Source: Lytechinus pictus (lineage: Eukaryota). From it: a stretch of DNA of 64,000 nucleotides. The stretch is from contig NC_087246.1 of assembly GCF_037042905.1 (NCBI RefSeq), positions 13,780,233-13,844,232 on the forward strand. The letters are read 5' to 3'. How positions within the stretch are numbered: position 1 is the stretch's first letter; every line of letters begins with the position of its first letter. A program made the translations under genes and the position numbers. A model generated the notes under the pieces. That model searched no databases, had not been told where the DNA came from, and worked only from the letters and a program-made list of their open reading frames with translations. Shown here one piece after another: positions 1-64,000 of this stretch.

Positions 1-414
1 CCTATGATAATGTATTTTTTAAGCCCAGTTTGTAATACTAAAAAGGAATCGTATGTATTTCTTTGTTTTTTATTTTTTATTCATTGATGCTTGTTATCAT
101 GATGATTGTGACATTTGAAAAGCTAACTACAGACAGTGTAGAGTGTCATGAACATACATGTATTTCGGTCTCTAATTCTAAGCACTTTTCACATCTCAAT
201 ATATTAACAGAGTTTTATGAAGCTATTATATTTATAAGAAACAATGACAAAGAGTTGATGACAAGATTTCCATTCACAACTGTTACAAGGTACACAAATC
301 CTTGCATAAGTTTGACCAGGAGCTAATATTTTGGCAAAAATCACAGACAAAGCATTACATTTTCTTGATCATTTCACTGCATCCACCTTTTAAATATGTA
401 TCAGATACACTTAC

Positions 415-525
415 TTCATTCATGAGAGATAATACACTGAGTTTGCCCTCAATGGTCTGAAGACAAGGTTGGTTGTCACTGAAAGTACAGAAATTCCAAG
501 AAATTCCTTCCTTCTCATATTCTTC
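415..525 (-). CDS. MYO19: Myosin motor exon (EEYEKEGISWNFCTFSDNQPCLQTIEGKLSVLSLMNE). The gene continues beyond the window start.
   Basis: QEEY.KEGI.W.F..F.DNQPC..LIE motif. Acceptor ttgcag|, donor GAA|gtaagt. Anchored on ORF 355..552. Confidence 0.9.
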
Positions 526-1523
526 CTGCAAGTAACAAAAAATACATATCAATAATAATTAGATTAAACACATTAATATTAATATAGGTTGAGAGATTTC
601 ACATCTGCAGAATTAATAAAAGGCAGGCACAAGAAAAAAACATGTGACAAGTGACATTAGCATAAAAATGTATACAAATATGTATAAAATATCAATATAA
701 AAACATGATCCACTTGTTTTTTTATCTGTTTAAAGCTAGTGAGGCATCAATTTTATTCATGAATAGGAAAAAATAATTCAGTTTCTTCTGAATTTTACTT
801 AAAAAGAGAGCAATTGATTCAAGCCTATCTTAACAATTGAAAGCCAAAGACAAGAACAAATTTATCATCTAGAATTTACAATAGGTATATCCAGGCATCA
901 TGCTCTTAAAATGTACACTTGTGCATGTGTCATCAATTTGACCAATCAGCATGCTTTGTTTGTTACATGTGTACATTTCACGAACATCTAAATTAAGTAT
1001 AAGTATTAATGGCATAGCTAAATTTCCATATTTAAGATTGATTAGAGTCAATAACAATGCATAGAAAGAGGAAGCCCTGGTTACAAGCAGAGGTAACATA
1101 CACCCAGACATTGTGGCATGTATTCTCAAAAGAAGTTTGAATTGTACATGCTACAAAACCATGGTTTAGGCAAATTTCTCATATCACCACGCCTCCCTTC
1201 TAGCGCCCTTTGCCAAAAGAGCGCATTCCATTGGATTTTTCTTAGTGTACGCAATAAAATAAGCATAATTATTTACAAAAATCTGCATAGTCCATAATTT
1301 TGTACTATGGTACAATTGAAACCACTTTTAAAAAATATTGGCTTGTATGTCTTAACAGAGCAAACAGCTTGTTAAGTTAATCCTATTTCATAAACTTTCT
1401 TGAGAACTAGGTTTTCCAATACCTACAAGGCACAAATATATATGACTCAAGTATTATTTAAAATAAGAATCTTCAAATAAACCCAGGTGCAAATTTGTAA
1501 GGCCCCCTCCAATGTACTAGTAC

Positions 1524-1713
1524 CTGTTGAGCTCTCAAGAAGTGCATCACAAAGTGTTGCTGTAGTTTCTCATTAGCATAGTTGATACAGAGCTGCTCAA
1601 GACTGTTGCTGGCAAAGCTCTCAAACCCATAGATGTCCAGGAGACCTATGAAAGCATGCCACTGATTGGCCGATGTATGCTTGTTCAGGAAGGCAACCAA
1701 CCAGTCAAATAAT
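1524..1713 (-). CDS. MYO19: Myosin motor exon with switch II ([64 protein letters not shown]).
   Basis: LDIYGFE switch II and [19 protein letters not shown] motifs. Donor CAG|gtacta. Confidence 0.92.
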
Positions 1714-1799
1714 CTGTAAAAGTTGCAAGGGAAATATAAGATAAGCTGTAAAAATAATGTTTTTAGGGGCACTCAAATTTCATTGTTATTATAACAATT

Positions 1800-2132
1800 A
1801 GAATATATTATAGTCCCCTCCTCCACATCATAATCATCCCCATCACCACCATTATCATCATCATCATCATCATCATCATCACCATCATTCACCACCACCA
1901 TTATCATCACCATCATCATCACCACCATCACCACCATTATCATCATCATCATCATCACCACCATCACCACCACCATCACCACCATTATCATCATCATCAT
2001 CATCACCACCATCACCACCACCATCACCACCATTATCATCATCATCATCATCATTATCATCACCACCATCACCACCACCATTATCATCACCATCATCATC
2101 ATCATCAGAACCACCACCGTCATCACTTTCAC
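1800..2132. repeat. Minisatellite with a 48-bp period built from CAT/CAC triplets, about 7 units, in a myosin intron.
   Basis: The ORF-track translation shows a 16-aa periodic poly-M/V/I (plus strand) and poly-D/G/N (minus strand) artefact. Confidence 0.85.
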
Positions 2133-2318
2133 ATGTCACTAATGCAGCAGCAGCATTGTCGTCAACACCATCAACTTTATTATGAACCAAAGGAAAGTAT
2201 TGAATATTCTTGCTACCCAAAGTTCAAATTTCTATGCAAAGGGTACCCAAGTCTTTTGCCCTCTGTATGTCATAACTCTATATTTCCTTGCTCCTTCGTC
2301 CCTACTAAATAAACTCAC

Positions 2319-2505
2319 CGTGCATACATAACCTTTGACACGCAGTCCCTCCTCACACCAGCTTCCTCCACTGAGCATGGTTTCAAGAACACACTTTGGC
2401 GCTTGCTGTGTGATGCAGTGATGCGCCGGTAGATGAGAGATGTGGTCAGACTGGTAGGGTCCAGACCTAGCAGTCTACATGCATGCTCTAGGGATTCCTG
2501 GCACA
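2319..2505 (-). CDS. MYO19: Myosin motor exon (-CQESLEHACRLLGLDPTSLTTSLIYRRITASHSKRQSVFLKPCSVEEAGVRRDCVSKVMYA-).
   Basis: Collinear with MYO19 ASLLGL...RDCLAKLIYAR. Acceptor tcttttcag|, donor CG|gtgagt. Confidence 0.88.
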
Positions 2506-3272
2506 CTGAAAAGATAAAAAGCATTGTTTTTAAAAATTAATCTTTCCTAATTGTACATGTAGGTACCAACAATGATGGTAACTGGCAATCAATATGATCA
2601 ACAGTTTATACAACCCTTCTAAGCAGTCCTAAGCTCCAAATCATGACTTCAAAATAAATATTTATGACAAACTATATTTCATTCCCCCCCCCCCTTATTA
2701 TCTCAATTGAAACAATAATGTCTGTGAATTTGAATACATCAAATATCCTGGACTCTAACATTGTCTGTTTTAAATTGCATACTGTTTAAACAAAGCTAAT
2801 TCTTTACAACATAACAGCATACCTGACTAGCCCTCATGCTTTTCAAATATATAGGTAGACTATGCACATTACATACCAATTATTATACTTTGCTCAATTA
2901 ATGATAGCTTTAGAACTTTACACTGTCTCATAATACCCTTGTATAGAAACAAATACACACATAGTCGTCTTAGCCATTGAATCATGCCACTAAAGTTTAA
3001 CAATCCCTTAATTTCATTCATTAAAGCCTCTTAAAAAAAATTGGAAAATAGAAAAATTAAAACATTACCAAAAGGGAACTAAATATCCACAAATGTAAAA
3101 TTCAAATTTTCATACAGAATAAGTAGATGATGAAAGGTTTAGGGTTTCCAATGCTTAAATTGGAAGATTTCAATATTAGATGTTATCTAAATACCATTCA
3201 TTTTTATTGAAAATTAAGTAAAATCTGTAGATGAGCTTTAGGAGATAAGAATAGGATATGAATATCATTTAC

Positions 3273-3354
3273 CTTCCTCATCTAATTCACAAGGATCAAA
3301 TTCCTCATCACATGTAAACTCTAGATTGCCAAGATGAAGGATACCACTCAACAC
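3273..3354 (-). CDS. MYO19: Myosin motor exon (VLSGILHLGNLEFTCDEEFDPCELDEE-).
   Basis: ILHLGN.F motif of myosin motors. Acceptor tttgacag|, donor G|gtaaat. Confidence 0.85.
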
Positions 3355-3649
3355 CTGTCAAAGTAAAACATATTAACCCTGCAGTTCGTGAAAAGTACGG
3401 TACAACTGATAGAACAATAAAAAAGATAATGAAATGATAAGGTAAATACATGTATCTGATATTTTGTTTCAATTTGTGTTGGTTTTCTTTCTTTCTTTCT
3501 TTTTTTACCTGAAACCCACATATTTCTTGATCTTTATACATGATTACTTTTTCACAGTAACCCCATTCCTCCAATTTAAACAAAAAAATATTAAGTACAA
3601 CAGTTTGAATGTTTCCCCTCTTTCTCCCTGTCTATCTTTCAGTTTTCTT

Positions 3650-4200
3650 GCACTTTTTGCTAGATTACGGAAGTACATGACAGTTTCCAGTGCTGAACTA
3701 TTGGCAAATTCATTAGTTTTACCGCATCTCGAATACTGTTGCAATGCCTGGACCAACTGTAACCAAAACTTAAAGGACACTTTGATAAAACAGCACAAAC
3801 GAATGGCTCGACTGGTCTTGCAGGTAGACTATAATACACCTACTGCAGTAGTGTTTGGAAGATTAAATTGGGTACCACTTGAAGAACGATGGCGATTTCA
3901 AATGTGCAAAACTATGTTTAATTCTATGCAGGGCGAAGCCCCAGGTTACCTCTGAGATTTGTTCCCGGGATTTAGTTCTGTCCATTCCCATCATACTAGA
4001 AATGCATTGAACCGTGGAATCATGGTTCCACAGGCACGCACCAAAGCTGGTAAAAGAGCCTTCTCCCATCACGGTGCGTGCCTGTGGAATCAACTTCCTA
4101 ATGAAGTTAAAAACTCCTCGTCAAAATCTTCCTTTACATCGTCATATTGGAGGTATAGATACACCCATTTTAATATATAAGCAAGAATTATATTATTTTA
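3650..4200 (+). mobile_element. 5'-truncated CR1/L2-clade non-LTR retrotransposon (LINE) 3' fragment. Carries the RT C-terminal tail, with a frameshift.
   Basis: ORF 3464..3955 encodes LVLPHLEYCCNAW...LIKQHKRMARLV...GRLNWVPLEERW. ORF 3959..4180 encodes HTRNALNRGIMVPQARTKAGKRAFSHHGACLWNQLPNEVK. Both are hallmark C-terminal motifs of CR1-like ORF2. Lies in a myosin intron. Confidence 0.7.
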
Positions 4201-4582
4201 CTATAATATTGCATTATAGTGTAAATGGTGATGTGCCTTCTTCTCCCGCTCTAGCTCTCTGCCGTGTTCTTTTTTACCTCAATTCATCCTTACCCTCTAT
4301 CTTTCTTTCCCCTATTACTTTCTACTTGTAGCTCTGGGTTAAATAATTGTTCTCAATTTCACACACAATTTTCTGTTATTAGATTTATACTTGAAATTTC
4401 CATCTGTTTATGTTCAGGATTTGTATTTTCCATTTGTATTGTATATATGCTTGTATTTTGTTTTGTTTTATGTTATACATGGCCCCCAAGTACAACAGTA
4501 TTTAACTACTGATGGGGTTACCCTGTATAAATAATACCAAATAAATAAATAATAAATAAATAAAATAAATACATTTTCTCAC

Positions 4583-4780
4583 CTGAAATATATTTTCTTG
4601 GTGCATATGAGTAATGCCTACATTCTTCATAGCTTGCTGGGTTCTGCTAAATACTTGATTCTCATTGGCTCTTGACTGGATACCATCATCCAATGGGAGG
4701 TAAGCAAACATGACATCATCACCAGTGGGTGTGGTCAGACCCAATTCTGCCCTCTGTTCTTCTGTTGCCTCATTCACGAT
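4583..4780 (-). CDS. MYO19: Myosin motor exon (IVNEATEEQRAELGL...AMKNVGITHMHQENIFQ).
   Basis: Strong pyrimidine-rich acceptor cccttcaag|, donor CAG|gtgaga. Collinear with the MYO19 region EAMLHLGIDTPTQNNIFK. Confidence 0.85.
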
Positions 4781-5570
4781 CTTGAAGGGAAGGGCAAAAT
4801 GAAAAGTGAATTTATTTCTTAATGTAGCCCATTCATGAGACAACCAAATTTATCAATTTTGTTCAATATTTAAAAAGAAAGGAAACAAAGACTTTGTAAA
4901 GCAATGTTGAAAGATAACTTTAAAGGAAAACATAGAATTTCATCATATATAACCCAGCAAAACAACTCAATCCCCCCCCCCAAAAAAAAAAGTACAACCC
5001 CAAAACACTAGATTTCAAAGCCCGACTATTCTCAGAAATTTTTATAATCAACTTGTCTACACACAAGATATCTCTCCAAATGGACCATGGATTTTAAAAA
5101 GTTTAAAAATTATTTTAAGTTTATTAACTTTAAAGTTTCTGATACAGTATTTTGATAATGAAACCCAAACCAAGAGGATTTCTTTCCTGTATTGGTTATT
5201 GCATTATTCAGTCAGACCGCAGGTCCCTATGCTAATGAGCAAAAAGGCCAGATTCATCCAAATCATCTCGTGGCTGAATCCTCCTCTTTCTCTAAGAATT
5301 TACCTGTTTTAACCTCAAGTTATATGAAATATTATTACACCATCAGATAGAGTAAAAGTTACTTTTTCATATTGGTCATTTACTTTGTATACAATATTTT
5401 GTTAATTAAGTAAATTTCTGGCCTGAAAATGTGCCTTAAAACTGAATTTTCTTCCTCTGTTTTCTTTTGCAAATTGTGCAAAACTTTTTATTTTGAGCCT
5501 CAATGATATCTGTATCACCATAAAGCTGAACTTCTGTACTTTCTCACAATGCCAATCTTGATATGCGGCA

Positions 5571-5862
5571 CCTTTTAATCGGGTCAAGATCACACCTTTC
5601 CCACCAAGGTACAAGACGAGATTTCTGAAATTTTGCACTTGCAAGAAATCCAGAGTTCTGATTGGCTGGATAAGGTTCACAGAACAACAGGCGCGGTGTA
5701 TTTGAGGAGATTACCACATGGGAAGTGTGACCTTCCCACGAACACAGGCACTGGAACCGTTGGAATTTGCCATTGTGTGGTCTCTTTGACCAATCAGAGA
5801 GCAATATTCTTGTTTTCAAGCTGCTTTATGTACCTGGCAAATGAAAAATGTGATCTTGACCC
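5571..5862. mobile_element. MITE or foldback element with about 22-bp terminal inverted repeats (ttaatcgggtcaagatcacac ... gtgatcttgacccgattaaa).
   Basis: Near-perfect TIRs seen directly. Internal inverted CCAAT-like motifs (ctgattggctgg, accaatcagag). Intronic in the myosin gene. Confidence 0.55.
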
Positions 5863-6415
5863 GATTAAACCAATTCTTATTTTGAAACCTATATCATTTT
5901 AAAGCATACATATTCAGCTTTATCATGATATAAAAATCATTTGGGCTCAAACAAAAGTAAAGTGTGAAAATAGCAGCTTTTGTCAGGTGAAAATATTTAT
6001 TTTGTAGCATATTTTAGATTAAAATTTTAACCTATATTACAAAATCTTTGAATAAATCCAAACACATGACCTGAAAGAATTATTCTTATTCTTTACAATG
6101 GTACCAAATTCATGAAATTCGATGCACAATTAGAGCAGCAATGACCGAATGAAAAGAGGTGTTTTGGTCCGCATCAAGCTCATTAAATATGCAAAACATC
6201 TCAAGTCATGAATATAACTTGGATGAAAGAAGCCACTTTCTTGGGACCTGCAGTCTGACTGTATTACAATTAATAGACAAGAGTTGCTATTTTGCAATGT
6301 GTGTGTGAGGAGCACAAAACATGAATATGAAAATATGAATCCATCACACAGAAACATAGCCTACAGAAACATAGCCTTCCAAAACAGTCACTAGAGATTG
6401 CAGAACACTCCCTAC

Positions 6416-6518
6416 CTGGTAGAATATGTGAAAGTTGCTTTCTCCATCAGCCTGGTGAACAAGCCTAGTCTTCTCCAAGAGATATGTCTGGATAGAGGCA
6501 CCAATGATATGGGAACCC
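6416..6518 (-). CDS. MYO19: Myosin motor exon ([35 protein letters not shown]).
   Basis: YLLEKTR and NFHIFYQ myosin motifs. Bounds anchored on ORF 6344..6643. Donor CAG|gtaggg. Confidence 0.9.
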
Positions 6519-7099
6519 CTGGATGCAAAAAAAAATACAATCCCATTTTGAATAATTATGTATTGGCAAAATAAATCACACAAAAACAATGCATTCCATC
6601 CAAATACATTTAGATCAAAACAATATTGAATAATAGAAAACAAGAATAGTATACATATATACTAAGCTTTGTTATTAAATAAGTATGTAAATGTATACAA
6701 ATTTTTTCAATTTCTGTCTTACAATATCTGTAAGGAAAGGCCATAGTGAGGCACCGGGTGTAAAGAAGTACAAATCCCAGGCTGCTTTGAGGAATGGTGC
6801 CTAACGGATACGATCATTAGCTACATACAAATATGCTACAGCTATACATAGGATACCCTTTCCTGGAATCCCTCTTGTGATTTGTATTATCATACTACAT
6901 CACACATTCAGTATTTTGTTTCTTTCACCAATATTAAATATTTTATGATTTATGTCATATGATTTTGTGCTTTTGTCATTACCATGTTTGATTGTATAAA
7001 TTGTACTTCTTATTTTTGTGTGTATGGACCCTTACGAAAAACAGCATTCGCTGATAGGGTGTTCCATCCCACGAGTGGAAAATAAATAAAATATTGTGA

Positions 7100-8450
7100 C
7101 ATAGTAAAAAGGAAAGCATCATACAATGGCGAGGATATTCAAAACATACCAACGACTGCTACATCTACACGTTCTGAATCTGACTTGCCACAGTCAGATG
7201 CACAAGGGGTTTTGGAACGCTGGGGCATTTTTGTTCGACTGAGCAGAAAAGAATCAAATCATGTTCTTAAGACAGCAGCTTTGAAAAACTTCATAAAGTT
7301 GAAACAATTGAGCACAGCAATTTGCTCATAAAGTCTGCCAAGAATAAGTCAGATATGAGACGCAGCCAGCAAATACGTTGTCTTCCTTCTGAAGACTTAG
7401 TAGCAAAAGAGGCCCATTATCACAATACATACAGGTTAAAAATTCTCCAAGAAACAACAGCACACACAGGAAATATGGTACTCACAAGAATATCTCCAGT
7501 AAAAAGAAACATGACAAAACATTAAAAGAATTCGTGGCATATATTAACCAAACAGTAATTCAAAAATGTGTACCAAAGTACGCTCCCAAACTGATGGATT
7601 TCTACAAGGAAGAGTTCAGAGAATTGTGGGGATATGAGGAAGACACTTGTTACAATGTTTTTATCAGAAAGACAAAGAACAAGTTTGGTGAAAAACTGAT
7701 GGTTTAAAAAAAAAAAAAGAGTCAAACAAGGATGGAAATTTCCTGTATTCACAAGTATCAGTGTTGATGAAGCAAAGTTGCATTTGAAAAAACGTGAATG
7801 ACCAGGAAGACGCAATTCATTGCGCAGGTCTTATCTGGTTCTCAGGTCTGAGATTCTCCAGATGGAATCGACAAAAACACACACACCCACATCACTAAAA
7901 ATTTTGAAAGACAGTGCACCTGGTATACCTCATATGACCAAGATATTCTTTTAAACATTGACAAGTGGTTTGTCCCCTTTCACCTGTGAAGAAAGACACT
8001 GTGTCTATTTCCTTGATTTTACATTTCATAAGTATGGAGAGTAGCCAATGACATAAGCAAGACATGGGAAGGAAGGTATGCCTGTCAAATATTTTAGTCT
8101 TATTTTCTGTCCTCTATGAAGTGGCTCTTCGAAGCTATACACGATTGGTACATGCAGAAGAGATGTGAGGCCATGGAAGCACACCTCCTTAGGTTTGTCA
8201 CCAATGCTTGGATCAAAGACAGCAATAACTGTGTTCAATCGTCTTGGTCATACAGTAAATTACTATGACTGCAAACGTTTAGAGACAAAGATAGCATACA
8301 CATGCTGCATCCGGAGACCTGGATACTCCTGCTGGTTTAAATCTGGAAACTTCTTTAGCTACAGGTATGCTGCGCATGATTTTGAACCAATCCTAAATTT
8401 TCTTGTTGGCCAGAAATACACATAAATCGAACATTAACGGGAAGCAGTAG
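7100..8450 (+). pseudogene. Decayed coding remnant (frameshifted ORF pieces), probably a transposon-derived or processed pseudogene fragment inside a myosin intron.
   Basis: Three frame-shifted coding-like stretches: 7322..7525, 7560..7707 (VPKYAPKLMDFYKEEFRELWGYEEDTCYNVFIRKTKNKFGEKLMV) and 8165..8425 (ITVFNRLGHTVNYYDCKRLETKIAYTCCIRRPGY). No splice-site support. Confidence 0.25.
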
Positions 8451-8637
8451 AGTTGAAAACCAAGTTATAGAGTACTCACAAACCAAATTAACTTTCACTC
8501 CTCGCAGACCAGTTACTGATATATAGGTACAGGGAGAGAGCATCTCTTAGCAACTGCAAATCTTCACACAAAATAGGTTAACATTCAGATTGTCTTCTTT
8601 CTCTTTCTCTTCTTCTTCTTCTTCCCCTCCCTCTTAC

Positions 8638-8707
8638 CTGTCAAACTGTAGCTGTATATACTTTCCAAACCTACTGCTGTTGTGATTCCGGGCTGTACCA
8701 GCATTGC
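8638..8707 (-). CDS. MYO19: Myosin motor exon (-NAGTARNHNSSRFGKYIQLQFD-).
   Basis: NxNSSRFGK switch I signature. Donor AG|gtaaga. Confidence 0.9.
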
Positions 8708-8834
8708 CTGGCAAAAAACAAAATTGATTTAAAAAACATTTGACCAGATACCCTAGAATAAGTTCACGCTCTCAAAAGCTAATAACAGAATGTTCTTCCT
8801 ACTGAAGCTGAGGTCTTTTCATGTCCAGGGGGCA

Positions 8835-9005
8835 TATCATGAAGCTGTTCACAAATTACGAATAACTTTAAGATCAACTTGTAATCCTTTCTTGTGGTGA
8901 ATGATATTCACCATTAAATGTTCATTGGTGATTATTTAGCGTGTAAGAAAGGTTCACCAGTCATTCTCAAAGTCACTCTCAACTTACGAACAGCTTTATG
9001 AAACA
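8835..9005. mobile_element. MITE copy (family with TIR gtttcataaagctgttcgtaagtt). Diverged copy of the element at 16106-16280.
   Basis: Shares the terminal ...cttacgaacagctttatgaaac and the internal aaaggatcaccagtca / ctttcttgtggtgaat core with the 16.1-kb copy. Confidence 0.55.
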
Positions 9006-9256
9006 CCCACCTGTAAAGAATACAAGTGTTTTTTTTCATAAGGCAATGATAGAGAGTGTTCTTGTAGTTCAGTAGGGTTCTTGTAATTATATGCAGGTAG
9101 AAAAGACTGCAAAAGGGGCGATAACATGACAAAAGTAAAGAGGATCCTACTGGATGAGAATAAAAATAGAGTTCTAGAAAAAATCAAAGAAATCGAACCA
9201 ATGAGGATCACACTAATATTATTTATTGAGGTATGAGATATAAGGAAGTTACTTAC

Positions 9257-9330
9257 CAAATGCTTCAAGGATGGGATTAGAATCCAATATCCTTCTCTCG
9301 ATGCACTTCACAGGTGGAGGTGAAAAGCCC
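9257..9330 (-). CDS. MYO19: Myosin motor exon (GFSPPPVKCIERRILDSNPILEAF-).
   Basis: NPILEAFGNA motif (switch I region). Consensus splice sites ttttag| and |gtaagt. Confidence 0.88.
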
Positions 9331-9682
9331 CTAAAATAAATAAATGTATAATGAAATGTAAGCACAGTGATAATGAATATTGGAGAGAAGCAATGATCTG
9401 CCAAAATTTTCAAAATTGTACATGTAATATTATGTATTCTACATTCAACTTCATGTTAATAAAAATAAGAGCATCCTTCAATATACATCATGCATGGAAT
9501 ATCAATGTGCAAAATAAACTTTTTGAGAGCGTGATTCCAAATTTGTCTGTCCATTGTCACATTTTGTACATGTAGATAAATATCTGTAATAACGAATCTT
9601 CAATCAATAAATTCTCAAGAAAAGATATACAGTATAATGTAACAAAAGATGGAAGAAAGAACAAACAAATGATATCTCTTAC

Positions 9683-9744
9683 CCTGGATTTTTATATAGT
9701 GCCACTGAAGTGAGATATTTCATCAAACACCTGGTGTTCCAAGT
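9683..9744 (-). CDS. MYO19: Myosin motor exon (TWNTRCLMKYLTSVALYKNP-).
   Basis: Continues the P-loop as GAGK|TWNTRCLMK, which compares with the MYO19 GKTWTSRCLMK motif. Acceptor atag, donor GG|gtaaga. Confidence 0.8.
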
Positions 9745-10518
9745 CTATGGATCAAAACAAACACTGAATTTTGGCCAAAAGTTTCAAATTTATAGCCTCA
9801 GAATACATAAATCTAAAATACTACATGACTTAATTAAAAATGTAAATCTGTTCAATGTTTACATGTTTAAGTAAATTGAGTACACTACAAAATGTGGCAT
9901 TTCCTGTAAGAGCAAAAAATTGGTGTCTGTCTAAACCATGTCTTACCTTATACCTCTCATTAGGAAAGTGGTCATGCTTGAAATTAGGCCACGAAATTAA
10001 GCAAAAAGGTAAAATGTGAAGAAAAAAAATTCTTTAACTCAAATTTGGCTGATACATAAAGGCTGCATGTGATTCAACCAACACTTCTTACTTACCCTAA
10101 AAACACGGCTTTCAAATAATTTTAGTTTAAATCATGTGTGCATTCAACTAATTTTTTGTGTGACATTAAAGAATGAGCATTTTTTTAAAGCACAGCCACA
10201 ACATTCTGTCTAATCAAAAGGCAAATTCTATTAACAGAATACAACAGAGATCTAAATTATGATTTTTTGTATAGAACCATGAGCATTTCTTCAGATTGAC
10301 ATGGAATATATACACTCTCAGATTGTCCTTTACTTTCTTATCAAAGTTAAACTCACTAATCTACAACGCGATTTTGGTGGGCTTGAAATAGTGTGATTGA
10401 AAGCTCTACTAACGTTAGCGTTATTTGTGTTTGTGTGTTGATTTGTAATTAATGTTTGTATGCCTTCTAAATGACTTGGATCCAATTTTCTTAAGAAAGA
10501 CAGAATAGATCTCTTTAC

Positions 10519-10632
10519 CTTCCCAGCTCCACTCTCTCCACTGACGATAATGGACTGGTTGGGGTTACCTATGGCATAGCGAAGACTAGAAAAGGCTTTC
10601 TCAGCAACAGCAAACACATGTGGGGCTTCCCC
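10519..10632 (-). CDS. MYO19: Myosin motor exon with P-loop (GEAPHVFAVAEKAFSSLRYAIGNPNQSIIVSGESGAGK).
   Basis: PHVFAVAE plus the NQSIIVSGESGAGK(T) Walker A motif of myosins. Donor AAG|gtaaag. Confidence 0.9.
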
Positions 10633-11077
10633 CTATTTAATCAAGCAAAATCATATTGGAATTATTGAATAATTTCATGTTAGTGGACTGGTAATAGGCA
10701 ATCAAATATCAAATATACAATGTTATTTAGTGGGTACAATTCAGAAATGTGTGAACATTAAATGAAAGTAATTAGTGACAACTCATCTGTTTTTATTGTC
10801 AGTTGACCTGTATTACCTGTCCAATGCCTAAACTTCATATACCTATCAAATATAAACTGACTCATTTTCTAAGTTTTTCTTTTCCATTCTTATAAAATCT
10901 TCCACCATTTTAATTTTTATGTTAAGCTACCATACAATTCAAAGGTGAATGCAGTTAACAAACTTGAGCTCCGAATTCAAATACCTCCTAGAACCTTCTA
11001 GAAAAATCATGGAATATATAATAATTTTCCTTATATAATAAGAATGTAAAATATTTTGAAATGTATAGATATCTCAC

Positions 11078-11238
11078 CTTCAATGTTTGGTCACTAGTTT
11101 GATCTTGATGGTATTGTTGAATGGCAGTATCATCATATAAACCAGAGATTTCCTTGAATGGATTCAGACTGACTAGAGTTTCACCTGCTTTACTGCAGAT
11201 CTGACCGTTATGGAATCTGCACTCCAGACTCTCTAATA
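11078..11238 (-). CDS. MYO19: Myosin motor exon (VLESLECRFHNGQICSKAGETLVSLNPFKEISGLYDDTAIQQYHQDQTSDQTLK).
   Basis: Conserved myosin motif T.AG.TLVxLNPFK...LY....YH. Acceptor caatag, donor AAG|gtgaga. Phases match the neighbouring exons. Confidence 0.85.
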
Positions 11239-11861
11239 CTATTGGAAGAAAGAAACAAGAGAATTTTAGGCATCTTACCAAATTTCTGTGCTGTTTCTTA
11301 CAAATCCTACTATAAGGGTGCTCAGCATCTTTCACAGCGATCTCCTGCTTTTCTCATTGTGCTGTCTTTGAAGAATGCAGAAATTTAAACTTAAATGCCA
11401 GTTTGTAATGATCTAGAACAACGCTTTTCAACCTTTTTTTTATTCAACGACCACTCTGACTCTCAGATTTTTTTTTAGCGCTGATCTAGAAAAGAGTTTG
11501 AATAGAATCAAATGAAATTATCACCAGTTATGCCGAATGATTCTGGGAGAAAATGTGTCTGCTGATTAATTGACAAAACAAGCATGGTATTCGAGCTAGA
11601 TATTGGGTCTTTTTTTTTCAAACAATAATAATAATACGCTGTCCCAAATTGTTTTGGTGATCAATAGTACCTTCATCTTTTCAGCTTAGAGTTAGTGATT
11701 TCACAGAGTTAGGTTTAAACCAGATCTAGACCTACCATGATACGGTTGCAATTAACCTTGGTTTTACAAACTTTCCCATGAAATCCTTTATGGCCTTTAA
11801 TCATCATATTGTACATATATACTACTATATATAACTACAAAAAACACAGTGTACACTATAC

Positions 11862-11967
11862 CTTCGGCCTCATTGAGCGATGAAAGATTTGTTAGGTCAT
11901 CCACTTCTGCATAGTTGTTGTTTCCAGCTAGAAGCAGTGAATCTTCTCTTCGTGAAACATCAATGAC
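11862..11967 (-). CDS. MYO19: Myosin exon (VIDVSRREDSLLLAGNNNYAEVDDLTNLSSLNEAE-).
   Basis: Acceptor attcag|GTC, donor GAAG|gtatag. The DDLT...L motif sits just upstream of the motor core, as in MYO19 (YKLDDLTRVNPVTLE). Confidence 0.8.
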
Positions 11968-12666
11968 CTGAATATGTATCATTGAAAATATATCAGAATT
12001 CCCCTATACTCTATATATGCAAGGATACATGTAGGTTTTTTTTATGATGACACTATTCTGTGTTCTAATTAATTTTTCAGCCATAGTATTACTCTAAAAC
12101 TATGCTCATAGTCCCATACATATTGAACTAGGAGCAACATTGATAGACTAAAATATTATATAATATGGTAAATGTTTTATTGCATATTTCATATGTAATT
12201 TGTTTTGTTTCATCAAGTGATTGTTGAAATTTGGCATCTAAGCATCTAAAACCCCTTCATCTGATTGGCTAAGAGTAAATCTGTCCAAAAAATCAATGGC
12301 AATATTTTTCATGAAAACACTAGTCAATATTGTGGCAGTTCCTGAATAACTGAAGAAAGTTTAACATCATAAGATTGATTATGAACAAGGTAATAAATTT
12401 ATATTCCATCCACCATGCCACAATATTGAATGTTGCTTTTAGATGCACAGACTACAACACATTATTTCTTTTACAATAGAATTGCAATTTGAAATATTTC
12501 AGTTGGCTCGATTTACTTATACGAGTGAATCTGATTAAAATATAAAAATACTGACTTCAGTGTATATCACAAAAAGACACAAATGTCTTGAATCCTTAAC
12601 AATCCCTAAAGTCTGTTGTGATCATCAATAGTGGATATTTCAAATCATTTAAGTTTCTGTTCTTAC

Positions 12667-12783
12667 CTCACTGCTTTCCAATCTCACACTCACTTTCCCA
12701 TTCTTTCTTGCTGCTGTGACGGTACCTCTTAGCCAGGGGCAGTTGTCTTCTGTATTGCTGTTAGCAACCCATACTCTCATACC
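12667..12783 (-). CDS. MYO19: Myosin exon (G-MRVWVANSNTEDNCPWLRGTVTAARKNGKVSVRLESSE). Alternative start ATG at 12780..12778 if the upstream exons are UTR.
   Basis: Acceptor ttacag|GGT, donor GAG|gtaaga. N-terminal region resembling the myosin head start (RVW...). Phase-compatible with the next exon. Confidence 0.75.
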
Positions 12784-13029
12784 CTGTAAACAATTTCGAA
12801 TATGATAATTACATGTAGTTCCAGAATTGCCATAGTATGATATTTTTTTCTTCAAAACTGATGTAAAATTAATACATACAACTAAAAACAAGATAAGACA
12901 ATCCAGGCATCTTTATTGAAACAGATAAAGAATATAAAGACCTGTGAGTTAAGTTGAAATAAACCGCTTGTAATAATCAAGTACCGGTATGCTTAAATTT
13001 TTCAAAACTGACATTTCAGAAGGGCAAAC

Positions 13030-13210
13030 CAAATTATAAAGATTATTTACTCATCATCATCATAATCATCATCTTCACTGTTTTCATAATAATTAACAAT
13101 CATCATCACAATCATCACTTATCATAGTCAACATAATCACCTTCATCATCATTATCCTCATTAGTCATTATCCTCATCATCATCATCAACATCATCATTA
13201 ACATTTTTGT
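13030..13210. repeat. Imperfect (ATC/ATCATCACA)n microsatellite in a myosin intron.
   Basis: Read directly. Confidence 0.7.
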
Positions 13211-14361
13211 TCTTTATCAGTTGTAGATGTGGTTGTTTTGATGCTTCTGTTACCATTAATGCAGTTGTCATTAGTATCATTGTAATTTAAAGGGGAATTC
13301 CCAACAAAAAGTTGGTTTGAGTAAAAAGAGAATGATTTAACAAGCATAACACTGAAAATTTCATTCAAATTGAAAGCTACATGTATGACATTTTAAAGTT
13401 TTGCTTAATATCACTAAACAGTCATTTGTAAATCCTGGTCATTATGCGAATGAGGGAGCCAATGATAATACCTACTATTTCTTTTATATATCATTACATG
13501 AAATATTAAATAAACCAATATTCTCCTCATTGTAATGTGAAACAAACTTTGATTCCTCCCAGGATTTGTGCACTTGCCATTGTTGTAACCTACAGGCATT
13601 GTGATTTGATGAAGAGTCTCATCATTGTCAAATGAAGTTAGTCTTCTGTGCAAACACATCACCCAAGTTACATGTAAGTTGTCTGAATCTCGAGTTAAGT
13701 GGTTTGAATATGCAGCCTGAAATGACTTGTGTACTGAAGGCCCTCTTGAAAAAGCAAGCTTTATGTGCTAGTCTTGTGTAAAAATCCATTTAATAACCAA
13801 AGTTACTATCAGGGAGTGTGCCTGCACGCTATGTCAAATCAGAATTTAAATAATGATATATTTTTAAATTCATAAGTTAAATTCAAAAGAAATGAGTGAG
13901 TGAGTAAGTGACATTGACTCGCTTATTTGATATTGTAGTGATGTGCTTACATGTAACTGCAATGTGGATAAATAAGCAAAATTCTAAATCGTCATAACTT
14001 TCATCTTCCACATCAAATTAAGATATTTTCAGCATCATGCTCATTTGATTTTCTCTTTTTATTTGAATAAACATTTGGGGTGGACTTCCCTTATTTATAC
14101 TAATTTTTTGTTGGCAGTGTTGTTGCTAAAGTGTTTCAAGTGCAACAAACAACTTTAGACTCTCGAACATCTTACATGTAAGTCTTATTCGACTCATTGT
14201 ACCTATGATAGCTGCCTTCTGAATTTGTACAATCATAGATGAGGAGATATTATTGTTGTTATCATTATTATTACCAAAACATCATGATTATGATCATTAA
14301 TATTATCAATTATAAAAAAAGTGACTGATTTCATCATATAAAAAATAAACAATACAGCTTA

Positions 14362-14430
14362 CCTCTTGGAAACATCTTTTTGGTTGTTTTACAGGTGGTG
14401 CAGGAGCTTTAGAATTTTTCTTTGATGGCT
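14362..14430 (-). CDS. MYO19: Putative myosin coding exon 2 (KPSKKNSKAPAPPVKQPKRCFQE), 69 nt, phase 0/0.
   Basis: Acceptor tatag|AAG and donor GAG|gtaagc. Open frame continuous with the flanking exons. In-frame stop immediately upstream of the acceptor. Confidence 0.4.
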
Positions 14431-15329
14431 TCTATATTTATCAATCAAGAAGAAGGAATGAAGCAGTAAATTTAAACAAAATGAAAAAAAAACATTAAAA
14501 ATCTGCATGAAACCAACACAAAAAACACTGAAAAATAAATGTTCATTTAGTTTTTCCTTCTTTATTTCAGGGCTGCGGGGGCAGAATGTTTATGTACAAT
14601 TGATGTTAGATTCTCTATAGAAAGTTCTTTTGCTGAAGTTAGCTTCTGTTCTTGAAGTTAATAGACCAATATCTTTTTAATAATAAAAAGAAAATTTGGC
14701 CAACTCTAGTCATAATATGTACAGTATCATGTATTCTGTATCATTCATGGTGCAAGTTTGATGAATTTTAAGAAAATATTGTGTTTGATATGACTGAATT
14801 CATGAAAAGTGTAATCCACTGACACAGGAACCAGGCACTCATTCAATGAACAAGGTTATGATTTTCCATGCTAGCTAACAGAATTCTTATTTTGTAAAAA
14901 TTTTGATATTCTTATAAACTCGCGAGAGTAGACCTAATTATAGAAGAACGTTTCGTTAAGGTTTTTATTCTTTTGACAAAAAAAACAAAAAGGAAAAACA
15001 ATGAAGTTATACACCCTCCCTTTTCTCATTTCGCTTTTTCTTTTCCCCCTTTTTTTTTTGGGGGGGGGACCTTTTCGAGGGGCACCGCCCCCTGGCTCGC
15101 GCCTACAAGATGAAGAGACGAGCGAGCAAAAATTTGTGTCACTTTTATTGCAAATATCAATTTTGTGATAGATTTTGACATAACATTCAAAATGTAATAT
15201 GTCACTCTTTTTTCCTTTTCTCTATTTTTTTTATAAGGGCGCAACTGATCTCGGGATGATTCTCGCATGCATTTTTCTTAATCTTTCCTTCCGCTTTCGT
15301 TTTTTTTATGTGTTGTATTTGGCCTTTTA

Positions 15330-15450
15330 TTTCTCTTCCCTTTCCCTTTTTCTCTCTCCCCCTCTCTCTCTTTCTTTCTCTCTCGATCTCTTTCTTTCTT
15401 TCTTTCTTTTTTTTTCTTTCTTTCTTTCTAATTTCCCTCATCTTGTCCCA
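15330..15450. repeat. CT-rich microsatellite, (TCTTTC)n / (CT)n.
   Basis: Read directly. Responsible for the spurious ORFs 15199..15496. Confidence 0.8.
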
Positions 15451-16105
15451 TTTTTTTTATTTTTTTTTCCCTGTGGACACTTTTTTTTTTAATTAGAATA
15501 CTAAAAGCATTCCATATGCACCCCCAATGATCAGTCTAGTAAGAAACCTTTCATTTTTGCCATTCATAGTGAAATAATTTTTATCCCTTCATACGCATGC
15601 ACGCATTAGACGTTTGAAAATAAAAATTCACACTTATAAACCGATTTCACCCTGTAAATATGGATTTCCTTGGGAAATCCATCCGGGTGTGGACAACTCG
15701 CTTATGCATGTATGGAAAGAGTTTCAATTCAAGGCTCCATGATGAAAATCTATAGGCCCTATGTCAAAATATTAAAAATATCATCACGGATGATGGAGTC
15801 CTGACTCCTAATCTAAGTTAGTCCTCAGGCTCAAGCCTAATTCTACCCCATTTTTGGAGAGTATGCTCCCTCTGCCTAATACTATTACACGGACGAGTCC
15901 TGGGCTCCGTCCCGCAAAGCAGGCCAGAGCTCCCTCGGTTACAATCCACCTAACTGGCGTTTTTTATTCGCTCTCATAATCGATTATGACATTGCCAATA
16001 TTATTTTGCCACACTCCCTCACTGTCTCACCCAAGGGTTCATTACATGCCGCCGCGCACAGAAAAATCAAGCCATACAGTGAGTGTCACTGTCTGTGACC
16101 GGGTG

Positions 16106-16280
16106 GGTGTTTCATAAAGCTGTTCGTAAGTTAAGAGTGACTTTAAAGTTTAAGAACGACTGGTTATCCTTTCTTATGCGCTAAATAATCACCAACATAT
16201 AATGGTGAACATTATTTACCACAAGAAAGGATCACCAGTCAAAGTCGCTCTTATTAACTTACGAACAGCTTTATGAAACG
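16106..16280. mobile_element. MITE with perfect 26-bp terminal inverted repeats (gtttcataaagctgttcgtaagttaa ... ttaacttacgaacagctttatgaaac).
   Basis: Perfect TIRs read directly. About 175 bp, non-coding. In the putative first intron of the myosin gene. Confidence 0.7.
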
Positions 16281-16406
16281 GTCATGACGGTAGGCCTACC
16301 CAATTGGGTCCGTAAATCAAATGTATGAACTATGGGACCGTGCAGGGCTCTTCGATTTGAATTTCCCAGTAATTTCATCCCAAATACACAAAAATTGAAA
16401 ACTTAC

Positions 16407-16493
16407 TTTGTCATGAGTAGAAGAGTCATTTAAGCTCTTCTTTTCTTGAGTAAGAGGAATATTTGAAAATCGTTCACGCAAAACGCCTGCCAT
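16407..16493 (-). CDS. MYO19: Putative first coding exon of the myosin gene (MAGVLRERFSNIPLTQEKKSLNDSSTHDK). ATG at 16493..16491 in Kozak context atcATGG; donor AAA|gtaagt.
   Basis: Consensus donor. Ends in phase 0 and reads in frame through the next two exons (14362-14430, then 12667-12783) into the myosin motor, which adds a 52-aa basic N-terminal extension. Three consecutive in-frame junctions are unlikely by chance. Confidence 0.45.
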
Positions 16494-16789
16494 GATGACG
16501 TGAAGTAATGCCGATGCTTCCGAATTTATTTTCAAATCTCGCGTCTCAATTCTCAAATGCAAACAAGTGATCGTGAGGGCGACATAAAATACTGGTTCAA
16601 CAGTTCAGTATCAAAGGTCGAAATTTTTTCAAGCCCAATACTTCTAAAGGGGGGGGGGGTGTAAGCAGATCCAGCCGGGGGACGAAGCGGCTTGTTCTTT
16701 ATCCAACACTGTGCTTAATTTCGACATTTTTATTCCAAAAATCCCATTTTGTGATAGATTCTGACATGATTTACAGAAAGTACACCATA

Positions 16790-17335
16790 TTTTGCCCTTC
16801 TCCAGTAGTGTTTACCTAGGATTTTTCACAGGGGGGGGGGGGGCAAAACCGTCCGCCAAAAAATTTGACAAGCAAAAAAAAAAAAAAAAAAAAGAGCTTC
16901 AAGCTCGTCAGGGGGGGCAAGAAAGGTTTTCAAGCTCGTCAAGGGGGCAAAAAAGGTCTTTCAAGCTCGTCAGGGGGGCAGAGATACGTCCTTTGCATGG
17001 GTTGTGGCTCGTCAGGGGGGGGGGCAGACTGCCCCCTCTGCCCCGCCCCCATAGGTACGCTAGTGCCCTTCTCCCTTTCCTTTTCTTTCCTTCTCTTTTT
17101 CTTGGTCGTGATTTTTTTTTGGGGGGGCGAGCATTCCCGAGTCCACATCCCCCCATCTGTAGGCCCGGCTTCACTACGGCCTTGTTCATGATTACATCTA
17201 AGTTCCAACACTTTCTCCATGTTATTTTGGCGGATCCAGGATTTTTCGAAAGGGGGGGGGGCACATTTTCCCCGAGGAAAAATTTGACAAGCTGTGCCCC
17301 CCCCCCCCTGGATCCGCTAGTGGTTCATGACAGTT
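16790..17335. repeat. Composite G/C-homopolymer-bounded repeat element. Contains the dispersed motif aaatttgacaagc+polyA twice, a 3x tandem approximately 30-bp unit (caagctcgtcagggggg), and a hairpin gcggatccagg...cctggatccgc.
   Basis: Read directly. G14 at 16830, A23 at 16877, C13 at 17297. Same family as 57940-58215. Confidence 0.5.
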
Positions 17336-17584
17336 GACACGGTTGGATTTACATCACTTTCTGTATTTCTATGTATAATTTTTTTGATATTTTGGGTTTT
17401 TATCTGTCCGTAGGCCTATATGTACTGCAACTATATCAAATTTAAAAAAAAATTGTGATTTTTATTTTTGCATTCATATTTGATTTTGAGAATATCAACG
17501 ATTTTTGTTGTTATCTTTGTTTTTATTGATTGATTGATTGGTTGGGATTTTTTACCTGATAGCTAAGAAAGCATGAATGCTTGT

Positions 17585-17650
17585 AAGCAAGCAACCAGAG
17601 GACCGACGCACAGTGGGCCGGGGCGAAACAAAAGTGCGCCAAAAGTCATT
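17585..17650 (+). mobile_element. 5'-truncated copy of the 3' body of the same SINE-like element.
   Basis: aaccagaggaccgacgcacagtgggccggggcgaaacaaaagtgcgccaaaag, compared with the reverse complement of 18795-18860. Confidence 0.4.
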
Positions 17651-18794
17651 TTGGGCAATTTCAGATTTTTAATTTTTGTCATGCCCAGCTGAGAGATAAC
17701 ACTTTGAAGAATACTTCAGCAAAATATTTCATTCCGGAATTTGCATAAAGGTGGTTTATTTCCTACCTCAAATCGTAAAATGTGACATTTTGCGAAATGT
17801 CGCGTATTCTTGGAAAACAGGCCATTTCACAGGAGGTTTTTCATGTAGGAATCTGAAATGACTCCCACATAATCCTGATATATTCTTTTTTTCGTATGAA
17901 AGGGTTCAAAGTAGATAAAAGACACCTTTCAGGAAGGTTTATAGGATGATTATTCCTCGAAATAGGCTGAAAATCCATGTTTTTTGCATTTACATTAAAA
18001 ACGTTTAGATTTCCGTGGATTTCCGTCTAAATTCTATAAGCATCATTTTTTCCGATGTCTCAGCTTTAAGTCGATACCAAATTTAGCTGCCCGTTTTTGC
18101 CCGTTTTCATGTTAGAGCCGATTTTACTTGACACAACACCCCAAAAACCTGTTAAAAAACGGTCATTTTTATACCGCGCAGTCATCGTAGCGCACCGTAT
18201 GGGTGTACATTGCCGTTCGCTTTTGCACGGCGAGGACAATTCCCTTCCATTCCATGAAAATGACATAAATTCCGGGCATAATATAAACATAATAAAGGTT
18301 GCTAACGCAAATAAGGGCTATACCCACAACTCTTCCAGAGATAAAACTTACTTGTAGAATAATTTCAGCCCAAAACCTTCCTTATAGTGATACATTCGTG
18401 GTGTTATATATACTCTGCGTTTTACATAAGTCCACACAGCTTGATAAAGCACGGTTAATATTTTTCAGATTTTATTTTATTTTTTATAAATCTAATTAAT
18501 GATCATTTTGATGCCATAAAATTATTTTCGGCATCTCATACACACTTTTTAGGCATGTGAGAAGCATAAACCACTATTCACTCTGATCAATCTTAAAGTA
18601 GCACATAACACAAAGTTTATGTACTACACATTGTTTAGCGTAATTTGTCTTTTCACAGATAGGTTTTAAGTAGCCAATCAAAATTTGGTATCAAGGTGAC
18701 GTCATATCGGCTTTAAATTATGTTCAGTCGATTCTACGGCCCAAATTACCCACAAGCAACATGTTAAAGTAAAAATCTAACACGGAATATAATT

Positions 18795-18966
18795 TTGGCG
18801 CACTTTCAACTCATTCTGGCCCACTGTGCGACGGCTTAAGGTCCTCTCCGAAGGACCTGGTAATGAGGATTAATGCCTTACCAAAGGGCAATAGCGCACC
18901 AAGTGTGAATCGAACCCGGGTCACCGGCATACGAATCCCCCGCTCTACCGACTGAGCTATCGCGCT
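18795..18966 (-). mobile_element. tRNA-derived SINE-like element. The head has A-box TAGCTCAGTCGGTAGAGC and B-box GGTTCGATTC, but the anticodon and T stems cannot pair, so it is not a functional tRNA.
   Basis: Reverse complement reads GCGCGATAGCTCAGTCGGTAGAGCGGGGGATTCGTATGCCGGTGACCCGGGTTCGATTCACACTTGG... The 3' body (ggaccttaagccgtcgcacagtgggcc...aaagtgcgccaaaa) recurs at 17585-17650 in the opposite orientation. Confidence 0.5.
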
Positions 18967-19874
18967 TTTTGCACTGTCGTTAATTTTAATATTTTTGTAT
19001 AGTCCTATAATTACCAAATTGTGTAATTCATTCCTTTCCACCGCCCTTTCCAAGGGGGATCCACAATTTACAAGCTTTGCTTTTTAGTGGATCCCCCTCA
19101 TTTCCATTTATGCTCTATATTATACTGTTTTTTCTGTGTTTTTTTTTTACGAAGTAAGAATGCCCTTCTGTAAAATTGTACTTGATTTGTATTACTTTAT
19201 ATTACTTTGTATTATGTTTTGAATGGAAATGAAATAAAAGAATTGAATTGAATGATACTTCTAAACTTTTAATTATTAGGCGAAGTACAAATTTTGATTG
19301 TTTGAATGTCAGATGATTCCAATTTAGATTTAATCAAAAGATCCATTCAGAGTCCATATTTTGGAATTAATTTTCTTTAATATAAAACACAATATAGAAG
19401 TAAACAACAACAAAACAATATGCGCAAAACAAAGAAATTCTATACTCCAAAAAATGAATAATTTCATCATAACTTGACTCTGCCCCCCCCAAAAAAAAAT
19501 GATATGGGCGCATAACGTTGTAGCTCTGAATTTTCATGTGTTTATTCCCATTGTTAACAAAATTCAGATATCATAATTCACAAGGTCTCCCGGTCTTGAT
19601 AAGATTGTAGAACTTGATTACGAGGAAAATAGAGCGCAAAAACGTCACGCGAACAGCACTGAAACATGCGTGATATATCAAAATTTGAAAGAAAAGAAAA
19701 TCAGATGTGTAACATCTTGGGCATTGAAAATTCCAGATAAAGGGCACAAAATAAGAGAGGAGATGGACGTTGAGGGATACTGAATGAAGTTTGATATTCG
19801 AAGTCGTTTACTTTTTTAAATATTTTAATACCGTATAGTACGGAACGAATTTCATGCCCACATGGGGTGAAAAG

Positions 19875-20050
19875 CCAAAGTAGCCTATACAGGGGGCCGC
19901 GGGACCGGGGGGCTGGGGGCTTCAGCCCCCCCCCCCCCATTTTTTTCCAAAATCGTGCATGTACAAAAACGTAAAAATTACGATCTGATTGTGATTTTTT
20001 GCATGGTCATTCCCTCCCCCCTTTCAAAACCGTTCCGCGGCCCCTGCATG
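19875..20050. mobile_element. Small MITE-like element with GC-rich termini (cagggggccgcgg ... ccgcggcccctg) and C/G homopolymers. Copy 1.
   Basis: About 85-90% identical to the reverse complement of 24335-24500. Its own ends are inverted repeats. Confidence 0.5.
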
Positions 20051-20106
20051 GGGAGTAGCATTTGGATATATAGAGTTACCCGCTCCCACCAGGAGACTAT
20101 GCCGCC

Positions 20107-20190
20107 CATAGGCGGATCCATATATATATATATATATATATTTATATGTATATATATAAATAAATATATATATATATATAATGTGCGTTC
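20107..20190. repeat. (AT)n / (TATA)n microsatellite.
   Basis: Read directly. Confidence 0.85.
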
Positions 20191-20239
20191 ACATCCACTT
20201 CACAATATTCCTACACAGTGCTTGAAAAAGAGCTAAATT

Positions 20240-20760
20240 AAAATTTTTCAGATCGGAATATCAAATATTTTCAGCTCGCGGTTCGTGCTCGCATTATTGA
20301 TTTTATGATGATAGAAAAATGCATTCAGAATGCCCAGATTCTGAGGTCTAACTCTAAAACAAGCACACGCATGTATATTGAGATACACAGCTTGTTCTCG
20401 GATTTAAAACGTGTTTAAATTATCCAATTTCATATCAGAATATCAAAAACTTTCTGCTCGCTCTTCGCGCTCGCATTACAGTGTAGAAAAAAATAACAAA
20501 TTTATCATCGTTTTTCATGATTTACAAAACATGAAGTGTCAAGATTCAGGTCTAATATCTCTTTTTTTTTCCGGTCGCGCTTTTGCGCTTGCATCAATAA
20601 CCTATCACCTATCCCGTTCATGATTACAAAAATTGCTTAAAATGTCCATTTTTAGGTCGGAATTTTGTTTGGATCGCGCTTCGCATAACAGGTCCCTTTT
20701 CGATTAGGCCTGAACGCATTTTAAACATTTCTGTTGCGCGCTCGCAGTATAGTTATCTCG
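20240..20760. repeat. Degenerate tandem satellite array, about 4-5 units of roughly 110-140 bp. Each unit ends in a (t)tcgcgctcgcatta-like core. An extra solo unit lies at 21470-21500.
   Basis: Recurrent cores at about 20275 (cgcggttcgtgctcgcattattg), about 20455 (ctgctcgctcttcgcgctcgcattaca), about 20570 (cggtcgcgcttttgcgcttgcatcaata), about 20665 (gatcgcgcttcgcataaca), about 20735 (ttgcgcgctcgcagtatag) and about 21485 (cgcttcgcgctcgcactata). Each is preceded by ttt(c)ag(a/g)tcggaat...atcaaa. Confidence 0.55.
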
Positions 20761-20805
20761 TTACATATACGCATTTTTTCAGGATCACAAACATTTATAA
20801 TGTTA

Positions 20806-21430
20806 AAGGAGAATGAAACCTTTGAAACAAGATAGCTTGTGTGAAAACAGAAAAATCAAAGAAACAGATCAACGAAAGTTTGAGAAAAATCGGACAAATA
20901 ATGATAAAGTTATGAGCATTTGAATATTGCGATCACTAATGCTATGGAGATCCTCACATTGGCAATGGGACAAAGATGTGTGATGTCACTTGTGAACAAC
21001 TCTCCCCAGTACTTTACTATATATTTCACTTAAACTGCCTCTTTTATCACATCTATCAGTAGATCATGTGTTCTTTCTATAGGAGGGCATGTAATACAGA
21101 TTTTTAAAGAATACATCATGGATAAAGAGATTGTGTCACCTTAAGAAAAAGCAAATAGAGACATTTGGGGGGTATTTTAGAGTCCATCAAAGGGAAAGTT
21201 GTTCACATGTGACATCACCACTGAACTAGAAATATCTCTAGTTCAGTGGACATCACACATCCTTGTCACATTGCCAATGGGAGGATCTACATAGCATTAA
21301 TGATTGCAATATTCAAATGCTCATAACTTTCTCATTATTTGTCCGATTTTTCTCAAACTTTCTTTGTTCTTATTCTTTGATTATTGTGTTTCGACACAAG
21401 CCTATTTGTACCAAAGGTTTCATTCCCCTT
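20806..21430. mobile_element. Foldback or MITE-like element with about 200-bp inverted arms (20806-21010 and 21195-21430) and an approximately 190-bp loop.
   Basis: Left end ggagaatgaaacctttgaaacaagatagcttgtgtg... is the reverse complement of the right end ...cacaagcctatttgtaccaaaggtttcattcccc. The internal arms (tcggacaaataatgataaagttatgagcatttgaatattgcgatc) are mirrored. Confidence 0.65.
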
Positions 21431-21837
21431 TAAATTTTCAGACAAAACACATGACATTTCCAAAAAAAAAACATTTAGCTAACGCTTCGCGCTCGCACTA
21501 TATAAAAAACAAGGTTTTTGAGATTATAACACATTTATGTTGTTTTATAAGAATAAAGCTAAGAAGTGACTGTTAGGACTACCCCTTCAAAGAAACAAAT
21601 AAACATCAATTTTGAGCGGCCCATCGGGGATCCACTGATTCCATATTTCATATCCATATTTCATTTTATTGTTCGAAATAGACATGAAATGAAATATTCC
21701 GAAAATTTGCTGTGCCCAATTGATCTTGGGCCCGGTATAGCCGCTGTGCAGCGCCAGATCGACGATGCTCTATGCCTTTATTCGTTGAACGCCAATCAGG
21801 GGAGCAATTCCCAACTTTTTAAACTTCTTTTGGTCTG

Positions 21838-21910
21838 ACGTGGCCGGGGTTTGAACTCCCGACCTCCCGGTTGTGAGACGGACGCTCTAACCTACTGAGC
21901 GTGGAAAAAT
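21838..21910 (-). mobile_element. tRNA-like fragment (D-arm GCTCAGTAGGTTAGAGCG, T-loop-like GGGAGTTCAAACCCCGG). Acceptor stem cannot form. Pseudo-tRNA or SINE head.
   Basis: Read from the reverse complement. No valid cloverleaf. Confidence 0.35.
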
Positions 21911-23678
21911 CGGGCCCCCTGTTGGCGGATGCCTGACCCACCCCTGATGCCACCCATTTCATTAAGAGTTACAAATATATTACCATGGTAACAGGGATCA
22001 GCAGCCAAACAAAAGCAAGGGTATAAGTTGTAGGTCTTCATCGGGGTCTTATAGTGCGGGAATTTGTGTCACTAATAGGAAAGGGGGAAAATTATGACTT
22101 TTCATACTCTACTAAAAGGTCCACACCCGAAAGTATATTTTATTACTTGCTGGCAAGATATAACTATAACCGAGGCTCGGTTGAGAAAGGATCATGATAA
22201 AGGGGAGTATCGTCATTAATAAGTGCGGAACTTCAAAATTGATTTCATACTAATTTAGAATTAGAGAGAAGGGGGAGAGGGGGCTCTCGTTTATGTTTAT
22301 AATATATATTTTATTTATTTATTCACTTATTTGAAGGAGAAAAAAATACTCACAATCCTAATGGCTCTATCCTCGTTTGTTCCCCTTTCTGTGGGTGTTT
22401 TTCGTTTTTGGGCGATCATCATCACCCGGGATCACTCCTGCCTTTCCCCGGCTTTGCGCCTGACTTTTCAGAGGGCCTAGAATAGCTCTAAGCTATTAGT
22501 TTTCCACCACGTTTGTCGAACTTACGAAAAAGGAACCAGAGTACCCCCCCCCCCCCCCCCCCCCCCCTCTTCCCTCTCGTTTACAGCAATCGACCGATGT
22601 CAATAAACTACGTCACACTCATTTTGTTATGCAAATTTCCCTTTAATTCACACAGGGCCAGGGGTTGGGAACCAATGCAAGCCCATTGATTGGTCGACGG
22701 TTGCACCATCGCTTGGAAAGCCAATTATGTCATGATCTATTTTGGGTTGCCATTGAGACGCGTGTGAATCCGGAAGCATTCACCGCCGTATTTTATTTTT
22801 TGCATGCATATTGCATACAGCACTTGCAATAGTCATCCATCGGGAGGGAACAGAGCCGAGTCGAGAGCCGAGCAAGGTGAGTATATAAGAACAAGTAAAT
22901 TGGTATTCAATCTTACTAGATCCAAAGATTGAGAATGGCTCATCTTTAGAAATATTCACAGACTATTTTAGTACTTCACAGTGGCAGTAGTAGTGGTGAA
23001 ATGGAGTGATGCTGCCCATTTTTGTCAGACTGAGCTGAGACTCGACTGAGGGAGAGGTGAGTTGATTGTGAGTGGACTGCACTGCTGGTGGTGCCCAGTA
23101 AAAGGGGGTGCTGGTCACTCCTAGTTAGCTAGTACCAATGAGGTCCAAACATTACATGTATGGACCTCATAGGCGACATCAGTAGTATTTTTGGTTAGAA
23201 ATCTCTGAGAACAGGATATTTCTATATTATATCACAAGTACAAGCTATATTCCTTTCTCTTATTTAAATTATAATTTTATAGTGTGAATGCATCGTTAGC
23301 AACAACAAAAAAATGAAAGAAATGAAGGGGAACTTACATTTTCACGGCTTTTTCCTGATTTTCTGGGCAGTTGCTCTTCACTTCTGACTCGCGATCGAAG
23401 CTGATATGAAGATCACGTGATTCGCGTTCTCGTCAGCTGATCGGTTGATTATTCTTTTTGTCAGACGTTAATAATATATATTTTATAATGCTAGCATTCA
23501 TCGCTAATTTAGGTGAAAGAGATTGAAGTTAAACAGCGCCAGGTCGGAATCATAATTATTTTGGAAGAGTCTATTTATACACTCGATCTCATACCTGACG
23601 TAGACGGCGCTATTCAACAAATGCACAATCTTCAATATAAAAAATAAAACAGAAAGAACGCCTTGAACACAGGCCAAA

Positions 23679-23836
23679 ATGCCTAACGATTTATCCGCGG
23701 CATTAACAACTATCGTAAAGGGCGCTCCATTTATTAATAAAGATGGACGTATAGCTGTCTATGGCGACAAAATTTGCCGCAAATATTTACGAAGAATTGT
23801 GAGAAATGGTCTGAAAATGCAACAAAAGAACCGGTG
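23679..23836 (+). other. Orphan 52-codon ORF (MPNDLSAALTTIVKGAPFINKDGRIAVYGDKICRKYLRRIVRNGLKMQQKNR). Kozak caaaATGc. It ends exactly at a consensus donor CCG|gtgagt. Possible 5' coding exon of an unassigned plus-strand gene.
   Basis: Seen in sequence only. Two further donor-like sites upstream (agcaag|gtgagt at about 22857 and gagag|gtgagt at about 23057) suggest leader exons. No downstream partner exon found. Confidence 0.2.
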
Positions 23837-23999
23837 AGTACCGATTTAATATTATCAATTTATTCAATAGAACATATTTCATGACTATAGTTTAACAATT
23901 TCTAGATAATATTGCTTAGTTCTAAGCTAGGGCGGCCCAAATGCGCGTGAGTGGAGTCCCAGTTTATTAACACGGGTAAGTATTGGGGTGTCGCCTAGA

Positions 24000-24240
24000 G
24001 TGGTGCTGGTGGTGCCCAGTAAGTCACTGTTTTTCCCCCTTTTAAGTTTATTTTTCCCGTTTTGGTGCATTTCAGGCCAGAATAGAATAATAATCTTTAT
24101 TTTGGACAAGTTCTTTTTACATATTGTTATGAAATAAAGACAAAAATCGATGAGCCCCGACGGGGGGATTTTGCATTGTTAACCCCCTAATGGTGGCTGC
24201 CCGATAGCAAGCCGTCTGTGTATGAGGAGAAAAAAAAAAA
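24000..24240. repeat. About 230-bp segment duplicated in direct orientation at 24857-25085, over 95% identical.
   Basis: gtaagtcactgtttttcccccttttaagtttatttttcccgttttggtgcatttcaggccagaatagaataataatc... is repeated almost verbatim. Confidence 0.8.
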
Positions 24241-24334
24241 AATGTTAGTATACTAATACTAACCTCGCAATACGTGTGAGTGGTGGTGATGGATGGTGTT
24301 TTGACTTGGAGTTGAGCAGAGCTTAGAGATCTGA

Positions 24335-24500
24335 TGACAGGGGCCGCGGAACGGTTTTCAAAGGTGGGGGGGGGGCTGACCATGTACAAAATCACAATCG
24401 TATGGTCATTTTTGTGTTTTTGTACACGGTTTTGGAAAAAAGTGGGGGGGCTGAAGCCCCCCAGCCCCCCCCGCTTCCGCGGCCCCTGGATGATGATGAT
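24335..24500. mobile_element. Copy 2 of the GCCGCGG-terminus MITE-like element.
   Basis: See the 19875-20050 entry. Lies between two 230-bp direct repeats. Confidence 0.5.
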
Positions 24501-24856
24501 TTTCATTTGGATGGGAGGGGGTGGGGGAGGCATGTTTCAGCTAAAATTCTTTGCAGACCCAATACAATCTATTCAAGTTTTATGATCTGTTGTCATTGAT
24601 AGAAAAAAGCTTCAGTCTCTGTACATAGTTCTTTTTTTTAGTTGGTCCGGTAATTTAATAAGCCTAAACTATGTTATACATCCTAGACCAAAAGCTTCGG
24701 TCTCTGTTATGTTGGTTGTTCCGCTGAACTCCGCAAGCTCCACTCACCAAATACAGAGACCGAAGTTCTAACTCGATCTGTACAGGGATTTAATGGCCAT
24801 ATGTTTCTGTATTAAGTTCGGATAAACCAGGAAGTGGGAGTTGCGCGACAGCCAAA

Positions 24857-25085
24857 GTAAGCCACTGTTTTTCCCCCTTTTAAGTTTATTTTTCCTGTTT
24901 TGGTGCATTTCAGGCCAGAATAGAATAATAATCTTTATTTTGGACAAGTTCTTTTTATATATTGTTATGAAATAAAGACAAAAATCGATGAGCCCCGACG
25001 GGGGGATTTTGCATTGTTGACCCCCTAATGGTGGCTGCCCGATAGCAAGCCGTCTGTGTATGAGGAGAAAAAAAAAATGTTTTAA
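24857..25085. repeat. Second copy of the about 230-bp direct repeat.
   Basis: See the 24000-24240 entry. Confidence 0.8.
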
Positions 25086-28000
25086 AAAATCCTAAAAACG
25101 GACGGCTGCCAGCTGTCTATGTTCATCCATGACATCGGGGTCTGGGGATGTTAGGTCAAAGGAAAATGCATTCAATGAACAAGATTATGATTATTGATAT
25201 AACCTTGTTCTCTTTTAGTACTCCATGTGTGGCAAAATAAGGTTGGCAATGTTTGGCTTATTTTTCTCTTTTTCATTGGAACAAATCATGCTTGATTGTT
25301 TGACTTTGACACTGAGATTCCATTACAGCTAATCATCATATAACTTGGCCCGTAAGTAAATTTGATTCTTTTAATTATTTTTTCTAAATTAAAAATAGAC
25401 ATTGAAAAATGAAAATTTCCATGCCATTATTACTTTACTCCAATAGAGGGTGTACACAGAAATATGCCCCAAATTCAAGTTTTTGAACGCTCTGGTGAAT
25501 ACAAAAATTATTCCCATGTTACTAAAGAAAAATAAATTGCAACTGTATGGAAATTAGTATTTTTGGTCACAAACATGTTATTTTAATGATTTTTTAAAGT
25601 GTGTGTTGCATACTGCAAAGTGGGAGAATGCCAGAAAAAAATGCGGTTATGAATTCCCGTCTAACGTTAATTAAGCTTTGGTCATGTTGGTATTTGATAA
25701 ACTATTTCAGTTTAAAACAATGGGCATAACAATGGTAGGCTAGGCACTGGCACTACTTGTAGATTTATGCTGCAGACACGTGCCCAAACAGTCAATACAT
25801 GAGCTGGCCCCAACTGTTCTTATATTTTGAGTGAACCATGTAGTGCGCAGAATTTGTTTTTCTTCAGTCTTAAAATGACTGCCCGAGCTTTTTTCCAAGA
25901 AAATCACTTATTTCTTTCAAATTTTATGATAAGGAAAGTGAATAAGACTGAAAAATATAGAAAATATGAGTAAAAAGAGAAAACTCATGAGCTAATCAGA
26001 GCGTGGGGTCCTATTTCAAGTGATTGAAATTAAAAGATTTGAATTAAATTTTGTTGATTTTCATTTTCCTTCCACTGTTATCCTAAATCGAGCTTATTTT
26101 CTTCGTTTGTAATTCTTAGTGTCACATGTATTCAAGTACTTAAAAAAGCTCTGCAGGTCATGCAGCGGCATGCACTACCAGTGTGAGTACCAGAGAACTT
26201 GAGTACAATCACATCCAAAGCATTCCAAGACGTACTGCCTGTATAGCTATATTCCCCAATTCTCAAGCATGGATTTTGCTGACAATTTCAAGATATAATA
26301 TTTGTTTGCAGCTTGAAAGTTTTAATATGATTCAAAATTTGTTATTCAAAATTATCAAATGAACTTGTAAAATAAAAATAAGTAGGGTCTAAATTACTGA
26401 GAAAGAACACCAAATATCCACAAGAGCTAAGTGTTAACCAATGGGTGAAAAAAGGTAACTTACTTTACTCCATATTACATGTAGGCTTACAGCAGATGGT
26501 ACTGTATGATAGTGAAGGCCTACATGTACATGTTTGGTGTACATAATGGCCCAATTACCTGTGATATCTTGCAGTGCTTACTATAGTGATCTAGACTCAT
26601 CCTTGTTTTGAAATTGGCATTGACAGGTGTGTGTTGCTAGTCATAGTCTCCTGGCATCTTCCCTGCAGGGCATGGATGTGTCACCAATCCTCTGCTAATC
26701 TCCATGTAGTACAGGTAGATCAAAACATGTATTGCACCACAATGCATCATGTGGGATGGTGCAATAAGAAGTTCTGATGCATAATTATGCAATGCAGAGA
26801 CAGAAGCTTTGTGTTTTTCTTGAAGAATCAATGTGTTCTGTGTTCATCTCCCTTACCTCGACCCCCCCCCCTTGCAGCTTCTCAACTGGATTTAAACATT
26901 GAATAACATTCCAGAATAGCTGTATGTCAACATGCATATCTTAAAGGATTTCATGTTTTGACAAATGTTGCATATCAGAGAGGTTTGTTTTGTTGCCTGC
27001 AAATAGCTACACACATGTTCACAAATGGATGTGTGGTGCATGTCTTCTATTTGGGTTTTATGGCGTCCATCCATGCCTCACATGCTCCGTTTAGTAGGAC
27101 AGATGAAAATTGTCAGATGTAAGGTGTTGCAATCAAAGACTTTGCTGTTTGCAGTACCAGTTGCTGTGTATTAGCATGATGCAAGATGGTGCAATCCCCC
27201 CCTCCACCCTATCTTTTATGATAGATGATATATGATGAAAGCATGGAGCTCATTCTCCCGCATGTTACAGTACAATACATGTACATGTGCATGTGGATTG
27301 TAATCCTGTATGCCAAAAGAAGAGATGCTGGCAGACCAAATCCTTTCACCAAAAGATTTCATAAACAGCAGTTTATAAATAAAGAAAAAAGAAATAGTCA
27401 TAACAGAGAGTGAAGCTTGTGAACACTACATGTACTTTCATGCTTTTTAATATGATGTACATTTACACTGATCGGGACACTGATTCATTTTACATAATTT
27501 CTGTAATTCATCTAGAATTAATAATGGATTTACCATTCTACACATGTACATTCATAATCGATTTTACAGGATAGGGCTCACATGAGTATCCATACCATAG
27601 TGTTTTATTTTGGTAAAAGGAGGTAAGTAAATATTAGTTTTTACCAAAATTTGAGATATTGATAATTATCCTGTTTCTTATACATATAGCATTCATGAAC
27701 TTTTTTTTTAGCCTAATGATATTGATCAGTTGAAACACATCCTATGTTTTCCAAGGGTGTTTTCATTAACATTAGAGCATTTTTGTATTCAAGATGTCAC
27801 TTTTGTGACTTGCATCTTTTTGCAATTATATTGCAGTGTAAATTACGAAGAGTAAATCCAGAGACTGCACAGGAAACCAGCCTCAAAAATTAGTTTAGGG
27901 AAGGAAGGAAATAGCCTTTGTTCCTATCAAGAAAACAGGATATTTTTTGTTAGTCCAAGTTTTCCAATTTTAGAAAAGAGGGTAGCTACATGTATTTCAA

Positions 28001-29214
28001 TGGGCGTTGTTAAGCAGTAAGTACTGGGGCTATGTGTGCCAGGCTTTTCATCAGAGTTTAAAGTGATTCAAATTGATAGGCAGAAGCTCATACATTTTGA
28101 GTCCATTGCTTTAGCGCTTGAGAAGTGAAGACCCTGTGAGCAGTTTCCTTGTGATCCTCATTTTAATTTTGTATTTTATTTTAATTCAGATTAATTTTGC
28201 CCTAGCTGGTCATTTGACTCTATTCACAATACTGTATCATTATAATGATAATTTGTAGTTATTTGGAAATAAAATACTTGTTTTAAAATACTCTTCAAAG
28301 TACTCTATAAAGAACTCTGTATTAAGTCTTTGCACGCTGGATTAAATTTTGGGCGATAATAATGACAATGATTTCCATGTTATTTTCTTTAATGATTTCC
28401 ATATTGCACCATTGATGCTTATTATTTATTAATATATCATGTTATCCAAGCACTTTTGCGTTTTTTAGCTTATCTGATTTGAAGGTGGGGCAACTAATTA
28501 TTAGGATTGTTGAATTTAATTGTACGAATGTGCAAGATTGCAACATCAGCACGCAAATGGTTAAAGCACTTCCTTGTACCCAAATTGTTTACACCCAAAT
28601 GTGCACTGATGTGTCAGTTGAAAACAAGACTGGCCAAAGGCCATAAACATTACAAAAGATAAATATTTGTATAGCTTTAACCTGGTTTTCTGTTTGCTCA
28701 AATTATTCATTGGTTAATATAAAATCTTGAAAAGTTTAATATGCCTCAGTTTATGTACATGTACATGTATACAGTATGTACATGAAGACATTTTGTACTG
28801 ACTTATTAATTCTATTTAAATTACCCATTAGAGGAGTGCCAAGTTATCCAATTTAATTTTGTTTTGAATGTACAACCGGCTGACATACATGTTAAAAAAT
28901 TTTGTCACTACAATATGATGCCACAAGCCAGTAAGTAAGTAAAGGCATATTGGTTTTGATAGAGTATTATGATACCAAATCTTGATGCCAGTGTTGGGTG
29001 AATTAAGGTAGTTTTGATTCTTGTCATCAGTTTATCTTTCAGTTTCATTGTAATTCAAGTTAGCTTGAAATGTATACCGTATGGGTACTAGTATTCAACC
29101 CGGCATAATTCAAAGATTTTGACATATTCCCCAAAATATTTAGAAATAGGGAATTTATCTTAATTTCATACCTTTGTTATTTCCAGGGTAATCTGTTGTC
29201 GATATTTTCTTTGT

Positions 29215-29560
29215 CAATCTGTCGACTGTATGCGCGGAGGATCGAATTATGCGGCGATGGCCTTTTGCACTGAATGGTACTAGTATTCAACCTAGTGAGG
29301 ATTGATAGCAAATCTCAAAAGGGTTTAGATTGCTAAATTAGATCTAGATCTATGTAAGTCTCTGGCTTTGATTAATTCCCTGTTTGGTCTCATCTCAAAT
29401 GGTCTAGTCCATAGTCGGATGGGACAAGGGCAGATTGAGAGACAGGGCCATCTTTCATCGCTAGGTTGAATACTAGTGCCGACGGGTTGAATACTAGTAC
29501 CAAAATCCGTCGCCGTATAATTCGATCGCCTGCGCACACAGTCAACTGGTTGAAGAAAAA
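29215..29560. mobile_element. MITE with about 40-bp TIRs (gtcgactgtatgcgcggaggatcgaattatgcggcgatgg ... ccgtcgccgtataattcgatcgcctgcgcacacagtcaac). Contains sub-terminal ggtactagtattcaacc repeats. Lies 0.4-0.7 kb upstream of the MVP ATG.
   Basis: TIRs read directly. Extra solo copies of the tactagtattcaacc motif at about 29085, about 29655 and inside the element. Confidence 0.65.
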
Positions 29561-29979
29561 AATAACGGAAAAAGAATAACCAGCATTTGCTCTTGGAAAT
29601 AAGACGGGTCTGAAATTCAGGTAAATTCTATATTTCTATATATTTGAGGAAACTCTCCAAACGGGTTGAATACTAGTGCCCTTACGGTAGATGGTGTCAA
29701 CTGCAGTAGACAAAAAACTTGCCACATTTAGAAAGAGTTGAAAAGAACATGACTATAATTGATACTCTGAAAATGATATATTATTTTTCATTTGAGTTGG
29801 TATATATGGTAATAATTGCATTTTCTACTATTTCTACAGTGTAGTTCATTTATGCACATGCCAAAGAAATAACCTCTTAGCATCTTTTCTCTTTTGCTTC
29901 CCAGATTCACACAGTATCCATCCAGTACTGCAAAGTTTCATTATCTTTTTTTTTGAGAGGAAGTAACCTTTGACAAGCC

Positions 29980-30128
29980 ATGGATCGTGCATCAAAGAGG
30001 GGGAGCAACCAGGAGGAGTCTATCTTCCGCATCCCCCCTTATTACTACATCCATGTCTTGGACCACAATGACAATGTCACCAAGGTCGTTGTGGGTCCTA
30101 AGACCTACATCCGCCAGGACCATGAAAG
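29980..30128 (+). CDS. MVP: MVP exon 1 ([49 protein letters not shown]-). ATG in Kozak context gccATGG.
   Basis: Aligns with human [45 protein letters not shown]. Donor AG|gtagga. Confidence 0.9.
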
Positions 30129-30468
30129 GTAGGATTGACTCTCCTGTGTCCTGTAAAATAGATAATAGAATCATAGAATCTTAATTTGTAACAATTTTAA
30201 GTCTATGGCAAACCCTGTATCACATGTACCTGACATGATACTTACATGTATGTATTATCTAGCTTATCATTTTATTGAAAATAATTTGCATTCCAGCAAG
30301 ATATTAGTAACAAACATACAAAGTAAATATTATTACTTTTGTATCATTCTTTTAGGAACGTTTTTACTAGAATTTCAAATGTTTAATTTTTGATTAAAAA
30401 ATAAATATTGGTTGGAGGCCTTCATTAAGCTATGATTTCTGAACTTCTCTCCCTCTCAATCTCTGTAG

Positions 30469-30664
30469 GGTCATCTTCGGTCCCGAGAAGATGATCACCA
30501 TCCCTCCTAGGCATTACTGTATTGTAGAGAACCCTGTGGTCAGGAATGATGCTGGTCAGGTTGTCTTTGATGGTCTTGGACAGGTCAAGCTATCCCATGC
30601 TGACCAGGAGATCAGGTTAGCCAGGGAACCATTCCCTCTCTACCCAGGAGAAGTATTGAAGCAG
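30469..30664 (+). CDS. MVP: MVP exon 2 ([66 protein letters not shown]).
   Basis: Near-identical to human [23 protein letters not shown]...[19 protein letters not shown]. Acceptor ctctgtag|, donor CAG|gtgaga. Confidence 0.93.
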
Positions 30665-31178
30665 GTGAGATTGGACTTATCTTTACTTTGCCTTGATTTT
30701 GTCTTTAATATTTCATTTGAGAATTGTTCATATATATCTTACCTGTTATTAAACTCAGTTCAGTCTGTTGTACCTTTGGCTCGATTGGACATTTAGTTGA
30801 TACAGTCATACACTTTTTAGTGTCAATTCTATCTATCCTTCCCTCATACATTATTGCTAAGTCAGCAGGTCACAGAAGTTGCATCCAAAATTTAAAATGG
30901 CCTATTTCTAGGTTATTCATCTCATATTTGGGGGATTTTTTTTTTCAATGATAATTTCTAAAAGTTACACTTTGTCCAATTCCCAGCTTAAAAATAACTT
31001 ACTTTGCGATGTCAAAGGGAATGCTATCCCATTGGTTATATAGTATTATTTTGGTCAGGTTTTTTTTTTAGCATCCCAAACTTCTTGAGATACAAAGCTT
31101 TGTTGCCCCAAATTCAAATTAAAATACTATCCATCCACTTTTATCTTAACTGGCTTACACTTCAATTTTTTCCATCAG

Positions 31179-31526
31179 GCTGTGACTGCCTTGAAGGTTG
31201 TCCAGGCCAACGCTGCCCTTAGGCTCCGAGCCATCCTTGACTTCGAGGAAGGTACCCAGAAGCGCGTCGCTGGCGACGAGTGGCTCTTCGAGGGACCCGG
31301 TACCTACATCCCCCGCAAGGAAGTGGTGGTGGACGAGACCATCAGGGCAACCATCATCAGACCTAACCAGGCTATCAAGCTTAGGGCTCGTAAGGAAACC
31401 AAAGATAGGGAAGGCAATACTAGGGTTACTGGTGAGGAGTGGCAGGTGAAGAAGGTTGGTGCCTACCTCCCTGGGGCATATGAGGAGGTGGTCGATACCG
31501 TCAATGCCTACGTGCTCACAGAAAAG
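31179..31526 (+). CDS. MVP: MVP exon 3 ([25 protein letters not shown]...[34 protein letters not shown]).
   Basis: Vault repeat domains. Motifs [20 protein letters not shown] and RVTGEEW are conserved with human MVP. Anchored on ORF 31182..31559. Confidence 0.93.
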
Positions 31527-32009
31527 GTATGCTACATGATTGTTTTCCTTCAAAATTAATTATCTTTTATGTGCTTTGACCCGTCAAAGCTATTTTTATA
31601 TGGAAAATAAGTTAAACAGTTAACAACAAGAAGTGTCAGTTTCTTACGTTAAAATGAATTTACAACTTGATATTGATTTTGTGACAAAATTTTTCTTCGT
31701 TTTTATTTACTCTTATAAATTAGACTTTGATTGGTGCTAAAGAATCAAATATTAAGAATTAGTTGGTTTATTTGAATTAAAGAATAAGGTAGCTTTTTAA
31801 ATAAAGCGGGATCTTTTGATGAGAATGTAAAATTTCATGTAAAAAAATGTTCTTTATATTCCTGATCAAGGGCTTGTAAATTCATGTAAAATATCCATCT
31901 TTTTTTCATTGAAAATTATATAAATTGAATCATTACATCATATCATATTATTACTGTAAACTTTGTTCGTTGAAATATAAATGATAATATAAACATTATA
32001 TTTTTACAG

Positions 32010-32135
32010 AATGCTCTTCACCTAAGAGCCACACGCACATTTGTAGATATGAAGAACCAGACAAGGAAGAATGGTGAGGAGTGGCTGATCACTATGGCTG
32101 ATACAGATGCACACATTCCAGATGTGTATGAGGAG
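32010..32135 (+). CDS. MVP: MVP exon 4 ([42 protein letters not shown]).
   Basis: Matches human [42 protein letters not shown]. Acceptor tttttacag|, donor GAG|gtaaga. Confidence 0.92.
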
Positions 32136-32624
32136 GTAAGAAACTACACCACTCTCCTTTACCTAGTAAGATATTCTTCAAGGACTTGCAGTGTATTCAT
32201 AAAGCACATAATTCCATAAGGAAAAGAAAAATTGTGTTAAAGTTTGGCTAAACATAGACAAGAAGACCAGAATTCTCAAAAGGACTTTGAAGTCATAGAC
32301 ACACACACTTAAATGCCAATAGAATATTATTCCGTAGGATTAGATTCTGTACCCATATACATGTACACTAAAAAATTGAGACCTTTTGAGTTTGACTATA
32401 GATCAAACCTCCTTTGCTGATTGTAGCCATAATGTTTGAATATAAATGAGCTGTTTAAAATAATAAGATGTTGCATTTGTTAAGCTTTTGTAAACCATTC
32501 ATATATTTTTACAACTGATTGAAAGTTTGATATGTATTCAAAACTAATTTGTTGAATTGTATTTTCAAATATCACTTTACAAAACACCCTGAATAATGAA
32601 TATTTTATGTTCTTGTTTCTGATA

Positions 32625-32735
32625 GGTTGTAAGAGTTGTAGACATCAACACATTGACCAATCGCCAGTACTGTGTCATCGTGGACCCTGTCGGGGCCGAT
32701 GGAAAACCACAGCTTGGACAGAAGAGATTAATCAA
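32625..32735 (+). CDS. MVP: MVP exon 5 ([37 protein letters not shown]).
   Basis: Matches human [37 protein letters not shown]. Confidence 0.92.
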
Positions 32736-33449
32736 GGTAAAGAGATCAAAAGAATTTCCCAGCAAGGTTTATTCTTGATTCATTCATTCATTTGTTATTT
32801 ATTAGTCCAAGTTAATCAGTCTGTTTTCTCATTTTATACACTCATTTGACACTATGTCATTAAAATAATTTATAAGAAGTGGGGGTTGTATTCATCTTAT
32901 ATACTGGAAAATTCTTTATTCATATCAGTAATGAAGAATATAGAACACATTTAATTCCACATATAATTCCATTATAGGCTTTACAATTGTCTAATTCCTT
33001 ACTAAATTGTACAGTGGAATCATATTATGAGTGGATCTGATACTTATACTCTTTTGAAATAACTATTTATCACTCTGATAGTACAGAGTTCTACTTTTGA
33101 TGATACAGAGTTCTCACTGGCAGCTTGAGATTTCACAACCTAGCTCATGCTGCAGAATCTTCCCTCCTTTAATACCATGCTCCCCTCATGATTCATGTTG
33201 TGAAGGCTGATTTCCCCAAATGAGAAGATTCTGCATCATGAATGAGGAATCTAAAGCTCCTTATGACAATAAAACATACCACACATCAGCTACCTGTATG
33301 TAGCTTGTTACAACACATCAATAGTAAATCTTTTTTTTTAAACGATAAAAAGGAAGTGTGAACACTTCACTATCGTTTTGTCACTGTATTCATTTTTGCA
33401 TTGTCGATAAATCATAGTTTCTCTCATTTTATCTATTAATTCTTGATAG

Positions 33450-33575
33450 GGTGAGGTGTCTTTCTTCCTTCAACCCGGTGAGACGCTTGAGCAAGGTATC
33501 CAGTCTGTATTCATCCTTGGTGAAGATGAAGGTCTTATTCTCAGAGCCCAGGAATCATTCAAGGATGCCAATGCT
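33450..33575 (+). CDS. MVP: MVP exon 6 ([42 protein letters not shown]).
   Basis: Matches human [33 protein letters not shown]. Consensus splice sites. Confidence 0.92.
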
Positions 33576-34227
33576 GTAAGTCACTTTGAAATTATCATCA
33601 AACGAAAAAAAATGGTTATAAATGAATATTCATCAAACTTTGCACCAGCAAGATGTAGATTTCACATGCATTATTCTTGCAACAGTTGGTGTTACAATAA
33701 AGAATTATGTTTACATGAGCTGAAAGGGTTATTTTATTTCCAAAATAAAAAATGTGAAACATCAGTTTTGCTCTCAAGTTCTTACTGTTTCACAGTGTAT
33801 TCCAAGTGCAAAATCTGGTGCATTTTCCTTGGTCAACATATTAAATGGAAGTCCATTCCATTCATATCATTATGTTTTGTCAAGCTTAGACAGTGTAGAG
33901 GTATTTTTTTAATTTCCCTGGTTTTTATAGCTTAATGACTACTTAGCTTGGATACTTAATTATCATCATCAATAGCATCAAAGGAAGACTTAAGGTTAAT
34001 GTCTGTATGAGTATATGTAGATTATGATGAAAAAATATATATATCTTCAGGGGGGTTGCAATATCTGGCCTTTAGTGCTTTATCCATCCATGTAATATGC
34101 TTATTCTTGATAGTGTTTGAAATTTGTTACTGGAAGCTGAGATATATTGTTATTTAGGTTATATTATGAGTAATAATTACCATCAATTTAGACTAAGTTA
34201 TGCTTCATGATTTTGTCTTTGTTTTAG

Positions 34228-34380
34228 AGTGGAGCAGTTCGTCAGCCAGGAGACAGATGGATGATCAGGGGACCTTGTGAGTATGTACCTCCTGTAGAGG
34301 TAGAGGTCGTCACCAGGCGTAAGGCTATTCCTCTCGATGAGAATGAAGGAGTCTACATCAGGGATACCAAGACTGGAAAG
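34228..34380 (+). CDS. MVP: MVP exon 7 ([51 protein letters not shown]).
   Basis: Matches human [45 protein letters not shown]. Confidence 0.93.
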
Positions 34381-34827
34381 GTACATGTTATTTCTTCTTT
34401 GCAAAACCTGTACATCAAGCTCAATTTACAATGCCTTTATGGCCATAAAAATAGTTTAATGATTGAGAAACGTTGGTCTGTTACCTCAGTTCAAGTTTTG
34501 ACTGATAACAAGATTTAAATAAAATAAGGAGAGCACGGACTTTAAAAATGTGTTAACAATCAGTTTATTCTATTTTTTAGCACTTTTCCTTCCTTCTCAA
34601 ATGTGAAATGAGTTTTCTGTGCAGAAATAATGCCTTCAGTATTTAGTCATTGCTACACAAGACTATCCTTGTAAAAATAGTAATTAATCAATTTTGAAGG
34701 AAAAGGTTTTAATTTCATACTGAATTAAATCGCCAAGCTCTGTCCATTATTTTCGGATCTTACGTCTAACCATCATTAACCAAAAGATAGATCTTTTAAC
34801 TCTGTTATAATGACTCTTCCCCTCCAG

Positions 34828-35063
34828 GTACGAGCAGTAACAGGAGAGACCTACATGCTGAGCCAGGATGAGGAGCTCTGGGCCAAGGAGCTGCCTCCAG
34901 CAGTAGAGGAGCTCCTTCAGAGTGCCAGGGATCCTTTGGCAGACCGTAGTGACAGGAGGGGAGGTGGAGCCTCCAGGGCCAGGGAGAAGACGAGGGTCGT
35001 ATCCTTCCGTGTGCCTCACAATGCTGCTGTGCAAATCTATGACTACAAGGAGAAGAAGGCCAG
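34828..35063 (+). CDS. MVP: MVP exon 8 ([40 protein letters not shown]...[23 protein letters not shown]-).
   Basis: Matches human [30 protein letters not shown]...[25 protein letters not shown]. Anchored on ORF 34810..35067. Confidence 0.93.
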
Positions 35064-35831
35064 GTGAGGATGATTGTCAGTGGCATGATCAACAGCCATT
35101 TATTCATCACTATATTATTCATATTAGAGATCTATCAAATTATGAGGTATCAAGTTTTGTAAATTTTGTAATAATTACAAATCTGCAATGACAGTTAAAA
35201 GCTATTGAAATCATTCAATCTGTTTGACTGATTGTAAATATGTTAAAGAAATAGTGCATTTTTTTATAGCAAGTCTTTATGAAATGAGACCCTGATATTT
35301 TAATTTACTGCAGAATTACAGGTAGAATTGAATATTGGACGCTCTTGGCCCTGTAACATAAATGATACAACCATTTGTACAGATAAGCTTGGATGTGAGT
35401 CTATGGCAAACTTTTTACACAAAGCTGGAATCAATTGTAAATACTGATTGTACAAATTTTAATGTTATAGGGCCCTTGTTTGATAAAGATTTTTTTTCTG
35501 TAAAGTGTACAATGATGAAGTTAATGATAGGCAATGCATTACAACTCTGCAGCTGTTCAAAGCCTTCAAGAGGTCTGAATGCAAAGCCTATAATTTGTGT
35601 ACCGAAGGCCCTCTTGCAGTTTTAAATGTGCTAGTCTTTATGTGAAGACCCATCTGTTGATCAAAGTTTCAATCGGGGTCTGTGCCTGCAGACTAAGGCA
35701 TTATTGCCCAGCAAAATATCAGATCCCATGAAAGATAATAAATTCATAAACGTTAAAATATTCAAGATCATTGTTAATATTATTTTAATCAAACATACAA
35801 ATCATTTTAATATTCTGTTTTTCCTTTCTAG

Positions 35832-36029
35832 GGTTGTCTTTGGTCCTGAGCTGGTCATGCTTGGACCTGATGAACAGTTCACTCAGCTCAGCCTCTCAGG
35901 AGGCAAACCTAAGCGCCCCAACGTCATCAAGGCCCTTTGCCTTCTCCTGGGTCCTGACTTCTGCACAGATATCATTACCATCGAGACTGCTGACCATGCC
36001 CGCCTGCAGCTTCAGCTTTCATATAACTG
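35832..36029 (+). CDS. MVP: MVP exon 9 ([65 protein letters not shown]).
   Basis: Matches human [66 protein letters not shown]. Confidence 0.94.
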
Positions 36030-36447
36030 GTAAGCATGGATAGTTTATGTCAATGGATGTAGTCTTTCAAAAATATTGTTGTAGGTAGTGTATGAGAAAC
36101 AAGGATGTAGATTTATTATCACAAATAAGTGGCTGTTATTGAAAAGATGGAAATATTATCCTTTTGCTCATACAGCAGTTGGAGGGTACAGCCATGCTGT
36201 TTTGCTTTGTAATATGCCTTATTTAGTTCTGAACAAATGATACCCATCTCATATTCAATCAAAGAAAGAATTATAATCCACACAGACCAGCGTTGGGAAA
36301 TAGGGAAGTAGAATTATAAATTTTCATGCATTATTGGCATAACATTTTGATAATTACTTTAAACCAATTTCTATTGCCTCATTCCCGGAGCATCCATCAT
36401 TAAGTATTAAGTTTCATGTTTGTATGTACCCTCCTTCTCAATAATAG

Positions 36448-36592
36448 GCACTTTGAGGTTCCAAATAAGACTGACGAGGTAGCGTCTGCTAAGCTCTTCA
36501 GTGTACCTGACTTCATTGGTGATGCCTGCAAGGCTATTGCATCCAGGATCAGGGGTGCTGTTGCTGGAGTACAGTTTGATGATTTCCACAAG
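36448..36592 (+). CDS. MVP: MVP exon 10 ([49 protein letters not shown]).
   Basis: Matches human [49 protein letters not shown]. Confidence 0.94.
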
Positions 36593-37117
36593 GTACAGTT
36601 TAGCTATGAGAACTTTGATATAAAATGGATGTGAATGAAGGTTGTGCTCGTATGGTTGGACCCTCTACCCACTCAAAAAGAAGATAAGGTCACCTAGAAT
36701 TTTTTTCCTATGAATAAGGAGAGAGCGCAATGTATGTTTGATTGAAGAATGCAAAGGTAAGGGGTTACATTATCGATTGCCTACCTTTTGGATCAGATCA
36801 TGGAAATATCAGTTAAGCTTTGACAATTCTCTTTGTATTCAATTCCTCTGTAAATTAGAATGGAATGTACTAAAATTGTGATTTAAATAAAAGGATGGGA
36901 TGTACTAATATTGTGATTTTTTTATTAAAAGAATATTAATGGAGATTCAAATGGAAGATACTTGTTTTCCCTTTCTCTGACATATTAGAACTAAAATTAT
37001 CCTCTTCATGTTAGTTCCTTCATTTGGATTAATGGGGTATTTATATTTCAGTTATCCATGGAAAGACGAAGTGAGCTTCAAATAAAAAGTATTTATTCCT
37101 CCCTCTTTCCAACACAG

Positions 37118-37329
37118 AATTCTGCCAAGATCATCCGTGCCTCTGTTTTTGGCTTTGACGAGAAGAACAAGGTGAGGGAGTCCTTCCTGTTCCCTCAAAA
37201 TAGCCTAGTGATCACCTCCATTGATATCCAGTCTGTAGAGCCTGTAGACCAGAGGACCAGGGATGCTCTACAGAAGTCTGTTCAGCTGGCTATTGAGATC
37301 ACCACAAACTCACAGGAAGCTGCTGCCAG
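37118..37329 (+). CDS. MVP: MVP exon 11 ([70 protein letters not shown]-).
   Basis: Matches human NSARIIRTAVFGFE...[48 protein letters not shown] (shoulder domain). Confidence 0.94.
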
Positions 37330-37759
37330 GTATGAAAGACATTTACAATCTTCACCAATTGGCTATTGGCAACACTCTAATGCATGAATGCACTCTAAAA
37401 CACAAATAAAAAGTAACAGAGAAAGCGTTTAGCCAGCCATATACCTGGACTTTGTGAAGCAGGAATTCACTTTTGACCACTAACATGAAGAGCAAATTAG
37501 TCTTTGATAATTGATTCTTTGCAATGTATATTGATGTAAAAGTTCAAATACCGTCATTCAGTGCTATTTGCCACAGTTTTTGTATAGAGTTGGTACGGCC
37601 TTCACTCACTCTGAGAAGTATGTATATATGAATCATCACCATTTTGATTTGTTCTTGGAAGTAAAATTTTGTCAGTTATATTTATTTTTTGCACCCAGTA
37701 CTATTGCCATAAAGTAAAAATGAAATTAGTAAGCCACTCAAACTTCACTTCAATTTCAG

Positions 37760-38003
37760 GCATGAGGCTGAGCGTCTGGAGCAAGAGGCCCGTGGTCGCC
37801 TTGAACGTCAGAAGATCCTGGATGAGGCAGAGGCGGAGAAGTCTCGCAAGGAACTCCTGGAGCTCCAGGCCAACAGTGCAGCCGTGGAGAGCACCGGTCA
37901 GGCCAAGGCAGAAGCACAGTCTCGAGCTGAGGCTGCCAGGATTGAAGGAGAGGCTGCTGTGGACCAGGCCAGGCTCAAGGCTGAAGCAGCCAAGATTGAA
38001 TCA
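37760..38003 (+). CDS. MVP: MVP exon 12 ([82 protein letters not shown]).
   Basis: Cap-helix coiled-coil region. Matches human [65 protein letters not shown]. Confidence 0.93.
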
Positions 38004-38631
38004 GTGAGTATTGCATTTGTTTATCTTTCACTGCAACGAGTTCTTCATGGCAGTTGCATCAACCTCATTGCCATAGATGGAATGAATGTATGGGAAATAT
38101 GAGACTTTCTACAGTTTATTTACAGAGGGGTTTCAGTTTGCTTTTCACTTTTTCAGAAAAGGAATGCATGTAATTTTCAGCTGTTGCGCCTTTTGCATTA
38201 TGAAATATTGAATTAGCAAGTGTATTTCTTGCATAATTGCTGTCAGACTTTGTGACAATACTTTTGTCAAAAAGTATGGAAAATGTAAAAATTTCTTGAT
38301 ATCAACAAATTTTTTGTCTAAAGGGAAATGTACCCTCTGTACTTGGTAGTAGTACTCTAAGTACATCTTTCTAGTGGGTGATGTGACATGGAAGTGTGAA
38401 TATAAGTATATTTGTACAGATAAAACAATTAATTCAAAGTTCTGTTCTGTCAGAATTTCTGTGATTTAAAAGTATGAAACTTTTTTTTTAATACGAACAC
38501 TTTGTTTGGAAATGTATGCCGTTATAATATTTTGACTTGAAATTTACCATTTTAATTTTGGAAGAGATGACCGAAGATAAATGATAATTTATAAAACTGA
38601 AAACTTCTTGATCTCAACCCCTCTCCTCTAG

Positions 38632-38820
38632 GAATCTGAGCTGCAACGCCTGACCAATGCTCGTGAGGCCGAGACCAAGTACGTCAAGGAACAGAATGCC
38701 TTGGAGGTCAACAAGGCCAAGCAGATGTCTGACATTGAGACTGAGAGGTTCGGGAACATGGTTCAGTCCATTGGAGCCGAGACCATCAAGGCCATGGCTA
38801 TGGCTGGACCAGAGATGCAG
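38632..38820 (+). CDS. MVP: MVP exon 13 (ESELQRLTNAREAETKYVKEQNALEVNKAKQMSDIETERFGNMVQSIGAETIKAMAMAGPEMQ).
   Basis: Matches human ...[26 protein letters not shown]. Acceptor ctcctctag|, donor CAG|gtatgt. Confidence 0.92.
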
Positions 38821-39479
38821 GTATGTCAAGTCTTTCAATCCTTTCCCTGCAGTAGTATTACAGGAGATGGTAGCCTTTTCATCTTTTAGTTGGAACATTT
38901 CCAATTTGAAGTTAAAATACTATGGTGTCCGCAAGTGTCTTTTGCTTATGTTTGATGGTTATTTCTTAATTTGGTGGAAAATGCAGTGAATAGGAAACGG
39001 TGTGGTTTGAGGGGGAAAATGAATGGGAAAAGGGAAGATAAAGACCATTACTTGGGATAGTGTCTGATGTGAAGAATGAATTGTATTATTACATCATAAT
39101 GAGGGAGGCAGAGATAGAGGGTGTTGAGAAGGAAATGACAATTTGATTCTTGGCTTATCCCGTTGGCAAACACCCAAGAACAAAACTTTTTGGTTGTAAA
39201 ACTGAAAGTGCTACATTTTATCCTGATGATAAAACAATACAACTAAATTTATGAAAGGCATTTCCCTGTCTAAAATCAGGAGCGTGTTTCATTAACACTT
39301 ATGTCCAACAGATTGTCTGATCCAACATCTCTCCTTGAGTTTGATTGGTTGATAAGCACATTTTCTATGTTGGATAAACATACTTTGTTGAATAAAACAT
39401 CCGTCAAGTCCTTTCATGAGATGCACCCCAGAACTTCATCATGATCATCATTCTGCAAAACTTTGAAACCAGCTCATAA

Positions 39480-39656
<177 letters not shown>

Positions 39657-41589
39657 GCCATCCCCATGTCATGTCCAGTCGTTACAAAGCAAGAGAGGGA
39701 TTGCATGTAGTATTCCAAAGGTCACATCCATCATTGTCAGTATAGACAATATAGTATATATCTATTGACTATTTTGCGAATGATGGGTCAGGTAAAAAAC
39801 TGAATTCTACCTATGGGGGGAATCACAATTTTCCTCCTTGTTATTCTGTTTATGAGCATACTAAAACCACTGTCCCTTTTCATGTAATTATGGGTCAAGG
39901 AAGAACTAATGATATTTGGTTCTGTGATTTCTTTTAAGGAGCAGGGAGATGGAAGCAGGGGTCTTTCTATGTAACAATTTTGTCTTATTTCTAGGACAAT
40001 TCTTTAGAAATCTGATGATTTTGTGAAACCGCCTCCAATTGTGCATTATGTGATCTTGGTATAAAAGCTCTTGTACTGCAATTCCAGGTGTAGTATTCAA
40101 TTAGTGAATGTTTCACTAGGATGTTTGAAATTATTATTGGGAGCCACTGTAGAATGCTCTTCTTTCTTTAAACGAGTATGAGTTTAGGAGACATGTGCCT
40201 GTGTCTCTGTGTGCTGTAATCAACGATTTAAAAAGAGAGAGTAAAATAAACATAGGATATTTTGAATGGAAAGAGAAGTTGAAGGCTTTATAGGTTGTTG
40301 CTGAAGTTTGATATTTTTGAGAATTTGTGACTCTATTTTTAGTTCTTCACTCTTCATAAAGGAGAGATTTTATTATAGAGCCGTACATGTAGGATAATTT
40401 TTTTTGCTAGTGTCTGAAATGGTTCTTACACTTGTCATGGTTATTCATACATGAATTTGAATGTAGAGATGAATTCTAATGGCTTTATTGTAAATAAAAA
40501 ACAAACGGTCAGAGAGCTATAGTGTATGTTTGTTTTGGTTATCTGAAGATTCATGTGTTTTTCATTTTTAGTTCCTTCATAAGTCTTTCAATTTAGAGGA
40601 TAGATGTTTTTACCAGAAAAAAATTCCTGATAAATCAACCTTGAAAAGGTGGAAATGAGTGTTTACATCAAGTATAATACATAGATTTAAACAGAAATGT
40701 ACACAACTATAGGGATACCTGCACATATCAAAACTTCGCATTTCTATGTCACTTGTTTCTTACCAAAGTTTGAATTGGATGGCTATAACAATTGTGCGAT
40801 CTGAGAAAAAAAAAATCGATTCATTCTAGCAGCTTCTTTCTATAATAATCAAGAAGTGATCTTATTGTCAACTGTTCACTACATTTGTAATGGGTAATTA
40901 TGTCCTTGATTTGATGATCAATTATTGTGCCTCTTATTTCTGTGCTTCTCTAACTATAAGTGAAGAAGTTTTATGTTGTGTTTTGTGTTGTTAGAGCTTT
41001 AATAATGTGGTATACTTACTGAAGTGCAGTATAATAGAATTTATTTTATTAGTCACCTTTATATAACATTTCCAGATAGCCAAAGTGTGATATCTAAAAG
41101 ATATTTTATATTTTGAATGTGTTTATCATGCAATCTCAAAATTATAACTGTCTATGAAGAATTTGTTTACCTGTATTTTTCTATATTCATTGTTAGACAT
41201 ATTTGCAAAGGCTAAATAAAATATTACCAGATGGTTTTCTTGTACTAAAATCCAATTTTGTGGATTGTTGTCATTACAAGTTTAATTTTGTTTAATAACA
41301 CAAATTGAATATAAGAGATATAAATATATACCATGAAGGTCGAGGATCTGACTAACTATTCACATTGAAGGAACATCCTCTTCTTCAGAGGGTCAAAAAT
41401 TGAGAATGGTACTATGAAAATAGTATGGGCCAAATAAGTTTTCAGAATTTTCTAAGCAAACTTATACTGGTACCAAGAATTATAGATACAAACTGGGGTT
41501 TAGTCTGTGTGGCATTTCAATTTTGGCATGCACATTTCAGTCAGAACATATAGTAGTCTGAGATGGGCTTTTCCAGTCACCCGTTTTTA

Positions 41590-41870
41590 TAATGGAAGGG
41601 GCTTGTTTGTGAACCAGTTTATAGAAATGTAGAGACAGTGATTTTCTGTTTAATAAAATGGTCTTTCCGTTTCTGAAAATCTGTAATTCCGTTTCAACTT
41701 GATCTAAAAATGGAAATTCCGCTTTGTCACTGAAAATGTACACAGCAAAAACCTGAATTCCGTTTTGCAAAAGTGAATTCCACGAATTTTTACATGAAAA
41801 GTATAAGAACCAAACAGAATTTCCGTTTTATTTACCGGTAAAACGGAAAATCACTGTCCCTAGAAATGGT
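41590..41870. repeat. Array of 6 or more copies of a (g)aaattccg(t/c)ttt motif, flanked by an 18-bp inverted repeat (gacagtgattttctgttt / aaacggaaaatcactgtc).
   Basis: Read directly. Non-coding, between MVP and the convergent gene. Confidence 0.5.
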
Positions 41871-44800
41871 GTACTGGTAATCCAAAGATTTTCATGTCAC
41901 TGGTTTTTCAATTACTTCAACCTTTCTCTCCACGTCATTAGATTGTATCCATTATCTGACTTATTTGGGAGTTTTCGCTTAGTGGCGTACGGAGAATTGA
42001 ATAACAGAGAAAATGCATTGTCAAATGCCGTCATGACAAAGAACAAAGAAGTCTTTGTCGAAAATTGAATCAAAACAGCAGTGTAGTCGTTGATTCTGGA
42101 TGAACAACATACTAGCAATTTTTCGGTAGATATAAAAATTAAAATGAAGCTGCTGTTCCATCTCGCTAATTATGACCAAATAACCTCCATTGTAATCACG
42201 TACAAATACAATTCACATGTAAAAGACACAAACACATGAATAATTAAACTTGTGAGCAGATCATTTTCCTGCTTCATTTATTGTATGAGCCCACGTCATT
42301 GCCCAATGTACACATCAGTATCTCGACTTAGATCACCATAAAATAAAAATAAAGATTGTAGGATAAGCTTGAAAAGAACAAGAAATATGAGTTCAAAAGA
42401 ATTAAGCCTTCAAAATAGAAAAATCACTTTTCTTTACTCTGATTCATATATCACTTTTTATGAAATGTGTAAGAATAAGATATAGAATGAAAACTAAATT
42501 CTAGAACAGTTCTATTAACTCTAGATAAATTAGCTCTGATATAGTTGCAAGAAGGTCTAAAGATACAATATATTTACTGTCAAAATGCTACGTATAAAGA
42601 ATTCTATTACTGGTAGCGAGAGCCAGGAGCAAAATTTATGCCAAAGCTTTGATGCGATATATGTTGGGTTAATACACTTTAAGCTGCATACGACCAGAGT
42701 CAATCAAGACCTGCAGAATTTTCACACACAAATGATATGTATTTCATTGAAAATGAAAATTGATGGGTCAGGGATTTCAGTAACAGTCTTGGGCCAGTTC
42801 CTCAAAACTTTCACAAGTTTGAAGTATTTAATACAACTGACGAAACTTCTTTTATAACCCATAACATGTGTTGTGATCCAATGGGATGAGAATAACAGGC
42901 CCCGAAGTCCCAAGACCTGTCTAGTCTTGGCATGGAAACAAATTATAAACATAATCTTGATATAAGATGATGTACAATTGGAGCTAATCGGAGTATACTA
43001 TGAGCATCCATGTTATTACGAATATGGTTTGGTTTCGTTTTAATACAATATATGAAGATTCTGCTCTTAAAAATGGCTTTGGACTATCAAACTTGATAGT
43101 CCCTGTGGTTAAGGTGAGATCCTAGGAAGTTTGCGAGTAATCAAAAAATGTGACGATCTCTAATATACACACGTATTTTAGACACGTGCCTAGAAATGTT
43201 AATTTGCACAAATTGATTCACACAATCAAACATTCAACTGCTTTATTCTAATGGCGGGAACAAACAAAAAATAGCAAATAATATAGCAAAATCTTTGATA
43301 ATAAACAGTATGAAATCTAGTAAAAGTAGCACATCTACATTACATGTACTTAAGAATAGTCATGGATGAAATATTACCTGCATCTTTCCGAACATCTAAC
43401 ATGAAATTTGTCTAAATTGGTTCCTGAAGTTGTAAAGCGAATAGATAGACATTTCTTGAAAAGGCAATGAAATCAACAATTAGCTTGTGGAAATAAAAAC
43501 AATTTTTTAAAAATAGGAAGTTCAGTCAAAACAATGCTGGCTTATTGGATTATTTATGGAAAGCAGACAGATGAAGAGTCAAGATTCATGATAAAATTAT
43601 TTTAGTGCAGTGTTCAAAACCAGTTCTGCAATCCATACACTCACATGCATACAAACAAACAAACAAAAAGTGTCATAAACATTAGATTGCGTGAAGGAAA
43701 TGCTGAAAACAAAAAAAACAATAAAATATTCATGTTCATTACAAATATACCACATAGAAAGTGAAATTACACTGCAAAATATAAGGTTATAAAATATAAA
43801 AAAATTCAGACAGAGAATCTTATTACCAATTCTTTCCCTATGCTAAAACCATAATCATAATCATTAGAATCAATGCAATTTTAATGAGTTGTTGATCAAA
43901 AAGACATGAATATCATAATCATCATCAGTAAATGACATGGCGCGAGGAGAGCCAAGAGTTTAAGCCTAGCTTATACGACTCGCAGTATTATAACATTCAT
44001 TTTCTGAAAAAATCTAAAAATACCTTAGTCACACAGCCTGTCCCCTTTTTTTATTATTGGAAGCATTTGCATACATTTGATTTTTAATTTTATCTGATTT
44101 TTATGATTTAAATAAGACATTCATATATTGTCTGAAGATTACTAGCAAAAACAACCTATGACCCTACATGCATACATGGTCATCTTACTCATTTAAAAAT
44201 CAAAACAATTTTTTCTAAAGCAGAAGTATAAACTTATACATGTACTTATCAAATACTGAAATTAAGCATGGCAAATTTTAAGCATCGCATTTTTAACCAT
44301 TTAAGTGAAAACAGCTCATCAAGAATTTTGTACAAAAACATATATTTCTGTGGTGAAATATCGTAATTTAAAGACTTTCATACTATGATGTGTACATTAT
44401 GGCAAACTCATTCCTTATAACTTGTACGGGACATACAAACTTCGGTATGATTGCCATTTGCCAAGCAACCTACTGGTAATAATCTTCCTTTTTTTTCTTT
44501 TCACATTTTTTTTCTCAAAAGCAAATATCTTTCAAAACAGATACAAGTAATTCAATATAAAATTAAGTGAAAAACTTTTTCAATTCAAATAATGATTTTG
44601 AAATACAGGTATAATCATAAAGTTAATTTGAATAAGAAGATTTTTTTTTATTGAAATAAATGTTCATGAAAATTCATGAAATTGCTAACATATCTCCTTC
44701 CAGTAATAAGTTCAACTTCATGAAACTTTTGTTTTTAAATTTTCAGAAACAAACAAGAGAAATGGAAGGATTTTAATTTCATTTTACATGTACCATAATG

Positions 44801-47800
44801 ATATAATAGGACTTTGTGTAGCTCAAATATCTGTTAATGGTGCAACAACTAACATCTGCAAGTGAAAAAAAGTTGTGCATGCATATTTAAAATGGGACCG
44901 AACAAATGCTTAGATATAAAATGTGGTCAAAATGTGTTTATTTTTCAACTACATCAACAATGGTTTTCTTCCTATTTACCCTATTATCAGTATATTCACA
45001 TGTGTAACTAGCACTAATTTTGTGATCATTGTCATCTTGCAAGGTTTCTTCCAACTCCATCTCATTGGCTATATCACAGCGTTCACTAGTAAAAATTCAT
45101 AGAGACCTTATTAGAAACAAATCTCCTCAAACATATTATTAAGGCAAATAAAGCACAGTATGTTTATACATATGACATATTTTGTTGATTTCATCACGTA
45201 ATAGGTCCATGATTTCATGAACTATGGAGGTGTACGTCTTGTTCATAAGACTGACCAGTAACCAATTGCACTGTATAGTTGATTTTTCATTTGTACTTAA
45301 TCTTTACCTTTGTATCAAATGAACATGATGCACTAATTTACAAGCAATTTCTTCCCAAACTTGGGGGAAGGAGGAACTTATAACCTGTGTGCAGCTTACA
45401 TGTAGTAGTTAAGGACCTATGAACAATTATTTCCAAATTTCAAATCCCATTGAGGCCTTTGAGCAAAGCAAGAATACACATTAGCCACCATCTAATCCAG
45501 GAATTAAAAGGTATCCAGTCATAGCTAATGCCTGGAATATGCATATTTGGGGCGAGAAATTCCAACGTACATTGTTAGTGTCTTAAGCCTCTTTGAAAAG
45601 AAAAAAAAACCATGGTAATCAAACTTTGACAAGATTCACAATATTTTAGGACTAGATTCTCAGTTGTATAGACATCAGAGCTTTGTCCTAATATTGTAAC
45701 ATCAAATTACAATTACCATTGAGCTTGACTAAATATATATTTTTTTAGCCAAGTGTCATGCTAACTCTCTGGAACCATGTACATGTACTGTCATAGTCAC
45801 TGCTTGAATCAACCGCTGCGAGAGCGGAATTTCAAAATAAAAAAGATCAACATTATTCCCGATATAGCTTTTTTTCTGTGTGAAATTTTAGTCATATGAA
45901 CAATATTAAATACAACATGAATCCAAATTAAGTATTTTCTTTTTTAAATAAGATCTTTGTAAATGCTAGTCAATGCCTTACATATATGCACAAAATAAAG
46001 AATAGGGATGCAAGACATGCAATTATGCCAGCAAAATATTTTTTTCATTTTTTTTTTCAAACCTTACATTTTCATGCCTCATATCTAAGAAAAATTTGTC
46101 AAGAAAAGAAACATATCCTCAAAATAAAAGTAAGTTTTTCAAACCCCTGGTAAACTTCATAACTATATAACTAAACTTTTTCCTTTTACAACTTTAAGTA
46201 ATTAATTTATAGAGATTAACTTATTCTTCTTTTGCAAATTATCAATAAACAGTTTGCTTATTTTCTGCTTCTTCGCCTTTTTGTGATAACACATGTAAAG
46301 CTTACACTGTACAAAAATATTTTTTTTTTCCAAACCCCTCTCTGATCACACACTTCTCTCAACACTTTGTTTTATAATTCTACAATTTTCACACCCAATG
46401 TTTATCATCACTGTCTCTGATTTAACATCCATTGGGTGCAGATGAACCTGTACAGGTGTTCACAAGAAAACATGTACAATTTACACAACATATTGCAACA
46501 TGTTAGAAGATAAGATTCTATGATACAAAAAGCTAAAATTGCTTCTTCTTTTTGTTGCATATTACATTATCTTTCTCTCCACAACAAAAATCTATTTCTC
46601 AACCAAATTTTTCCTCCAATACTACAAAAGCTCTCTTTCCTTCACGCAATCTGCCAGTTGCATAATGCAAAAGTATCGCAAGTCAAAGCTAATCCTCCTT
46701 CTTCATATATCTATATACATGAGTGTGCAACCTACTTTTAGTACTTTCTTTCAAAGAGAAATAAAATAGAAATACATGTACATTGGATCTAACAGACAGG
46801 AAAGGAAATCCATACAATATATTAAAAATCACAATGATCCCAGTGGGTTTTAATAAGACAGCATCTTGAGATAGGAAGCAGCAAGAACAGAAGAGGTCTT
46901 TTGAGGGTGAGAGATGAACAATTGTGACATCACCTTCTAGAAAACCCAAGTCACATGAGTTCTGTGATGATGTGAAGTGAAGAAATGTGACATAATGTAA
47001 CCTTATAGATGTGACACAACCTTTGAGACACATTAGTCACATGGTACTATTGGTGATGTCATAGGAAGAATAACGACACAAGCTCCCAGATATGACATGA
47101 CCTGCTCGACACACCAAATCACAAGATATATTTTATTATGCAATCTCCAGAAACATAACCCAATCTTCTTGACAATGAAGAGATCTGAAGAAAGGAACCA
47201 ACAAGATAATACCAAAAGTGACAAAAATTGCTTTTACCCAACAATCTATCTAGAAATAGAGAGGCATTCTGGAATCTCCATTCATGCCATCAGTTCAGAA
47301 GATTTTCAAAGACTGCTGTTATATCTACCCTATCACTTGTTTTCCCACATCATTTCTTAATTTTAGACTTTTCTTCATGAGAATGCCTTTGATCATTAAA
47401 AGGTGAATGTATAATACACATCTCTTCTTATTTGTTTTCATTTATCCTATATTAGTCAGCAGATCACACAGAACATGCTATGGATGTTTGTGGCTTTCAT
47501 CTGCAATCCATTTACACATTACAAACATCCTTTAAAAAGGACATTATCAGGGGAAGTGGCTCCCTTCATTCACCGACCTGATTAAATATCCATGAAGCAT
47601 CCCATTTTAATCAGCAAGTTCAGAAAATTGATGAATTTGGCAGGAGAAAAATCATATTCTATTCTGCCAAAACACAAGATGGAGACATGTGTAGGTGGAG
47701 GATGTGTATCAAAATACTGTAGTTCACAATATAAAATTTTCCATCTTTAGAACAAGCAACAGTTGTACAAGGAAAGCACTTCGTCAGCACCTTTGCAATG

Positions 47801-50075
47801 GTTATACGACTGGCTATGACTGGCTATAACTAGGACGTAACCAAAGTGGCACTTCTCAACATGTCAAAGACTACATCTCACATTGTACTGATGTTTGATA
47901 GCTTATATCTGATTCCTACTTATGCAAAGACCTGCTACTTGCTGTAAAATTACTGGCCTCGTTTGGGTCATACTCAAAAGGACCTTGGGCCATTTATCTC
48001 AAAACCAAAAGGAAGATTTCTTTGGCATTTAACAAAGTGATGTCAAAAACACAACATAATCAAAACAAACAAATTTTCATACAAAATCTGAAACAAAATG
48101 TACATAAAAAGGTCACTTGCACTTGAGCCCGCAATATCTAAGAGAATCATATACTTCTGAAACCCCTAACATTAAAAAATAATCTAAATTTGAACAAATT
48201 ATAATGAATTTAAAATTTGTATGTAGAATCAAGAATTAGGAAATCTTGAATTGGGATTTGATCCCAATTCATTACTTAATATTAAATAAACTATAAACGG
48301 TCTACTGCCCTTATTACCACAATTATTATTTTATTAGATTTTACACTTTAAGATAAATTGTAATTTTTTTCATGAAAATCCTTCTCGGATGAATAAAAAT
48401 AATATCTCAAAAAAATATACAAAGCAATACTTTTAGCAAAAACATCAAGCTGTATTCAGAGCAGGGCAACTACCACCCTCTTCATTGTCCAAACTATAAT
48501 CATACCCTGTTCACATATGCCACATTGTAAATAGGAACACATAAAATTTCTGTATTTTATTGCAGCATTCTGGCTGACTCATTCAGATACTCCAGTCAAA
48601 ATACTATAATCACTGTGTTCAAACTATCTCGCACTTACCGGGACATCTCCAAAAAAACTCAGTCTGAACGCTCAAGAGAAAAATGCTTTGTTTCCCAATT
48701 TTTCCCCCTGGTTAATGGAAGGATAGGCGATATTCCACTGAACTATGCCATTCAGTGCGACATTCCGATGGGGCGCAGCACAAAATGCGGAAACAATGAA
48801 CTGCTTCCACATGCATGGCAGTCAGCCATGACCTGTCCCCTGAAGATTGGGGCACATGTGAACACTCAATCATAAAAAGAATGACTGACCGTCCCCCGGT
48901 AAGCGGGGAACAGTATGAATGCCAGGATAACTAGAAATTTTGTGTTTTTTTTTTAATAGCATACATTTGACAGGGATTTGACAGTGCTTACCCTTAAACT
49001 GCCTATATGAGTAATATTTACAATAATGATGCTGTATTGGACATATGAACAGGGTACTAGTCAAATATACATTATCTTTTTTAAAAAGATAAAAGATGAG
49101 TGTAAAAGCTACCGCCATACATCACTGAAATCATGTTATTGATTGGCTCAGAGCAAATAAGCAAAATAATTGTAGCAATTGTTTGAACAAGTTTAATGAA
49201 AGAGGGAATAAACATATCCAACTTTCATTAAGATGATTCCCAACGAGTTTAAGTAAATCTACATGTAGCATTGAATTTTGAAATTTTCAAATTTCAGGTG
49301 AAATATGTGAGATTTTTGCTTAGCAAGCTACAGACTACACACTGCTGAGATGACAAACGGATATGTCCCCATTCTCTTAAATACAAGTCTCATTATAGAT
49401 TTTTTTTTTGCCTCAACAGTCATACATTAGACAACATTTCTTTCATGAAGCAAATCTGCATGCCAAGATAGCATTTCATCAACATTTTTCATCCGACAAG
49501 TTGTCAAATCTGACAACTCTCCTTGATTTTGATTGGCTGTGTAGCATGGTAACTATGGTAACCATCAGATAAAACAGGACCTGTCATATAAAACATCCAA
49601 CAAGTCCTATTATTAAATGCTCCCTGAGCTACATCTGTGAAAAGAACTTACTTCTCTCACAACCCTCAGATTCTATGTCCATGTTGAGTTTGAAAAAAAA
49701 TTGATATCAACTGCTCGAGAGCATAGGGGAATATTCCGTATTCAAAGATTTATGTGATCAATCATAACAGCATCAAATAGTATGCAATGCTTCTAAACAC
49801 CAACTTTTGAAAGTTTATATTCTTTCACACATGGATCATTGTACTGGATCACACAAATCACAATTTAAATTCATACTGCAAGAACATAACATATCAATGT
49901 ATCAAACTAAAGCAAACGTGAAAAATATAACAGACAAAATAGTTGTAAGAACGAAGAAAATATTATGTTTGTTTTCTCAAGAATTTGGACAAAATTTACA
50001 CACAAACAATGACACATGATAGCATGCATTAGATTCATTACGTTATGTTTTAAAGACAACATCTCATAGAAAGTC

Positions 50076-50143
50076 CTATTCTTCTTCATAGACCACAACC
50101 TTGGATGACTGCTTGGTCAGCTCAAAATTCAACTTCTCCCATT
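50076..50143 (-). CDS. Putative terminal coding exon of the uncharacterised gene (-EWEKLNFELTKQSSKVVVYEEE*). Stop TAG at 50078..50076.
   Basis: Acceptor ccacacag|AA is phase-compatible with the 1-nt overhang of the 2.1-kb exon. Short charged C-terminal tail. Confidence 0.45.
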
Positions 50144-50951
50144 CTGTGTGGTAGAAATAAAAGATAAAAAATATAAGTAAAATGGTTAGTATTGATTTCA
50201 ATACCAACTGTATATCTAAAATAGTTACATATGTATTATATAATGCTAAATACAATACTCCAGCTTTGTATACATTACCATTAAACCTTTAAGCCTGCAA
50301 TTTATCTTCAGACCTTTTTGATTTACCATGACATTGTAATGCTTTATAGCTTGCATAGTTTCTGTTATAGGTGGCATTTTAACACAAGCATAAACTTCTT
50401 CAATGTGAAGTTAATGAGTTGAATAAATCACTTAGACAGGGGATATCCTGGTAAAAAAAATCAATAAACATGTACATGTGCAGTCTGTCTGAATTCTGAA
50501 TGAAAGCCTTTTTTATTAAATACACTGTATGATGAATAATAGCAAATCAGTGACAAGGTAAAAAGTAGTGATAGAGTTCTCATACCATAGCATCTTTAGA
50601 TACGTTGGTCAAAGATTAATGTAAAATTTTCAATGAAATCTCTCCAATTATCCTCATCATTTCCAAAGTACATGTATTTAGTATTAATAGTTAAATAATA
50701 AGGAATTCCTTAAACCTTGAAGTCCATTTTTTAAATGAAATATGAAACAAACTTGAATGAATTTAAAATCACAACATAGTTTTTACATCATGCACATAAA
50801 ATAATGGCATTATTCTCTTTATAATTTTGGGCAAAAGCTTTTCCATATTCTACATTCAATCATTCTCTTTTTAATAATTAGTTTGACTTGTGCATGGTAT
50901 CATGATCAAAGTTTTCTTCATTTTAAATGAATTAATCAATAATTAACTTAC

Positions 50952-53108
50952 CTTTCTGAAGCATATCTGCCAATTCCGAGTGGTTGAATCTGGCTGTCCA
51001 ATATTGCTCTCGATCCATCGACTTCTTCTTCAGGTTATTATTCTCTCCCACTGTGGTATGAGGGATATTGTTCTTATTGCCACTTGCAAGAATGGCAGCA
51101 AGGCTTGCAGGTACTGATGGCACTGTAGAGGTACTGTCCGGAGTAGTCTTCCGGATATGGTGATTGTCACTTTTGTCAATGTTCTGGGGACTCTTGGAAA
51201 TCCAAGCCTTTTCCAGATCAGCACAACTGACCTGGTTAGGAGGTGGAGATGGAGAGCTGGCATTGGTTTGATTCTCTGGGTTATTGACAGGAGAGGGTTG
51301 AGGCACAGGCTTGGAATCAGATTTACCCTTTGGCTGTTGGTTGCTTTGCGTCACATCATCAATCAGTTCGAAATCACTCTCGCAGAATTTCACTGAACCA
51401 AACGTAATGTCAAAGCTATCAGCTGGCACTGCTTCAAAAGGGAAGGAGTTGTCCTGGATGACAGGAGTACCCTCTGACGTCAAGTTAAGGCTAGTTTCAG
51501 ATTTGACTGTCCGCATACTGTCCTTGTCTTTAGTATTGGCACTAGATGATTTCTTGGGCACCACTGCCGGAGCAGGTGGTGCAGAGTCGAGGCTTACAGC
51601 TTTATGGCTGCTCTCTAGTTTACTTGCCCTAGCTGGTTTCATATCATCACTAGCTTTTGATGTATCCTGCTGGGTGCTAAGTACTTTACTCAGTGTTTTA
51701 GTGTCTGTTGACTTGTTAATGCTTTGTTTAAGGCGTGCTGCGTAAGTGTCATTGGAGCATTGCAAGTCAAGATATTGCACAACATTATCTGCACTTGTAT
51801 TGTCCAGTTTTGGCAACTCGGCATCCGGTATACGGCCCATATCACGTGGGAGACTTGCTGATTTGGCAGCTGTCGCAGCACCAACTACACCACTACCATA
51901 TGCTTTGGCAGGAATATCACTAAGATCAGTCTGACTGTCCAATTCTCCAGTAGTAGATGATGTAGAAGACTTTGTTTCAAAATTGTCCTTTACTTCTGGT
52001 GGCTTTATCAAAGGAGGGTCTTGTTGCTGTTCTCTGCCATCTGTTGCACTACAAGTAAGAGAAACTGAAAGTGTTTTACATGGACTATCATCCGCTTTGC
52101 TTTCCTGCTGATCTCCAACAATGAGCTGATTTTCCTGGGTTTTTTTAACACTCCCACTAGGAGGAACAGGTGGTTTAGCTTTAAGTTTGGCTGCATAAGA
52201 GTTGGCAGAAACTGGTGGGGGAGGTTTCTCAGCACTCTCGTCTGTAGGTATACTGTCTGGTCTAGGCGATAAGCTGTGAAACTCCTCTCTCAGATTATGG
52301 TGGCGGGAAAAGGAAGCATGCCTATGTACTGGTCTATTATCGCTCACATCCATCCATTTGGACATGCCCGATGGCTCACTGCTGGATTTACGTAATTTAG
52401 GATCAAATGGTCCACTGTAATAAGAGCGTCGGAGGTTATCTGCAGGTGAAGGTCTAAAACTGTATCTATCCTCTGCAGCATATGCCCTCCTCTTGCTCTT
52501 CTTTATTCCATATGTTTGCCACTCACTACCATTTGCTTCATCTTCATCACGAAAATTCTCGTCCATGGAGCTCTCTTGGCTTGCCTTTATACTTGTATCC
52601 TCGCTGCTTTTTCCTGCATCATTTCCACTTTCTGATTCATTATCAGATGTATTGACTTCCTTTGCAGCACTTTTATCACCATCTAATTTAACCAACTTAT
52701 CATTTAAAGGCTTTTTATCATTTGAAGATTGATGTGTAGTCCTTAGAGCATCATCTTTATCTGACATGTCTAGTGATTTTGGCCGGTCAGGCTTCCCAGA
52801 AGAAACTCTCTTGTCTGATTTGTTGATGGCTTTGTTGTCTTCAAGAGTTGAATCCACTAGTTTCTTTGCATTATTTGTCTGTTTCTTGTCATTTTTGTTT
52901 TCTGTTTTCTTATTCTTCGTTGAAGGTGCAGATGATTTAGAAGGTGCTCCACTGGGTCCATTCAGAGTTTTTAAATTGGACGAAGATTGTGAGACTGCAT
53001 CTGTTATTTTATTACTGTCTTCTGCCCCAGATGTGCCCGGTGATGTAAGTGCTTTGTTCTCATGATCAGATGAGTTGGCTGTTCCACCTGGATCTGCTTC
53101 AGTATTTC
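50952..53108 (-). CDS. Exon 3 of the uncharacterised gene: 2157 nt, about 719 aa, S/T/P/K/D-rich and low-complexity (…YWTARFNHSELADMLQK-).
   Basis: Contains ORF 50932..52857 (641 aa) and extends upstream in frame to acceptor tttctgcag|GA at 53108. Donor AAAG|gtaagt at 50952. Low hydrophobicity and no repeats of a simple unit, so it is not a microsatellite artefact. Confidence 0.8.
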
Positions 53109-54440
53109 CTGCAGAAATATGATAACAAAATACAACTCGTGTTAATGACTTCTCTGTATATCATGAGATTGAACATTCAAAGAACATGTACAAAGGAGCT
53201 ATCACTATTGGTTTACAATATTTTTTTAACAATCGAAACAGCCTAAAATAGGACCACAACCAATTATGAATCCCCCTTCAGAAGATACCATTCTCAAGTT
53301 TAAAAGACATACCTAAATTTAACAACCCCCCCCCAAAAAAAAATAAAAAAATATCACTGAAGGTGATTAATACCCCCACTCTATGCCGTTTCCATGGTAA
53401 TGCAATTTCCAACACAAGGAATAAAATATGTCTTGCCCATCTTCACCCCAAGACCAATGTGTCAGCCAAATTTCATGAGAATTCGTTAAAAGTAAAAAAA
53501 AATGATAAAGTAGTTTACCTAATTTTTGCCATATAACATGTTGTTACACTGGCAAAACAATTTCTAACACATGCATAAAATTAAAAATGTGTCTTGCACA
53601 TCTATAATATCCCAAGACAAATATGTTCAATTTCATAATTGGTTTATAAAAACTGAGGAAGTACATGTAGTTCAAACTGCAAGATGCCAATGATACTAAA
53701 AGACATCAACTACATGTACAGTAAGTCACATTTATCAAATTGATCTTATGAAGTGAGGCTGTAGTTACGGTAACTGTTTGTGGTAAGTGACATCGAGTAG
53801 CTCAATCAAAAATTTTCCTGGGGGGTGGGATACATGTAGATAATAATATATTAGATGACTTTATTTATGGATACCAGAAATATTCCACTCATCTTTGATT
53901 CATGGAATATTTGCTAAAACTCTTGGAATATCTCTGGTAGTCCATTCTGGGCCATCTAATATAATATAAATACCCATATGTGAAAAATCAGACCTAAAGG
54001 AAAGCTGGCAAATTTATGATACAAAAACGGTTTTCAATGAGGGAAGCTGCTCACATACTGTAAGCTTTAGCACCATCCCGGGTCAGGATGAAATTGATAA
54101 CAAATATGATTGGAAGCCTGCAAAAACAGGATATCATAACATTCGAGACTGATAAATTTAACCATGAAATTGACAAATCATGCATGCAAATAATCTTTCT
54201 ATAATTTTTTCATTTAAAGTTTGAAATTTAAAATGAGAAAATGCGAATATACATGTAAATAGCGAAATTTTAATCGCTCTAAACCAGCTTAGATTTTTAA
54301 TTCCTTTTACATTTACTATTAATTGTTACACCAATAATGATAAAATCAAACCTAGACCCGAAAGAAACAGTCAGGAATTTGTCTGTTCAACTGTACCGTC
54401 TCAGCTATACTCGAAATACAACGGAATACAATCAACTGAC

Positions 54441-55506
54441 CTTTCTTTTTCTTTTTCCTTTTTCTCTTCTTCTTGGTGGGTTCATCTGCCATTTCGGGAC
54501 CCCCTAAGCCAATACCATCACCAAGCACTTCTGCTGTACTGCTTGCAGTTGGAGAGACTTCATCCTCTGGAGATGAAACAGCATTGACACCAGCAGATGT
54601 TTCAGGAGATTCAATGCTTCCATAGTTCTTTGGCAGCTTGCTGCTACATAGTCCCTCTTGCTCCCTACTGCTATCTACATGCAGTTTCACAGGCTGCATC
54701 TCCCGCTCCACAGGTTTCTCAACGACATTATTACCCAGGTTGCGGCGACTAAAGTCACTACTGCCTGACACATAGTTCAAAGCTACGGCATCAGAATGGT
54801 CAAGGCGCTCACTGTCAATGTACTCAGGTTTAGGACACGTTGAACTTTCTGGGAATTCAGAAGCATCAACTATATCTACAGCACGATTCATCAATTTGTT
54901 TATTGTATGTGGGGAAGGGCTGGAAGCAGATGCATTACTTCCTTGAGTACTGTCACAAGATTTTTTCTTTGTTGAAAGCAATTTATTTGAATTGGTGTTT
55001 TTAACACTGTTCTTTTCATCTACCTTTGGCTTGTTCACAATACTGCTAGTTGCACTCAGTTCTAATCCAAATGATATGTTAGCCCCAATATCAACATTGC
55101 TGTGATGAATTTCATTTTTAACTTGAGTGTCCTTGTTTGCTAGTGTTCCATGCTTCTTGCCAGTGACATGACTGACATCTTCCTTCTTTTCTTGAGGGGT
55201 TACATTATTCAAACATTTATCATTCACTGCATGTTTCAATTGGACATCAGATTTTTCTTCAGCAGACGCATTCTTGACAGAAGTAACTGAAAGTGCTGTA
55301 GTCTTGCCATCTACCCCAGCACTGATGCCTGCAGTTTCATCTGTGGCAGCCATATGGCAAGAAACAGTCTGTGCTTTCGGGGGATCACAGGGATGTTGTT
55401 CAAATACCAGAGGCTGAAAGTCGGTGACAGAGCCGGTAATCAAAATATCAAATTCCTTATCTGGTAGTTCAGCTATCCGTCTTGCTGTCTCTTTCAGGCG
55501 ATCAAT
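54441..55506 (-). CDS. Exon 2 of the uncharacterised Ser/Lys-rich gene (IDRLKETARRIAELPDKEFDILITGSVTDFQPLVFEQ ... EPTKKKRKRKKKKK-), 1066 nt.
   Basis: Long open frame, part of ORF 54352..55536. Acceptor ttctatacag|ATT, donor AAAG|gtcagt. Contains a classical basic NLS-like cluster. Phase-compatible with the exons on both sides. Confidence 0.7.
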
Positions 55507-57561
55507 CTGTATAGAAAAAACAGAAGCAAAGTACAAGCAGTGAACATTCAGTATTTCCGCAAATCACAATACCGCACCGAACTATGACATCATATCATAA
55601 GCAGATTTTGTATTTCATATATTTTTTAATATACATGTAGCTCAGAGGAGCATGATGGAATATATCAAAAGCCCAAATTTGGTAAGAATTGGCTTAATTG
55701 GCTCAAGATACAGTATATCAATGAATACCAAATCAGCCCCACTGAAGTCAATGCAAATGTTTTCTTAAAGCCCATCTTAAGCTTTGGTAAAGGGTCAGTA
55801 ATGCAAACAAGCACAATCGTCATCGAATGCATTTTTTTATCATTAGAATTTAAATATGGCATATTTTATGGCGGTTAGGATTTAAATTTAAATCTAGTGA
55901 ACTCTCTCAGTGATGTTTTAATTTTTAATTAAAATAGCCATTTGAGCACAAACTTTTATACATACATGTACATATGTATATGTAGTTTCTGTAGTTATAT
56001 TAGAAAGCTACTGACAAAGATTAGATACTGAAATTTTCAACCCATTCCATGCTTGAGAAGGTATAAACTAGACAAAAATATGCAGATATTTTATTTTGAT
56101 CGGGCACCCAACCGAATTAAAATGTAACGAAAAATCTGTAAATTTATCCAATTAAAACACGTTTTAAGTTTAGATCCTTCACACCACAGCCACTTGGAGC
56201 ACATGCATTAAAATAATCCATTAATGAAATGGAATACATGTAGTGACATGCACTTTGGGGGGTTTACTTAAAATAAAGATAGGCTTTAATACACATTACA
56301 TGTACTTTTTACCCTCCATCATAACATTACCTATAAAGCAGCCCTTTGAAATGCCAAGAGTATGTGTAAAACTCTAGGTCATAAGTTTTTACAACTGTGA
56401 ACAAAGTTAAATTTCAATAATTGTTTGTGTGATTTTTCTTTCAAAACTGCCATGTTTTCTCCATTCTTTTCAAATAAATTTCCATTTTGGGTTGAACTTG
56501 GATCAGGATGCCCCTTCAACTGCACAAAAATAATGCTTTATTTGCTGTCCTGAGATACATGCAAATAATGGCGAGCAATTGTGCAATTCAGATTTTGTTG
56601 TACTTAATATTCCTTCAATCCAGTGTCTTTGGCAAAAAAAAAATCCAGCATTTTAATGCATGAACCCAAGGTACTGTACGTACATGTATGTATACTTAGC
56701 TAAACGTCAAGAGCATTTAAGCATGCATGTTCCCTGAAAACCATGGGCGGTATTCTGAGATCAATTATCCTTGAAATTGTTTATTTTACCTCTAAAATGA
56801 AATTGGTATTCTGAGATCAATTTAACCTCTCTAGTCTGGGACTAAAAATTTCATATTCATCTCAGATAAATGTTAATTTTTAATCATGTGTATAGATGAT
56901 ATGCAACGAACGGAGCAGTGCCTATGTAAAAATCCATCGCTTTCTAACCATTGCAACATAGATGATGTGCTCGCTCCCATGTTACTTTGAAGATAAAAAC
57001 AATACGCTTAAAATAGGGTGGGGCTATTTCATCTCTGCGTTATCAATTTCAGCAAAATTTCTAGGTGAATGTTAAACTAAATTGAAACGATTAAAGACAT
57101 GTTAGCATATATAATGCAAGCGTATTTGAATGTATTGAAATTGATGCACTTGCTCATTTGCCTCACTTCTGGGCAGAAAGGATTTTCATTGGTTGAATGC
57201 TGAGAAAGCTAAAAGCAGCTACAAACTAGCAACTGTAATAGCACTGTAATAAGTCCTCTCTACTCACATCTTGCCAGCAAAATGCTACATTCAGAGCTGT
57301 GTGTGTAGTCTTGTCGTATGCCCAAAATTGAATGATAACATCTAATTCACCACTCAATTCAATCATACAAAATTACATGTAATTGCATGTATGTATACCA
57401 CGGTAGCAATATTACATGTATGTACATGTAAGTACTTTCCCCTCACATACATTTCAGTTTCTCTATTAAATTGAAGGCTAGTTTATGAGCTGTATTATTG
57501 ATGATTATCTCAAATGTTTATTTTTAAGACTACATGTACTTCATAATTGCACACAGTGACG

Positions 57562-57604
57562 TGTGGTCTCTGACAGACTGTGACACAGTCTGTCAGAGAC
57601 CACA
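57562..57604. repeat. Perfect 43-bp palindrome (tgtggtctctgacagactgtg-a-cacagtctgtcagagaccaca).
   Basis: Arms of 21 nt are exact reverse complements. Immediately preceded by tgacgtg. Confidence 0.9.
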
Positions 57605-57939
57605 CAAAATGTTGGTCAGTTTGCTTCCCCTTCAAACAGCCATTCTTAATGGACATTGCTTCATATTAGGCATGCTATATACAAGGCTACATGTACATGG
57701 TATGTAATGATGTACATGTATATAAATCATTTGAGATTCATGTGCATGTACATGTACTTGTAACTAAATTCCACCAACTGGCATTCCGCCATATGATGCA
57801 TTTGTGAATGTAAATACTTAATACTTCCATATGGCCAGCATAAGCAACAGTGACTGTTTTAAGATTGTATTCTTCACCAAGTAAAGGATTACCTGATAGA
57901 CTCTATTCAATACATTTCTAATGCAATGTGCTACCTGCA

Positions 57940-58215
57940 AGCCAGGGCCCTGGGAACGATTTTTTTGGCTGGGGGTGCTGCAGTAAATTTGACATGCAAA
58001 AAAAAAAGGCCTTCACTACGAAATGAAGGTCGTTTTAGTCCGAATAAATTTGACAAGCAAAAAAAAAATGTAGTTTTGGTCTTAAAGTATTATGATAAGC
58101 AAAGAAATAAAAAGGTTTTCACTACAAAATGAAGGTCGTTTTGGCCCAAAGAAATCTGACAAGCAAAAAAAAAAAAATCTTGGGGGTGCTGAAGCACCCC
58201 CAGCACACCCGCTCC
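57940..58215. repeat. Second member of the aaatttgacaagcaaaaaaa / cactacgaaatgaaggtcgtttt repeat family, bounded by the inverted pair gggggtgctg ... cagcaccccc.
   Basis: Three copies of the gacaagc+A10-13 motif, two copies of cactac(g/a)aaatgaaggtcgtttt, and termini ggctgggggtgctgcag / gggggtgctgaagcacccccagc. Confidence 0.5.
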
Positions 58216-59639
58216 CCAGGGCCATGCCCCACAGGCGATGTGTAACCCCTGTATGATAACTGACACCCCCCCTAGAAAATGAAAGCTGAATATATTTTTT
58301 CAAACCAAAGTATTGTTATGAACAGCAAACTAAAGTGTACTTAAGGGGAGCATGTTTAGTCTTTGGTCATTTGTCATATCAAAGGTGAAGTCCACCCCAG
58401 GAAAATGTTGATTTGAATAGAGAAAAATCAAACTAGCATAATGCTGAAAATATCATCAAAATCAGACGTAAAATAAGAAAGTTATGACATTTTAAAGATT
58501 TGCTTATTTTTCACAAAACGGTTATATTATATGCACAACTCAGTGACATGCAAATGAGACAGTTGATGATGACCCTCACTCACTATTTCTTTTGTTTTTA
58601 TTGTTTTAATTGTATACAATATTTCATTTTTTACAGATTTGACAATAAGGACCATGTTGACTCAACCATATGGTATTGTACAATGCTAATTCCACATGTT
58701 CAGGGAGGAATTAATCATTGTTTCACTTGACAATGAGGAGAAAATTAGAATATTTCGTATTTCAGAAAGAGTTCCATATGCACCCCCCACCAAAAATAAC
58801 AAGATTGTTGAGACTTCCGGTTCGTTCACTTCAGATTTTTTTTACTGTTGGCACCTTAGTTGGGACTCGAACTCACCACGTTTTATCTGCATGTCAAGAC
58901 CTCTTCCCGCTATGCTAGCGAGAAGCGCTGATACCGGAAGGGGTATTTTAACTATTATCAGCCGATAGTTTGACTAGTCTTGTCTCACAGACCCTTTACT
59001 GACTAAATAAACTGATGTCTATGGACAATTACACAGACTAGATCCTGTTCGAAATATGACAGAATAAAGCCATATTTTATTTCCACTCCCCCATCATATA
59101 CATGTATGTTCTAATATCGGGCTAGATATATTATTCTAAACCTTCTCCATGTTTTTATTTTCAATTTTAGTGGGGGTGCATATGGAACTCTTGCCAACAT
59201 TTCATATAATAAAATACAAAAAAAATACTTGCATCGGCTGACAAATATCATGAATCTTTAAATTTTAAGGCAAGATTCATATTTATCCGCCGATGCAAGT
59301 ATTCTTTTAGATTAAGTTAGCACTGTTCATGATATTGTCGCCCTCTATACGTGTCTGGTAGCTAAGCTACAATAACAAAGACGGCAAGATGGTGACGATA
59401 ACAGACTGTGAGTAGATCTAAACGCTCCTCTTTTAATAATTTCATGTATTTAAACGTAATTGTACTAAAAAAAACAATGATTTTTGGCCAAAAGTTGCAA
59501 ACCAATATTGTAGGCCTAGCCCATTTATGATGGTGGTCCCCAAGTCTGCGCACCTAACAACTTCAGTTTGAATTTAATATGAATTTCTTTTTCACAAAAT
59601 CTTTCAGATATACAATGTTCCTTATGAGTATGGCAAGTT

Positions 59640-60080
59640 CCCCTACATGTAAGTCTGCGCAGTCCCCCTTGTCTGCGCATACGCGTATCTGCGCGATTCT
59701 AGTAAAAGAAGATACGCAACGAACACAAACTTTACACATCTAATGCATAGACAGATATTAATTACAAAATCCGACTCACAATGGTGGAAAAATAATGAAA
59801 TTTTGGCATTTCTTGTGACGGCCTCAAAATGCAGCCTTTCTCATCAAAATCCCCGAATTGCATGCAAAGTGAATGGTTGCGCAGACATGGGGCAAAATTT
59901 TTTGTTCAATCTGATAATTTGAGTCAGATTTTTTAATGAATATCTATAATCTGTCTACCGTATGTAGTGCATGTGTAAAGTCTGTGTTCGCTGCGTATCT
60001 TCTTTACTAGAAATTAGATTTAGAATAGCGCAGATACGCATGTGCGTAGACAAGGCAAGGGGGACTGCGCAGACTTGTCT
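59640..60080. mobile_element. Foldback or MITE element with about 100-bp inverted arms (59640-59740 and 59975-60080).
   Basis: Arm core gtctgcgcagtcccccttgtctgcgcatacgcgtatctgcgc...ctagtaaaagaagatacgcaacgaacac is mirrored by gtgttcgctgcgtatcttctttactag...gcgcagatacgcatgtgcgtagacaaggcaagggggactgcgcagac. In intron 1 of the Ser/Lys-rich gene. Confidence 0.6.
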
Positions 60081-60440
60081 TGACTCTTGCCTTTCTTGGA
60101 CTTGGGCCGAGTTGGGGGAACTTGCCAAGTTTGGGCTCAATCCAAAAGGCCTGGCTTAAGAAAACAAGTATTTTGGAGCAACATTTATTGTATCCCAATT
60201 CCTCGGTGCGTTAGAGCAATGGCATCCTGTCCCTGGCTCCATGGAGATTTCATTAAGCACGTTAGTGATATGACATCTCCACTGGAGTCAGTGGAGACTC
60301 CAGGAGCCTAGCTGGGGCCTGGCTGCGAATGTGGCCTGTGCTGTGCACACACACTTAACTGCCAGTGCAGTGCAGTGTATTTACTGTGTGGAGGGGATGA
60401 ACTGAAAGTGAAAAATTTATCCTTGTTTAACAAAATTTAC

Positions 60441-60602
60441 CTCTTCAGTAGGAAGACTAGATGGTATCAAGTTGTCATACACTTCTAGAAATACATCAGC
60501 ATTCTCTTGTTTAAGTGCCTTGGCTAAAAGAAGTACAACGTTATTCCTGTCCACCCCGAAATGTGTTAAACTATTATGGTCACATCTTCCACTGTCTGCC
60601 AT
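60441..60602 (-). CDS. Putative first coding exon of an uncharacterised Ser/Lys-rich protein gene (MADSGRCDHNSLTHFGVDRNNVVLLLAKALKQENADVFLEVYDNLIPSSLPTEE). ATG at 60602..60600 in Kozak context aaaATGG.
   Basis: Non-repetitive coding-like composition. Donor GAG|gtaaat in phase 0, matching the phase-0 acceptor of the next exon (55506). Part of ORF 60417..60665. Confidence 0.5.
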
Positions 60603-63600
60603 TTTTGGGTAGACAGTGTTGTTATGGCCTAACTGCGCATGCTCAGTTCCATTACAAACGAGCAATCTTGCCCGCGATGAATTGTCTGTCCAAGAAATGA
60701 CTACACCTCTTGATAATAGGCCTATCTTAAGTCGGTATTATATTAAGTGTACGCAAAATTCAAGCAAAACAGACACGAATTCTCGTAGGAGACTTACCCA
60801 TTAGCATTATATACTCTTCTGAATGATAGAGGAAAAACGGAAATGTTATTAATTTGTCACGATTTGTAGTGGGTTTCCTCATATGCCGGAATGGTACAGC
60901 CAGATTTTGTCATGGAAGAGGTGTGTACGAATAGTACACGTATACCATTGGTGCATATCATGCACGCGCCGAAGCACTTCGCGAATGATCTCATGAAAAA
61001 AAATATTGAGATCGGTCAAAGGTCTTTTCCACTCCAATAAATATCTTGAACTAAAGCAATATGATATTTGATTCAAATTTTTGGCATGAATCGGGTTTTT
61101 TTTTCTTTTACGTCTAGTCTCATAAATATGTGATGAACGAACAATGAAAGGTATAATGTATGTTTTCTTCTTACAAGTGAAAGAGTATAACCCCGGAAAT
61201 GGATAATGGATGCACGCCCACTTGCAAGTCATACCAAATTTGAAGTGAATACTAATGGTGTGAATACTGAGGGGGGGGGGGGGGCTTTTTAAAGAAATGT
61301 TTTCAGTTTTTTTTTATATTGGGGTGACCATGTGAGCCTATAAACTTGAAATTATTTTCATAATCAGGCACTCAGAGAGAAGGTGAAGTAGTTTGAGCCC
61401 GGGTATTGAGGCTTCAGAGAGAAGTTATAGATTGAACATTTCTACATCTTCTTTTGATAGCCTTCAGAATTACCGGAAATAGAACATCGACGGGTCGCTC
61501 ATGCAGTAGCGAGAGAAGTTACAAATTGAGCAGGCCCACTTGTTGTTGTTTGTTCTTCGACAAATTTTGTTCGTGACGAGTAACTTGCATCCAAGCCGGT
61601 GCTGAGGACAGCCCCCCCCCCTTAATTCTCTATAAACACAAAATAAAGAAATAGGCATGCATGCAAAAAAAAAGAAAATGAAGATTTGAGAAGTGAATTT
61701 GATAAATCACTTATTCATTACTTAGGCCTATCCATTTATATCCCCCCCCCCCACCCGTGCTTTGCATCCAATAGCCAATGCATGCAGTAGCAACCGGCAC
61801 CAATTAAGGGAAGAGGCATGAGGGCTTCTGCCCCCCCCCCCCCCTGTCAAAGCATTGCCCACCCCCCCCCCCCCAATTTCGAACACTGAAAAAAATGAAA
61901 TGCTTTCTTGTCCGCCTCTGCCCTCTCCCCCTCCTCCCCCCCCCAAAAAAAAAAGAGAAACTCTTCTGCCCCCTATCATAAACATACTGTTGCCGCTACT
62001 ATCCCAATTGAGCATTTCACATATTGTTTTAGCTTTCCGAAGGCTATCAGCATAAACGAAATTCTCAAGGCCATTAAAAGCAATTAAATGGGTACTACAG
62101 GCTGAAAATAATATTTGAACAGATAAAGAAAAAATCAGGAAAAAAAACACTTAAAATCTGATCAAAAATCGAACAAAGAATAACAAGGTCATGACATGGC
62201 ATTAATTTGCATAATGGTTAGTCGCGTGCATTTGAGTGTCCGAAAGTCCCTACACACAGCTTCAACACAGGGAACAGTGGTTTTCATGAACGTAATATTG
62301 CAGAAATCCGGGTATATCTTTATAACTATTGATAATCTCACACCAGATTGATAATAGTGTGAAAATTTTGTCCAATTTCATTAATTTGATGTAAATATTA
62401 TTACAATTAACTAACTATTTACGTCTCGCTGTTCATTTGAAAGTGCCCATGTTCACAACTCTTGCTATGGCAAATGGTCTAAAACCACCCATATTTTCGA
62501 GACGCTGGCACCTTTGTTTTCCCATTGGAATATCCCTAAGGGTCAAGAAGGTCGAGATTGATTGTCATCTCAATGCTAAATAGATTACCTACTGTTTGAT
62601 GTATAGTACTTTATGGCTGGTATAATGGTTACATCTTATTTTTCTCCCAAACTTTGAGATCGAGCAGGCAGAACATGGCATATTTCTGTGTAGAACGTCA
62701 CGTGACTAACGTATGATAGTTTCCGTTCCTAGACCTTTTTCATTTGAAACAATTAATACAGTCCAAACAAACTTAATCAACGAATTTAATGTTGAAAGTA
62801 ACAATGTTCTTGTACTATAAAGCTTTGCCTACTGATATTTATAATATAGCTACAGTTTTAGAAAGCAAATATCGAGTCCGGAATTGATTTTGATTTGCAA
62901 TAGGGTCTGCGTAAATACACTACATACTAGCAGGCTAGCATCGTCTGCTACGTAAACCAAATGAGCGAATATGACCGAAACTAACCATTATGTGAAACAT
63001 TTTCCATGAATATTCAATGAGCAAATTGAGGTCATATCCCTAATTGTTCTTTTTGTTTTGTTTTTTGTTCTTTGTCCGAATACAAGTTTTATCCGCCTAG
63101 ACAATTAATTTGTGGAAAGCCTGACGAAATACTTATAGGGCCTATGGTTTTCTTGTATCATCATCATCATCACCACTTATTTCAGTCAGCATTGATATTT
63201 TTTAAGTGTTCGTATTATATCAATTACAAAATTGAATAAGGATTATTAAACGATTGCAAATCATACGAACACAAGATGGTTACACAAAAAAGGAAGGTAA
63301 CGGCAACAACAATAATTATAATAACCTTAATTCACATAAAACTTGATCTTTCATTTGTATTTCATATGAAATTATGTTTATTCAAATTTTGTCCTCCAAG
63401 AACTAAATAAATTGGATCAAAAATTAATTTAATGCACAATATATTAACAACTGCAACTTATTTTAATATATGGGATGCAAATCATTTACACGTGTAAAAA
63501 TAGGAAGTAATTATTATTTCAACAACATAAGAACAAAATGAGTGGATATGACATCATCAGCAAGACTAATGAATTTTCACAACGACGTGCATACTGTTTT

Positions 63601-64000
63601 CACGGAATATTGCTAAATTTTACAATTCAATAATTTTGTTAATATTTCGTTCGATTTTGATTACATTTTCAGCATTTTGCTCGATGAAATTTACTTTTTA
63701 TTTTGATATAACTATTTCCATCCCGGTGTACCCCTTTGAGTAAGCGAATCAGCAACATGCTTGGGAAGTACTCTTACCACACTTAGTAAAAATGTGTACT
63801 TGTGCGAGGGGCGGGGACTGAAGTGGCTAACGCAAAGGCGAGATACATAGGCCTATTTTAAGTTACTCATTTTAAGCCAGTTTACTCCTATAGAGGAGGG
63901 GGGCGATGCAGCTCGCGCGGTTCGAGTTCGGATTATTTTTTCAAGGACAAGACATCATAATAATGTATCCCAGTATTAACGGCTGGCTACAAAATGTGCT

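Follow-up and report, generated by a model that had tools for sequence, protein, structure and literature searches.

In the 64,000-nt stretch of Lytechinus pictus DNA that was analyzed (hereafter the window), one open frame of 577 codons can be assembled on the minus strand from 15 coding exons, with GT-AG boundaries at all introns (Table 1). We consider it likely that a sea urchin orthologue of myosin-XIX (MYO19) lies here, with translation starting at the ATG at 16493, and that this frame makes up the 5' part, about 55%, of its coding sequence. Thirteen of the exons (12783..415) form the motor part. The initial annotation had already placed them on the minus strand with consistent phases, and this model holds, as the boundaries are exact and all 13 exons are matched by echinoderm MYO19 proteins in tblastn searches. 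These exons encode a probable divergent SH3-like N-terminal subdomain, followed by the motor core up to and including switch II and the next helix. Pfam matches to Myosin_N in the N-terminal part are sub-threshold; E1 is probably part of the SH3-like domain, and from the Met of MRVWV onward the protein is 77% identical to Diadema P0123. The E9 exon has a counterpart in Diadema and is missing from the partial model of S. purpuratus. As had been reported, the gene leaves the window at coordinate 1, and the rest of the motor is encoded nowhere in the window downstream of the E13 donor.

Table 1. Coding exons and sequence landmarks of the MYO19-like gene, in window coordinates
Feature	Position	Strand	Description
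L1, leader exon	16407..16493	-	87 nt, 29 codons MAGVLRERFSNIPLTQEKKSLNDSSTHDK; ATG at 16493, context ATCATGG
MAGVLRERF	16493..16467	-	
L2, leader exon	14363..14431	-	69 nt, 23 codons KPSKKNSKAPAPPVKQPKRCFQE; phase 0/0
E1	12667..12783	-	GMRVWVANSNTEDNCPWLRGTVTAARKNGKVSVRLESSE; begins GGT ATG; alternative start ATG at 12780
MRVWV	12780..12766	-	
E2	11862..11967	-	VIDVSRREDSLLLAGNNNYAEVDDLTNLSSLNEAE; GT-AG boundaries, Diadema alignment
E3	11078..11238	-	VLESLECRFHNGQICSKAGETLVSLNPFKEISGLYDDTAIQQYHQDQTSDQTLK; Pfam Myosin_head begins here; tblastn
E4	10519..10632	-	GEAPHVF...NQSIIVSGESGAGK; P-loop; tblastn
E5	9683..9744	-	TWNTRCLMKYLTSVALYKNP(G); source of the class-typical W after GKT; tblastn with sea cucumber and crinoid MYO19
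E6	9257..9330	-	GFSPPPVKCIERRILDSNPILEAF(G); tblastn
E7	8638..8707	-	NAGTARNHNSSRFGKYIQLQFD(R); switch I; tblastn
E8	6416..6518	-	YLLEKTR 6484..6464 and NFHIFYQ 6436..6416; tblastn, motif positions
E9	4583..4780	-	66 codons, phase 0/0, IVNEATEEQRAELGL...HQENIFQ
E10	3273..3354	-	VLSGILHLGNLEFTCDEEFDPCELDEE; tblastn
E11	2319..2505	-	VCQESLEHACRLLGLD...RRDCVSKVMYA(R); tblastn
E12	1524..1713	-	switch II; LFDWLV 1712..1695; further motifs 1652..1614, 1607..1551
E13	415..525	-	EEYEKEGISWNFCTFSDNQPCLQTIEGKLSVLSLMNE; donor gtaagt at 414; tblastn

Upstream of the motor part, the L1 and L2 exons together encode a leader of 52 residues that is rich in Lys, Ser and Pro, carries a net charge of +7 and looks disordered. 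It is in frame with E1 and is followed by a Gly and then by MRVWV. L1 ends in phase 0 at the donor AAA/GTAAGT, and L2 is bounded by the acceptor ...aaatatag/ and the donor GAG/GTAAGC. Both exons exist with consensus splice sites as the initial annotation described them, except that its position for L2 (14430..14362) was off by one base; the basic leader itself was quoted exactly, with phase 0 throughout and continuity with E1. Only one L1-type candidate, L1 itself, was found in 128 kb (both strands) under criteria set post hoc (a Kozak ATG, an ORF of at least 60 nt and a perfect in-phase donor). About 1.7 L2-like internal exons per 7.2 kb are expected by chance, and L2 is therefore validated only through cross-species comparison.

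Homologous basic leaders of 41–49 residues, with an M[AS]x[VI]L start and the same Gly after them, are present in the RefSeq models of Diadema antillarum (XP_071476468.1), Saccoglossus kowalevskii (XP_002739436.3) and Amphiura filiformis (XP_072043255.1), in agreement with the three-exon, in-frame N-terminal extension that had been proposed from the window. In the D. antillarum protein, the 993-aa form that starts with MRVWV is preceded by MASILRELQ...PPVTKPKRCFQKG, encoded by the same two-exon leader as in the window and ending in PKRCFQxG. The similarity between the window and Diadema leaders corresponds to z = 9.3–9.6 (0/5000 shuffles); for Saccoglossus p = 0.02–0.03, and for Amphiura p = 0.05, which is marginal on its own, and both of these leaders have the M[AS]x[VI]L start and terminal G in common with the window. 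The sizes of the two leader exons are 87/69 nt in the window, 75/72 in D. antillarum, 72/51 in Amphiura and 75/54 in Saccoglossus, all in phase 0, and the intron positions of both exons are the same in all four lineages. The next exon begins with GGN in each case (GGT ATG, GGC ATG, GGA GTG and GGT ATG, respectively), and the net charge of the leader is between +5 and +9 in all four. The window thus has every element of the ambulacrarian long form: two small phase-0 exons, M[AS]x[VI]L, the Gly exon and [MV]x[VI]W[VI].

The Diadema homologue of L2, VQKNGQKVVPRKPPVTKPKRCFQK, has the same phase and position as in the window. Over the last 14 codons of L2, 10 residues are conserved between the two species, 7 of these 10 through differing synonymous codons. 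Between D. antillarum and D. setosum, L1, L2 and E1 are free of indels, whereas the flanks contain 19–71 gap positions; both leader exons are intact in D. setosum, although they are unannotated there. This pattern of substitution shows constraint at the level of the protein. Since other sea urchins, a brittle star and an acorn worm keep these two small coding exons, the leader is very probably real.

The most likely translation start, judged from these comparisons, is the ATG at 16493, which would give MAGVLRERF...PKRCFQE-G-MRVWV and make the conserved Met at 12780 internal, at least in the main isoform. The leader would then be transcribed and translated in this species, from a promoter predicted immediately upstream of 16.5 kb, where a block without CpG depletion has its edge. 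CpG depletion of the gene-body type covers the sequence from position 1 to a point 2 kb beyond the upstream end of E1; it stops at about 14.7 kb, between the two leader exons.

A rather doubtful alternative, which overlaps with the preferred reading, is that both forms are made, the long one from a promoter upstream of L1 and the short one from MRVWV, either by an internal promoter in the L2–E1 intron or by leaky scanning. The internal Met is retained in echinoids and Saccoglossus, in an adequate context (G at −3), and long and short RefSeq models exist side by side in D. antillarum. However, these two models lie on different contigs and may therefore reflect haplotig annotation differences rather than isoforms, and the 12.8–14.7 kb region is CpG-depleted and AT-rich like the gene body and unlike the 15–25 kb block. 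Amphiura, moreover, has GTG (Val) where the window has the internal ATG; no short form can start there, which makes the upstream start obligatory in that species.

The absence of this Met from Amphiura also speaks against the less probable reading that the ATG at 12780 is the only start, with L1 and L2 being either 5'-UTR exons whose frame is incidental or no exons at all in this species. We regard this as distinctly unlikely, although several public models, D. antillarum XP_071497110.1, D. setosum XP_072163532.1 and an older Saccoglossus version, begin at the conserved internal Met. The distance from the N-terminus to the P-loop is 158 residues when counted from MRVWV and 211 with the leader; among 119 other MYO19 proteins the median is 131 and all but four fall within 105–162, so only the shorter value is inside the usual range. 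When it is trained only on the motor exons, codon-usage scoring also rates L1 and L2 as intron-like, a score that varies with the training set. On the other side, in an mRNA that contains L1, the first ATG reached by a scanning ribosome is the one at 16493, in strong context and at the head of an in-frame, stop-free sequence. Frame, intron phases and positions of the two exons are kept from echinoids to a hemichordate, conserved residues are encoded by changed synonymous codons in exons that lack the indels of their flanks, and D. setosum keeps the leader exons despite its annotation.

The motor itself matches the Pfam Myosin_head profile (PF00063) with E = 2.1e-144 and 482.8 bits, which excludes chance; residues 113–577 align with profile positions 1–446 of 679, and the match is partial because the gene leaves the window. 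The catalytic motifs of the myosin superfamily are intact (GESGAGKT in the P-loop, NHNSSRFGK in switch I and LDIYGFE in switch II). Assignment of the motor to class XIX, with the neck and tail outside the window, is supported by database names, phylogeny and diagnostic residues. Among the best 120 database matches, every one that carries a class name is a myosin-XIX; the named representatives P0121–P0131 are XIX or XIX-like except for three generic names, and Sycon, Penaeus and Phallusia are also XIX. In a neighbor-joining tree (444 columns, 156 sequences), the window protein is the sister of Diadema in 200/200 bootstraps and forms a clade with human MYO19 and Diadema XP_071476468.1 and XP_071497110.1, without any of 109 class-V/XI-type representatives, likewise in 200/200; as the 150 nearest representatives were sampled, classes beyond V/XI are covered only via their lower PDB scores. 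The members of this clade are named XIX from sponge to human, and the outgroups are named myosin V, Myo2 or Chara myosin. The window motor is 77% identical to that of Diadema and about 49% identical to that of human MYO19.

At six positions that discriminate XIX from V/XI, the window has the XIX state in 6/6, in common with MYO19 (GKT-W, EK-T-R, N-F-HIF, FIG-L-LD, NS-L-EQ-L): W after GKT (56% in XIX vs 0% in V/XI), T in EKTR (100% vs 6%), F in NFHIF (88% vs 7%), L in FIGLLD (88% vs 5%) and the two L in NSLEQL (100% vs 4% and 100% vs 22%). The class XIX call of the initial annotation is supported by this comparison. The motifs on which it was based are real and all on the minus strand, but LFDWLV does not discriminate XIX from V/XI. 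The GKTW that it placed after the P-loop is present in the protein but split in the DNA by an intron (GESGAGK ends E4 at 10519 and TWNTRCLMKYL starts E5 at 9744), and the sole contiguous GKTW, at 9947..9936, is a chance match inside an intron.

That the motor belongs to class V or to another class, and is itself merely MYO19-like, is extremely improbable. Myosin Va (1w8j/7plt) is the best-matching solved structure, and its 339 bits, though only that, are little below the scores of vertebrate MYO19; this is consistent with the published phylogeny, in which class V is the sister class of class XIX (PMC3942036). The IQ neck and the tail lie outside the window. Nevertheless, the V/XI-type sequences are separated from the window protein in every bootstrap and differ from it at the six positions, no other class is named among the best 120 matches, and the 77%-identical Diadema orthologue has only about 1,000 aa, as is the case for MYO19. 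Class V myosins comprise 1,500–1,800 aa, with a long coiled coil and a DIL globular tail. They have an N-terminal SH3-like subdomain, for which the counterpart in the window protein gives sub-threshold matches only. A decayed or assembly-damaged pseudogene is just as improbable: only the 5' half of the gene is visible, and in S. purpuratus the partial RefSeq fragment is missing the N-terminus as well as one exon, but 15/15 exons are open, in phase and GT-AG flanked, GESGAGKT, NSSRFGK and DIYGFE are intact, and the 77% identity to Diadema extends without frameshifts.

Vertebrate MYO19 works on actin as a monomeric motor and is anchored to the outer membrane of mitochondria. The parts that define MYO19 function, the neck and the MyMOMA-containing tail, lie outside the window. 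The neck is short, with a variable number of IQ motifs (PMC3942036); some orthologues carry precomputed PF00612 matches, and the neck of the window gene lies beyond coordinate 1. The tail contains a basic MyMOMA region, through which the protein is directed to the mitochondrial outer membrane, according to Hawthorne et al. 2016 as cited in PMC13249394. With about 131 residues to the P-loop, the N-termini of vertebrate MYO19 are shorter, and they align neither with the ambulacrarian leader nor with the MRVWV/SH3-like segment, and the SH3-like subdomain behind the leader appears to be missing from the vertebrate protein. Separately, the N-termini of Nematostella (RPSTKSKKPPIPPPKRLLQK) and Penaeus MYO19 perhaps echo the ambulacrarian leader.

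The short, basic, Pro/Lys-rich leader ahead of the motor, with its presumed disorder, can be likened to the N-terminal extensions of Myo18A and other myosins, purely as an analogy of possible mechanism. Long essential light chains have a Lys- and Ala/Pro-rich N-terminal extension. By this analogy, a flexible basic arm in front of the SH3-like domain could serve as a regulatory element or an electrostatic tether. A more speculative and rather unlikely view is that the leader is an ancient, functionally constrained MYO19 module that modulates the motor or adds a second electrostatic contact, with actin, a membrane or a partner. If so, studies of vertebrate MYO19 would miss a regulatory element of the ancestral protein.

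Public annotation already contains both the MYO19 family and the leader. As the comparison shows, echinoderms and hemichordates have conserved the long N-terminal form, so the D. setosum model XP_072163532.1, one D. antillarum model, the older Saccoglossus model and the partial S. purpuratus model are probably truncated or incomplete. The main value of the finding lies in annotation, and the long form is advised for expressing echinoderm MYO19 or comparing MYO19 N-termini. The biological point is modest: the MYO19 of invertebrate deuterostomes has two parts that are not obvious in the well-studied vertebrate protein, an additional basic arm at the N-terminus and a probable SH3-like subdomain.

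The window holds, on the minus strand of 415..16493, the 5′ part of a MYO19 (unconventional myosin-XIX) gene, for which 15 exons with exact boundaries were delineated: two small leader exons (L1 and L2) and the motor-side exons E1–E13. All introns are GT-AG with consistent phases, and the joined exons form a single open frame of 577 codons (524 from MRVWV, an alternative internal start in E1 with its ATG at 12780). No further MYO19 sequence was found in the window beyond the E13 donor at 414. The initial annotation had described a myosin gene with upstream exons, which was confirmed, and every motif that it quoted was found in the window. It had correctly recognized the L2 exon but placed it one base off, and the residues of its "GKTW" motif are present but split by the E4/E5 intron (GESGAGK / TWNTRCLMKYL). 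The one uninterrupted GKTW in the region (9947..9936) is fortuitous and lies inside this intron, and 9944..9892 ("TWFRQTPIF...") was ruled out as the post-P-loop exon, which echinoderm homologues put at 9744..9683.

Exon model of the MYO19 gene in the window (window coordinates)
Exon	Position	Strand
L1	16493-16407	-
L2	14431-14363	-
E1	12783-12667	-
E2	11967-11862	-
E3	11238-11078	-
E4	10632-10519	-
E5	9744-9683	-
E6	9330-9257	-
E7	8707-8638	-
E8	6518-6416	-
E9	4780-4583	-
E10	3354-3273	-
E11	2505-2319	-
E12	1713-1524	-
E13	525-415	-

In the partial S. purpuratus model XP_011673030.1 (P0002), ...NFHIFYQ is joined straight to VLSGILHLGN, without E9 (4583-4780). This exon of 66 codons (phase 0/0) is present in Diadema and a sea cucumber; its skipping would keep the reading frame, and its absence from the S. 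purpuratus model reflects incomplete annotation more probably than a genuine cassette exon. Degenerate long trinucleotide arrays, reading as poly-Asp/Gly or poly-Met/Val depending on frame, lie in the E11-E12 intron (1776-2223) and the L2-E1 intron (~13040-13230).

Pfam analysis of the window protein detected Myosin_head only (E = 2.1e-144, residues 113-577, profile positions 1-446 of 679), so the window covers about two-thirds of a myosin motor, from its N-terminal end. As read from its sequence, this part is an intact N-terminal half of a myosin-XIX-type motor with canonical nucleotide-binding elements. Against 5.8 billion proteins, a search gave 5,296 matches at E <= 1e-10. The closest, among the best 120, were echinoderms, and among these 120 no named match was assigned to a class other than myosin-XIX/MYO19. 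In a separate, exhaustive HMMER search, the sea-cucumber homologue P0001 served as a proxy for the spliced window model. It gave full-length relatives whose identity to the window model is 77% in Diadema antillarum, 56% in Amphiura filiformis and 51% in Saccoglossus kowalevskii, and others in Holothuria leucospilota, Nematostella, lamprey, Styela and molluscs. They are named myosin-XIX or XIX-like, except for three generic records (lamprey, two bivalves). Because the top solved structure, myosin Va (339 bits), scored not far below vertebrate MYO19 proteins, a tree was built (NJ, Kimura distances, 156 sequences, 444 columns, sampling limited to the 150 nearest representatives). In 200/200 bootstraps, the window protein and human MYO19 were on a branch without any of the 109 members of the outgroup cluster (named members: "myosin V", fungal "Myosin type-2 heavy chain 1" and a Chara myosin), and Diadema was the sister of the window protein, also in 200/200. 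This split-based test replaced the exact 33-member NJ clade, which had a support of 17/100 because some named XIX sequences (sponge, shrimp) sit outside it. The placement agrees with a published analysis, in which myosin XIX is a close relative of myosin V, found in eumetazoans and ichthyosporeans, with a variable number of IQ motifs (PMC3942036). In the alignment used for the tree, six positions separate XIX from V/XI, and the window protein has the XIX state at all six: the W that follows GKT, the T of EKTR, the F of NFHIF, the L of FIGLLD and the two L of NSLEQL. The motif argument of the initial annotation holds for these positions but not for LFDWLV, which does not discriminate. Taken from the split and the motif positions, the gene almost certainly belongs to class XIX, as had been proposed. 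The support is for the motor part of the protein; the IQ neck and the function-defining MyMOMA tail (the basic region that targets the mitochondrial outer membrane) lie outside the window.

The leader encoded by L1 and L2 is a basic stretch of 52 residues, followed by Gly and MRVWV. The ATG that opens L1 has a strong context (ATCATGG), and the donor of this exon is perfect (AAA/GTAAGT). L1, L2 and E1 are each in phase 0 and single-copy in the window, and direct L1-to-E1 splicing would also be in frame. Leader-region peptides of the model include AGVLRER (N-terminus), SLNDSSTHDKKPSK and CFQEGMR (across the L2/E1 junction). Within the 7.2 kb upstream of E1, only two candidate exons start with ATG, lack stops, are in phase and have a donor of at least 5/6; L1 alone reaches 6/6. 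Kozak context, an ORF of at least 60 nt and a 6/6 donor coincide once in the whole window on both strands, at L1, and 0.006 times per 7.2 kb in Markov simulations, these criteria having been set after L1 was seen. L2-like internal exons are expected by chance at ~1.7 per 7.2 kb, so L2 is unremarkable by itself, and the outcome of the codon-usage log-likelihood for L1/L2 flips with the training set. CpG observed/expected is 0.1-0.5 over 1 to ~14.7 kb and 0.65-1.2 over 15-25 kb; a gene-body-like domain thus reaches 2 kb upstream of E1 and stops between L2 and L1. This fits, indirectly, with a promoter near 16.5 kb, although CpG-depleted intergenic stretches also occur (e.g. 25-29 kb).

Comparison with sequences of other Ambulacraria decides the leader question. 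In Diadema, the protein cluster contains a 993-aa form that starts with MRVWV and a 1,043-aa form (XP_071476468.1) that is the same protein with MASILRELQPNDADKRVSASSQNNKVQKNGQKVVPRKPPVTKPKRCFQKG in front. The current Saccoglossus record XP_002739436.3 has MATVLGEAV...ERSKIYAKG preceding MKIWV, and the Amphiura protein starts with MSGILQPVT...KPKERKYRRG, followed by VCVWI; as Amphiura has no Met at the position of MRVWV, its start must be upstream. The leaders of all four species have a net charge of +5 to +9. In shuffling tests, the window leader aligned with that of Diadema at z = 9.3-9.6 (0/5000 shuffles), with that of Saccoglossus at p ~0.02-0.03 and with that of Amphiura at p ~0.05. When the loci of the relatives were retrieved and their leader exons mapped, the first coding exon was 72-87 nt and the second 51-72 nt in every species, both in phase 0, and the next exon opened with a Gly codon (GGT ATG in both the window and Saccoglossus, GGC ATG in Diadema, GGA GTG in Amphiura). 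This shared layout indicates that the intron positions are conserved in echinoids, an ophiuroid and a hemichordate. In D. setosum (OZ188189.1), both leader exons are intact (3691-3774 and 9323-9397 of the retrieved locus, L002) upstream of the annotated MRVWL start. The upstream exons could alternatively be untranslated. However, D. antillarum and D. setosum differ by zero indels in L1, L2 and E1, against 19-71 gap positions in the flanking 400 bp, and between the window and Diadema the synonymous codons differ at 7/10 conserved residues among the final 14 codons of the leader and at 3/6 among the first 11. Such a pattern is the mark of selection on protein rather than on untranslated RNA. The conserved leader, exon phases and intron positions support the in-frame three-exon extension that had been suggested, and the leader is likely translated.

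Some observations speak against the leader. Several public models begin at the internal Met, which is conserved in echinoids and Saccoglossus, and a short isoform, arising from an internal promoter or leaky scanning, may exist as well. With the leader, the distance from the N-terminus to the P-loop is 211 residues, above all but one of 119 MYO19 proteins (median 131), and from MRVWV it is 158. The first 146 aa gave zero matches in a word-indexed protein search, whose index evidently lacks the proteins of Diadema, Amphiura and Saccoglossus. Shuffle tests of the N-termini of a sea cucumber, a coral and a nemertean against E1 or the leader were not significant in either direction; those of the sea cucumber and the coral are too diverged to be informative, and the MAFFT alignment of this region was unreliable. 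The PPxK-PKR core of the leader is similar to parts of the MYO19 N-termini of Nematostella and Penaeus, which is suggestive only, as p = 0.002-0.03 for Nematostella, Penaeus and P0187 was the best of 270 comparisons and fails multiple-testing correction. Nothing relevant on urchin MYO19 or a MYO19 N-terminal extension was found in the literature.

Directly upstream of L1, and not including it, is a repeat-like block (16650-17350) that contains long homopolymer runs of C/G and T/A and, three times over, a ~30-nt unit, (ccc)tgacgagcttgaa...; a 43-nt segment of it recurs in the L1-L2 intron (15140-15181, 86% identity). Across the window (1-64000), CpG is depleted (0.1-0.5) at 1-14.7 and 25-58 kb and near-undepleted (0.65-1.2, peaks up to 1.6) at 15-25 and 59-64 kb, a sharp domain structure consistent with mosaic gene-body methylation. 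The major vault protein (MVP) gene (30443-39000, plus strand) lies head-to-head with MYO19, ~14 kb from L1; its ORF pieces match the Pfam families Vault_2 (E = 1.3e-25, at 30443-30793) and Vault (E = 2.2e-34, at 31089-31556), with more MVP-like pieces up to ~39 kb. The upstream gene is INTU-like with Intu_longin in Amphiura (L003 locus, 1-2530) and GST in Saccoglossus (L004 locus, 1-2573); with no conserved 5′ microsynteny among these species, the neighbours give no promoter clue. Very long minus-strand open frames at 50935-53160 and 54355-55563 (742 and 403 codons), with a Ser/Lys/Pro/Asp-rich, low-complexity product and no Pfam match, are probably large exons of one uncharacterised gene.

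As MYO19 is a familiar gene family and RefSeq already includes the long form from related species, the finding is ordinary; in practice it serves to correct the annotation of several gene models in echinoderms and hemichordates. D. setosum XP_072163532.1/XP_072164205.1 are probably N-terminally truncated, because intact leader exons lie upstream of their annotated start; truncation is also probable for D. antillarum XP_071497110.1 and for Saccoglossus XP_002739436.2, a superseded record. From N- to C-terminus, the predicted protein comprises the conserved basic leader, the E1-E2 segment (11862-12783) with SH3-like Pfam Myosin_N matches below threshold (E = 0.28 in the window, 4e-4 in Amphiura), and the motor. 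In vertebrates, MYO19 has a shorter N-terminus, which gave no alignment with the E1-E2 segment of the window and its orthologues. By family knowledge, the complete protein would be a monomeric actin motor whose tail attaches it to mitochondria; speculatively, the Lys/Pro-rich leader could be a flexible basic arm that modulates the motor or adds an electrostatic contact. At the C-termini of the MYO19-like proteins P0271 and P0272 (Diadema) and P0274 (Saccoglossus) is a conserved hydrophobic stretch resembling a tail-anchor (PAVDIALIGAVTALLITGPLRWT / PAVDVVLAATMVGLVFHGPLRF). If it is one, membrane attachment in these proteins would be unlike that through the vertebrate MyMOMA region.

Follow-up and report, generated by a model that had tools for sequence, protein, structure and literature searches.

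The 64,000-nucleotide window of the Lytechinus pictus genome that was analyzed here contains, on its minus strand, a gene with four coding exons (Table 1), which are bordered by AG acceptors and GT donors, are compatible in phase and together form a 3453-nt ORF for a protein of 1150 aa, ending with TAG at 50078..50076. This structure had been proposed in a first-pass annotation made from the sequence alone, and it agrees exactly with the Gnomon model: the product is identical (100% identity, 100% coverage) to NCBI XP_054749259.1 of L. pictus, so the gene is already in NCBI, although its name there, "dentin sialophosphoprotein-like", is misleading. The gene is convergent with MVP, as had also been noted, the latter being located on the plus strand at ~30.5-37.4 kb of the window and matching Pfam Vault and MVP_shoulder. 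The further 5' exon that the first-pass annotation suggested looking for was found as a non-coding leader with a GTAAGT donor starting at 60797, and at the other end of the gene the last exon runs on as 3' UTR to at least 50060. The first and last codons of the giant exon 3 are split by the phase-1 introns on either side of it. In orthologous transcripts the leader is spliced directly to exon 2, skipping coding exon 1 and giving a short isoform, and both long and short isoforms are annotated in L. pictus, L. variegatus, S. purpuratus and Diadema. Coding exon 1 is either a cassette exon or an exon with its own start site.

Table 1. Features of the minus-strand gene, with positions in the window and residues of the 1150-aa product
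Feature	Position	Strand	Residues	Remarks
Non-coding leader exon (5' UTR)	~60888..60798	-		RNA-seq contigs L002, L003 (nt 5-95), blastn to window; 5' boundary approximate
Coding exon 1	60441..60602	-	1-54	Start codon, first half of N-terminal helical domain; alternative use
N-terminal four-helix domain, part 1	60441..60548	-	19-54	AF2
Coding exon 2	54441..55506	-	55-410	Second half of N-terminal domain, then disordered region up to K/R run
N-terminal four-helix domain, part 2	55435..55506	-	55-78	IDRLKETARRIAELPDKEFDILIT; AF2
NLS-like run KKKRKRKKKKK	54442..54474	-	399-409	Directly 5' of phase-1 intron
Giant coding exon 3	50952..53108	-	410-1129	Predicted disordered; bears conserved short motifs
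EWQTYGIKKSKRR motif	52486..52524	-	605-617	Core invariant in echinoids
LRKSSSEPSG...KPPPPVSANSYAAKLK block	52180..52395	-	648-719	Aligned to NUFIP2 LRKSSD...KPPPVFPVDN...SYASKVKENL
DNTSADNVVQYLDLQCSNDTYAARLKQSINK	51712..51804	-	845-875	Second [ST]YA[SA][KR][LV]K copy
SFDITFGSVKFCESDFELID block	51358..51417	-	974-993	Invariant in echinoids; kept in sea star and acorn worm
C-terminal tail, part 1	50952..51003	-	1112-1129	YWTARFNHSELADMLQK; ends at phase-1 intron, first base of Glu-1129 codon
Last exon, coding part	50076..50143	-	1129-1150	EWEKLNFELTKQSSKVVVYEEE and TAG; ORF and contig alignment

Three RNA-seq contigs of orthologues (3.4-4.1 kb, with uninterrupted ORFs) align to the window as blocks at 55507..54440, 53110..50952 and 50145..50060, which confirms the junctions between exons 2 and 3 and between exons 3 and 4. 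None of the transcripts searched shows the exon 1-exon 2 junction, for which the evidence consists of Gnomon models from several species, together with a phase-0 intron that six taxa have at the same residue, with the donor after ..LPTEE kept. That gap aside, nothing was found in favor of the idea that the long ORFs do not form a single gene and are chance ORFs, pieces of another transcript or a pseudogene, an idea that the transcript and selection data already refute and to which we give practically no credence. Exons 2, 3 and 4 are joined in spliced orthologous transcripts, Ka/Ks is well under 1 all along the coding length (0.23 and 0.155 overall, and <0.42 in each computable 115-aa bin), a Diadema homologue is 46% identical over the full length, and five other taxa have the same exon structure. 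The gene is under purifying selection and its orthologues are expressed.

The protein is rich in Ser (13.9%), Lys (9.9%) and Asp (8.2%), and AF2 assigned a pLDDT <50 to 1063 of the 1150 residues, with ~92% predicted to be disordered. The only regions predicted with confidence were residues 19-78, which form an N-terminal domain, and residues 1119-1143, a helix at the C-terminus; this bears out the earlier description of a short N-terminal segment followed by more than 1000 probably disordered residues. The N-terminal domain was modeled as four helices, at 19-31, 35-45, 52-66 and 70-80, the last of which ends at residue 78 in the model of the whole protein. Block means of pLDDT, taken over 10 residues, were 58-86 across residues 21-80; the corresponding means for the tail helix were 78 and 71 across residues 1121-1140, and a short helix was predicted at 865-873 within DNTSADNVVQYLDLQCSNDTYAARLKQSINK. 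The label "low-complexity" was appropriate as regards biased composition and predicted disorder, but the protein is not repetitive, having no tandem or internal repeats and an entropy of 3.3-3.9 bits per 50 aa. Both the NLS-like K/R run and the charged tail, to which the first-pass annotation drew attention, are conserved, the former being nearly invariant among echinoids and followed immediately after KKKKK by a phase-1 donor that is kept in all mapped family members.

From the architecture of the protein, a nuclear or nucleolar phosphoprotein-like scaffold had been suggested. Like scaffolds of the NOLC1/treacle/dao-5 type and dentin sialophosphoprotein, the urchin protein is Ser/Lys/Asp-rich and predicted to be disordered with strong basic, NLS-like runs; it has 30 S/T-x-x-D/E sites, and the automatic names of its orthologues include "dentin sialophosphoprotein-like", "nucleolar protein dao-5-like" and "nucleolar and coiled-body phosphoprotein 1-like". 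However, those names vary by species within one orthologous family, as is typical of compositional matches, and the likeness is compositional only: the alternating acidic/basic repeat modules of NOLC1 and treacle are absent, the conserved elements are instead unique short motifs, there is one DSS triplet, no Ser run exceeds three residues, and there was no match to any Pfam model. A protein of this type is, in our judgment, very improbable at this locus.

An exhaustive search with an echinoid profile (1.8 billion proteins, E up to 0.001) identified unnamed relatives in a sea star (Asterias XP_071789550.1 and XP_033628324.1), an acorn worm (Saccoglossus LOC100373064), amphioxus (Branchiostoma lanceolatum XP_066292381.1, Hypp371), a limpet (Lottia LOTGIDRAFT_238395) and an annelid (Capitella CAPTEDRAFT_208999). 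The N-terminal domain was the only part to reach distant relatives in this search, with the consensus FLEVYDNxIPxxLPxxxIDxLKExARxLAELPxxEF, and it is shared by all of these relatives. Their lengths vary between 369 and 1276 aa, with the models from Lottia and Capitella appearing truncated, and the full-length members also have the K-run, SYA motif, FG block and tail. Every family member carries the [ST]YA[SA][KR][LV]K motif, those of amphioxus, acorn worm and sea star (SYASKVK) among them, as judged with regular expressions composed after both this family and vertebrate NUFIP2 had been seen, whereas the LRKSSSEP block was seen in echinoderms only. Loci were mapped for six members, and as far as the gene models reach, their introns agree in position and phase; the amphioxus member has an additional tail intron. 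The family is unnamed outside vertebrates and no member has been labeled as a relative of NUFIP2; thus the view of this gene as the most novel coding content in the window is appropriate for the family, but not for the gene, given its presence in NCBI.

We conclude that the locus is the L. pictus member of an unnamed bilaterian family that is probably the invertebrate counterpart (a probable, divergent orthologue) of vertebrate NUFIP2/82-FIP, a disordered RNP-granule adaptor. The tie is drawn because gene structure and collinear motifs agree, and hence the earlier statement that the protein matches no family holds for curated models (there is no Pfam or PDB match) and for routine searches, but not beyond them. 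All three mapped introns in the fish NUFIP2 coding sequence match introns of the amphioxus gene (phase 1 after the K-run, K/R|E in phase 1, and Q(E/Q)|DP in phase 1), and the two tail introns enclose a micro-exon of 33 nt whose place in the residue alignment is the same in amphioxus and in NUFIP2 of fish and alligator. In all mapped family members, and likewise in fish NUFIP2 (KKT|E), a phase-1 intron comes after a K-run, and alligator NUFIP2, whose 5' exons look unreliable, supports both tail introns and the acceptor 5' of the giant exon. Of the three matched introns, the first two are present in the urchin gene, which is without the second tail intron; its tail intron is at the same residue and phase as in NUFIP2, in an alignment made before the introns were examined. 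This intron correspondence is independent of the sequence scores. In both proteins, which are largely disordered, one giant exon encodes most of the sequence; the NUFIP2 counterpart of urchin exon 3 measures 1698 nt in fish and 1704 nt in alligator.

The sequence comparisons agree in direction with this assignment, at low scores. The sole hhalign match between the family profile and a 14-sequence NUFIP2 profile was tail-to-tail (E 0.0043, at a probability of only 8%), with ungapped similarity between the urchin and NUFIP2 tails over ~34 residues, and when an HMM of the tail was made from family sequences only, its best match fell on the C-terminus for 80 of 105 NUFIP2 sequences. An echinoderm-only HMM of the LRKSSSEP..SYAAKLK block placed one domain across both NUFIP2 anchor motifs (best 9.8 bits, per-sequence P 7e-5) and covered SYASKVK in 108 of 113 NUFIP2 sequences, its median real score being reached by 0.4% of shuffled decoys; all HMM-to-sequence scores against NUFIP2 were <10 bits. 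The LRKSS-to-SYA spacing is 65 residues in the urchin, 59 in the sea star and 54-57 in NUFIP2. With the giant exon only, hhalign gave four weak matches (probability <= 1.8%) that are collinear between the two families, among them the DNTSADNVVQYLDLQCSNDTYAARLKQSINK region with NUFIP2 YASKVKENLNK (E 0.062) and, weakly, SFDITFGSVKFCESDFELID with NUFIP2 GALVFLSKDYEI (E 0.45), where NUFIP2 also has a G-x-x-x-F..D(F/Y)E(L/I) block. The likeness of EWQTYGIKKSKRR to NUFIP2 SGYTTPKKRKARR was judged by eye only.

It is also conceivable, but unlikely, that these proteins are an independent family of disordered invertebrate proteins with the N-terminal four-helix domain as hallmark and no NUFIP2 ancestry, in which case the common short motifs and helical tail would be convergent or due to chance and the function would lie apart from FMRP/Roquin granules. 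Consistent with such a family, the exhaustive search did not retrieve NUFIP2, Pfam NUFIP2 (PF15293) had no match to the urchin protein or its invertebrate relatives at E up to 10, every sequence score was marginal, and the most conserved NUFIP2 cores (DSWTLFKPPPVFPVDNSSAKIVPK and LGDIFQNQWGLSFINEPSAGP; also DSWTLFKPPPVFPVDN) have no clear recognizable counterpart in the urchin. The urchin protein is ~450 residues longer, and both the hallmark domain, split by a phase-0 intron, and ~330 further residues before the K-run are missing from NUFIP2, which has a His/Gln-rich N-terminus instead; an ORF for the domain was not found in the two NUFIP2 loci searched. Independent origin accounts poorly, however, for three introns that agree in both phase and aligned residue, including a micro-exon of equal length, when the residue alignment predates the inspection of the introns, nor does it readily explain collinear motifs of similar spacing and a tail match at the extreme C-terminus of both families. 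The gene neighborhood also counts toward the NUFIP2 assignment. The family gene lies next to MVP in the urchin, and in amphioxus and Saccoglossus its neighbor is a CDIPT-like gene. In human, MVP and CDIPT are adjacent at 16p11.2, beside SEZ6L2 and TAOK2 (PMC11781945), and NUFIP2 is beside SEZ6 and TAOK1 at 17q11.2 (PMC4886423). From these paired gene names, and not from computed synteny, we infer a paralogy of 16p11.2 and 17q11.2.

NUFIP2 is an adaptor in cytoplasmic RNP and stress granules. Its residues 255-411 bind Roquin-1 directly (KD 182 nM) and FMRP residues 1-132, in a mutually exclusive manner (PMC5775257), and the original 82-FIP paper, going by its title in the reference list of PMC4598758, describes a localization that depends on the cell cycle. 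The LRKSSD..SYASKVKENL segment of NUFIP2, to which the urchin LRKSSSEPSG block aligns, lies within the 255-411 fragment. By analogy, the urchin protein would act as a motif-bearing adaptor, not an enzyme, its putative parts being the small N-terminal four-helix domain, the K/R run as NLS-like signal, a C-terminal amphipathic helix and a string of candidate docking motifs (EWQTYGxKKSKRR, LRKSSSEP, two copies of [ST]YA[SA][KR][LV]K, and ITFGSVKF..DFELID). The LRKSS..SYAxKxK region may dock RNA-binding partners, for example the N-terminal domain of FMRP or Roquin, and the protein may belong to mRNP and stress granules, as client or scaffold, and be able to shuttle to the nucleus. NUFIP2 has the partners FMRP, Roquin, DDX6, G3BP and GABARAP, whereas for the urchin protein such binding is putative, as are its granule localization, its NLS activity and the functional meaning of its isoforms. 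Since the use of coding exon 1 alternates, the N-terminal domain looks like a regulated module, intact in the long form and absent from a short form that would start downstream of it.

The first-pass annotation had proposed a four-exon gene on the minus strand, convergent with MVP, and both parts of that proposal held. In the gene assembled from the proposed segments (see the table), every internal border reads AG/exon/GT, the phases of 0, 1 and 1 are compatible, and the spliced open reading frame (ORF) of 3453 nt ends in a TAG stop and encodes 1150 aa, while the Pfam matches of MVP place it on the opposite strand. Along its entire length the product shows 100% identity to XP_054749259.1, annotated in Lytechinus pictus as "dentin sialophosphoprotein-like isoform X2". 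The reconstruction is exactly the Gnomon model, and the gene was already predicted and annotated; its existence is not new. Extra database fragments proved to be single-exon ORFs running on into introns.

Features of the window and their coordinates
Feature	Coordinates	Strand	Remarks
Leader exon, non-coding	60888..60798	minus	first block of orthologous contigs; GTAAGT donor
Coding exon 1	60602..60441	minus	assembled from proposed segments
Coding exon 2	55506..54441	minus	assembled from proposed segments
Coding exon 3	53108..50952	minus	assembled from proposed segments
Coding exon 4	50143..50076	minus	assembled from proposed segments
MVP gene	about 30491..37400 and beyond	plus	Pfam Vault, Vault_2, Vault_3, MVP_shoulder, E 1e-11 to 1e-35
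Unconventional myosin motor-domain exons	1..11335	minus	NPFKEISGLYDD, P-loop, switch; runs off left window end
Tandem repeat	1773..2220 (overlapping copies 1818-2173); related copy 13050..13197		1773..2220 within myosin gene region
Direct repeat, 222 bp	24018..24239, 24856..25077		98% identical, 838 bp apart; between myosin and MVP genes
Inverted repeat pair	20803..20987/21433..21249		68-89% identity (range of the three pairs); between myosin and MVP genes
Inverted repeat pair	29075..29309/29689..29447		as above
Inverted repeat pair	8877..9011/16239..16102		as above
Interspersed repeat, ~270 bp	58382..58644, 13832..14092		72% identical, inverted; first copy in 4.9-kb intron 1 of studied gene
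Direct duplication, 70 bp	57999-58068, 58105-58174		near intron 1 interspersed repeat

Three RNA-seq-derived contigs of orthologues (L001-L003, 3.4-4.1 kb) carry an uninterrupted 3.27-kb ORF for orthologous proteins, and when aligned to the window their blocks break at 55507..54440, 53110..50952 and 50145..50060. The junctions of exon 2 with exon 3 and of exon 3 with exon 4 were thereby confirmed, but that of exon 1 with exon 2 was seen in no transcript found. The same alignment revealed a further 5' exon, a possibility that had been raised earlier, in the form of a non-coding leader absent from the original model. In the orthologous transcripts this leader is joined straight to exon 2 and coding exon 1 is skipped, which accounts for the short isoforms annotated beside the long ones (1045 aa from Met106 in Lytechinus; 1092 aa in Strongylocentrotus). 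The short isoform is without the N-terminal four-helix domain (hereafter N-domain). Coding exon 1 may be either a cassette exon or an exon with a start site of its own. Ka/Ks against two orthologous cDNAs was 0.23 and 0.155, and stayed below 0.42 in all computable 115-aa bins; the protein is under purifying selection along its whole length.

The description of the product as Ser/Lys/Asp-rich and of low complexity was correct with respect to its biased composition (S 13.9%, K 9.9%, D 8.2%; GRAVY -0.92; pI 5.9), but the protein is not repetitive. In the exons, TRF detected no array exceeding about two copies; the sole weak row (39 bp, 1.9 copies) is inside exon 3. Self-BLASTP identified no repeats within the protein, which has a single DSS triplet and no Ser run longer than 3. 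Given the lack of repeat arrays and of internal repeats, and the single DSS triplet, the NCBI name "dentin sialophosphoprotein-like" is a compositional artefact. The earlier comparison to a nucleolar phosphoprotein also failed, as the tandem acidic Ser-rich/basic modules are absent by TRF and self-BLASTP. An acidic phosphoprotein of the NOLC1, treacle or DSPP type is made very unlikely by the absent repeat modules, the lack of DSS repeats and the lack of a Pfam match. In the AF2 prediction from the full-length alignment, pLDDT was <50 for 1063 of the 1150 residues, and only two elements were confident: the N-domain (helices 19-31, 35-45, 52-66 and 70-78) and a C-terminal helix (1119-1143). The Diadema orthologue has 46% identity, and the echinoid alignment shows near-invariant islands within the disordered body: TCPxPEY..DHxDAxALN; the lysine-rich run KKKRKRKKKKK (K-run); SDHENKxLTSPGTSGAEDS; NEWQTYGxKKSKRR; RRSYYSGPFDPKLRKSSSEPSG; NSYAAKLKAKPP; AAKSASLPRDMGR..DNTSADNVVQYLDL..DTYAARLK; QDNSFPFEA..SFDITFGSVKFCESDFELID; QVSCADLEKAW; and the C-terminal tail, YWxAxFNHSELADMLLKEWEKLNxELTxQSSKVVVYEEE.

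When 1.84 billion representatives were searched exhaustively by hmmsearch with the echinoid profile, only 13 matches were returned, and the distant ones among them (E 6e-9 to 1e-4) cover the N-domain alone. These distant relatives are from Asterias (1276 aa), Saccoglossus (LOC100373064, 820 aa), Branchiostoma lanceolatum (760 aa), Lottia (369 aa) and Capitella (444 aa), together with two unnamed sequences, and they are annotated as "uncharacterized" or under differing spurious names ("nucleolar protein dao-5-like", "NOLC1-like"). The N-domain has the consensus FLEVYDNxIPxxLPxxxIDxLKExARxLAELPxxEF and is split by a phase-0 intron, and the urchin protein has both features. Full-length members of the family also have the K-run, a [ST]YA[SA][KR][LV]K motif, an (I/V)TFG block and the C-terminal tail. 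A search of PDB sequences with the N-domain profile produced nothing below E 0.2, and a word-indexed search with it recovered unnamed exon-sized ORF fragments only, with no named and no vertebrate protein. The Capitella and Lottia models end soon after the K-run or earlier, without the giant exon or tail; either they are truncated predictions or protostome members are genuinely shorter. At the Capitella locus (L009), the giant exon and tail were not found downstream using motif patterns, the tail being sought within 10 kb.

The first-pass annotation could name no family for the protein, and it is correct that no Pfam family of any kind was matched by the urchin protein or eight relatives, but gene structure and collinear motifs tie it to NUFIP2. 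The lead came from the tail, LRKSSSEP and SYASKVK, which resemble human NUFIP2, and NUFIP2 sequences were retrieved from the database (97% identity). The 120 matches listed were all vertebrate and all carried PF15293 (NUFIP2), and an alignment was built from 14 species. PF15293 itself matched neither the urchin protein (E up to 1) nor any of eight relatives (E up to 10), amphioxus and acorn worm among them, and NUFIP2 was not among the matches of the exhaustive search with the echinoid profile. Full-length HMM-to-sequence comparisons of NUFIP2 and the family, in both directions, were noisy with mostly negative scores, and were superseded by block HMMs with shuffled controls. When the cross-phylum family was compared with NUFIP2 using hhalign, there was a single match, tail to tail at the extreme C-termini (E 0.0043, probability only 8%), the conserved NUFIP2 tail being SFDLRAAIVYHTKEMESIWNLQKQDPKRIITYDE. 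For 80 of 105 NUFIP2 sequences, an HMM of the family tails alone had its best match ≤15 aa from the C-terminus, at low scores (at most 5.7 bits, where decoys had a 99th percentile of 0.7 and peaked at 5.1). The pattern of tail similarity is consistent, yet statistically weak on sequence alone.

The block LRKSSSEP..SYAAKLK of echinoderms, used as an HMM, aligns in one piece to NUFIP2 LRKSSD..KPPPVFPVDN..SYASKVKENL and spans SYASKVK in 108 of 113 NUFIP2 sequences (best 9.8 bits, P 7e-5), with the median real score reached by 0.4% of shuffled decoys. The anchors LRKSSS and SYAAKLK (and TYAARLKQSINK) occur in the urchin at a spacing similar to that of the NUFIP2 core LRKSSD..DSWTLFKPPPVFPVDNSSAKIVPKISYASKVKENLNK, the distance from LRKSS to SYA being 65 residues in urchin and 59 in sea star versus 54-57 in NUFIP2; the centre of that core, DSWTLF..VDNSSAKIVPK, is not clearly conserved in the urchin protein. 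Comparison of the giant-exon products only by hhalign gave four weak matches that occur in the same order in the family and NUFIP2: SYAAKLK with YASKVKENLNK, YAARLKQSINK with YASKVKENLNK, GSVKFCESDFEL with GALVFLSKDYEI, and tail with tail. Since PF15293 fails and NUFIP2 was not retrieved by the exhaustive search, these comparisons by themselves make the link a suggestion only.

To compare introns, each protein was mapped exactly onto its own genomic locus. Three introns are common to five of the members so mapped (urchin, Diadema, Asterias, Saccoglossus and amphioxus): a phase-0 intron inside the N-domain (..LPxxE/(I/V)DxLKE), a phase-1 intron directly 3' of the K-run (KKKKK/G) and a phase-1 intron in the tail (..(K/R/A)/(E/D/T)W..), the latter two being separated by a giant exon of 1251-2295 nt. 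The short Capitella model has the first two only. The structure looked for from NUFIP2, namely a K-rich stretch, a phase-1 intron, a giant exon, an HTK/E intron, a 33-nt exon and a KQ/DP intron, was found with all three introns in the amphioxus member and with two of them in the urchin gene. In fish NUFIP2, a phase-1 intron after the K-rich stretch (KKT/E) is followed by a giant exon of 1698 nt and a 33-nt exon between phase-1 introns (YHTK/EMEYILNLQKQ/DPNRVVLY); in alligator, the giant exon is 1704 nt and the 33-nt exon, again with phase-1 introns on both sides, reads YHTK/EMESIWNLQKQ/DPKRIITY. Although the 5' part of the alligator model looks unreliable, its phase-1 acceptor ahead of G(F/Y)xELNG occupies the same position. 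Amphioxus has an extra phase-1 tail intron that likewise produces a 33-nt exon (YLYR/EWEQTFKQCQE/DPTKVQYY), so that all three of the introns mapped in fish NUFIP2 have same-phase counterparts in amphioxus, and two of the three in urchin (KKKKK/G, phase 1, and LQK/E, phase 1, around the 2157-nt exon). The tail introns sit on residues that hhalign had paired before any intron was inspected (QK/E versus TK/E), and by our estimate the chance of both of two randomly placed introns coinciding in the ~100-nt tail is roughly 2e-4, a figure that splice-site sequence preferences would push somewhat higher. The Erpetoichthys NUFIP2 model (P0153) and three echinoid fragments (P0026, P0012 and P0018) are mis-predictions that read through the tail intron (..YHTKG NVILQ.., ..ADMLQKGKKNF..), and happen to show where the conserved phase-1 intron lies.

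Based on the matching introns together with the collinear motifs, common ancestry is the best explanation for the resemblance between the family and NUFIP2, and we hold it with considerable confidence; the urchin gene is a probable orthologue of NUFIP2. However, the NUFIP2 N-terminus is rich in His and Gln; the four-helix domain is missing, as is the greater part of family exon 2, and the strongest NUFIP2 cores (DSWTLFKPPPVFPVDN and LGDIFQNQWGLSFINEPSAGP) are unrecognisable in the urchin protein. No N-domain-like ORF was found in two NUFIP2 loci, 10 kb upstream included. Given these differences in the N-terminus and cores, the urchin protein is a divergent architectural variant and not a routine member of the NUFIP2 family.

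The genomic neighbourhood was also compared. In amphioxus (locus L005, 5464..9634) and Saccoglossus (locus L006, 592..4798), the family gene is head-to-head with a CDIPT-like gene (CDP-OH_P_transf, PF01066), and the urchin gene and MVP are arranged tail-to-tail; no CDIPT was identified by tblastx or tblastn in the 3 kb upstream of the studied gene within the window. The order at human 16p11.2 is ...PAGR1, MVP, CDIPT, CDIPTOSP, SEZ6L2, ASPHD1, KCTD13, TMEM219, TAOK2... (PMC11781945), and at 17q11.2 NUFIP2 is within 1.69 Mb of TAOK1, SEZ6 and CRYBA1 (PMC4886423). The paired names SEZ6/SEZ6L2 and TAOK1/TAOK2 would be consistent with the duplication of an ancestral block, after which one copy would have retained NUFIP2 and its counterpart MVP and CDIPT. 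The "opposite strand pseudogene" CDIPTOSP is head-to-head with human CDIPT, and it is conceivable that it is a relic of a lost 16p11.2 copy of the family. The myosin gene of the window was considered as a class XVIII synteny marker, MYO18A lying near human NUFIP2, and was dropped: it has canonical GESGAGK and DIYGFE motifs, and among PDB sequences it matches myosin I and myosin Va best (E about 2e-35), apparently unlike the divergent class XVIII.

NUFIP2 is a core stress-granule protein with FMRP, Roquin, DDX6, ATXN2L, G3BP and GABARAP as partners, and has been studied in fragile-X, immune-regulation and ALS/FTD contexts. Residues 255-411 of the human protein bind either Roquin-1, directly (KD 182 nM), or the N-terminal residues 1-132 of FMRP, the two being mutually exclusive; their binding to RNA is weak (PMC5775257). 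The LRKSSD..SYASKVKENL block falls inside this region (positions 302-368 in the NUFIP2 sequence P0041). NUFIP2 is a stress-granule protein associated with DDX6 (PMC4598758), its binding of the FMRP N-terminus and Roquin and its stress-granule localisation are reported for human and mouse (PMC5775257; PMC4598758), and it binds GABARAP on damaged lysosomes (PMC7615515). Because of these binding, stress-granule and GABARAP findings, we propose, by analogy, that the urchin protein may be a disordered adaptor, whose conserved short motifs and C-terminal helix would serve as docking sites for RNA-binding partners and bring it into mRNP granules. The K-run, as a putative signal, would give it nuclear access, and the choice of exon 1 would add or remove a putative N-terminal protein-interaction domain.

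A literature search found no description of invertebrate NUFIP2 homologues or of the studied urchin gene, and the NUFIP2 work that it found was in vertebrate cells. Two things appear to be new: the connection between NUFIP2 and a bilaterian family that had no name, and the N-domain, undescribed before and with isoform-level regulation. We give an even chance to the combined reading that NUFIP2 derives from an ancient bilaterian gene whose N-domain was switched by exon 1 and then lost in vertebrates, that it originated beside MVP-CDIPT with subsequent loss of the 16p11.2 copy, and that SYAxKxK and the tail helix are ancient docking sites linking RNA-binding proteins of the FMRP and Roquin type to RNP granules across animals. 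If the family is the pre-vertebrate form of NUFIP2, sea urchin, amphioxus and acorn worm would be usable models for ancestral NUFIP2 function, deep conservation would point to a few short motifs and the C-terminal helix as what probably forms the functional core of a disordered protein with no other features, and the NUFIP2 family would gain a small, new helical domain that is regulated at the level of isoforms. Should the link to NUFIP2 be mistaken, the gene would still encode a conserved disordered protein, but an ordinary one that had been predicted before. The analysis also corrects several misleading automatic names.

Several repeats were also present in the window. The tandem repeat in the myosin gene region, which on the minus strand yields long ORFs rich in Asp/Gly and in Met/Val, probably represents satellite-like DNA of an intron, and the repeats lying between the myosin gene and MVP resemble transposon remnants or terminal repeats.
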